From Candidatus Latescibacterota bacterium (GTDB lineage: Bacteria > Latescibacterota > UBA2968), in assembly GCA_038279365.1 (NCBI GenBank), contig JAYODI010000081.1, positions 1,409 through 25,778 on the forward strand: DNA of 24,370 nucleotides. The letters run 5' to 3'. How positions within the stretch are numbered: the first letter of the stretch is position 1; each line of letters opens with the position of its first letter. The notes under the pieces were generated by a model that saw only the letters and a list, made by a program, of their open reading frames with translations, did not search any database and was not told where the DNA came from. The position numbers and the translations under genes were made by a program. Shown one piece after another: positions 1-24,370 of the stretch.

Positions 1-69
1 TGGTTTTTGAAAGATTGATATGTTATGTTGCTGATGCTTGGCTTTGAAGATCATGCCATTGTCAGTGTA

Positions 70-348
70 CAGAAAGAACCTCAAAGCGTGTGAATTTGAG
101 GTTCTTTTTTTATTTGCCGTTTGATTTCGCATTTATTGTTAGGGATACGGAACTGGCCAGCCGGGTTTGCCACCCCGTATCCCGTTTCCTGCCAAAGCAG
201 GAAATATAATCATGCCCGCGTTTTGCCAGAAGGCAGCTCAGATAAACCAAACGCTATGGTGTGTCGGAATGGGTATGCTTGGGTGATTTTTTTTCTTGTT
301 AAACCCGATCTGATTCCAGTCGGGTTAATCCTGCCATTTTTATTTGCC
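70..348 (-). ncRNA. Candidate sigma-54-dependent structured small RNA (or structured leader), ~275 nt
   Basis: Bounded by a -24/-12 promoter (359-374, minus strand) and the hairpin at 73-107. Contains several hairpins (142-183, 185-204, 224-235, 302-326) and 7 GGCA copies. No convincing ORF with an RBS. Confidence 0.45.
73..111. terminator. Intrinsic terminator hairpin, probably bidirectional
   Basis: Perfect 13-bp inverted repeat AAAGAACCTCAAA (73-85) / TTTGAGGTTCTTT (95-107) with a 9-nt loop. A T-run follows on +, and TTCTTTCT on -. Confidence 0.8.
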
Positions 349-358
349 TTTTTATAAG

Positions 359-374
359 GCAAGGTCTGTGCCAA
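359..374 (-). promoter_or_regulatory. Sigma-54 (RpoN) -24/-12 promoter
   Basis: Minus strand reads TTGGCACAGACCTTGC, matching the consensus YTGGCAC-N5-TTGC with exact GG-N10-GC spacing. Predicted start near 347. Confidence 0.7.
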
Positions 375-402
375 TATATTTTTTACAATGTTATATAGGC
401 CA

Positions 403-415
403 TAACTGATTGTTA
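403..415. promoter_or_regulatory. IHF-like binding site upstream of the sigma-54 promoter
   Basis: TAACTGATTGTTA differs by one base from YAANNNNTTGATW. It lies in an AT-rich tract about 56-68 bp upstream of the predicted start, close to where IHF sites occur at sigma-54 promoters. Confidence 0.4.
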
Positions 416-526
416 TATTTTTCTTTATGGTGTTTTGGGAGTTTCTTGGTTTATGGAGGAAGCCTGTGACGCTCTACTGATAAATTAAGAGTGGTCTATT
501 GAATACATGAGTTATGGGCTTCGCTC

Positions 527-555
527 TTGCGTTTGTGTGCATGTCTATCTACATT
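527..555 (+). promoter_or_regulatory. Possible sigma-70 promoter for uvrB
   Basis: TTGCGT (527-532), 17-bp spacer, TACATT (550-555). An alternative extended -10 (TGGTATGAT) lies near 566-574. Confidence 0.3.
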
Positions 556-624
556 AGAATAGGTGTGGTATGATATCGACAGGCCTGTATTTTGGAAATG
601 AGCCATTTTGTGAAAGGAGTGGGT

Positions 625-2625
625 ATGCCAAGGTTTGAGGTGGTGTCACCTTATGAACCCGCAGGCGATCAACCGCAAGCCATTTCGGAGTTGGTTGAAG
701 GCATTCGGCGTGGGGCGCATTATCAGACATTGTTGGGGGCAACAGGAACGGGCAAGACTTTTACGATGTCAAAGGTGATTGAGGCGGTTCAAAAACCCAC
801 TTTGGTGATTTCGCACAATAAAACGTTGGCGGCACAGCTCTATGGTGAATTTCGAAATTTTTTCCCCAACAATGCCGTAGAATATTTCATTTCTTATTAC
901 GATTATTATCAGCCCGAAGCCTATAAACCTGTAACAGATACGTATATCGAAAAAGAATCTGATGTAAATGATGAGATCAATCGGTTGCGGTTGCGTGCCA
1001 CAAGTGCTTTGATGGAGCGGCAAGATGTGGTGATTGTGGCCAGTGTGTCGTGTATTTATGGGATAGGAAACCCCGAAGAATATGAAGGCCACTTGGTGTT
1101 TTTGGACAAAGGTGCCGAGATGGATCGCGATGCATTGTTGCGCAAGTTGGTCGATATTCATTTTACGCGCAATGATGTGGCTTTTGAACGCAGTACTTTT
1201 CGGGTGCGTGGTGATGTGGTTGAAATTTTTCCTCCCGAACGTGAGCATCCTTTTCGCATTGAGTTTTTTGGTGACGAAATTGATGCATTGAGCGAAATTC
1301 ATGAAGTCACGGGTGAGGTGATTGGCGAGCGGGATCGCGTGGTGATATATCCGGCCAAGCATTTTGTGACCAGTGGCAACCGCATCGAAAAAGCCATTGC
1401 GCGCATAGAGGTCGATTTGGCAAAGCAGTTGGAAATGTTTAAGGATCAAAATAAGTTGTTGGAAGCACAACGATTGGAAACTCGTACCCGATATGATATT
1501 GAGATGATGCGAGAAATTGGGTTTTGCCAAGGTATTGAAAATTATTCTCGTTATATTGACGGGCGAAAACCCGGTGAAGCCCCTTATGTGTTGCTTGATT
1601 ATTTTGCGGATGACTTTTTGGTGATTGTTGATGAGTCTCATGTGACCATTCCTCAAATACGTGGTATGTGGAATGGGGATCGGTCACGAAAAGAGATGCT
1701 TATTGAACACGGTTTTCGATTGCCGGGTGCATTGGACAACCGCCCGTTGTATTTTGAAGAGTTTGAGAAAAAGGCCAAGCAATTGGTGTTTTTATCGGCG
1801 ACACCTGCCGATTATGAATTGGAAAAGTGTGAGGGCGTGGTGGTTGAGCAGGTGATTCGTCCCACAGGGTTGCTCGACCCACAAATGGAAGTGCGCCCCG
1901 TGCGTGGGCAGGTGGATGACTTAATTGAAGAGACCCGTTTGCGCGTGATGAAAGGCGACCGTGTATTGGTCACAACATTGACCAAGCGCATGGCCGAAGA
2001 CTTGTCTGAGTATATGCGTGAATTGGGCATTCGGGCACGGTATATGCATTCGGATGTGGATTCGATTGAACGTGTGGAGATTATTCGCGATTTGCGTTTG
2101 GGTGAGTTTGATGTGCTGGTGGGCGTGAACTTGTTGCGTGAAGGTTTGGACTTGCCAGAAGTGTCTTTGGTGGCCATTTTGGATGCCGATAAAGAAGGCT
2201 TTTTGCGGTCTGAACGGTCATTGATCCAGACATCAGGGCGTGCAGCACGCAATGCAGATGGATTGGTGATTATGTATGCCGATAAGATTACCAATTCGAT
2301 GCAAAGGGCCATTGATGAGACCAACAGGCGTCGCGAAGTGCAAATGGCTTATAATGAGGAACACGGCATTACACCACGAACGATTTACAAAACCAAAGAA
2401 GAAATTATGCAGTCTACCATGGTCGCCGATGAAAAAGCCGAAGAATTGCCAATGGCAGCGGAGGCTTCTGAAGATTATTTGGTGGGCACAAACAAACTCG
2501 ATTTGTTGGAAGAATTGACACGTAAAATGGGTAAGGCAGCTGAAAATCTGGAATTTGAAAAGGCTGCCCAATTGCGTGATGAGATCGCGCGTCTAAAAGA
2601 ACAGATGCGAGAACAAAGTGCTTAA
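625..2625 (+). CDS. uvrB: Excinuclease ABC subunit B
   Basis: PAGDQPQAI, Walker A GATGTGKT, beta-hairpin [33 protein letters not shown] and a C-terminal UVR domain ([11 protein letters not shown]). Start moved to ATG 625 behind an AGGAG RBS. Confidence 0.98.
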
Positions 2626-2755
2626 AGAAATGCCTGCATTAGCCGGAGCGATTGCGGTTGAAATTATTTGTTATGAGAAGAAAAAAGATGGTGTTACATT
2701 CGAAACTTCTTCAACTTGAATGGAGTTGTCTAACAATAAAAGGGGTTCTTGTTAC

Positions 2756-3610
2756 ATGTTAAAGTGGGATGAAGTGATTGATGTGATTGATCGGGCATTA
2801 AACGAAGATGTGCGCGATGGTGATGTGACCACGCTTTGGACCATTCCTGCAACAAAGCAGGCCAAGGCCAACTTTATTGCCCGAGTGGATGGTGTGGTTG
2901 CGGGTTTGGATGTGGCAAGGTGGGTGTTTGAACGTGTAGATGATACGATTGTGTTTGAAGCGCGTATGCAAGATGGTGATGTGGTACAACCTGGCGATGT
3001 GATGGCCGTGGTGTCTGGTTCTGCGCGCGGGTTATTAACTGCAGAACGCACAGCTTTAAATTTTATGCAACGCATGTCGGGCATTGCAACGATGACGGCG
3101 CAATTTGTAAAGGAGACACAAGGAACAAATGCGCGCATTTTGGATACGCGAAAGACAGCACCCGGTATGCGTGTGTTGGATAAGTATGCGGTGGTGGCAG
3201 GAGGGGGTGTGAATCATCGCATTGGCTTATTTGATATGGTGTTAATTAAAGAAAATCATATTGAGGCCGCCGATGGCATTGGGCCTGCTGTTATGGCGGT
3301 TAGAAAAGGCATGGCACAAGATGGGCGCCAGGTGAAGATTGAAGTTGAGGTTGAAAATCTCAAAGAGTTGGAAGAAGTACTTTTGGTAGAAGTGGACCAA
3401 GTGATGTTGGACAATATGAGTTTGGATGAGATGCGTCAGGCCGTGGAACGGGTTTCGATGTGGGCAGGCTCAAAACCTACATTGGAAGCATCGGGCGATG
3501 TGTCTTTGGCGCGGGTAAGAGAAATTGCACAAACGGGTGTGGATTTTATTTCTGTGGGGGCATTAACCCATTCCGTAAAGGCCTTGAATATCAGTATGTT
3601 GTTTCGTTAA
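2756..3610 (+). CDS. nadC: Nicotinate-nucleotide pyrophosphorylase (quinolinate phosphoribosyltransferase)
   Basis: EDVRDGDVTT, LTAERTALN, SGIAT, DTRKTAPG, NHRIGL, IKENH, EVEV, MLDNM, EASG, ISVGALTHS. Likely start ATG 2756. Confidence 0.96.
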   Translation: MLKWDEVIDVIDRALNEDVRDGDVTTLWTIPATKQAKANFIARVDGVVAGLDVARWVFERVDDTIVFEARMQDGDVVQPGDVMAVVSGSARGLLTAERTALNFMQRMSGIATMTAQFVKETQGTNARILDTRKTAPGMRVLDKYAVVAGGGVNHRIGLFDMVLIKENHIEAADGIGPAVMAVRKGMAQDGRQVKIEVEVENLKELEEVLLVEVDQVMLDNMSLDEMRQAVERVSMWAGSKPTLEASGDVSLARVREIAQTGVDFISVGALTHSVKALNISMLFR

Positions 3611-3723
3611 ATGATGCCCATTCATAAGACAATTGTTGGGGATGGTCTATTTTGCGTTGAAGGATGAGACGGGTAGCGTAGAAATTTGAGGCGTTGCCCG
3701 CTTTTTATTGTGGGGATGTGATT

Positions 3724-4461
3724 ATGTGCACGATGTCTTGGGTATATCACGATGAGGGGTATGAGATGTATTTTAATCGCGATGAGACAAAGGCGCGGTT
3801 AATCGCTTATCCACCCAAAATGTGTACAGAGATGGGTGTGTCATTTATTGCGCCGATTGATGCCGATGCTGGGGGCACTTGGATGGGTGTGAATGCATTT
3901 GGTGTGTCTGTTTGTTTGCTCAATGGTCTTGGGCATGTTGATCCTGAACGCACAGATTATGTCAGTCGGGGGGCTCTGGTTATGTCTCTTTTGACCGTTT
4001 CTGGAAGTGCGATGGTTGAAAAAAAAATAGCTCAGATGGATTTAACCGTGTATCGGCCATTTTCGTTGGTCATTTTAGAACCTACCCAATCTGTTGTGGC
4101 TTGGGTTTGGGATGGGGTTGCTATCTGGTTGGACACACATATTTCGGCCCCATTGATTTCTTCTTCATTTCGGTTAAAAGATGTGGAAAAAAACAGAAAA
4201 GAGTTGTTTCATCGTTTAAATTTGGCACAAACAAACAGGTTAGAGGATTATCACCGAAGCCATGAGCCAGAGGCAGGACCTTTTTCTGTGTGTATGCATC
4301 GCGATGATGCACATACGGTAAGTTTGAGCAAGGTGGTGGTGACTGCTCAACAGATTCATTTTTATTATGCCCCAGGTTTGCCCTGCCAAACGGACTTCTT
4401 GCCTCCTATGACCCTGTCTCGTTTTATGGGCGCTGGAAGTCACGGTTTGATGGATGGTTAA
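3724..4461 (+). CDS. NRDE/TANGO2 family protein (Ntn-hydrolase-like, N-terminal Cys)
   Basis: MCT start followed by NRDE, GGTW, LLNG and SRG motifs. True start taken as ATG 3724. Confidence 0.88.
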   Translation: MCTMSWVYHDEGYEMYFNRDETKARLIAYPPKMCTEMGVSFIAPIDADAGGTWMGVNAFGVSVCLLNGLGHVDPERTDYVSRGALVMSLLTVSGSAMVEKKIAQMDLTVYRPFSLVILEPTQSVVAWVWDGVAIWLDTHISAPLISSSFRLKDVEKNRKELFHRLNLAQTNRLEDYHRSHEPEAGPFSVCMHRDDAHTVSLSKVVVTAQQIHFYYAPGLPCQTDFLPPMTLSRFMGAGSHGLMDG

Positions 4462-4640
4462 AGGTATCTATACCGTTTAAGATTTGTTTGGATTATGGGG
4501 CAAAGGTGTGTAGTTTTCTTGTAACAGTCAGATAGGTAAGGACGATTGATTTGGTGAAGCTCTGAACCCGTTCATTGTTTGTGATATATTAAGTGAAATG
4601 ATCAGGACGTTTTCACTTAACATTTATATAGAGTGTTTTT

Positions 4641-5435
4641 ATGCGCAAATTACGCTTAATCAGGCGATTGGTGCTCTTTTTTGTTGGCATCATGCTCATC
4701 TATTTCATTATTGTCGTGGGGCGTACGGTTTGTCAACTTCGCGGGCGATCGTGGATGGGGTGGCGCAATCGGTGGGTGCGCTTTTGGGCGCGGTATTCCA
4801 TTTGGTTAACGGGAGGTACGCTCAAGGTTATTGGAACGCCTCCCAAACCGCCGTTTGTGTTGGTGAGCAATCATTTGACATATATTGATGTGGCGGCATT
4901 TTTTGCGTCTGTAAACAGTGTGTTTGTGTCGAAGCAGGAAGTGAGATCGTGGCCTATTTTGGGCACCATTGTTGCTGGTGTGAATACGATTTTTGTAGAC
5001 CGTTCGCGCCGAAGTGATGTGGTGCGTGTCAATCAACTCATTGCTGAACAAATAGATGAGCACAAAGGGTTGATCATTTTTCCTGAAGGCACCAGTACAG
5101 AAGGGGCAGAGGTGTTGCCATTTAAACCCTCACTGTTGGCTTTTCCTGCAAGTCAGGGCTTGCCTGTTCATTATGCCAATATTACTTATCGTACGCCACC
5201 TGGTGAGATACCTGCACATATTGCCTTGTGTTGGGCGGTCAATGGGGATCCATTTTTGACCCATTTGTTTCGGTTTTTTGGTATCGTGTCATACGAAATT
5301 GAAGTAAGATATGGTGCAGAACCCGTTATAGAGTCGGATCGGAAGATTTTGGCTGATGTGCTTTATAAACGCGTGTGTGACGCGTTTATACCCAGTGTGG
5401 CGAAGGAACCAGAATGTCAAACGCCTCTCTCGTGA
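4641..5435 (+). CDS. Lysophospholipid acyltransferase family protein (PlsC-like)
   Basis: HxxxxD motif NHLTYID, FVSK, FVDR, FPEGT, PFK and an N-terminal hydrophobic helix. Confidence 0.9.
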   Translation: MRKLRLIRRLVLFFVGIMLIYFIIVVGRTVCQLRGRSWMGWRNRWVRFWARYSIWLTGGTLKVIGTPPKPPFVLVSNHLTYIDVAAFFASVNSVFVSKQEVRSWPILGTIVAGVNTIFVDRSRRSDVVRVNQLIAEQIDEHKGLIIFPEGTSTEGAEVLPFKPSLLAFPASQGLPVHYANITYRTPPGEIPAHIALCWAVNGDPFLTHLFRFFGIVSYEIEVRYGAEPVIESDRKILADVLYKRVCDAFIPSVAKEPECQTPLS

Positions 5436-5917
5436 TTTTGGACAGTCTCCATTTTTTGGAACAAGGTGCTTTGGTTTTAAAGAAGATGGATGATGCCGTG
5501 TATGAATGTTTGGAACCTCCTTTTGAACAAGGAGGTATTGGACGGCATATGCGGCATGTATTGGATCATTTTGCTTTGTTTTGTGATGGGGTGGAAGAGG
5601 GTGTAATTGATTATGACGACCGCGCGCGCGACAAAGGGGTGGAACAAAGTCGATTGCGTGCACTGCGTTTGTTTGATGGATTGAGGGAAAAACTGGATGT
5701 GTGGACTGGCGGATCTCCCAATTTGGAGGATGGGCTAAGGGTTCGGCACAACGGTACGTGGTGTTTGTCGAGTGTGGGGCGTGAGCTTCAGCATTTGATC
5801 AATCACACGGTACATCATTATGCATTTGTTGCACTGATTTTGCGCTTGAAGGGTGTGGATGTAGAGGGTGATTTTGGTGTGGCACCGTCAACATTGCAGG
5901 CACAAATGGAAAAGTAG
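5414..5917 (+). CDS. DinB family protein
   Basis: GRHMRHVLDH, IDYDDRAR, RELQHLINHTVHH and FGVAPST, typical His-triad DinB subfamily motifs. Overlaps the end of the PlsC-like gene. Confidence 0.85.
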   Translation: MSNASLVILDSLHFLEQGALVLKKMDDAVYECLEPPFEQGGIGRHMRHVLDHFALFCDGVEEGVIDYDDRARDKGVEQSRLRALRLFDGLREKLDVWTGGSPNLEDGLRVRHNGTWCLSSVGRELQHLINHTVHHYAFVALILRLKGVDVEGDFGVAPSTLQAQMEK

Positions 5918-5922
5918 AAAGA

Positions 5923-5949
5923 TGCCCCCAGGGGCAGGTTTTTTGTTTT
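5923..5949 (+). terminator. Possible weak intrinsic terminator after the DinB gene
   Basis: TGCCC-CCAG-GGGCA hairpin followed by GGTTTTTTGTTTT. Confidence 0.4.
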
Positions 5950-6028
5950 GGGTTTGCAGGTTTGGGCGTCTTGTTATACTTTTGATGGCAATAGATATTT
6001 TGTTCATTGGTTTTGAGGAGTACACGTT

Positions 6029-6523
6029 GTGGCTGACGCGTCCGTTTTTCCTGTAATGATTGAGATTCCCAAAGGGAGTCGCAATAAATACGAATATGAC
6101 CCCGACCGGCGGGCCCTCAAGTTTGATCGTATGTTGTTTTCATCGATGCATTATCCCAGCGATTATGGTTTTTTCCCTGATACCTTGTCTGAAGATGGTG
6201 ACCCATTAGATGCTTTGGTTTTGGTGTGGGAGCCGACATTTCCGGGCTGTTTGATTGAGGTGAAGCCTGTGGGGGTGTTTAAGATGCGGGATGAAAAAGG
6301 TCCTGATGAAAAGATTTTGTGTGTACCGATTACCGATCCTTTGTGGAATCATATTGAAAGATTAAAAGATGTGCCCCCACATTTATTAAAAGAGATTGAG
6401 CACTTTTTTACGGTGTATAAGGATTTAGAACGCAAAAAGGTGACGGTGGATGGTTGGGAAGATAAAAATGTTGCTTTGAGATTGATCAAGGAATCACAAA
6501 AAAGAGGGCGTGAATATTTTTAA
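6029..6523 (+). CDS. ppa: Family I soluble inorganic pyrophosphatase
   Basis: IEIPKGSRNKYEYD, YPSDYGF, EDGDPLD signature, DEKGPDEK, HFFTVYKDLE. GTG start with GAGGAG RBS. Confidence 0.96.
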   Translation: MADASVFPVMIEIPKGSRNKYEYDPDRRALKFDRMLFSSMHYPSDYGFFPDTLSEDGDPLDALVLVWEPTFPGCLIEVKPVGVFKMRDEKGPDEKILCVPITDPLWNHIERLKDVPPHLLKEIEHFFTVYKDLERKKVTVDGWEDKNVALRLIKESQKRGREYF

Positions 6524-6543
6524 GGGTGGACAAATATTAGATG

Positions 6544-6587
6544 AATCCCCTACTTAAACAGTTTTGTTAGGTAGGGGATTTGTTTTT
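6544..6587 (+). terminator. Intrinsic terminator after ppa
   Basis: AATCCCCTACTTAA (6544-6557) / TTAGGTAGGGGATT (6567-6580), one G-U pair, followed by TGTTTTT. Confidence 0.8.
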
Positions 6588-6686
6588 ATATCAATGTTTT
6601 ATGAAAAAACGATTACGTAAAGAAAGATTTGTATAAGGGTGGGCATTGTATTTGTTGTTTTACATATAGATCGCTTTAAAATTCTC

Positions 6687-6715
6687 TTGAATTTTATCTA
6701 AGATCTCAGTAATAT
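6687..6715 (+). promoter_or_regulatory. Putative sigma-70 promoter of the apionate operon
   Basis: TTGAAT (6687-6692), 17-bp spacer, TAATAT (6710-6715), preceded by an AT-rich tract. Confidence 0.45.
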
Positions 6716-6934
6716 CTCAGGTCTTGTGAGGGATGGTTTAGATGCCTTGGTTGGTGGTGGGGGCATTTTCAAGACCCGTACAACCCGCCAAGCGTATATC
6801 CACAACGGGCACTTCGGTTTTGGGTGGCGAACGGTGCCAACTGTGTGCACCTTTTGAGGGTCACGCTGTCTTCATCTCTTAATAAGCAATGGGCGACTTC
6901 TTTCAATAAAAGGTCAAAGATTGAGGGGTTTGTT

Positions 6935-8905
6935 ATGAGCAACTATGTGCAATATTACGGTGTGGATGTGCCTCCTTTAGAACCGATCAAACTGAGTGCT
7001 GGGCCGGTTTCGATGATTTTTGAACCCGCGTTGGGATTTTTGCGGTATATCAAGTTGGGCAATCGCGAGATTTTGCGTGGGCTGTATGTGGCGGTGCGCG
7101 ATCACAACTGGGGTACGGTTGCACCTCAAGTAGACAATGTGCAAGTTGATGATTTGGGTGATGGTTTTGTGTTGACATTTGATGTGTCGTGTGTGTTGCG
7201 CAATATTGATTTTTTTTGGCGGGGGCGTATTACGGGTGATGTAGATGGAACAGTGGTTTATGAAATGGAAGGTGAAGCGCGTTCTACATTTATGCGCAAT
7301 CGCATCGGTTTTTGTGTTTTGCACGCGCCTTCGGCTTGTGCAGGCGATGCATGTGTGATCGAAAAGGCAGATGGTTTGTGTGAAGAAGGCCATTTCCCCA
7401 GTGATATTTCTCCCCACCAACCGTTTGTGGATATGAAGGCCATTGCTCACGAAGTGATTCCGGGTGTGAAAGCACGGGTTGCTTTTGAAGGTGATGTGTT
7501 TGAGATGGAAGATCAGCGCAATTGGACAGATGCGTCTTACAAAACGTATTGCACACCGCTTGGTTTGCCTTTTCCTGTGGAGGTGAAAAAGGGTGAGAAG
7601 GTGCAGCAGTCGGTAAGACTTTCGCTTGAGGGCGATGTATCAGGTGTTTTGCCTGTGGATGATGGGGGTGTGGTCACATTTCGCGCAACGGGCGACGGGG
7701 CTCTGAAATTGCCAGATATTGGCTTGGGTGTGGCCAGTCATGGGCAAGAACTGAGCGATACTGAAATAGCGCGTTTGCAAGTTTTAAATATGTCGCATGT
7801 GCGTGTGGATTTGCATCTGTCGGCACAGGGGTGGCGTGAGGCATTGGAGCGGGCCGTAAAGGATGCTACCGCTTTGGGGGTGGCGTTGGAAGTGGCCCTT
7901 TATGTGAGTGACCAGGCACAAGCAGAGTTGACGGCGTTGGCAGAGGCGTTGGCAAATGCCAACCCCCAGGTGGCGCGTTGGTTTGTGTTTCACAAAGGTG
8001 AAAAGGCGACATCGTCTGGGTGGATGAAGTTGGCACGTGCGGTATTGAAAAAGTATGATACACATCCGCCTTTGGGCGGTGGGGCACCGGCGTATTTTAC
8101 AGAACTCAATCGCAACAGACCGCCCGTAGAAGATTTGGAGTGTGTGGTTTATTCGCTCAACCCACAGGTACACGCATTTGATAATGCGTCGTTGATAGAA
8201 ACCTTGCAAGCTCAAAAGTGGACGGTAGACAGCGCAAAGACTTTTGTGGGCAAATTGCCTATTTCTGTTTCGCCCGTGACGTTTCGCCCACGGTTTAATC
8301 CAAATGCCACGGGTGGCACAGAAGAAACGAATGACGGACATTTGCCATCGCAGGTGGATCCTCGGCAGATGTCTCTTTTTGGTGCTGGGTGGACATTGGG
8401 TTCATTGAAGTATTTGTGTGAGGCGGGAGTGCGCAGCGTGACATATTTTGAAACATCGGGTTGGCGTGGGGTGCAAGAGACCGCCAATGGATCACCTGAG
8501 CCAGGTTTGTTTCCTTCCAAACCCGCATCGGTGTTTCCCCTGTATCATACGTTGGCCTATTTTGGTGGTATGAGAGCCGGTGAGATCGTGCCCTCTTTAT
8601 CCAGTGACACATTGCGCGTTGAAGGTGCCATTTTGCGCCAAGGCCATTGGGTGCGGTTTTTGATTGCGAATCTCACGGCTCAAGAACAGACGGTGTGTGT
8701 GTCTTATTCTGGGCTATTGGGGTCGGTGCGCGTTGAAGTGATGGATGAACGCTATTTTGAAGAAGCAACCGAAAACCCGGAGCGATTTCGCATTCGCAAG
8801 ACGGAAGAACAAGGTGTGGTGATTGTAGGGGTTGAACATGAAGGATTTGAACTGACACTCAAACCCTTTGCGATGGTGTGTGCAAAAGGAACAACAAAAG
8901 AATAG
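6935..8905 (+). CDS. apnL: D-apionate lactonase-like protein
   Basis: ~656 aa with VRDHNWGT, NRIGFCVLH, FEMEDQRNWTDASYKTY, FTELNRNRPP and VDPRQ, motifs I associate with ApnL-type proteins. Co-located with apnO, oiaK and the RLP. ATG 6935 follows GAGGGG. Confidence 0.7.
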   Translation: MSNYVQYYGVDVPPLEPIKLSAGPVSMIFEPALGFLRYIKLGNREILRGLYVAVRDHNWGTVAPQVDNVQVDDLGDGFVLTFDVSCVLRNIDFFWRGRITGDVDGTVVYEMEGEARSTFMRNRIGFCVLHAPSACAGDACVIEKADGLCEEGHFPSDISPHQPFVDMKAIAHEVIPGVKARVAFEGDVFEMEDQRNWTDASYKTYCTPLGLPFPVEVKKGEKVQQSVRLSLEGDVSGVLPVDDGGVVTFRATGDGALKLPDIGLGVASHGQELSDTEIARLQVLNMSHVRVDLHLSAQGWREALERAVKDATALGVALEVALYVSDQAQAELTALAEALANANPQVARWFVFHKGEKATSSGWMKLARAVLKKYDTHPPLGGGAPAYFTELNRNRPPVEDLECVVYSLNPQVHAFDNASLIETLQAQKWTVDSAKTFVGKLPISVSPVTFRPRFNPNATGGTEETNDGHLPSQVDPRQMSLFGAGWTLGSLKYLCEAGVRSVTYFETSGWRGVQETANGSPEPGLFPSKPASVFPLYHTLAYFGGMRAGEIVPSLSSDTLRVEGAILRQGHWVRFLIANLTAQEQTVCVSYSGLLGSVRVEVMDERYFEEATENPERFRIRKTEEQGVVIVGVEHEGFELTLKPFAMVCAKGTTKE

Positions 8906-8984
8906 TGGTTTGAAATGTCGTTTCGTTAGGCAGAATTTTTTTGAGTGAGTACCCGATCAATGTGATGCATGGGAATGGTGCTTT

Positions 8985-9911
8985 ATGGCAAAGCTAACAA
9001 TACAAGGTGATCGTTTTTTAATGAATGGACAGCCTTTCGATATGTGGGGCCTTCGAGCGGCCAGTGGTACCATGCATCAAAAACAAACGGATCATTTGAT
9101 AGCACAATTAGACGATTATTTGGCGTATGGTATTCAGGCCGTAACGGTGTTTTACATGGGCTGTAGTGGCGGGTGGTACGATCCGTTTTCCAGTGACGGC
9201 AAAACACTCGACACCGGCCACCAAGAACGAATGCGTCAAATTGCACAGGCTTGTGACGTGCGTGGGATGGTTTTGATTGTGGGCATTTTTTATCAGCGTG
9301 CACCATTTGGTTTAAAAGATAAAAATGCAGTGGTTGAAGCGGTGCGTGTGGCCACTCGGTCGGTAGAGGGGTTTGAGAATGTGATTATAAACATTGCCAA
9401 CGAACAGAATTCAAAAAATTGGGAAAAGCATGCGGACATGTTCGACTTTCGTGACCCAGAAAGCATTGTGGAATTGTGTGAGGTGGTGCACAAAACGGAT
9501 CGCAATCGGTTGGTGGGTGGTGGGGGATATGATCATGATAAGAATATCATCATTGGGCAATCAGACGCAGTAGATGTGTTGTTGTTTGATACGTGCAACA
9601 TTGAAGACTCTGGCGTGTTGTGTGATCGATTTGTTTCACACGGGGTGGTGAATAAACCGCTTGTGAATGTGGAGTTGTTTGGGGCGTGGACAAAGACCGA
9701 TGTGGTGGGTGTTTTTCCCGATGAGAAAAAAGCCGCGTATTTGCGTGAAGTGGATGTGGCTGCCGATAGAAAAAATTTGTCTGTGTTTTTTCATTCCAAC
9801 TCGTGGTGCCAAGATGAAGGCAATCGGTATGATTTGGCGGGGTCGGGAACCGCGCATGAGCCAGGTATTCGGTGGTATTTTGAGCATGTGAAGAAGGTGC
9901 GTGGTATATAG
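8985..9911 (+). CDS. Hypothetical protein, putative clan-A-like TIM-barrel glycoside hydrolase
   Basis: 308 aa. N-terminal LTIQGDRFLMNGQPF, candidate acid/base motif NIANE and candidate nucleophile motif PLVNVE. No signal peptide. Confidence 0.55.
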   Translation: MAKLTIQGDRFLMNGQPFDMWGLRAASGTMHQKQTDHLIAQLDDYLAYGIQAVTVFYMGCSGGWYDPFSSDGKTLDTGHQERMRQIAQACDVRGMVLIVGIFYQRAPFGLKDKNAVVEAVRVATRSVEGFENVIINIANEQNSKNWEKHADMFDFRDPESIVELCEVVHKTDRNRLVGGGGYDHDKNIIIGQSDAVDVLLFDTCNIEDSGVLCDRFVSHGVVNKPLVNVELFGAWTKTDVVGVFPDEKKAAYLREVDVAADRKNLSVFFHSNSWCQDEGNRYDLAGSGTAHEPGIRWYFEHVKKVRGI

Positions 9912-9929
9912 GCGACAGGAGAGTTTATA

Positions 9930-11189
9930 ATGGCGGAACGCATTGTTGCAAAGTATTTGATGGAGACGGCATTTCCAATTGAACAAGTCGCAGATGTGGT
10001 AGGTGGCGAACAGTCTTCGGGCACGTTTGTCCAAGTGCCCGGTGAAACGGCCGATTTGCGCGAACGGTTTCGGGCACGGGTAGAAAAAATAGATGTGTTG
10101 GAAAAGGTTTCTGAACCAAGTTTGCCTGGTGGGGGGATTCCCAAAGGGGGCAAAAAAGAATACACACGTGCTGAAGTGACGCTGTCTTTTTCACTTGAAA
10201 ATATGGGTGTGAATTTGCCCACGCTCATAGCAACTGTTGCTGGCAATTTGTTTGAGTTGCGCGATGTGTCGGGGCTAAAGCTGTTGGATTTTGACGTGCC
10301 TCAAGCTTTTGCAGAGCGCTATGTGGGGCCACAATTTGGAATTGCTGGCACGCGCAACCTGGCAGGGGTTTTTGATCGTCCCATTATCGGTACTATTGTG
10401 AAGCCGAGTGTGGGGCTGACACCCCAAGCAACGGCCGATTTGACAGGTGAATTGGCACAGGCGGGCATTGATTTTATTAAAGACGATGAACTGATGGCCG
10501 ACCCGCCTCATTCGCCACTCAAAGAACGTGTGGAAAAGGTAATGGCGGTGATCAATCAGGCAGCTGATCGCACGGGCAAGAAGGTGATGTTTGCCTTTAA
10601 TATTACCGATGAATTAGATGCGATGTTGGCACACCACGATACGGTTTTAAAAGCTGGGGGCACGTGTGTGATGGTGAGTCTCAACAGTGTGGGGGCGCCT
10701 GGGGTGGCTTATTTGCGCAAACATTCTCAGTTGCCCATTCACGGGCATCGCAATGGATGGGGCATGTTGACACGGCACCCGATGTTGGGAATCGGTTTTT
10801 CTGCATATCAAAAAATTTGGCGTTTGGCTGGGGTCGATCACATTCATGTCAATGGTTTGCGAAATAAATTTTGGGAGCCCGACGATTCGGTGGTGCAATC
10901 GATAGAGGCGTGTTTTAAGCCTTTTTTAGGCGGATATGAGGTGATGCCTGTGATTTCTTCAGGGCAATCGGTTGGGCAAGCCCCCGATACGTTTAAACGC
11001 GCCAAAGGCGTAGATGTGATGTATTTGGCCGGGGGGGGGATTATGGCGCATCCGGGTGGACCTGCATCGGGCATGAAGGCATTGAGCCAAGCGTGGGAAG
11101 CTGCGGTGAAAGGGATCGATTTGCAAACCTATGCAAAAGAACATGTTGAATTGGCCCAAGCAATTGAAAAGTTTGGCAATTTGTCTTAA
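9930..11189 (+). CDS. RuBisCO-like protein (form IV), 3-oxo-isoapionate-4-phosphate transcarboxylase/decarboxylase type (OiaT/OiaX-like)
   Basis: GEQSSGTF, GTIVKPSVGL, carbamylation motif GIDFIKDDE, HGHRNG, SSGQ, GGGIMAHP. No rbcS or prk in the window; oiaK and apnO are in the same cluster. AGGAG RBS. Confidence 0.9.
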   Translation: MAERIVAKYLMETAFPIEQVADVVGGEQSSGTFVQVPGETADLRERFRARVEKIDVLEKVSEPSLPGGGIPKGGKKEYTRAEVTLSFSLENMGVNLPTLIATVAGNLFELRDVSGLKLLDFDVPQAFAERYVGPQFGIAGTRNLAGVFDRPIIGTIVKPSVGLTPQATADLTGELAQAGIDFIKDDELMADPPHSPLKERVEKVMAVINQAADRTGKKVMFAFNITDELDAMLAHHDTVLKAGGTCVMVSLNSVGAPGVAYLRKHSQLPIHGHRNGWGMLTRHPMLGIGFSAYQKIWRLAGVDHIHVNGLRNKFWEPDDSVVQSIEACFKPFLGGYEVMPVISSGQSVGQAPDTFKRAKGVDVMYLAGGGIMAHPGGPASGMKALSQAWEAAVKGIDLQTYAKEHVELAQAIEKFGNLS

Positions 11190-11201
11190 GGGAGACAAGC
11201 A

Positions 11202-12815
11202 ATGGAAGAAATGGAAGAAACGGAAGCGCACAATGGCAGTGGGCCCGATGTGAGAAAATGGGGGCGTATTGAGATTACGTTTGAAAGTTCAGAGGTATAT
11301 CAAAACCCCATTCAAGATGTGGCATTGCAGGTACTTTTTACGTCGCCTTCAGGTGCTGCAACCCATGTGATGGGGTTTTGGGATGGCAGTACGCGTTTTC
11401 GCGCACGTTTTAGTCCTGAGGAAGAAGGGCTGTGGACATATGTGACGTTTTGTTCGGATATGGACAATGGGGGGTTGCACAATCGGGAGGGTGATTTTGT
11501 GTGTGGCCCTGCCGATACGATTACCGAATTTGATGAACATGGGCCCATTCGTTTGTCGGGTGATCACAGCCATTTTATTCATGCCGATCAAAAGCCGTTT
11601 TTTTGGTTGGCCGATACGGCCTGGAATGGCTGTCTGCTTTCGAGCAAAGATGAGTGGCGTTATTATTTAAGCGAGCGTGTGCGCCAAGGGTTTACGGCTG
11701 TGCAATGGGTGGCCACGCCGTGGCGATCTGCTCCTACAGACAGAGAAGGTCAAAAGGCGTTTGAAGGTGTGGAAAAGATTAAGATCAATCCACGTTTTTT
11801 TCAGCGTTTAGACGAGTGGTTGGAAATGACGTATGACGTGGGGTTGCTCAATGCCCCCGTTTTGCTTTGGACACACCACGGGGGCAAGCACCCCGAAATG
11901 AACCCCGGTGTGGGGTTGCCTGAAGATCAGTTGATTTTGTTGGCCGAATATATGGTGGCGCGTTGGGCGTGTTATCCGGTGGTATGGATTTTGGGTGGTG
12001 ATGGCAAGTATGATGGGGAGTTGGCTGAGCGATGGAAAAAGGTTGGCAGTACGGTTTTTGGTCGCGGGTTACACGCTCCTGTTGCCATGCATGTGGTGGG
12101 GCAGAGTTTTCCCGTTGAAGAATTTCGCAACGAAAGTTGGATGGATATTTTGGGTTATCAAAGTGGGCATGGAGATAATGACAAGACGTTGCAATGGATT
12201 GTGACCGGCCCACCTGCCGAAGATTGGAAAAAGAGGCCTCGCCAGTTTTATATGAATATGGAACCTGCTTATGAAAATCATGTGGCCTATCATTCCAAAA
12301 AGCCACACGATGCGGCGTCTGTTCGAATGGCCATTTATTGGAGTTTGCTCAATGCGCCAACTGCTGGGGTCACGTATGGTGGGCATGGGGTGTGGGGTTG
12401 GGATGATGGCAAGTCTGCGCCGATGGATCACCCCAGTTCGGGCACGCCCTTACCGTGGCGCGATGCGCTAATTATGGAAGGCGCAGAGCAAATGCGTCAT
12501 TTGCGAGATGCCTTTGAAACGGTCGATTGGTGGCAACTGCGTCCAGCGCCAGAGCTTTTGGCCGAGCAACCAGGTGAAGAAGATGTGCATGACCACATTC
12601 TTATTTCTAAATCGGATGCCAATAACTGGGTGGTTGCCTATACGCCTCAAGGCAAGGCCGTGAAGGTGAAGATGGCGGGGTTGCCTGAGCGTTTGGGGGC
12701 GGTGTGGTACAACCCACGCACAGGTGAACCCGAAGCGGCCATTCACCAAATGGATGGCGATGTGCGGGTTTATGAAACGCCGGATGAGTACGATTGGTTG
12801 TTGGTGATGGCTTAA
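11202..12815 (+). CDS. DUF5060/DUF4038 protein, GH140-like apiosidase with C-terminal beta domain
   Basis: N-terminal GFWDG..F.ARFSP..EG.W.Y, then PFFWLADTAW, WILGGD, QSGHG, EPAYE, GVTYGGHGVW and C-terminal WYNPRTG. Confidence 0.8.
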   Translation: MEEMEETEAHNGSGPDVRKWGRIEITFESSEVYQNPIQDVALQVLFTSPSGAATHVMGFWDGSTRFRARFSPEEEGLWTYVTFCSDMDNGGLHNREGDFVCGPADTITEFDEHGPIRLSGDHSHFIHADQKPFFWLADTAWNGCLLSSKDEWRYYLSERVRQGFTAVQWVATPWRSAPTDREGQKAFEGVEKIKINPRFFQRLDEWLEMTYDVGLLNAPVLLWTHHGGKHPEMNPGVGLPEDQLILLAEYMVARWACYPVVWILGGDGKYDGELAERWKKVGSTVFGRGLHAPVAMHVVGQSFPVEEFRNESWMDILGYQSGHGDNDKTLQWIVTGPPAEDWKKRPRQFYMNMEPAYENHVAYHSKKPHDAASVRMAIYWSLLNAPTAGVTYGGHGVWGWDDGKSAPMDHPSSGTPLPWRDALIMEGAEQMRHLRDAFETVDWWQLRPAPELLAEQPGEEDVHDHILISKSDANNWVVAYTPQGKAVKVKMAGLPERLGAVWYNPRTGEPEAAIHQMDGDVRVYETPDEYDWLLVMA

Positions 12816-12833
12816 ATACTGCAAGGAGTTGTG

Positions 12834-13784
12834 ATGAACGTTGTATATCTCGAACCTGTTCCTGAAGATGTTGAAGCCATTGTTCGGGAATGTTTACCAA
12901 GCGATTTGTTTTTGCGTGTTTTAAAGGCAGGTGAAAAACCTGAGGATGTGGTGGCCGATGCAGATTTTTTGTTGGTGGCCACCACAAAGGTGACCGAGGG
13001 GGTGTTGGCCAAGGCCACAAAGCTTAAGCACATCCAACACCAAGGCGTGGGGTATAACAATATTGATTTGGTTGCGTCCAAAGCCAAAGGCATCTCAATA
13101 GGTTTGACACCAGAAGGTACAAGCATTCCGGTGGCTGAACATGTTTTTTTGCAGATTTTAAGTTTGTATCGCAAACTGTTTGAGGCGCGTCAATCATTGC
13201 GCGATGGCAAATGGTTGCAGTGGGAATTGCGTCCTTATTCATACGATTTGGTGGGCAAAACGGTTGGCATTGTTGGCTTGGGGCGCATTGGACGCGAGTT
13301 GGCTGTGCGTTTGCGTGCGTTTGGATGTGAGGTGTTTTATACCGATGCCCAACGTATTTCTGAAGTGGATGAACTTGATTTGGGTGTGGTGTTTACTGAG
13401 TTGGATGATTTGTTGCAACGCTCAGATATCGTGAGTTTGCATGTGCCATTGTTGCCTGAAACGCGCAATTTGATTGATCAACGCGAATTGGAATTGATGA
13501 AACCCAATGCCATTTTGATCAATGCCGCGCGGGGTGGGCTAATTAATGAAGCGGCATTGGTGACGGCTTTGAATGCGGGGCAAATTGCAGGGGCAGGTTT
13601 GGATGTATTTGAACAGGAACCCCCACCCAAAGATCATCCGTTGTTGTTTATGGACAATGTGGTTGCGGTGCCTCACATTGCCGCAGGTACACGCGATGCC
13701 TATGCCACCAAAATGCGCGCAGCCTTTGCCAATATGTTGCGGGTGAAACGCGGGGAACGGCCCATAAATGAAGTGGATCTTTAA
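12834..13784 (+). CDS. D-isomer-specific 2-hydroxyacid dehydrogenase (NAD-dependent)
   Basis: GVGYNNID, VAEH, Rossmann motif GLGRIG with a downstream Asp, and catalytic Arg (NAARG), Glu (DVFEQEP) and His (PHIA). Confidence 0.92.
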   Translation: MNVVYLEPVPEDVEAIVRECLPSDLFLRVLKAGEKPEDVVADADFLLVATTKVTEGVLAKATKLKHIQHQGVGYNNIDLVASKAKGISIGLTPEGTSIPVAEHVFLQILSLYRKLFEARQSLRDGKWLQWELRPYSYDLVGKTVGIVGLGRIGRELAVRLRAFGCEVFYTDAQRISEVDELDLGVVFTELDDLLQRSDIVSLHVPLLPETRNLIDQRELELMKPNAILINAARGGLINEAALVTALNAGQIAGAGLDVFEQEPPPKDHPLLFMDNVVAVPHIAAGTRDAYATKMRAAFANMLRVKRGERPINEVDL

Positions 13785-13811
13785 GTGTTGTTTTTTTGAA
13801 TGGAGATGGAT

Positions 13812-14486
13812 ATGGCACTACCCGAAGGTTGGACGATTGTAACCAATTATGATAAACCCTCTGCCGATGTGGTGGCACAATTTAAAGGTGTAGAGACGGG
13901 GCCAGTAGGAGATGCTTTGGGGCGTTCGGCAGCAATGGATGCGGCCATTAAGCCCATTGTTGCGGGTCTAAATGTATTGGGGACAGCGGTGACGGTGAGC
14001 ACACGACCCTGTGATAATTTGGCATGTTATAAAGCGTTAGATGTGGCTGGCCCTGGCGATGTGTTGGTGATTGCGGTGCAGGGGTACCCTACCCATTCGG
14101 TGTGGGGCGATTTGACCAGTGAAATTGCCAAGACCAAAGGGCTTGCTGGCATGGTGACCGATGGTATGGTGCGCGATGTGATGGGATTAACGGAGGTGGG
14201 ATTACCTGTTTTTGCCAGAGGGTTAACACCCAACAGCCCACAAAAAGATGGCCCTGCCGAGATCAATGTGCCTGTTGTGTGTGGTGGTATTTTGGTGAAT
14301 CCGGGCGATATTGTGGTGGGGGATACCGATGGCATTGTGGTGATACCCAAAGCACGTGTCGAAGAGGTGCTTGAAAAAGTGAAAGTCATTGCAATGAAGG
14401 AGGCGGGTATTCGGGAGAGCATTCGCGCCAATGGCGGTTTGCCCGATTCGGCCATTCAGATGTTGAAGGACAAAGGGTTGATGTAG
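13812..14486 (+). CDS. RraA family / 4-hydroxy-4-methyl-2-oxoglutarate aldolase-like protein
   Basis: DAL, GTAVTV, DNL, PGDVLV, WGDL, DGMVRD, PVFARG, PGDIVVGDTDGIVVIP. Start could be 13800, 13806 or 13812; 13812 fits the GGAG spacing best. Confidence 0.88.
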   Translation: MALPEGWTIVTNYDKPSADVVAQFKGVETGPVGDALGRSAAMDAAIKPIVAGLNVLGTAVTVSTRPCDNLACYKALDVAGPGDVLVIAVQGYPTHSVWGDLTSEIAKTKGLAGMVTDGMVRDVMGLTEVGLPVFARGLTPNSPQKDGPAEINVPVVCGGILVNPGDIVVGDTDGIVVIPKARVEEVLEKVKVIAMKEAGIRESIRANGGLPDSAIQMLKDKGLM

Positions 14487-14511
14487 TCTGTTTGTGGACG
14501 GATAAAAGACA

Positions 14512-15957
14512 GTGAATGGTGATGTGATGTTTTTAGGTGATCAGGTTGTTACTAAAACAGATCTTTTGCGTGCGTTGCCACCCGAATGGGCAGAGGATGT
14601 GTCGGTTGATTTGCGTGCACGTATTCAGATGCGTCATCGCAAGTTGGTGGTGTTGGATGATGACCCAACAGGGGCACAAGCCATGCACAGTGCGCCAGTG
14701 TTAACACATTGGAATCGTGATGTGTTGCGTTTGGCATTGTTGAATGATTCGGCTTTGTTCTTTATTGTGAGCAACACGCGTGGGTTGCCTCAAGAAGAGG
14801 CGGTTGCTGTGACTGGCGAGATTGTGATGGCTGTTGCAGATGTGGCAACTGAGTGTGGCGTAGTGTTTGATGTGTTGGTGCGCGGTGATTCAACTTTGCG
14901 CGGGCATTACCCACATGAACTCAATGTGGTACGCGAGGTTTTGGGTGCAAATGGACAACGGTTTGATGGTGTGGTTTTATGCCCATTTTTTTTAGAAGGT
15001 GGGCGTCTCACAGCATTTGATGTGCAGTGGGTGACCGATGGTGAACAGCTGATTCCTGCCGGACAAACCGAATATGCTCGTGATCGAACATTTGGTTATA
15101 GCAAGTCGAATCTACGCGATTGGGTGGTTGAAAAAACGCGTGGAATGGTTTTGCGAGACAATGTGGTTTCTATTGGCTTAAATGTGATTCGCGAACAAGG
15201 TCCTCAAGGCGTTTGTAAGGTTTTGATGGATGTGCGTGATGGGCAACCCGTTGTGGTCAATGCGGTGAGTTATCGCGACTTGGAAGTGTTTGTTGCAGGT
15301 TTGTTAGATGCCGAAGATGCAGGTAAACGCTTTTTGTTTCGTACGGCGGCGTCTTTTTTAAAAGTGAGAAGTGGCCGTTTAGAGCGTGGCCTGTTGCGTG
15401 GTTCTGATTTTGGAATGTTGGAAGGGGTTGGGGGATTGGTTGTTGTAGGGTCATATATCCAAAAGTCCACGGCCCAATTGACAGAAGCGTTGGCCGTTGG
15501 GGGTGTGGTGGGGGTTGAATTACTGGTTGCAAAGGTATTAAATCGGCAAGATCGAGAACGTGAAATTTTACGCGTGACAGGTGAGATTGAACGTGCTCTT
15601 GGGTTGGATAAAGACGTGATTGTTTTTACAAGTCGCAACCAAGAGGTCGCTGGAGATTTGGCTGCTGGCAAAAAAATCGGGACGGCTTTGGTCGATGTGG
15701 TTGAGAGATTGGAAGTGCGTCCTCGGTATGTGATGGTTAAAGGTGGAAACACGGCTATTTCAATTGTGAGAGATGGTTTGCACACACAATCGGCATGGGC
15801 TTTGGGGCAAATTTTACCCGGTGTGCCTGTGTGGCAATTGGGTGTAGAAAGTCGTTTGCCCCAAGTGCCTTGTGTGGTGTTTCCTGGCAATGTAGGTGAG
15901 GCGGATAGTTTGGCGAAAGCGATCCATATTTTACGTGAGGCACGTGATGCTATATAA
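14512..15957 (+). CDS. Four-carbon acid sugar kinase family protein (DUF1537), DDDPTG subtype
   Basis: VVLDDDPTG, NTR, RGDSTLRGHY, PFFLEGGR, VGSY, KGGNT, GQILPGVP, FPGNVG. Start uncertain (GTG 14512 or ATG 14527). Confidence 0.88.
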   Translation: MNGDVMFLGDQVVTKTDLLRALPPEWAEDVSVDLRARIQMRHRKLVVLDDDPTGAQAMHSAPVLTHWNRDVLRLALLNDSALFFIVSNTRGLPQEEAVAVTGEIVMAVADVATECGVVFDVLVRGDSTLRGHYPHELNVVREVLGANGQRFDGVVLCPFFLEGGRLTAFDVQWVTDGEQLIPAGQTEYARDRTFGYSKSNLRDWVVEKTRGMVLRDNVVSIGLNVIREQGPQGVCKVLMDVRDGQPVVVNAVSYRDLEVFVAGLLDAEDAGKRFLFRTAASFLKVRSGRLERGLLRGSDFGMLEGVGGLVVVGSYIQKSTAQLTEALAVGGVVGVELLVAKVLNRQDREREILRVTGEIERALGLDKDVIVFTSRNQEVAGDLAAGKKIGTALVDVVERLEVRPRYVMVKGGNTAISIVRDGLHTQSAWALGQILPGVPVWQLGVESRLPQVPCVVFPGNVGEADSLAKAIHILREARDAI

Positions 15958-16783
15958 AAAACATACTGTGCACTATGAAGTGCTCAATCAAAAACCCGAT
16001 GGACAAGATCGATATTGCGACCTTGAGGTGCATGCTTCTGTTGAAGAATTGGAACAGTTGGCGCGGGAGGGGTATTTGGTGCGCGAAGGAATGTTTCAGG
16101 GTGAGGCATTGTGTGCATTGCAAGATGCTTTGGATCGTTTGGAAAAAAACGAGCGTGATCGCTATAATGAAAACCCTGCACAAGAGCGCTCTTGGGGGCA
16201 TATTCCGCGCCATTTGATGGACAAAGATCCGGTATTTTTGGATCTGTTGAAATGCCCACCGATTTTGTCTGTGGCGCGAGCAATGATGGGACCATTGGTG
16301 CGTTTACGAGGGTTGAGCGCACGCATCAGTTATCCGGGCCCCGTGTTACACGAAACGCCTTGGCACCAACATTTGCGGGTGGTGTCCAATCCATTGCCGA
16401 CTTGGTTCTCACGCCCCCATGCTTTGGATGCGTTGATTTATTTGGATGATTTAAACGAACAAACAGGCGCAGTAGAAATTGTGCCAGGTTCTCATGATTG
16501 GTTGGATCGTGAACCACCCAGTGGTTATGATCAATCTGTAGAGGGGGCGCTTAAAGTGTGCGTGAAGGCTGGGGGCGTGGTGATGATTCATTCCAATTTG
16601 TGGCATCGCGGGTTGCCCACATTGGGTGCAAAACGCAGGATGTTGATTTTGGGTTATACACCCACATGGTTGCGACGTTCACCGCATGGGGGGGAGCCAC
16701 CTTCTGATGGGTTGACACAAGCGGTTTTGCACGGTGATGACGAAGAAGCGCGTATTCTATTGGGCAAGGGTGGGTATACCTGA
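15947..16783 (+). CDS. PhyH-like Fe(II)/2-oxoglutarate dioxygenase-fold protein
   Basis: REGYLV, WHQH, IYLDD, GAVEIVPGSH, AGGVVMIHSNLWHRG and a downstream RR. ATG 15947 overlaps the end of the kinase gene. Confidence 0.85.
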   Translation: MLYKKHTVHYEVLNQKPDGQDRYCDLEVHASVEELEQLAREGYLVREGMFQGEALCALQDALDRLEKNERDRYNENPAQERSWGHIPRHLMDKDPVFLDLLKCPPILSVARAMMGPLVRLRGLSARISYPGPVLHETPWHQHLRVVSNPLPTWFSRPHALDALIYLDDLNEQTGAVEIVPGSHDWLDREPPSGYDQSVEGALKVCVKAGGVVMIHSNLWHRGLPTLGAKRRMLILGYTPTWLRRSPHGGEPPSDGLTQAVLHGDDEEARILLGKGGYT

Positions 16784-16869
16784 GTTCTGTTTGGTTAAAA
16801 ACTGAAAGATAAAAATTATTAAGGTGCGAAGGTTTATTGAAGACCTTCTTATTTGAAAAAGGAGTTCAT

Positions 16870-19044
16870 ATGTCTGATCGCATAGAAGTTGGGAACTTGA
16901 AAATTGATGCGGAATTATTCAATTTGGTAAAAGATGAAATCACACCAGGCACGGGTGTGGATGTGGATGCCCTTTGGAAAGGTTTTGGCAAGATCGTGGA
17001 CGATTTGGCACCCAAAAATCGTGCATTGTTAGAAAAACGCGATGCCATTCAAGCAAAGATTGATGCTTGGCATGTACAACACAAAGGACAGCCCATTGAT
17101 GCAGTGGCCTACAAATCATTTTTAAAAGAGACAGGATATTTGCAACCAGAAGGCGATCATTTTCAAGTGTTGACCACAAATGTTGATCCTGAGGTGGCAA
17201 CTGTTGCAGGACCTCAATTGGTGGTGCCTGTAGATAATGCACGGTATTGCCTCAATGCTGCCAATGCACGCTGGGGCAGTTTGTATGATGCGTTCTATGG
17301 TACGGATGTGATTTCGGAAGATGGTGGTGCCGGAAAAACGGGTGGATACAATCCTGTGCGTGGTGAAAAGGTGATTGCACAAGCCCAAGCCTTTTTGGAC
17401 GAAACGGTGCCTTTGGCAAGTGGGTCGTACGCCACCGTGACACAATTTTCTCTGGATGATGATGGGGTTAAAAAGACGTTGGTGGCCACTGTAAATGGGG
17501 AACGCACAGGTTTAAAGTCACCTGAGCAATTTGTCGGGTATGTGGCTGAAGAAGGTGAACTGTCTGTGGTCTTGCTTCAAAACAATGGCTTGCATATCGA
17601 AATACATATTGATGCCAATCACCCCATTGGTAAAACACATCCTGCGGGTATCAAAGATGTGGTTTTAGAGTCGGCCATTACCACCATTCAAGATTGTGAA
17701 GATTCTGTTGCTGCCGTAGATGCCGAAGACAAAGTAAGGGTATATCGCAATTGGTGTGGGTTGATGAAGGGAACTTTGGAAACGTCTTTTAAAAAAGGAG
17801 ACCAAACGGTATCTCGGCGTTTAAATCCAGACCGTCATTATATGGGTGTTGATGGGCAACCTCTCACATTACCAGGGCGCAGTGTGCTGTTGGTACGCAA
17901 TGTTGGAATGCATATGTATACCGATGCCGTGGTGACATCTGAGGGGGCAGATATTCCAGAAGGATTTTTGGATGCCTTGGTGACGTCTTTGGCCGCCATT
18001 CACGATCTGAAGGGCAATGGAGCATTTAAAAACAGTCGCTCGGGTAGCATTTACATTGTGAAGCCCAAAATGCATGGCCCAGAAGAAGTGGCGGCTACGG
18101 TTGAATTGTTTGGGCGAGTGGAAGCGGTTTTGGGTTTGGAAAAGAATACCATGAAGATTGGTATTATGGATGAAGAACGACGCACGACGGTCAATTTGAA
18201 ACGGGCCATTTGGGAAGCGCGTGAGCGATTGATTTTTATTAATACGGGCTTTTTAGATCGCACAGGTGATGAGATGCACACAAGTATGGAAGCTGGAGCA
18301 ATGTTGCCCAAGGGTGAGATTAAGAATCAGCCTTGGTTGGGGGCTTATGAAGATTGGAATGTGGATGTGGGCATTGAAACAGGTTTGGTGGGGAAGGGGC
18401 AAATTGGCAAAGGGATGTGGGCTATGCCCGATCAGATGAAATCTATGGTTGATTCCAAAATGGGTCACCCCAACGCTGGAGCCAGTACGGCCTGGGTGCC
18501 TTCGCCAACTGCGGCAACGTTGCATGCGATTCATTATCACCAAGTGAATGTGTCTGCTCGTCAAGATGCATTGGCAAAGCGAGAAAGGGCGAGTTTGGAT
18601 GCCATTTTGACGCCACCGTTATTAGATCGCACACTGGATGAGGCCACCATTCAACGTGAGTTGGATAACAATGCCCAAGGTATTTTGGGTTATGTGGTGC
18701 GATGGATTGATCAAGGAATTGGATGTTCAAAAGTGCCCGACTTAAATGATGTGGGTTTGATGGAAGATCGCGCAACATTGCGCATTTCAAGCCAGCATAT
18801 TGCCAACTGGTTGCATCAAGGCATTGTCAGTGCCGATCAGGTGCGGGCAACATTTGAAAAAATGGCCTCTGTTGTGGATCGCCAAAATGCGGGTGATGCG
18901 CTATATAAAAATATGGCACCCAACTTTGATGGCATCGCTTATCAGGCCGCTTTGGATTTGGTGTTTAAAGGACGTGATGTGGCCAATGGTTATACAGAAC
19001 CCGTGTTGCATGCGCGTCGTCGTGAAGCAAAAGCATCTTCTTAA
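16870..19044 (+). CDS. glcB: Malate synthase G
   Basis: ~724 aa. [93 protein letters not shown] before ATG 16870. Confidence 0.97.
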
Positions 19045-19055
19045 GGAGTGTTTCT

Positions 19056-20177
19056 ATGCTTACACCACCCAATGCAGAAATGATAGCACAATGGCGACAC
19101 CATTTACAAGATGAAGCAGATGCGGCTTTTTTATATCGGCGCTTGTCAGATCATGAGCCCAATCAGAAGAAGAAGGATCTCTATTGGCAATTATCAGAAG
19201 TGGAAGATCGGCATACGGAAGCGTGGCGAAATGTATTTACAGAATATGGCATCGCGTTTAAAGAGCCACGCCCATCACTGAAATCGCGTTTTTTGGCATG
19301 GGTCGGTTCTCATTTTGGTGCAAAAGTACTGCTTTCCTTTTTGTTGCGAGAAGAAGGACAAGAGGTAAAGGCGTATCTGGATTTGTATCAAAACAGTGCT
19401 CCCGGAAAGTCAAAAGAAACCGCACTTACATTGGCACAAGAATCGGCTGGGCATGCTGAGACCTTGTCTGAAATTGCCGATATCGAAGGCGAGCCATGGC
19501 ACAATGCCGATTCGGGTGGTTTTGTGCGCAATGTGGTGTATGGTTTTAATGATGGCTTGACGGCCAATTTTGGTTTGGTGGCTGGGGTAATTGGGGCTGC
19601 CGTTGAACCTCATGTGATTTTGGTCACAGGGGTGGCTGGCACCATTGCCGATGCTTTGTCGATGGGGTCTTCGGGATATTTGGCCGCTAAGAGCGAGCAA
19701 GAGGTATATAGTTATGAAATCGAAATGGAGCGCACGGAAATTCAATTAATGCCCGAATTGGAAACTGAAGAGTTGGCATTGATTTATCAAACGCGTGGCA
19801 TTGACAAGGAACAAGCTTTGGAACTGGCCAAAGATGTGATGTCTGATCAGGAACGGGCTTTGGAAGAGAAGGTTCGTGAAGAATTGAAAATTGGTGCCCC
19901 TCATGCCACACCTATGCAAGAAGCGTGGATAACTGGCATAGCAACAGCTGTGGGTGCATTTATCCCAGTGGTGCCTTTTATGGTGTTGTCTGGTGCAACA
20001 GCGATGTGGACATCGTTTGCCATTGCGATGTTGTCGCATTTTGCGGTTGGCGCGGCACGCAGTTTGTTTACCGGACGCAGTATTTTTCGCAGTGGTGTCG
20101 ATATGTTGGTGGTGGGGCTTGGTGTTGCCATTGGTGGGTATGTGGTAGGTGACTTGATGGTTCGTTGGTTGATGTAG
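19056..20177 (+). CDS. VIT1/CCC1 family iron/manganese transporter with N-terminal ferritin/rubrerythrin-like domain
   Basis: N-terminal DEADAAFLY...EDRH...ESAGH helices, then RNVVYGFNDGL, GTIADALSMGSSGYLA and C-terminal transmembrane helices. Confidence 0.88.
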   Translation: MLTPPNAEMIAQWRHHLQDEADAAFLYRRLSDHEPNQKKKDLYWQLSEVEDRHTEAWRNVFTEYGIAFKEPRPSLKSRFLAWVGSHFGAKVLLSFLLREEGQEVKAYLDLYQNSAPGKSKETALTLAQESAGHAETLSEIADIEGEPWHNADSGGFVRNVVYGFNDGLTANFGLVAGVIGAAVEPHVILVTGVAGTIADALSMGSSGYLAAKSEQEVYSYEIEMERTEIQLMPELETEELALIYQTRGIDKEQALELAKDVMSDQERALEEKVREELKIGAPHATPMQEAWITGIATAVGAFIPVVPFMVLSGATAMWTSFAIAMLSHFAVGAARSLFTGRSIFRSGVDMLVVGLGVAIGGYVVGDLMVRWLM

Positions 20178-20187
20178 GGAGTGGGTG

Positions 20188-21561
20188 ATGTCTGATCTTA
20201 TTTTAAGTTATTATGGCGATGATTTTACAGGTTCGACCGATGTGATGGAGGCATTGTCTTTTGCTGGGTTGAAGACCGTGTTGTTTTTGTCTCCCCCTAA
20301 GCTTGAGCAGATTGCAAAATTTAAAGATGTGAAAGCTGTGGGTGTGGCAGGGTGCACGCGTTCCATGTCACCCGATGATATGGAACGGGAACTCACGCCT
20401 GTATATGAAGCATTTCGGAAACTGAAGACGCCGATTGTACATTATAAGACGTGTTCCACATTTGATTCGGCACCCGATGTGGGAAGCATTGGGCGTGCAA
20501 TCGATTTGGGGCAAGACGTTTTTGGGGGTGCTTTTGTACCGCTTGTTGTGGGGGCACCGGTTTTAAACAGATATTGTGCATTTGGCAATTTGTTTGCTCG
20601 GTCTGGTTTAGATAGCGATTTGTTTCGACTAGACCGACACCCCACCATGAAACAGCATCCGATTACGCCCATGACGGAAGCCGATTTGCGATTGCATTTG
20701 GGCAAACAAACCCATAAGTCTATTGGGTTGTTGGATGTTTTGGCATTGGGTTTGGATGATAATGAGTTGGCGCATGCTTTTGACGCGGTGATGAAAGATA
20801 AACCCGATGTGTTGTTGTTTGATACGGTTTACAATGCACATTTGCCAAAGATTGGGCGTTTGATTTGGCAACAAGCACAAAAGAATCCGTTATTTGTTGC
20901 GGGGTCTTCGGGGGCAGAATATGCATTGGTGGCACATTGGCGCGACGTGGGGATTTTGCCCGAAACATTTGTGAAACCGACAGTGAATGCGGTTGATCAA
21001 ATTGTGATTGTGTCGGGGAGTTGTTCACCTGTTACGGCCAATCAAATAGATCATGCTGTACAACATGGCTTTGCCGAGGTTGCGCTTGATCCTGTGTTAT
21101 TTGCTGATCCTTCTGCTGTTGATGGCGCGGTTGAAGCAGGTATTCAAGCAGGCTTAAAGGCAATGGCGGGTGGGCAAAGTGCCATTTTGCATACAGGGCG
21201 AGGGCCCGGTGATCCGCGCATTGCTCAAACGACAGACCATCTCAAAAGACAAGGGTATACAGATCTGGACATCAAGCTCAAAAGTGGAGAAGTAATTGGT
21301 ACTGCTGTGGGGCGTATTTTGAAAGGGATTTTGACACAGTCAAAATTGAAACGCGCGGCAACAGCAGGGGGTGATACCTCGTATTATGTGGCCAAAGCTT
21401 TGGGTATTGAGGCATTGGAAGTGGTCGCACCCACAGCACCAGGGTCACCGATGTGTCGTATTTTTGGGGCCGGTTTGGATGGTATTGAAATGACGTTTAA
21501 AGGTGGGCAGGTGGGCAAGGTTGATTTTTTTATGGGAATAAAAACTGGGAAATTTTCATAA
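20188..21561 (+). CDS. oiaK: 3-oxo-isoapionate kinase (four-carbon acid sugar kinase family)
   Basis: YYGDDFTGSTD, HYKTCSTFDS, GSIG, RYCAFGNLFA, RLDRHPTM..HPITPMTEADL, GSSG, SGSCS, GGDTS, KGGQVG. Adjacent to apnO. Confidence 0.8.
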   Translation: MSDLILSYYGDDFTGSTDVMEALSFAGLKTVLFLSPPKLEQIAKFKDVKAVGVAGCTRSMSPDDMERELTPVYEAFRKLKTPIVHYKTCSTFDSAPDVGSIGRAIDLGQDVFGGAFVPLVVGAPVLNRYCAFGNLFARSGLDSDLFRLDRHPTMKQHPITPMTEADLRLHLGKQTHKSIGLLDVLALGLDDNELAHAFDAVMKDKPDVLLFDTVYNAHLPKIGRLIWQQAQKNPLFVAGSSGAEYALVAHWRDVGILPETFVKPTVNAVDQIVIVSGSCSPVTANQIDHAVQHGFAEVALDPVLFADPSAVDGAVEAGIQAGLKAMAGGQSAILHTGRGPGDPRIAQTTDHLKRQGYTDLDIKLKSGEVIGTAVGRILKGILTQSKLKRAATAGGDTSYYVAKALGIEALEVVAPTAPGSPMCRIFGAGLDGIEMTFKGGQVGKVDFFMGIKTGKFS

Positions 21562-21576
21562 TTTAAGGAGTTCGAC

Positions 21577-22410
21577 ATGGCAATTAAAATTGCATTAATC
21601 GGCGCAGCAGGCAGTATGGGCACGCGGGCTTATAACGCATTGGGAAAAGACCCCAATTACGAATTGTTTTGTGTGGAAAGCCCTGGGGGGGAAGAAAAAT
21701 TGCGCGAAAAGGGCATCACGTGTGTGCCCATGGAAGAGGCCGTTAAAAAGGCAGATGTGGCTTTGATGACGGTGCCCGATATTTTGGTGGGCAAGGTATC
21801 ACATTTGGTGGTGCCGCATTTAAAGTCTGGAGGGATGTTGATTGTTTTAGACCCAGCCGCGCCCTATGCTGGTGAATTGCCCAAGCGTGATGATGTGACT
21901 TATTTTGCCACGCATCCTGCGCACCCACCGGTGTTTAATGACGAAGTGGATATGGATGCCCGGCGTGATTTTTTTGGGAGTGGGTTGGCCAAACAAGCCA
22001 TTGTCAATGCATTGATACAAGGGCCAGAAGAAGATTATGCCAAAGGTGAAGCCATTGGCAGTCGTATGTTTCAACCCATTTTGCGTTCGCATCGGGTCAC
22101 GTTGGAACAGATGGCCATGTTGGAGCCTGCGATGTCAGAAACGATGGCGGCCACGTGTATTACAGTCATGCGCGAGGCCATGGATGAAGCCATAGCACGT
22201 GGTGTGCCTGCCGAAGCCGCACGCGATTTTATGATGGGGCATATAAATATCGAGTTGGCCATTGTGTTTGATGAAATTGATTGGGAGTTTTCAGATGGTG
22301 CAAAAGTGGCCATTGAAAAAGCCAAAGAGAAAGTGTTTCAGGCCGATTGGAAGAAAGTATTTGACCGAGAGCATTTGCTGGCAAGTGTGAAGGATATTGT
22401 GAAAGGGTAA
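21577..22410 (+). CDS. apnO: D-apionate oxidoisomerase
   Basis: Rossmann motif GAAGSMG, VPD, LDPAAP, HPxHPPVF, DFFG, AKQ, LEPAMSE, AARDFMMGH, FSDGA. Downstream of oiaK with an AGGAG RBS. Confidence 0.82.
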   Translation: MAIKIALIGAAGSMGTRAYNALGKDPNYELFCVESPGGEEKLREKGITCVPMEEAVKKADVALMTVPDILVGKVSHLVVPHLKSGGMLIVLDPAAPYAGELPKRDDVTYFATHPAHPPVFNDEVDMDARRDFFGSGLAKQAIVNALIQGPEEDYAKGEAIGSRMFQPILRSHRVTLEQMAMLEPAMSETMAATCITVMREAMDEAIARGVPAEAARDFMMGHINIELAIVFDEIDWEFSDGAKVAIEKAKEKVFQADWKKVFDREHLLASVKDIVKG

Positions 22411-22469
22411 GCCTCAATTCGTCGAGGCGGGATATCCTACGTGCCTTTGTTTTTTATTGGAATGTATTT

Positions 22470-23123
22470 ATGGCTTCAACTGTTGAGACACCACGCATCT
22501 TGTTAAAAGATCGGGCTTACGAGGCTTTGAAAGAATTGATTCTTCAGGAAGTTTTTCCACCAGGGTCTTTTCTTTCCGAACGTCAGTTGGCCACGCGATT
22601 GGAGATGAGTAAGACACCGATTCGGGCGGCCTTGGAGCGATTGGAAACGGAAGGTTTGGTTTCTGTATCGCCACAACAGGGGATTTTGGTGCGTGAAACC
22701 TCTGTTCACGAAGTGGTCGATATTTTTGATGTGCGTATTGCCTTAGAGCGATTTGCCATGCATCGTATTGCAGGTATGTTATCACCTGCACAGCAATTGC
22801 AGGTGCAAGAAAATTTGGACGCCCAAAAAAAAGCACTCGAAGAAGGGGATGTGCCAGTGTTTACCGAATTGGATGCTGATTTTCACTTGATGTTGTGTGG
22901 TTTTTTGGGCAATCGTGAAGTGGTTCAGGTGATGCGTCGTTTGCGCGATCGGTTGTATCGCATTGCCCTTCAGGTGTTGTTGCACGATGTGGGGCGTATT
23001 CGAAGCAGCTATGATGAACACAAAAAGATATTGGATATGTTGATTCAAGGTGATGGGGTGTCTGCGGCAGATTTGGTAGAATCGCATTTGGTTTATGGCA
23101 AGCAGGTTCTCATTTCAAGATAG
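22470..23123 (+). CDS. GntR family (FadR/FCD subfamily) transcriptional regulator
   Basis: Winged HTH with LSERQLA..LEMSKTPIRAAL..LETEGLV; FCD motifs DADFH and EH..I...L. Confidence 0.93.
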   Translation: MASTVETPRILLKDRAYEALKELILQEVFPPGSFLSERQLATRLEMSKTPIRAALERLETEGLVSVSPQQGILVRETSVHEVVDIFDVRIALERFAMHRIAGMLSPAQQLQVQENLDAQKKALEEGDVPVFTELDADFHLMLCGFLGNREVVQVMRRLRDRLYRIALQVLLHDVGRIRSSYDEHKKILDMLIQGDGVSAADLVESHLVYGKQVLISR

Positions 23124-23133
23124 GATCAAGGAT

Positions 23134-23889
23134 ATGCGAACGGTGCTGGCTATGGATGTGGGCAATACGCGGGTGAAAGTGGCTTTGTTTGTAAGCGGGC
23201 ATATTGAGGCACGTTTGCAAGTGCCAACAAGCCAAGTGCGTGATGAGACTTTTTTAACATCACAATTGCGTTCTTCATTTGGGCAATGGGCCACTGTAGA
23301 TGCTTGTTTGATTGCATCTGTGGTAAAGGGACTTCACGAACCGCTGATAGCGTCCATACAAGCGATGTGGTCGGTGTCGCCAGTTGTGATTCATTCAAAA
23401 AATGATTTGGGCATTGGGATCGATGTGCCAAAACCTGAAGGTGTGGGCATTGATCGGTTGCTTGAGGCCAGTGCGGCTTTTCATATTTTGAAGTCGGGGG
23501 TGGTGGTTGCGGCATTTGGTTCTGCCATCACAATTGATTTGGTGACACCTGACGGCGTTTTTCGGGGGGGGACGATTTTGTCTGGTTTGCGTATGGGTTT
23601 ATTCGCTTTGCATCAGATGACCAGCATGTTGCCAAATTTGGAGGTAAAAGCACCCGATGGTGTTTTGGGTAAAGATACGGTAACTTGTATGCAGGCCGGT
23701 GTGGTATATGGCGCCGCGGGAGCAGTGGATCGTATTTATGAGGAGTTGTGTGTGATTGCTGGTCAATCGTTGCCACTCATTGTGACTGGTGGGGATGTGC
23801 GTTATGTTGCACCGTTGTTGCGATCACAATATCAAATTGAGGAAGATTTGGTGTTGCGAGGCATCATGGCATTAGACGCACGATCGTGA
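23134..23889 (+). CDS. coaX: Type III pantothenate kinase
   Basis: DVGNT, ASVV, GIDR, FGSAITID, GGTI, GKDT, TGG, LVLRG. ATG 23134. Confidence 0.9.
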   Translation: MRTVLAMDVGNTRVKVALFVSGHIEARLQVPTSQVRDETFLTSQLRSSFGQWATVDACLIASVVKGLHEPLIASIQAMWSVSPVVIHSKNDLGIGIDVPKPEGVGIDRLLEASAAFHILKSGVVVAAFGSAITIDLVTPDGVFRGGTILSGLRMGLFALHQMTSMLPNLEVKAPDGVLGKDTVTCMQAGVVYGAAGAVDRIYEELCVIAGQSLPLIVTGGDVRYVAPLLRSQYQIEEDLVLRGIMALDARS

Positions 23890-23899
23890 GGACATACAA

Positions 23900-23947
23900 A
23901 AATAAAAAAGGCGACTGATAGTAAAGGATCGGTCGCCTTTTTTATTT
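23900..23947. terminator. Bidirectional intrinsic terminator between coaX and the convergent gene
   Basis: AAATAAAAAAGGCGACTGAT / ATCGGTCGCCTTTTTTATTT inverted repeat with an A-tract and a T-tract on its flanks. Confidence 0.88.
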
Positions 23948-23955
23948 GGAAGATA

Positions 23956-24294
23956 TTATGCTTCACCTTTGCGTTGCTTGAGTGCGTTTGCCAACCTCAG
24001 TTTTTCAGCATTTATTTCGGCATCTTGTTTGGCCTTGTTGGTGAAGTCTAAATATTCTTTTTGTAAGCGTTCAATTTTGCGTTCAGATGTTTTGATTTTG
24101 CGTTTGAGTTTGTCTATTTCGGCATTGGCTGTGGTGACCTCTTTAACCGCAATTTTTAGTCGAAATTTGGCTTGCCCCGTGCCATCTAAAGCTTCTGCCA
24201 ATTTGGCTCTTTTGCTGATCAATGAGGATGTGGTAAACCATTTGGCCATGAGGGTAATGCCCATACAGCACATTGTAATTACAAGCAACGTCAT
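23956..24294 (-). CDS. Small membrane-anchored coiled-coil hypothetical protein
   Basis: 112 aa with an N-terminal hydrophobic helix and a Lys/Glu-rich heptad region. AAGGAA RBS upstream on the minus strand; ends at the bidirectional terminator. Confidence 0.7.
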   Translation of the reverse strand: MTLLVITMCCMGITLMAKWFTTSSLISKRAKLAEALDGTGQAKFRLKIAVKEVTTANAEIDKLKRKIKTSERKIERLQKEYLDFTNKAKQDAEINAEKLRLANALKQRKGEA

Positions 24295-24370
24295 ATCAAA
24301 TTCCTTTATTTTATTTTATTCTGTCATAAATTACAGGAGGTTGGGTCTGTTGTCAATGGGATGGACATTG

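Follow-up and report, generated by a model that had tools for sequence, protein, structure and literature searches.

A sigma-54 promoter beside uvrB in a Latescibacterota genome faces a conserved two-hairpin RNA module and the probable relic of a lipoprotein operon

Does a sigma-54 promoter that faces a structured stretch of DNA devoid of credible reading frames mark the gene of a regulatory RNA? Sigma-54 promoters carry GG at -24 and GC at -12 at a fixed spacing (TGGCAC-N5-TTGC). CrcZ, a sigma-54-dependent sRNA, is one example of such a gene. Sigma-54 dependence is also described for GlmY/GlmZ, in the part of the source available to us (PMC3045617), and for Qrr1, in the portion of the report used here (PMC10162802). 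The question is raised by positions 70-415 of a stretch of 24,370 nucleotides from a Candidatus Latescibacterota bacterium (contig JAYODI010000081.1; hereafter the window), the minus strand of which was originally predicted to encode a stand-alone sRNA divergent from uvrB or, failing that, the attenuating leader of a gene lying outside the window to the left. In the following, G000 is the genome of the window, G001 is a genome of the same genus and L246 and L191 are metagenome contigs; the features discussed are collected in Table 1.

Table 1. Features at the left end of the window (window coordinates; operon assignments follow the preferred reading).
Feature	Position	Strand	Details
3' end of conserved small ORF (...WFLKD, stop)	1-18	+	ORF begins left of the N10 scaffold gap
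Intrinsic terminator of the convergent small ORF	72-115	+	13-14 bp stem (72-108), then T-run TTTTTTTATTT (105-115), T7ATTT
Conserved two-hairpin module, one copy	133-212	-	Model R2: 56.7 bits, E 7e-14; window copy in training set
Hairpin B	142-183	-	Loop region GGCAAACCCGGCUGGCC (171-155)
Hairpin A	185-204	-	Stem UUUCCUGC/GCAGGAAA
Last 22 codons of DUF3179 lipoprotein gene, decayed	208-273	-	tblastn and alignment
Deletion junction or filler, A-rich	275-299	-	Position of ~1.1 kb of DUF3179 coding sequence in relatives
Putative 5'UTR remnant of operon	300-347	-	Aligns only weakly with the 5'UTRs of G001 and L246
G000-specific hairpin inside the 5'UTR remnant	302-326	-	Folds at about -13 kcal/mol
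Sigma-54 promoter	core 373-359, block 359-376	-	Exact TGGCACagaccTTGC / TGGCACAGACCTTGC; start near 347 predicted from spacing
IHF-like site	403-415	-	WATCAANNNNTTR with 1 mismatch; weak
uvrB	625-2625	+	Pfam UvrB_inter, UvrB, UVR; divergent from the sigma-54 promoter

The promoter, predicted as near-consensus, proved to be an exact match. The window contains no second exact TGGCAC-N5-TTGC site (0.15 sites expected in all; at least one in 15 of 100 shuffles), and 64 exact sites occur genome-wide, compared with 15 for the reversed pattern. Both rpoN (Sigma54_DBD match, E 2.6e-60) and enhancer-binding proteins are encoded in the genome, the Sigma54_activat profile giving 30 matches, 26 of them at E <= 1e-60. 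Within the 18-nt block GCAAGGTCTGTGCCAATA (plus-strand reading) all 18 columns are invariant among G000, G001, L246 and L191, whereas the flanks have diverged. The IHF-like site is present as predicted, albeit with one mismatch, and is no better than chance because the window holds 37 such sites where 32.4 are expected. A conserved block upstream of uvrB (472-569), which also serves uvrB, could contain activator sites.

The four hairpins of the original prediction were all recovered, and an ORF check likewise found no credible reading frame in the stretch. The region 66-347 folds at -87 kcal/mol on the minus strand (z -5.0 versus shuffles) and at -92.8 kcal/mol on the plus strand (z -3.7). An Rfam search of the whole window returned 0 matches at the gathering score, in keeping with the earlier failure to assign a family; positions 1-700 at E <= 10 yielded sub-threshold noise only (the best, at the terminator on the plus strand, scored 30 bits where 60 are required), and the relatives' loci gave no match at E <= 0.1. 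No other copy of the window unit was detected by BLAST in 41 related genomes.

The terminal hairpin, which had been taken as a 13-bp terminator of the sRNA, is a real stem, but its T-run lies on the plus strand. On the minus strand the hairpin is followed only by TTTCTGT, with no U-tract, and a simple terminator scan reported no terminator. The small plus-strand ORF of G001 is followed by the orthologous hairpin, in which the loop AGCGTGTG is kept, as is the T-run on the plus strand, and the stem has changed compensatorily. For minus-strand transcripts the element could serve as a weak bidirectional stop. Since the terminator belongs to the convergent small ORF, the proposal that the stretch is an attenuating leader of some minus-strand gene farther left fails. 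Nothing speaks for it beyond the initial lack of context; the scaffold to the left carries plus-strand genes only, namely an HDOD/HD protein gene and the small ORF, and the latter spans the N10 gap, its frame agreeing with that of the ortholog in G001 (...DDASCCRVVWVLKD and stop in G001; ...EDAS, gap, WFLKD and stop in G000). By homology to G001 the gap hides only ~15 nt, and we accord such a leader next to no probability.

In G001 (contigs C653 and C569), L246 and L191 an identical TTGGCACAGACCTTGC lies beside uvrB in the same orientation as in G000. It is followed in these relatives by the gene of a 396-amino-acid DUF3179 lipoprotein, by hairpins and by the gene of a MetA-like outer-membrane protein (OMP); the operon is intact or nearly intact in all three, and in G001 the lipoprotein ATG follows the promoter at a distance of 81 nt. 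The promoter is therefore kept at the orthologous position ahead of a gene, and the expected conservation of the uvrB-upstream region as a gene-less unit is contradicted by the coding operon at this site. By blastn, window 1-115 corresponds to the end of the G001 small ORF and its terminator, 132-274 to the spacer hairpins and the 3' end of the DUF3179 gene, and 349-640 to the promoter and the uvrB upstream region; for 275-348 blastn found no homologous block in the relatives and no repeat elsewhere in G000. The genus is represented by three lineages only. The G002 contig stops inside the spacer, and a search of this genome gave no match to DUF3179. Scans of genome and metagenome contigs for an exact pattern, covering 23 and 22 of 64 parts, gave at least two related loci (L191 and L246) among the 240 loci listed, a lower bound for the number of relatives; the rest of those listed are chance matches without flanking stems or operon genes. 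An intact DUF3179 and OMP operon is also present on contig C29 of G000 (70% and 68% amino-acid identity to G001). In the tree it is sister to the uvrB-adjacent copies (support 90/88), and because of its presence the uvrB-adjacent copy could be spared.

The end of the lipoprotein gene can still be read in the window. A tblastn comparison paired PIASHNGFWFAWATFWQNTGI with PIPTHHSVWFI*AAFWQNAGM at E 2e-6 (9e-7 versus the C29 copy), so that the relic aligns to the family-wide C-terminal motif, interrupted by an in-frame TGA. The lesions comprise a TGG-to-TGA change at 240-238 and a 2-bp deletion near the old stop codon, and ~1.1 kb of lipoprotein coding sequence is missing at this site. In 66 aligned columns the relic carries 13 unique substitutions, compared with 1, 2 and 3 in the intact copies of G001, L246 and C29, respectively. 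These comparisons document homology, synteny, lesions and accelerated decay; with a syntenic intact homolog, disabling lesions and relaxed constraint, the coding relic is, judged by its sequence, a pseudogene remnant. A weak similarity of 323-264 to the GEKAKAYPF region of the protein (tblastn E 0.06-0.27) overlaps another frame and was taken as chance. DUF3179 is named as a selenoprotein family with UxxC/T in the part of the source consulted (PMC9312934); a SECIS reading was dropped because the TGA of the relic stands for a conserved Trp and the proteins here carry Cys (CPLT).

From these observations we consider it probable that the locus is a decaying operon relic, possibly still transcribed. 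Window 70-415 would then be the remnant of a sigma-54 operon (DUF3179 lipoprotein, structured spacer and MetA-like OMP) between the small plus-strand ORF and uvrB. One deletion would have taken out the lipoprotein gene between approximately its start codon and codon 374, and another the DNA that began with the second spacer module and ended with the OMP stop codon. Of the operon there would remain the promoter, still intact, together with its old 5'UTR, the 22 decayed codons and a single two-hairpin module, the whole abutting the terminator that serves the convergent gene. Should the cognate activator still act on the promoter, the transcript would be ~275 nt long, beginning at ~347 and ending at the hairpin at 108-72, a by-product presumably without a dedicated function. 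The lipoprotein gene was presumably lost before the OMP gene, and such a staged loss is plausible, as a sigma-54-type promoter followed by module and OMP gene, with no DUF3179 gene, occurs naturally in genome G036. The stand-alone ncRNA gene of the original prediction is accordingly unsupported: in relatives its promoter drives the DUF3179 and OMP operon, its interior includes a decayed coding tail with an in-frame stop and its terminator is that of the convergent ORF. Counter-evidence to a relic is provided by the promoter (18/18) and the 17-nt hairpin-B loop region, which are unchanged, and by both module stems, which are perfect, whereas the adjacent coding relic shows ~20% lineage-specific substitutions. 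Under uniform neutral decay since gene death such intactness would be unlikely (0.8^35, ~4e-4 by rough arithmetic); staged loss would explain an intact promoter and module beside a decayed relic.

The suggestion of a structured RNA outside recognisable families holds for two of the hairpins, A and B, which form a covarying module. Covariance models R1 and R2 were built in this analysis and searched in 132 genomes of one class; R2 matched the module in 26 of these, across 9 genera, and the covariation of the module is strong. Hairpin A (UUYCCYGC...GCRGGAA) comes first; hairpin B adjoins it and is closed by GGC[nnnCCCGGCUG]GCC, and the window copy fits this pattern. The module is found between the DUF3179 and OMP genes, where in intact relatives it comes directly after the stop codon of the sigma-54-transcribed gene, or upstream of a peptidase (MA-type) gene, and it also occurs as the 5' leader of other genes. 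Genomes carry 1-3 matches (1-2 loci); a model search of G000 gave no second copy at E <= 1, and no gene follows the module in the window, the next feature being the convergent terminator. In three genomes (G029, G052 and G036) the module begins exactly where transcription from a sigma-54-type promoter is predicted to start. A further R2 match, in G068 (29.6 bits), is probably false, with an aberrant loop and no recognisable context.

Between the G000 and G002 copies hairpin B differs by two fully compensatory GC-to-AU changes, and the structure has therefore been under selection in one or both of these lineages. As to the strand, hairpin B of the first G002 module favours the sense strand (-27.2 versus -17.7 kcal/mol) and that of the second favours the antisense strand, so that the genus alone gives a contradictory answer; the wider alignment contains ~35/510 G-U cells on the sense strand by hand sum, the alignment having been fitted to that strand. 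The 17-mer GGCCAGCCGGGTTTGCC was rejected as a genome-wide REP-like repeat, since it occurs once in G000 even at <=2 mismatches, and as a sigma-54 site, its GG-to-GC spacing being off by 2 on inspection. Loop-loop kissing via CCGG was likewise set aside, as it would comprise 4 bp only and has nothing in support, and a literature search with the loop 12-mer retrieved only unrelated papers.

Absent from Rfam 15, and for that reason new, the module is a concrete candidate cis-regulatory RNA of envelope-protein genes. It may be imagined as an undescribed class of regulatory leader that senses a protein or small ligand via its invariant CCCGGCUG loop and controls envelope-protein genes whose transcription depends on sigma-54 or other alternative sigma factors. 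The window copy, severed from its genes yet with an intact sigma-54 promoter in front, would be a trans-acting decoy sRNA caught at birth; we regard this proposal as distinctly unlikely. Guanidine-II (mini-ykkC) riboswitches are tandem hairpins with ACGR tetraloops. The module resembles them in its conserved loops, freely covarying stems, frequent tandem arrangement and position upstream of exported or membrane protein genes, but has a loop of ~11 nt with CCCGGCUG instead of the tetraloop, is a pair of unlike hairpins, occurs at a copy number of 1-3 and has no Rfam match. EutX/Rli55 is a decoy sRNA with a copy of an ANTAR-binding dual hairpin. As a stand-alone RNA in which a cis-regulatory two-hairpin motif titrates its binder, it embodies the mechanism that an sRNA at this locus would need; the loops of the module are, however, not ANTAR-type hexaloops, and the decoy would lack a second module in G000. 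REP/BIME-type hairpins are intercistronic and number hundreds per genome. Like these, the module hairpins lie between operon genes, sometimes in tandem; they differ in being so few in each genome and in a strictly conserved loop sequence. GlnZ is an sRNA that derives from the 3'UTR of a sigma-54-dependent mRNA, from which it is released; as far as the portion of its description used here goes (PMC9731577), it is matched by the module of intact relatives in directly following the stop codon of a sigma-54-transcribed gene and differs from it in that the module also takes the 5' leader position of other genes.

Additional contigs bear on the integrity and possible transcription of the locus, which turned up in 20 metagenome entries from 12 studies. 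A 355-nt contig from DNA run X1, which may be the source sample of the assembly, spans window 17-371 with 0 differences. In DNA run X2, from another study, a contig over 175-697 with 2 differences joins window 175 to C78:577; the corresponding 1005-bp deletion removes the terminator and the 5' arm and loop of hairpin B. Erosion of the locus is thus, on the sequence of this contig, apparently continuing in a near-identical strain. RNA-library runs X16 and X17 of one sample each gave one 194-nt contig, comprising 175-329 and 39 nt of the deletion-variant junction, with DNA carry-over possible, and yielded nothing over the promoter or uvrB. Such contigs, which show neither transcription itself nor its strand, ends or level, are compatible with transcription of the locus.

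These data also bear on the remaining explanations. A newly born stand-alone sRNA, in which promoter, module and a borrowed bidirectional terminator are kept by selection as a trans-acting RNA, for example as a decoy for a loop-recognising factor, would account for the promoter, 17-nt loop region and stems that persist intact beside a visibly decayed coding relic, for the strong minus-strand fold and for the RNA-library contigs; the promoter and module also form a working combination, since the module starts at the promoter start in G029, G052 and G036. Nevertheless, the gene-less unit occurs in no relative, G001, L246 and L191 keeping the operon, and G000 has no second module for a decoy to compete with. 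The minus strand moreover lacks a U-tract after the terminal hairpin, and a near-identical strain has lost the hairpin B 5' arm, loop and terminator. We hold an sRNA of this kind to be rather unlikely.

Read-through past the terminal hairpin is plausible because the minus-strand tail is only UUUCUGU, and the genes to the left are convergent; a sigma-54-driven antisense or interference transcript could thus start at 347, enter the convergent small ORF and then the HDOD gene, antisense to them, and regulate both. There is no evidence of such a transcript and nothing suggests selection for it; as the OMP gene intervenes in G001, the arrangement is new and specific to G000, and its regulatory use appears very unlikely. 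The assembly comprises 199 contigs, its contamination is estimated at 7.4% and the window has an N10 gap at its left edge, so that an assembly artefact or bin chimera mimicking a deletion might be suspected. We judge it highly improbable, given that the X1 contig crosses the region without difference and the X2 contig covers it in another study; nor can the relic be a mis-join of intact copies, as it has diverged from every one of them, including that on C29 (64-68% identity).

The locus shares some features with known sigma-54-dependent sRNAs. Like GlmY/GlmZ, Qrr1 and CrcZ, it presents a near-consensus -24/-12 promoter facing a structured non-coding stretch in a genome with rpoN and many enhancer-binding proteins; unlike them, the window unit has no Rfam match, lacks conservation in its gene-less form, has to do without a dedicated terminator on the strand that would be transcribed and demonstrably derives from a coding operon. 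That such a locus is largely explained as the remains of an operon should temper sRNA calls made from a promoter, hairpins and the lack of an ORF alone. With operon relics and with sRNA birth by rearrangement it shares synteny with intact genes, lesions, accelerated substitution and a new intergenic region created by deletion. In the case of sRNA birth via rearrangement described by Raghavan et al. (2015), the promoter arose by point mutation according to the part of that report used here (PMC4350180), whereas a pre-existing alternative-sigma promoter and a pre-existing RNA module are joined at this locus. Gene loss has here joined a promoter to a structured RNA, which is one proposed origin of sRNA genes, and as a natural example the locus is datable; since close strains show further erosion, population data could be used to trace what becomes of it.

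Beside uvrB, where a stand-alone non-coding RNA had been predicted at positions 70-415, the relatives keep a two-gene operon, and none of them has a gene-less unit at this site. When 41 related genomes were searched by BLAST, three gave a match, namely the genome carrying the window (G000) and two others of its genus. In the same-genus genome G001, TTGGCACAGACCTTGC is identical upstream of uvrB (contigs C653 and C569), and the promoter lies 81 nt ahead of a 396-amino-acid lipoprotein gene on the strand equivalent to the window's minus strand, followed by several hairpins and then by an outer-membrane protein (OMP) gene. Pfam assigns the lipoprotein to DUF3179 (E = 7e-79) and gives Phenol_MetA_deg as a match for the OMP (E = 3e-8). 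At least two related metagenome contigs, L246 and L191, which differ at 128 of 4307 positions, span the complete locus through uvrB without a break and share the promoter; G002, also of this genus, has an OMP 98% identical to theirs. Both show a frame change in DUF3179, and their two spacer modules have merged into a single unit in which the arms of hairpin B no longer pair. The operon may be decaying in this lineage as well; a homopolymer error is the alternative.

DUF3179 homologues occur in 26 of the 31 genomes of the family, and an OMP homologue adjoins DUF3179 in 21 of the 30 loci examined. The exact sigma-54 pattern was found in two of 23 DUF3179 upstream regions, those of G001 and of a second copy in G000; CGGCAC-N5-TTGCA was seen by eye ahead of DUF3179 loci in two further genera, and the large genus g5 has a common TTGACT...TAATTT box instead. 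The second copy, an intact DUF3179-OMP pair on contig C29 of G000, shows 70% and 68% identity to G001; a tree of 14 sequences (proteins from 13 of the 30 loci, and the frame-0 part of L246) places it as the sister of the copies next to uvrB (support 90/88). Its spacer carries a different hairpin, then a U-tract on the sense strand. DUF3179 lipoproteins, the C29 copy among them, carry a CPLT motif, and the family is tabulated in a review (PMC9312934) among prokaryotic selenoprotein families with UxxC/T, an entry that suggests a redox-active site.

The window retains the promoter of this operon, a decayed piece of its coding sequence and one hairpin module. By tblastn, the protein C-terminus of G001, PIASHNGFWFAWATFWQNTGI, aligns to a coding relic reading PIPTHHSVWFI*AAFWQNAGM (E = 2e-6 against G001 and 9e-7 against the second G000 copy, in a search space of just 640 nt). 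The relic DNA is 64-68% identical to the intact copies, about equally far from all, and has 13 unique substitutions in 66 columns, against 1, 2 and 3 for G001, L246 and C29; close to the former stop codon it lacks 2 bp. Leftward homology to G001 restarts exactly at the OMP stop codon, where the 8-mer ATTGTTAG is common to both. The block homology (table), the decayed tail and this restart indicate the loss of about 1.1 kb of the lipoprotein gene, and also of the second hairpin module, the OMP gene and all that lay between them. An insertion in the relatives was ruled out, since the decayed tail matches a family-wide motif that extends to the distant genus g5.

The four hairpins of the original prediction are all present, the region 66-347 folds far below shuffles (minus strand, z = -5.0; plus strand, z = -3.7), no credible ORF crosses the candidate RNA, and Rfam 15 gave no match to the window at the gathering score, merely noise at E <= 10. 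The terminator claimed for the minus-strand RNA belongs to the other strand: its T-run is on the plus strand, and the minus-strand tail is merely UUUCUGU. The terminal hairpin is orthologous to that 3' of a small ORF in G001, with an identical loop (AGCGTGTG) and plus-strand T7ATTT and with a stem changed in a compensatory way, and is therefore the terminator of a convergent plus-strand gene. An N10 scaffold gap adjoins position 1 of the window (G000:C78:1409-25778); left of it lie the plus-strand genes for an HDOD/HD protein and then the small ORF, which enters the gap and ends in ...EDAS[gap]WFLKD* in G000 and in ...DDASCCRVVWVLKD* in G001. Judged from this homology, the gap probably hides about 15 nt.

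The claimed -24/-12 promoter is an exact TGGCAC-N5-TTGC match, the only one in the 24-kb window (0.15 expected). The equipment to use it is encoded as well, with RpoN and 30 Sigma54_activat matches, 26 of them at E <= 1e-60. Exact sites number 64 in the genome, against 15 for a reversed control pattern, and by a crude test 43 of the 64, the window's site not included, have an open frame of at least 100 codons within 250 nt downstream. The proposed IHF-like site is at chance level (37 such sites, 32.4 expected). The conserved block 5' of uvrB may have a role at uvrB, at the divergent sigma-54 promoter, or at both.

Coordinates of features (window positions unless a contig or locus is named)
Feature	Position	Strand	Observation
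Small ORF	G000:C78:1274-1426 (to window 18)	plus	about 50 codons, stop at window 16-18; spans N10 gap; conserved with G001 (NL[IV]WEG...DAS...W[FV]LKD*); own conserved terminator
Left block	1-115		blastn: small ORF end and terminator in relatives
Terminator hairpin	72-108	plus	
T-run	105-115	plus	
Middle block	132-274		blastn: hairpins and lipoprotein gene 3' end
Two-hairpin module	133-212	minus	
Hairpin B	142-183	minus	
Hairpin B loop region	155-171	minus	17 nt
Hairpin A	185-204	minus	UUYCCYGC-loop-GCRGGAA
Coding relic	273-211	minus	
Relic nonsense change	240-238	minus	TGG to TGA
Unmatched stretch	275-348		no clear counterpart by blastn
5'UTR-like stretch	300-358		weakly alignable with relatives' 5'UTR (four-way alignment)
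Right block	349-640		blastn: promoter and uvrB upstream region
Sigma-54 site	373-359	minus	TGGCACAGACCTTGC
Invariant promoter block	359-376		18/18 columns invariant, flanks diverged (G000, G001, L246, L191)
Block 5' of uvrB	472-569		83% identical to G001, the highest conservation of any non-coding stretch in the region; sigma-70-like TTGCGT-N17-TACATT; two direct repeats TCTAYTGA about 21 nt apart; plus-strand sigma-54-like GGGCTTCGCTCTTGC
Join in X1 contig	342-371 to G000:C196:47764		56 nt, low depth; departs inside -24 element, then sequence near C196 end
DUF3179 frame change	L246:2790-2880, same place in L191		at six-G run; five G in G001
Paired sigma-54-type sites	G000:C29:4820-4858	both	two identical sites (TGGCACGTCTTTTGCGTTTT), back to back, 9 nt apart, upstream of intact DUF3179 and OMP genes
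DUF3179 with CPLT	L003:1778-2968		

Metagenomes from estuary, marine and marsh sites contain parts of positions 1-640 (20 rows, 12 studies), and contigs of four runs were placed on the window. A 355-nt DNA contig of run X1, which may be the source sample, covers 17-371 with no differences; the join in another X1 contig (table) may reflect a rare rearrangement, or that contig may be chimeric. A DNA contig of run X2, from another study, covers 175-697 with two differences and continues left of 175 as C78:548-577, inside the HDOD gene. This junction (window 175/C78:577) is a 1005-bp deletion with CCG microhomology, in which the 3' half of the HDOD gene, the small ORF and the terminator are lost, as are the loop and 5' arm of hairpin B. 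The junction recurs in one 194-nt contig each of X16 and X17, RNA-library runs of one sample; these contigs include 175-329 but no promoter or uvrB sequence; as such contigs show neither strand, ends nor level, and DNA is possible in such libraries, they are not counted as evidence of transcription.

The hairpin B loop region is identical in G000, G001, G002 and L246/L191, the genus being represented here by three lineages, and the stems differ. G002 has two copies of it and G001 one full copy and a partial one cut by the contig end, the first G001 module being split by a contig break; contigs end inside or beside tandem modules in G001 (C653, C569) and G002 (C234), an effect to be expected where repeats of the loop region mislead short-read assembly. 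A covariance model from four hairpins found further copies in seven of 53 genomes of the order. By inspection, the unit consists of hairpin A and, directly after it, hairpin B, whose variable G-rich/C-rich stem closes on GGC[nnnCCCGGCUG]GCC. RNAalifold predicted 19 pairs, 10 with compensatory changes, from an unfitted MAFFT alignment of nine units. A second model from these nine units matched 26 of the 132 genomes of the class at E <= 1e-3 (E-values of both models are rough, from short calibration): four of 30 in family f1 (G000 excluded), 20 of 22 in f2, including 15/15 of genus g7, none of three in f3 and one of 76, weakly, in f4. When 31 matches (28 distinct rows) were aligned by fitting to the model, 91.2% of cells pair and 11 of the 19 pairs show two-sided changes (42 cells); none of 500 shuffles reached any of five covariation measures, and slid controls gave just 39-63% pairing. 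Covariation is thus strong, although the fit favours structure and related sequences are not independent. The module loci have no Rfam match at E <= 0.1, and a full-text literature search with the loop 12-mer returned unrelated papers only; the module may be described elsewhere.

Every module copy reads in the sense direction of its flanking genes. One to three tandem copies separate the DUF3179 and OMP genes in G001, G002/L246, G003, G047 and G049, and three follow the DUF3179 stop in G007, where no OMP homologue was found on that contig. In 10/10 g7 loci examined and in G029 and G047, a single copy precedes, by about 30-125 nt, the start of a gene whose protein has at least about 480 residues; two such proteins tested in Pfam match Peptidase_MA_2 plus PD40, and the rest share about 73% identity with one of these two. 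The sigma-54 pattern occurs at three of the 14 module loci examined, TGGCACGCCGATTGC (G029), TGGCACGCGGATTGC (G052, whose contig ends ahead of the downstream gene) and CGGCACGCGGCTTGCA (G036), each so near hairpin A that the predicted start is its first bases. In G036 an OMP gene comes next, and the surrounding 1.5 kb contain no DUF3179 gene. At E <= 1 the window's copy is the sole one in G000, and no gene comes after it.

The locus at 70-415 is probably an inert relic, possibly transcribed, and staged decay of a spare operon is the simplest account. The lipoprotein gene would have been lost first, leaving promoter, module or modules and OMP gene, the arrangement working in G036; the OMP gene and second module would have gone later, and some strains have also shed the terminator and half of the remaining module. 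Such staging explains how promoter (18/18), loop region (17/17) and stems have stayed perfect next to a coding tail in which lineage-specific change amounts to about 20%. This contrast is also the best argument for a functional new small RNA: 35 unchanged positions are improbable (about 4e-4, by rough arithmetic) if constraint was lost together, and promoter and module may therefore still be selected as a stand-alone RNA. We nevertheless consider this unlikely, given a minus strand without a U-tract, the lack in G000 of another module copy for a decoy to compete with, the confinement of the gene-less unit to this lineage among the relatives and a strain variant without the hairpin B loop. An antisense or interference role is very improbable. 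A leader or an artefact is hardly to be expected: beyond the left edge, where a led gene had been suggested, there is no minus-strand gene, the HDOD/HD gene and small ORF being on the plus strand; the G000 assembly has an estimated contamination of 7.4%.

Freely covarying stems, the conserved B loop and hairpin A sequence, the position at or near the 5' end of mRNAs of exported proteins and the copy number of one to three fit a module that may be bound by a trans-acting protein or RNA, or may act as a ligand-sensing hairpin, and would set the stability or translation of the downstream gene. Alternatively, it could be a 5'-terminal hairpin that simply protects the mRNA. At the g7 loci L331-L346, a conserved GGAAC-N16-TCTAA box lies about 75-130 nt upstream of the module, ahead of the Peptidase_MA_2/PD40 gene, and resembles the consensus of ECF/sigma-E-type promoters.

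Follow-up and report, generated by a model that had tools for sequence, protein, structure and literature searches.

How many of the genes packed around a RuBisCO-like protein (RLP) in this Candidatus Latescibacterota genome belong to one pathway? In the window, by which we mean the whole stretch of 24,370 nucleotides analysed, the ORF listing places 13 tightly packed plus-strand ORFs in positions 6935-23123, and the sequence-only reading took them for an expanded apiose/apionate operon whose additional genes point to a larger branched-sugar pathway. In relatives most of these additional genes come and go independently, so that we read the cluster as, in all likelihood, an ordinary pathway set within a mixed operon and not a larger new one. 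The features are as follows.

6543..6590, plus strand: terminator-like hairpin and T run that end the upstream ppa gene (-27.4 kcal/mol over 6524-6600)
6935..8905, plus strand: apnL-like gene, a distant D-apionate lactonase homologue of less sure function (NF049900, 332 of 750 bits, sole model match, full length)
8985..9911, plus strand: GH5-like glycoside hydrolase, a recent insertion (many homologues with PF00150)
9930..11189, plus strand: form IV RLP, core, predicted 3-oxo-isoapionate-4-phosphate transcarboxylase/hydrolase, OiaT-like (NCBIfam, identities, diagnostic columns, tree)
11202..12815, plus strand: DUF5060 plus apiosidase-like (GH140-like) hydrolase (PF13204, 239 bits; PF16586)
12834..13784, plus strand: D-2-hydroxyacid dehydrogenase, candidate for glycolate or 3-phosphoglycerate (PGDH 251 of 454 bits, glyoxylate reductase 236 of 455; PDB matches divided between the two)
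13812..14486, plus strand: rraA, RraA/HMG-aldolase-family protein (PF03737)
14527..15957, plus strand: second DUF1537 four-carbon acid-sugar kinase, of a subfamily other than OiaK (PF07005/PF17042; no OiaK model match)
15947..16783, plus strand: phyH, PhyH-fold non-haem iron enzyme, lineage resident (PF05721)
16870..19044, plus strand: glcB, malate synthase G, the genome's sole copy, lineage resident (TIGR01345, 1075 bits against 989)
19056..20177, plus strand: VIT1/CCC1 metal transporter with an N-terminal ExxH-bearing, presumably ferritin-like extension, likely unrelated cargo (PF01988 at residues 157-365)
20188..21561, plus strand: oiaK-like 3-oxo-isoapionate kinase (NF042436, 479 of 700 bits)
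21577..22410, plus strand: apnO-like D-apionate oxidoisomerase (PF16896; PDB 5T57, E 3e-87)
22470..23123, plus strand: gntR, GntR/FCD regulator, likely the pathway repressor (domain search, neighbourhood of relatives)
23134..23889, plus strand: coaX, type III pantothenate kinase, a housekeeping gene closing the locus across the family (domain search, relatives' loci)
23897..23948, no strand assigned: terminator-like hairpin flanked on either side by A and T runs, in the interval that separates coaX from the converging ORF 23956-24294 (-27.9 kcal/mol over 23885-23960)

The co-orientation and close spacing described from the sequence alone are confirmed, and the gene family labels given there agree with domain and NCBIfam searches. 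With the likeliest starts, the gaps measure 79 bases for apnL/GH5-like, 18 for GH5-like/RLP, 12 for RLP/GH140-like, 15-18 for GH140-like/dehydrogenase, 15-27 for dehydrogenase/rraA, 25-40 for rraA/second kinase, 11 for glcB/VIT1, 7-10 for VIT1/oiaK, 15 for oiaK/apnO and 59 for apnO/gntR; the second kinase and phyH overlap by 11 bases, and the largest gap, phyH/glcB, is 86. Since the coaX ATG at 23134, with a Shine-Dalgarno sequence, lies 10 bases 3' of gntR, coaX is probably the 14th gene of the unit. Strong hairpins with T runs stand at both flanks, against -13 to -16 kcal/mol in the three internal gaps that were folded; 5' of glcB, positions 16828-16848 can form an 8-pair hairpin followed by a T-rich tail. 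Consensus scans gave no excess over shuffled sequence, either for promoters (22 matches vs 24.0) or for terminators (20 vs 21.5), and neither GC (0.46-0.52) nor GC3 tells cargo genes from core genes. We infer co-transcription of the unit from gene spacing. RNA-library evidence is thin (best share 0.06): short contig pieces with 0-3 differences map to apnL, the GH140-like gene, the dehydrogenase, rraA, phyH, oiaK and coaX in libraries that may include DNA, and one piece bridges the glcB/VIT1 junction, of possible DNA origin, so neither co-transcription nor habitat follows from it.

Five genes, apnL, RLP, oiaK, apnO and gntR, form a core that likely serves oxidative D-apiose/apionate catabolism, to judge from protein families. 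ApnO (PF16896), a DUF1537 kinase and an RLP, the combination used to recognise the apionate common trunk, lie within this one locus. In our comparison set of 61 related genomes, RLP occurs in 8, oiaK in 7 and apnO in 7, the same seven genomes plus a fragmented one with RLP alone, which bears out the claim that the core genes are apionate-pathway homologues travelling together. No core protein reaches its NCBIfam cut-off (ApnL 332/750, OiaK 479/700, RLP 513/700 bits); the kinase adjoining an NCBI-named oiaX scores 469 on NF042436, vs 479 for the oiaK-like protein here. The ApnL-like protein is 31% identical to Microvirga ApnL, which scores 899 on NF049900, and its gene is present in 10/61 genomes, three of them without RLP. 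The apnO-like protein shares 50-51% with PF16896 genes of three RLP loci, and relatives of the GntR regulator at 45-57% adjoin RLP loci such as L017, L021, L077 and L196 and also occur in genome G011. An ApsD-like dehydrogenase gene lies on another contig (C148:47083), with 50-54% identity and 340-367 bits to its Gfo/Idh/MocA counterparts from two plasmid apiose loci, references identified by context; the next paralogue reaches only about 96 bits. With 34 candidates scored per genome, this gene was found in 5/8 genomes with RLP and in 0/21 genomes of sister genus g5. A search of the genome for an apiose-type ABC transporter gave no DUF2291 match and a binding protein of 23% at best. In genomes G003 (complete) and G007, the frame from apnL to coaX is kept without RLP, oiaK and apnO.

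The RLP likely works like the transcarboxylase/hydrolase OiaT, as far as sequence comparison can indicate, and it is filed as OiaT-like rather than OiaT because it falls outside the clade (95/94) of OiaT-named proteins. Its best NCBIfam match is NF042437 (OiaX), at 513 bits where the cut-off is 700 and true OiaX scores 786. It is 58% identical to seven JGI-named transcarboxylase/hydrolases vs 45-48% to three NCBI-named OiaX; the OiaT labels are automatic JGI names, and the reference set is without the characterised Xanthobacter sequence. At 59 diagnostic columns the RLP sides with OiaT in 36, with OiaX in 7 and with neither in 16. Its active-site states E27, N106, K184-D-D-E187 and H306, which we take to correspond to RuBisCO-numbered E60/N123/K201/H327, are those of the OiaT-named proteins. 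However, the residues common to the RLP and OiaT occur in most of the wider family, so they mark OiaX as derived and are not proof that the RLP is OiaT. In the careful tree the OiaT-named rows fall in a starred clade that leaves out the RLP, whose branch stands outside both named clades; the RLP's starred sister group (96/86) comes from loci mostly with an Asp/Glu-racemase-family gene in place of apnO. LerI and DerI belong to the lower pathway of the OiaX branch. Neither was found in the genome: the single TIM sits in a gap-pgk-tpi run, and two RpiB proteins score 118 and 72 on the DerI model (cut-off 240), while OiaX locus L098 has both isomerases. The RLP was rejected as an OiaX decarboxylase on its 513/700 bits, its retained E27/N106/H306, an OiaX clade (100/100) that excludes it, and the absence of LerI/DerI from these searches; as a CO2-fixing RuBisCO (form III model 251/497 bits, Ser at the K177 position); and as a methionine-salvage enolase (175/409 bits).

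Gene distributions bear on the choice between one pathway and a mixed operon. For this we also compared 79 RLP loci from genomes (29 apnO-type, 50 other) and about 79-80 from metagenomes. In g5 the core is found in 0/21 genomes, and the same site keeps the GH140-like gene in 16/21, phyH in 19/21 and glcB in 20/21; other core-bearing genera hold different genes in this slot. Outside the host genus, glcB, the second kinase, rraA, phyH, VIT1 and the GH5-like gene lie beside 0/79 genome and 0/79 metagenome RLP loci. Across the 61 genomes, phyH occurs in 28 and VIT1 in 7, five of these without the core. The second kinase is found in 2/61, as is rraA, whose other copy is 41% identical and which stands at this site only in the host genome among those examined. 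Within the genus, G002 lacks rraA and has a beta-lactamase-fold gene in its position, and G001 has neither of those genes and also lacks the kinase, with the flanking genes on one contig. The GH5-like gene is absent between apnL and RLP in G002, G001 and locus L193. Of the refuting condition that the sequence-only reading set for itself, half applies: the extras are syntenic elsewhere, but there without the core, and co-occurrence with the core in independent lineages was not found.

The proposed link to apioside hydrolysis fared better, for the GH140-like gene recurs beside 7/29 apnO-type RLP loci vs 2/50 other RLP loci, and genome G004 has a different GH140-like gene directly after its RLP. 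The enzyme resembles the GH140 apiosidases (BT1012; PDB 5MSY/3KZS, 8T9W) in its PF13204 domain and two putative catalytic carboxylates, both expected of GH140; D267 and E354 align with the reported catalytic residues of BT1012. Structure matches were 8T9W (E 3e-23) and 3KZS/5MSY (E 4e-20). Unlike those enzymes, to which it is distant (E 1e-20 to 1e-23), it has an extra N-terminal DUF5060 and, in a by-eye reading, no evident signal peptide; its gene, present in 21/61 genomes, persists in 16 that lack the oxidative core. We call it a candidate apiosidase. The GH5-like protein has invariant E140 and E230, and its profile matches GH5 endoglucanases (E 6.8e-5).

In our preferred reading, which we consider probable, the locus is a mixed operon upstream of coaX in which five core genes degrade D-apionate via an OiaT-like RLP, and the RLP-oiaK interval holds independently varying genes. 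Intracellular cleavage of an apioside, probably through the GH140-like enzyme, would supply D-apiose for oxidation by the ApsD-like enzyme; ApnL would open the apionolactone; ApnO would convert apionate to 3-oxo-isoapionate, to be phosphorylated by OiaK; and the RLP would split this C5 product into 3-phosphoglycerate and glycolate, reportedly the OiaT products described by Carter in 2018. Two routes could then oxidise glycolate to glyoxylate, either GlcD/F, from a GlcD/F-like pair on contig C74, or the 2-hydroxyacid dehydrogenase of the operon itself, after which GlcB could convert glyoxylate to malate. Against this reading, a search for close GlcD orthologues found none in 4/5 core-bearing relatives, and G002 has only a 35% match. 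We infer these activities and the glycolate link from gene content, order, distributions and residues, which are observed. This route can do without VIT1, phyH, rraA, the second kinase and the GH5-like gene.

Compatible with this reading, and adding selection for linkage, is the tentative possibility that the host genus recruited the dehydrogenase and GlcB specifically as an outlet for glycolate from the RLP, which would complete a unit running from apioside to malate and 3-phosphoglycerate. Both products ascribed to the RLP are 2-hydroxyacids. An orthologue of the dehydrogenase is confined to three genomes of the Latescibacterota host genus among the 61; all three have RLP, and in each the run of genes also includes glcB. 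Isocitrate lyase was not found in the genome by a search whose control was positive in 8/14 genomes, so a glyoxylate shunt was rejected and GlcB needs another glyoxylate source. However, glcB is present in 50/61 genomes, stays at the site in core-less g5, lies on other contigs in five core-bearing genomes of other genera, and adjoins none of the 79 genome and 79-80 metagenome RLP loci. The GlcD/F-like pair is already present, and NAD-linked glycolate oxidation is energetically uphill. Our literature search, with most subscription journals outside its coverage, found no paper joining malate synthase, glycolate and apiose.

Rather unlikely, in our judgement, is that the RLP belongs to a separate branch with different chemistry (decarboxylation to another lower route, or oxygenation), or that the locus serves another branched sugar acid. 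The RLP's place outside both named clades and beside the racemase-type RLPs would fit this, as would an ApnL at only 31% to a model-passing ApnL and persisting without the core in three genomes. PMC10176493 counts decarboxylation and oxygenation among known RLP reactions. On the other side, apnO, apnL and the ApsD-like gene co-occur with the RLP, erythrulose isomerases were not found, and apnO-type loci without LerI/DerI lie on both sides of the RLP tree.

In the PhyH-fold enzyme, a conserved H140-Q-H142...H220 metal motif (H-x-H...H) replaces H-x-D...H, so the canonical Fe(II)/2OG triad H-x-D/E...H is not present. The protein shares with PhyH/KanJ/EctD-type Fe(II)/2-oxoglutarate dioxygenases the PF05721 fold, and its first and distal His align with KanJ; it differs from them in having His at the carboxylate-ligand position, a state that runs throughout a whole subfamily. 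A single-sequence fold was uninformative (pLDDT 34), and a literature search of the same limited coverage found no three-His PhyH enzyme. This subfamily may merit separate study.

We think it distinctly unlikely that the locus is a complete apioside-to-central-metabolism operon in which the new-branch RLP's glycolate passes to malate via NAD-linked dehydrogenase and GlcB, and the three-His PhyH is a second glyoxylate-yielding oxygenase, hence its place beside malate synthase. Least probable is one larger branched-sugar pathway of all 13 genes, in which the second kinase, RraA and the dehydrogenase would form a side branch acting on a related sugar acid. Tight spacing and the GH140-like neighbours of apnO-type RLPs favour it, as does the grouping of dehydrogenase, aldolase and DUF1537 kinase, which mirrors the plasmid relatives of the second kinase (these have a class II aldolase, NAD-dependent dehydrogenases or both as neighbours, but no RLP), but rraA, the second kinase and the dehydrogenase stand together only in the host genome, and phyH, glcB, VIT1 and the GH140-like gene are mostly in genomes without the core. 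The distributions largely refute it; what survives from it is the GH140-like apiosidase link and a possible disposal of glycolate by dehydrogenase and malate synthase.

The locus thus appears to extend a known RLP sugar pathway to a Latescibacterota lineage and adds an RLP branch that neither named clade contains, one whose chemistry would carry over to many RLPs now without an assignment. It also advises caution, since close gene packing is here the mark of an operon that trades genes around a coaX anchor, not of one pathway. Among four plasmid loci, a reference for the non-oxidative apiose route was not found: three looked erythritol-type and the fourth was another RLP locus. With the OiaX branch (Agrobacterium/Rhizobium; NF042437) the locus shares an RLP, a DUF1537 kinase and ApnO; in contrast, OiaX has D/G/Q at the positions of E27/N106/H306, and its loci carry TIM- and RpiB-type isomerases not found here. 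From the OiaT branch of Xanthobacter autotrophicus (ApsD, ApnL, ApnO, OiaK, OiaT; PMC6302742 and bioRxiv 10.64898/2026.03.13.711244) the locus differs in an RLP outside the alphaproteobacterial OiaT clade, in RLP and oiaK standing 9 kb apart where there they are adjacent, in ApsD on another contig, in the lack of an ABC/TRAP transporter at the locus and in the distant ApnL. The core families are the same, the RLP is 58% identical to OiaT-named proteins and shares their E/N/H active-site states, LerI/DerI were not found, and Microvirga locus L099 has a core content identical to that of the Latescibacterota locus.

The locus is a real operon that probably carries a known pathway, with an RLP (RuBisCO-like protein) from a separate branch, and its expansion appears, on comparative sequence evidence, to be mostly lineage-specific cargo. 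An ORF reading of the window bears out the 13 co-oriented, tightly packed genes of the sequence-only reading (6935-23123, forward strand; intergenic distances of 7-86 bases, or in one case a short overlap), and the gene families assigned there match our family searches. In addition, coaX starts 10 bases 3' of gntR, and RNA folding predicts strong hairpins 3' of ppa and 3' of coaX, the three folded internal gaps being weaker. Gene spacing suggests that the transcription unit likely comprises 14 genes (6935-23889). Upstream, window positions 592-6523 hold uvrB, nadC, a TANGO2-like gene, an acyltransferase gene, a DinB-like gene and ppa; uvrB and nadC also lie upstream of apnL in the related genome G008, and nadC in G007. 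The uvrB/nadC neighbourhood of apnL marks an old chromosomal site. RLPs are already known from Latescibacterota, according to a preprint (bioRxiv 10.1101/2020.06.19.156794). The nearest named locus, L001 (Candidatus Latescibacterota), encodes an RLP 90% identical to that of the window; it has the gene order of contig C3 of the congeneric genome G002, and the two were entered once in counts.

The top NCBIfam matches of the core enzymes, ApnL (332 bits, cut-off 750), OiaX for the RLP (513, cut-off 700) and OiaK (479, cut-off 700), all fall under their cut-offs. A control kinase adjoining an NCBI-named oiaX reaches just 469 bits on the OiaK model, which eases the low score of the window kinase; controls for the other models score 899 (ApnL) and 786 bits (OiaX), so calibration does not help the window ApnL or OiaX score. 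The window ApnO matches PF16896 and PDB 5T57 (E 3e-87), which we take to be an ApnO structure. Its identity with PF16896 genes at three RLP loci is 50-51%. Of 61 related genomes including the source, 8 have the RLP and 10 have apnL, and oiaK and apnO share one set of 7; in the eighth RLP genome, the congeneric G001, which is split into 930 contigs, the locus contig stops after glcB. Source contig C148 has a Gfo/Idh/MocA gene that shows 50-54% identity with the dehydrogenase genes from two plasmid apiose loci. With only 34 candidates scored in each genome, this type was recovered from 6 of the 61, of which 5 have the RLP, and from none of the 21 genomes of the sister genus g5. A search of the source genome for an apiose-type ABC transporter gave none. 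Genes like apnL are also kept without RLP, oiaK or apnO at L164 (G003), L163 (G007) and L165 (G056), in the last case after a 2-hydroxyacid dehydrogenase gene and another enzyme gene.

The larger pathway that the sequence-only reading built from the extra genes is not borne out, as these genes do not track the core. Comparison loci were chosen by RLP similarity (79 from other genomes and 80 from metagenomes, many short, with at least one contig in both sets), and none was found to contain glcB, the second DUF1537 kinase, rraA, phyH, VIT1, the GH5-like gene or the OiaX-branch isomerases LerI and DerI; oiaK usually lies directly 3' of the RLP gene or one gene further. Totals over the 61 genomes, read as a pattern and not as a statistical test because these genomes are related to one another and not all of them complete, are 50 for glcB, 28 for phyH, 21 for the GH140-like gene, 7 for VIT1 (5 core-less), 3 for the dehydrogenase and 2 each for rraA and the second kinase. 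Within the genus, a beta-lactamase-fold gene takes the place of rraA in G002, G001 has no rraA and no second kinase, and the GH5-like gene is absent from both genomes and from locus L193. The family-wide frame is apnL, RLP, variable genes, oiaK, apnO, gntR or birA, and coaX. Its variable slot holds a nucleoside-hydrolase-like and a sulfatase-like gene in G004, G008 and G011, and in G009 this same hydrolase-like gene 3' of the RLP gene and an MFS gene 5' of oiaK. In G007 and in G003, a 100% complete genome in one contig, apnL, cargo and coaX are present and RLP, oiaK and apnO are lacking. None of the 21 g5 genomes has any of the four core enzymes; their 20 glcB loci have an adjacent phyH sequence in every case (one partial), the GH140-like gene in 16 and coaX in 17. 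Unrelated inserts between RLP and oiaK occur in further lineages as well (L002:3536-4396, L199:4781-5665, L227:5585-6448, L196:8719-9654), three with a gene that we label GxxExxY-like and one with an aldo-keto-reductase-like gene.

Among the extras, only the dehydrogenase occurs in each of the three genomes of the genus and in no genome that lacks the core. It is most similar to phosphoglycerate dehydrogenase and glyoxylate reductase, two families that fit both RLP products (3-phosphoglycerate and glycolate); these products and the lower-pathway genes are those that the primary paper on this pathway reportedly gives. Glycolate could plausibly reach malate in the source genome, since GlcB is present, no isocitrate lyase partner for it was found there, and contig C74 encodes a GlcD/F-like pair (517 bits, cut-off 568, and 267, cut-off 333). 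A close GlcD orthologue was found in neither 4 of 5 core-bearing relatives nor any of 5 core-less ones, and the broad distribution of glcB argues against a dedicated role.

The PhyH-fold protein (15947-16783) carries H140-Q-H142...H220, in which H142 aligns with the Asp of the KanJ H-x-D motif. H-x-H is kept in every compared orthologue covering the motif, and source-genome paralogues mostly have H-x-D. Among 84 full-length representatives of the best 150 matches, 38 are H/H/H, concentrated among the closest, and 36 H/D/H; no description of an H-x-H...H PhyH subfamily was found in the literature searched. Both this genus and g5 have the gene immediately 5' of glcB, including genomes in which the two genes sit at another site (G006, G014, G022). 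Enzyme families are greatly expanded in the source genome, with about 60 PhyH-like and 88 sulfatase-like tblastn matches.

The proposed link to apioside hydrolysis stands in part: GH140-like genes recur near apnO-type loci (7 of 29 vs 2 of 50 other loci, in several phyla), but the gene is kept in g5 without core enzymes. D267 and E354 of the window protein align with two BT1012 residues that we assume to be catalytic, and a role as apiosidase is plausible. G004 has a different GH140-like gene immediately 3' of its RLP gene; the source genome has two additional, distant GH140-like matches and, on contig C24, an orthologue of the G004 version. The family of the GH5-like protein (8985-9911), in which E140 and E230 are invariant, numbers at least 401 proteins and has members also in Poribacteria, Planctomycetota and haloarchaea. 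The nucleoside-hydrolase-like gene recurs by apnL or RLP in two genera, g2 and g3, as well as near a Microvirga locus (L090:9011-9952, L091:11534-14151, L164:12130-14567, L099:15724-16623), accompanied by a sulfatase gene in the window's family, and possibly points to an N-glycoside or sulfated apiose source.

Two RLPs act on 3-oxo-isoapionate 4-phosphate, by decarboxylation (OiaX) or by transcarboxylation/hydrolysis (OiaT), according to PMC6302742. The window RLP is 58% identical to 7 JGI-named transcarboxylase/hydrolases and 45-48% to 3 NCBI-named OiaX proteins. At 59 diagnostic columns separating 13 OiaT-side rows from 3 OiaX rows, it is OiaT-like at 36, OiaX-like at 7 and neither at 16. 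The OiaX locus L098 encodes TIM- and RpiB-type isomerases; in the source genome both RpiB proteins score below the DerI cut-off, and the sole TIM gene is part of a gap-pgk-tpi run. E27, N106 and H306 are retained in the window RLP and replaced by D, G and Q in OiaX, but these residues are common to most of the RLP family, which counts against a firm OiaT label. The RLP-kinase loci L002-L080 fall almost entirely into two separate types, 27 of apnO type and 40 with an Asp/Glu-racemase-family and a bile-acid-symporter gene (for example L022:12570-13235 and L100:11664-12323), with both in 2 of 79; the racemase-family protein may be a substitute for ApnO or a marker of another substrate. RLPs from loci that mostly have this gene in place of apnO form the sister group (96/86) of the window RLP lineage in a careful tree of 38 rows (37 of 105 aligned rows plus one, distant outgroup omitted), which places the lineage outside the OiaX clade (100/100) and outside the clade with OiaT-named rows (95/94). 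On balance, the window RLP is predicted to be OiaT-like in function while standing apart from the OiaT clade.

Follow-up and report, generated by a model that had tools for sequence, protein, structure and literature searches.

The window analysed here, a stretch of 24,370 nucleotides from an uncultured estuarine or marine Latescibacterota bacterium, contains a co-directional, operon-like gene array (positions 6824-23123), which we delineated by ORF listing and by scanning the 21 window ORFs with Pfam and NCBIfam profiles (Table 1). The array reaches past the interval 9930-19044 on both sides, and all its genes, which may be co-transcribed, lie on the plus strand and either overlap or are separated by gaps of 7-79 nt. 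Promoter and terminator scans remained at the level of shuffled sequence (22 versus 24.0 expected and 20 versus 21.5 expected, respectively). The junctions unk308-RLP, GH140-2HADH, 2HADH-RraA-kinase, PhyH-MSG, MSG-VIT, and OiaK-ApnO-GntR are bridged by contigs of three other metagenome runs and, therefore, the array is not an artefact of a single-sample assembly. A preliminary description of this DNA had reported a malate synthase gene (glcB) without aceA or glcDEF, together with a D-2-hydroxyacid dehydrogenase inside the cluster, and no tetrose-phosphate isomerases in the window. The ORF and profile scans bear out both observations, with no match to TIM (PF00121), RpiB (PF02502), isocitrate lyase, or the GlcD/E/F families among the 21 ORFs.

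Table 1. Genes of the array, in order, with their profile matches
Gene product	Position	Strand	Profile evidence
ApnL-like D-apionolactonase	6824..8905	+	NF049900 331.9 bits (below the cut-off of 750), profile positions 3-592 of 595
308-aa ORF (unk308)	8985..9911	+	no Pfam or NCBIfam family
RuBisCO-like protein (RLP)	9930..11189	+	PF00016 239.8 bits; NF042437 OiaX 512.6 bits (below the cut-off of 700)
GH140 (apiosidase-like) glycoside hydrolase	11202..12815	+	PF13204 239.4 bits; DUF5060; Collagen_bind_2
D-2-hydroxyacid dehydrogenase (2HADH)	12831..13784	+	PF02826 219.3 bits; PF00389 71.7 bits
RraA-like class II aldolase/beta-keto-acid decarboxylase family protein	13800..14486	+	PF03737 154.1 bits
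Second, divergent DUF1537 acid-sugar kinase (kin1)	14512..15957	+	PF07005 162.1 bits; PF17042 101 bits
PhyH-family Fe(II)/2-oxoglutarate dioxygenase	15896..16783	+	PF05721 76.3 bits
Malate synthase G (MSG)	16837..19044	+	TIGR01345 1074.8 bits (cut-off 989.15); NF002825 1193.8 bits
VIT1-family membrane protein (VIT)	19056..20177	+	PF01988 200.6 bits on residues 157-365
OiaK-like 3-oxo-isoapionate kinase	20185..21561	+	best match NF042436 OiaK 478.8 bits (below the cut-off of 700)
ApnO-like D-apionate oxidoisomerase	21577..22410	+	PF16896 200.4 bits
GntR/FCD-family regulator	22470..23123	+	PF07729 91 bits; PF00392 64.8 bits

The 308-aa ORF has ESM Atlas feature matches (0.97 and 0.96) to clusters in which 20-28% of the members carry PF00150 and is possibly a GH5-like hydrolase, which we mention as a lead only; it is missing in the sister species G064, where the RLP gene comes straight after ApnL. 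The RraA-like protein has its best PDB match in 3noj, a CHA aldolase/oxaloacetate decarboxylase (113.1 bits), and its gene is absent in the genome G063, while G064 has a 439-aa beta-lactamase-like ORF in its place. The second kinase, kin1, for which DtnK is the sole NCBIfam match (40.2 bits) and which has no PDB match at 1e-5, has shrunk to a remnant of ~60 aa in G063. Homologues 45-51% identical to kin1 are present in six other genomes of the phylum in other sugar-acid contexts, beside SDR, SGL lactonase, and enolase-superfamily genes or xylose-isomerase-like barrels, none of them with an RLP or MSG gene nearby. The start codon of PhyH probably lies downstream of position 15896. VIT carries an N-terminal extension of ~150 aa, and its gene keeps the same position in G064.

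Affinities of the RuBisCO-like protein

The best and only specific NCBIfam match of the RLP is the OiaX model (NF042437), yet its score lies 187 bits short of the curated equivalog cut-off (700 bits), a value that none of its 78 relatives reaches either (440-536 bits) and that OiaX RLPs, judging by their PGAP names, do reach. At the 21 alignment columns discriminating OiaX, it has a non-OiaX residue in 21 and the OiaX state in none, exactly as do the Ancylobacter RLPs and seven proteins that JGI names 3-oxoisoapionate-4-phosphate transcarboxylase/hydrolase. It is 58.9% identical to the RLP of Ancylobacter (a member of the same family as Xanthobacter), 57.6-58.0% to the seven JGI-named OiaT, and 44.7-47.9% to OiaX; its link to OiaT runs via same-family relatives at 58-59% identity and automatic JGI names. 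When the RLP is aligned to 6hun, a form III RuBisCO, and in a 92-sequence alignment, its residues E27, N106, K158, K184-D186-E187, H271/H273/R274, H304/H306, K313, and S344 match RuBisCO catalytic residues, which we take to be E60, N123, K175, K201-D203-E204, H292/H294/R295, H325/H327, K334, and S379 in the spinach enzyme; these retained residues, which include the KDDE, HxHR, and DHxH motifs, would be required for carboxyl transfer and hydrolysis by an OiaT. OiaX RLPs differ from the window RLP at E27, N106, S160, H304, and H306, carrying instead D, G, A, Q, and Q, respectively, and the OiaX clade has replaced the counterparts of RuBisCO E60, N123, H325, and H327.

That the RLP is not of the OiaX (decarboxylase) type is well supported by these data, and the protein fits an OiaT-like group. 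The preliminary description had gone further in calling it OiaT-type, and here phylogeny gives a mixed answer. An unrooted tree of 92 RLPs splits the OiaX clade from the rest (SH-aLRT 100), but rooting on a single distant RLP (40% identical and on a long branch) places the OiaX clade inside the radiation, as sister to a Bacteroidota/Verrucomicrobiota group (SH-aLRT 86), in a position topologically nearer to the window RLP than that of the Xanthobacteraceae. Consequently, the non-OiaX set is not established as a clade and a third activity within it is conceivable. The stem of the OiaX clade is long (1.26 in the rooted tree), suggesting that the change of function occurred there.

Gene context speaks for a non-OiaX type. 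In PGAP-annotated OiaX clusters (L083 and L090), TIM and RpiB genes directly follow the kinase gene, whereas none of the 80 loci from relatives of the window RLP contains a homologue of either protein. The host genome itself has one TIM and two weak RpiB-like matches and lacks a dedicated tetrose-phosphate isomerase paralogue. In C. pinatubonensis, the genes eno, pyk, and ppc flank the RLP cluster of a relative, as would be fitting for 3-phosphoglycerate as a product. For the characterised enzymes, PMC6302742 describes the RLP of Xanthobacter autotrophicus as a transcarboxylase/hydrolase and that of Agrobacterium radiobacter K84 as a decarboxylase; the single OiaT characterised in this account belongs to a subgroup other than that of the window RLP. 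This last point, together with the match to the OiaX model, the branching of OiaX close to the subgroup of the window RLP in the rooted tree, and the TIM and RpiB-like genes of the genome, would agree with an RLP that is functionally not OiaT-like and acts as an OiaX-like decarboxylase or catalyzes a third, undescribed reaction, so that no glycolate is made. In the decarboxylase variant, housekeeping TpiA together with an RpiB-like protein, or else the accessory genes, would take care of the tetrose phosphate. We regard such a function as improbable in view of the shortfall from the OiaX cut-off across the whole set of relatives, the absence of OiaX-state residues and the retention of catalytic counterparts lost in the OiaX clade, the lack of TIM/RpiB genes at the relatives' loci, and the long stem that places the functional change in OiaX. 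We place the RLP in the OiaT-like group and predict it to be a 3-oxo-isoapionate-4-phosphate transcarboxylase/hydrolase releasing 3-phosphoglycerate and glycolate.

A putative route for D-apiose and D-apionate

The genes accompanying the RLP are recurrent in its relatives, whose loci have an OiaK-like gene adjacent in 78 of 80 cases, an ApnO-like gene in 29, and an ApnL-like gene in 19. ApnL homologues also lie beside RLP in genomes of the same family, and homologues of the GntR gene adjoin RLP in several clusters of the same phylum. NF049900 (ApnL) is the sole NCBIfam match of the ApnL-like ORF. The ApnO-like protein is 51% identical over 278 columns (full length) to the product of the ORF just upstream of RLP on pBB1 of Cupriavidus necator N-1, presumably the protein F8GV06. 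The latter is listed as a characterised ApnO in Table 1 of PMC13753588. The array has OiaK-like and ApnO-like genes together with the RLP and no isomerases, the genomic association expected for OiaT.

The array is best explained, with a probability that we put slightly above one half, as an operon-like cluster for the use of D-apiose or D-apionate from plant or algal pectic glycans, in which an OiaT-like RLP would generate a C2 product that MSG could consume after its oxidation, most likely by an enzyme other than 2HADH. GH140 would free apiose-containing material, from which a D-apiose dehydrogenase encoded elsewhere (a candidate Gfo/Idh/MocA gene is located on contig C148) would make the lactone. 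The ApnL-like lactonase would then yield D-apionate, the ApnO-like enzyme would convert it into 3-oxo-isoapionate, the OiaK-like kinase would phosphorylate this compound, and the RLP would cleave the phosphorylated form to 3-phosphoglycerate plus glycolate. The genes for this core are interleaved, in the host genus, with a block comprising 2HADH, the RraA-like protein, the second kinase, PhyH, MSG, and VIT.

This scheme resembles the oxidative D-apionate route 2, reportedly ApnO-OiaK-OiaT in the work of Carter et al. in 2018. The route is summarised in PMC13753588 and PMC6302742, and the former describes an ApnL-like lactonase clustered with route-2 genes in many genomes. As in route 2, the window combines ApnO-like, OiaK-like, RLP, and ApnL-like genes, lacks tetrose-phosphate isomerases, and has an RLP that, by identity and in the unrooted tree, groups with those of Xanthobacteraceae and not with OiaX. 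In contrast with route 2, seven extra genes (GH140, 2HADH, RraA-like, DUF1537 kinase, PhyH, MSG, and VIT) are inserted between RLP and OiaK, the cluster lacks the known Gfo-type D-apiose dehydrogenase, and the core proteins all score below the NCBI equivalog cut-offs, as do the GlcD/GlcF-like proteins discussed below. The OiaX route 1 clusters of Rhizobium bangladeshense p1 and R. anhuiense pRA_T24_2 (PGAP annotation) have homologous sets of RLP (47.9% identical), kinase, ApnO, and lactonase/dehydrogenase genes, but they also carry the TIM-like and RpiB-like genes after the kinase that the window cluster lacks.

Proposed fate of the C2 unit

MSG has the full set of domains (MS_N, MSG_insertion, MS_TIM-barrel, and MS_C in Pfam) and is the only malate synthase found by a PF01274 search of the whole genome; apiose genes, RLP included, thus share one operon-like array with the sole malate synthase of this bacterium. 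Isocitrate lyase (PF00463) gave no match in the 98.5%-complete genome, whereas control matches were obtained in 8 of 14 reference genomes. With a single malate synthase and no isocitrate lyase, MSG would be a glyoxylate sink, and it could reasonably be supplied with glyoxylate that originates from glycolate. Co-transcription with the apiose genes would allow it to receive the C2 product. A conversion of glycolate into malate is therefore plausible in this host, but not through 2HADH.

By its sequence, 2HADH is a member of an uncharacterised subfamily of D-2-hydroxyacid dehydrogenases and fits no characterised one. It falls below every NCBIfam equivalog cut-off (251.1 of 454 bits for TIGR01327 PGDH, 236.3 of 455 for NF009714 glyoxylate reductase, and 193 of 492 for GhrB), and its best PDB matches are nearly tied among PGDH (194.7 bits), 2-ketogluconate reductase (190.2 bits), and glyoxylate reductase (185.1 bits, with a further glyoxylate reductase at 180.8 bits). 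Textbook redox potentials of about -0.09 V (glyoxylate/glycolate) and -0.32 V (NAD+/NADH) put the cost of NAD-linked glycolate oxidation at ~+44 kJ/mol, which is strongly unfavourable, and at equilibrium the glyoxylate concentration would stay well under the Km values typical of malate synthases. The known glycolate oxidisers work with O2 or quinones. This caveat had been raised in the preliminary description itself and is the main chemical argument against its proposal of 2HADH as glycolate oxidiser, which the score below the glyoxylate reductase cut-off does not help either. Extending the search to the whole genome agrees with the window as to the lack of aceA and of a dedicated isomerase paralogue, but reveals on contig C74 a GlcD-like gene, which scores 516.6 bits against a cut-off of 567.9, beside a GlcF-like one (267.6 bits, cut-off 333). 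Most likely, glycolate would be oxidised to glyoxylate by this GlcD/GlcF-like flavoprotein/Fe-S oxidoreductase or by another high-potential oxidant and not by an NAD-linked 2HADH, although a D-lactate dehydrogenase is an equally good reading of the C74 pair.

The preliminary description had also proposed that the RLP, 2HADH, and MSG form a purpose-built salvage line. As a dedicated, selected module, it would consist of three steps, with glycolate released by an OiaT-type RLP, oxidised by 2HADH with NAD(P)+, and drawn into malate by the pull of MSG. The three genes do share an array in each of the three species of the genus, and 2HADH keeps its place between GH140 and PhyH-MSG throughout, also where the second kinase has disappeared (G063 has the order GH140-2HADH-kinase remnant-PhyH-MSG), as the scheme would predict. 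In addition, 2HADH orthologues are restricted to the host genus (3 of 168 genomes of the phylum), so that the gene arrived or stayed with the RLP-MSG arrangement; its best structural matches include glyoxylate reductases, and aceA is absent. Nevertheless, we consider such a module very unlikely. Besides the unfavourable energetics, the equal scores of 2HADH with PGDH and 2-ketogluconate reductase, and the alternative offered by the C74 pair, the nine other RLP loci of the phylum have no 2HADH orthologue and only 2 of the 79 loci of other relatives contain even weak paralogues. Among the 80 loci compared for RLP relatives across bacteria, MSG adjoins RLP in only 1, and within the phylum it is near RLP in the host genus only.

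The neighbourhood of MSG appears, moreover, to be older than its association with the RLP. PhyH lies immediately upstream of MSG in the window and in both G064 and G063. The sister genus g6, none of whose 21 genomes has an RLP, shows the order PhyH-MSG-coaX in 11 of 11 loci. The PhyH-MSG part of the block belongs to an older synteny next to coaX that RLP-less relatives also have. The adjacency may be historical, with apionate genes that came to surround a resident GH140-PhyH-MSG-coaX locus of the family; MSG would then serve other sources of glyoxylate, such as environmental glycolate or the product of the PhyH-like oxygenase, and 2HADH, the RraA-like protein, and the second kinase would belong to a separate acid-sugar pathway. 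Several distributions agree with this history: in the RLP-less G086 a GH140 homologue (900 bits) precedes PhyH-MSG, in genus g4 the apionate genes are found upstream of coaX without MSG, which is located elsewhere among heparinase-like genes, and the RraA-like gene and the second kinase, the latter with homologues in other genera far from any RLP or MSG, have each been lost or replaced within the genus. Malate synthase is also much more widespread than RLP, both in the phylum (109 versus 12 of 168 genomes, three of these 12 being devoid of malate synthase) and in the 30 other genomes of the host family (28 versus 6). However, the block sits between RLP and OiaK/ApnO with spacers of 7-59 nt, and it is hard to see how it could escape apiose co-regulation; GH140 is an apiose-related family, so that the g6 locus may be the remnant of a fuller apiose cluster; and an OiaT-type reaction must dispose of its glycolate somehow. 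A purely historical adjacency seems to us rather unlikely, though worth serious consideration.

The position of PhyH next to MSG invites a further, highly speculative possibility, namely that this dioxygenase is a glyoxylate-forming oxygenase, which would either hydroxylate glycolate at C2 to give glyoxylate hydrate or liberate glyoxylate from a glycan that bears a carboxymethyl-type substituent. To our knowledge, no PhyH-type enzyme with a glyoxylate-forming oxygenase activity has been described so far. If it existed here, PhyH would be the missing oxidant that makes the line from OiaT through glycolate and glyoxylate to malate thermodynamically workable, with O2 and 2-oxoglutarate, and not NAD+ or a quinone, as its driving force.

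Two known systems offer points of comparison for the proposed sink. Malate synthase G is part of the glycolate operon glcDEFGB of E. coli, and in the host, similarly, MSG would consume glyoxylate without isocitrate lyase and the genome encodes GlcD-like and GlcF-like proteins, but glcB is located apart from their genes, inside a putative sugar operon and beside a PhyH dioxygenase. A malate-synthase branch also exists in the phosphoglycolate salvage that accompanies true RuBisCO. As in that salvage, studied in C. necator (PMC7486775), an enzyme of the RuBisCO superfamily would give a C3 phosphoacid and a C2 acid that needs recovery. By contrast, a catabolic hydrolase reaction would here deliver the C2 compound as free glycolate, whereas an oxygenase side reaction yields 2-phosphoglycolate in the other case, CO2 fixation has no part in the scheme, and the link with MSG is conserved in one genus only.

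Gene array of the window

The genes discussed here (table) form a compact array, with 7-79 nt between neighbouring genes or overlaps and all ORFs of note on the + strand. Among the 21 ORFs scanned against Pfam and NCBIfam, uvrB, nadC, a TANGO2-like gene, an acyltransferase gene, a DinB-like gene and ppa lie upstream, and coaX comes after the GntR regulator at the downstream end. The ORF listing and these scans showed that the gene calls and coordinates of the preliminary description were correct, and bore out its statement that TIM/RpiB isomerase, aceA and glcDEF genes are absent from the window. Judged from its genes, the core of the array is a new instance of the known oxidative apionate route 2, given in PMC13753588 as ApnO-OiaK-OiaT.

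Genes of the array (nucleotide positions within the window)
Feature	Coordinates	Strand	Remark
ApnL-like lactonase	6824-8905	+	
308-aa ORF without assigned family	8985-9911	+	
RuBisCO-like protein (RLP)	9930-11189	+	
GH140	11202-12815	+	
D-2-hydroxyacid dehydrogenase (2HADH)	12831-13784	+	
RraA-like protein	13800-14486	+	
DUF1537 kinase (second kinase)	14512-15957	+	
PhyH-family dioxygenase	15896-16783	+	
Malate synthase G (MSG)	16837-19044	+	
VIT-family protein	19056-20177	+	VIT1 family, N-terminal extension ~150 aa
OiaK-like kinase	20185-21561	+	
ApnO-like protein	21577-22410	+	
GntR regulator	22470-23123	+	

Most gene junctions of the array are bridged by contigs from three other metagenome runs, so that the gene order is real. 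Near-identical DNA is present in estuary and marine metagenome runs from three studies, one of which may have supplied the window sequence itself, and the nearest genomic relative is a Candidatus Latescibacterota MAG with a 90% identical RLP. Contigs of the metatranscriptome run X20 contain short near-identical pieces over ApnL, the end of the RLP gene, 2HADH, the RraA-like gene and OiaK, and MSG is represented by partial pieces with loose ends only; since RNA libraries can contain DNA and contigs cannot show transcripts, co-expression cannot be deduced from this run. Promoter and terminator scans of the array were at shuffle level and thus uninformative on transcription units. The strand bias of the window is strikingly uniform over 24 kb, with positive GC skew in all 1-kb windows (0.17 to 0.34, positions 1-24370) and all genes on the + strand.

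Reaction type of the RuBisCO-like protein

Only one transcarboxylase/hydrolase (OiaT, forming 3-phosphoglycerate and glycolate) and one decarboxylase (OiaX, forming L-erythrulose 1-phosphate) have been characterised; PMC6302742 assigns them to Xanthobacter autotrophicus and Agrobacterium radiobacter K84, respectively. The OiaX equivalog is the sole specific NCBIfam match of the window RLP, with 512.6 bits against a cut-off of 700 bits that was missed by all 78 relatives scored (440-536 bits). In a tblastn search of plasmids, genes named OiaX by PGAP were 44-48% identical to the window RLP, and 50-60% identity was seen for genes labelled only as "RuBisCO large subunit family"; exact-sequence cluster look-up of the RLPs of isolates (n=10) returned generic names only.

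An unrooted tree of 92 RLPs separated a clade of three PGAP-named OiaX proteins and one from Shinella from the remaining 88, among them that of the window (SH-aLRT 100). Twenty alignment columns are invariant in this OiaX clade, with another residue conserved to at least 93% in the remaining sequences; at these and one additional His/Gln column, the window RLP has the majority, non-OiaX state throughout (21/21), as do the RLPs of Ancylobacter (Xanthobacteraceae) and seven proteins named 3-oxoisoapionate-4-phosphate transcarboxylase/hydrolase by JGI. An alignment to the form III RuBisCO 6hun places the counterparts of E60, N123, K177, H325 and H327 (spinach RuBisCO numbering) among the differing positions. 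The window RLP carries E, N, S, H and H there (residues 27, 106, 160, 304 and 306, with S at the counterpart of 177) and the OiaX clade D, G, A, Q and Q; E, N and H..H are retained in all 88 RLPs outside that clade. This five-position pattern could provide a simple sequence signature distinguishing decarboxylase-type from RuBisCO-like apionate RLPs. When 43 sequences were rooted with one distant RLP of the same phylum, which is 40% identical and has a very long branch, the OiaX clade was nested inside the radiation on a stem of 1.26, as sister to the Bacteroidota/Verrucomicrobiota group (SH-aLRT 86), so that the non-OiaX RLPs are not established as a clade. In the simplest interpretation, OiaX has branched off and evolved fast, losing the RuBisCO-type residues, and the others, by analogy with the single characterised OiaT, keep the ancestral OiaT-like chemistry.

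The gene neighbourhoods differ as well. In Rhizobium bangladeshense and R. anhuiense, the OiaX cluster comprises oiaX, a kinase, a triose-phosphate isomerase, an RpiB-family isomerase, an ApnO-like gene, an ABC transporter and a Gfo/Idh/MocA gene, whereas non-OiaX clusters are minimal, as in Burkholderia sp. YI23 (ApnO-RLP-kinase), with eno, pyk and ppc as flanking genes in Cupriavidus pinatubonensis. PMC13753588 assigns the EryH/EryI isomerases to the erythrulose-phosphate routes. Homologues of the two Rhizobium isomerases were found in none of 80 loci around relatives of the window RLP (up to 10 kb per side, some ended by contig ends); used as queries against the organism's own genome (98.5% complete), they retrieved one TIM and two weak RpiB-like genes. 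The low OiaX score, the 21 columns and the isomerase-free loci speak against OiaX; the OiaT type proposed in the preliminary description is supported, and the window RLP probably yields 3-phosphoglycerate and glycolate.

The large set of RLPs that keep the RuBisCO-type residues and, in the loci examined, never lie beside tetrose-phosphate isomerases spans Latescibacterota, Verrucomicrobiota, Planctomycetota, Bacteroidota, Acidobacteriota, Pseudomonadota and haloarchaea. Glycolate formation may therefore be the prevalent reaction in nature, with the decarboxylase derived from such enzymes; if so, each such organism must dispose of the C2 by-product. The window cluster is among the few places with a physical link between the pathway and a candidate C2 sink, malate synthase, which makes it a convenient system for studying how the free glycolate released by a RuBisCO homologue is recovered. 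An ApnO homologue was undetected in the fetched flanks of 51 of the 80 RLP-OiaK loci (L002-L081), notably in Bacteroidota and many Verrucomicrobiota, which may have another source of 3-oxo-isoapionate or use another substrate.

Malate synthase and the history of the locus

Malate synthase is not tied to the RLP across bacteria. Among the 80 loci, homologues of window proteins were found for OiaK in 78, ApnO in 29, ApnL in 19, GH140 in nine, 2HADH in three and MSG in a single one, that of the 90%-identical sister species. Malate synthase occurs in 109 of 168 genomes of the phylum, including 28 of the 30 other genomes of the same family, and the RLP (at least 68% identity) in 12 of the 168, nine of them with malate synthase. 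No malate synthase match was found in the other three RLP-bearing genomes, G116, G120 and G121 (88-92% complete), all from another genus of the phylum, g25; in these three, an OiaT-like pathway apparently runs without this enzyme. Malate synthase is present in 27 of the 31 g25 genomes, and these three are among the four without it, the fourth being only 58% complete. In nine genomes outside the genus of the window, the RLP neighbourhood contains neither MSG nor 2HADH, PhyH or the second kinase (G066, G068, G069, G120, G121, G116, G044, G067 and G113; three contigs of only 5-8 kb). The RLP is instead accompanied by a nucleoside-hydrolase-like gene and a sulfatase in genus g4; in g25, its partners are an aldo/keto reductase, a mannitol-dehydrogenase-like gene and an ABC transporter.

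The accessory block of the window (2HADH, RraA-like, kinase and PhyH) varies even between species of its genus: in G064 a 439-aa beta-lactamase-like ORF replaces RraA and the 308-aa ORF is absent, and G063 keeps 2HADH, PhyH and MSG with the second kinase reduced to a remnant of ~60 aa. Orthologues of 2HADH occur in three of the 168 phylum genomes, all of this genus. PhyH, MSG and coaX are adjacent in all 11 loci examined in genus g6 (L136-L146 and L166), where the PhyH and MSG ORFs frequently overlap and none of 21 genomes has an RLP, indicating that PhyH-MSG beside coaX is an older, RLP-independent synteny of the family. In the complete genome G086 (G086:C1:2863500-2883400), a 900-bit GH140 homologue lies directly upstream of PhyH-MSG, also preceded by a glycogen-debranching-enzyme gene. 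In the window's genus, apionate genes flank PhyH-MSG on both sides; the full array may have existed in an ancestor, with parts lost in descendants, or two neighbouring loci may have fused. With its interleaved PhyH-MSG block and its genus-specific 2HADH, the array is a lineage-specific variant. The genes from which the preliminary description had built a dedicated RLP-dehydrogenase-malate synthase line are there, and its OiaT assignment is supported, but the dedicated line itself is not; found in one genus only, the arrangement is, as it stands, a lineage-specific elaboration on a known pathway.

In sister genera (L159 and L161 in G066 and G068, L160 in G069), an apionate cluster occupies the same chromosomal site, with uvrB-nadC upstream and birA-coaX downstream and with different inserts, among them an MFS transporter, a sulfatase and, immediately following the RLP, a nucleoside-hydrolase-like gene. 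Gene gain and loss seem to be concentrated in the region upstream of coaX.

Fate of the C2 unit and accessory functions

The genome, 98.5% complete, has no isocitrate lyase and the window MSG is its only malate synthase, so that this enzyme must take glyoxylate from outside the glyoxylate cycle. A flow from glycolate through glyoxylate to malate is reasonable in this organism, and we lean slightly towards it; within one literature library, we found no published link of apionate with glycolate, malate synthase or Latescibacter. The NAD-linked dehydrogenase step of the preliminary description is not supported. Oxidation of glycolate by NAD+ is about +44 kJ/mol uphill according to textbook potentials, and even with the pull of malate synthase the glyoxylate level at steady state would fall orders of magnitude short of a typical Km, which makes 2HADH an unlikely catalyst of this first step. 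This protein misses every NCBIfam cut-off and scores near-equally against structures of PGDH, 2-ketogluconate reductase and glyoxylate reductase; its nearest outside relatives are Chloroflexota MAG proteins (55-65% identity), and the automatic names of its homologues are PGDH-like, with a few glyoxylate reductases.

Other candidate glycolate oxidisers, as far as homology indicates, are encoded elsewhere in the genome. On contig C74, a GlcD-like FAD oxidase gene (516.6 bits, cut-off 567.9) adjoins one for a GlcF-like Fe-S/CCG protein (267.6 of 333 bits, tied with LdhH), and there are two homologues of FMN-dependent 2-hydroxyacid oxidases/dehydrogenases. Of 89 loci, only two have a GlcD-like gene in the vicinity of the RLP, so a general glycolate-oxidase link to the RLP is absent. 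The C74 pair (G000:C74:19742-22706; L101 5743-8707) is flanked by genes for an aldehyde dehydrogenase, two more PhyH-family proteins, a sulfatase and a BNR-repeat protein. PhyH, the gene most tightly linked to MSG, might be considered as an alternative oxidant for glycolate, a role that we regard as improbable. Of 16 metagenome loci with PhyH relatives, those of at least 74% identity repeat the window's cluster; MSG was beside none of the more distant relatives, whose mixed neighbours (SDR, RraA-like, amidohydrolase, sulfatase and PQQ dehydrogenase genes) gave no functional lead, and the ESM Atlas returned generic PhyH clusters only.

Distant homologues of the second kinase lie beside SDR, lactonase and enolase-superfamily genes or xylose-isomerase-like barrels, which suggests an acid-sugar kinase of another pathway. 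The VIT1-family metal transporter between MSG and OiaK is kept in the sister species; given the preference of ApnO for Mn2+ reported in PMC13753588, a role in metal supply is conceivable, although purely speculative. As assorted dehydrogenases adjoin the RLP in other clusters, 2HADH was also considered as the missing D-apiose dehydrogenase, and rated low because 2-hydroxy carboxylates are the substrates of its family. Away from the operon, a Gfo/Idh/MocA oxidoreductase encoded at G000:C148:46999-48105 (L103 7000-8106) is a candidate D-apiose dehydrogenase; its match to the Gfo of the Rhizobium apiose cluster reaches 351 bits, far ahead of the next 58 paralogues with at most 83 bits, and its gene adjoins those for a DUF6785/DUF6784 protein and a CBM9-like protein.
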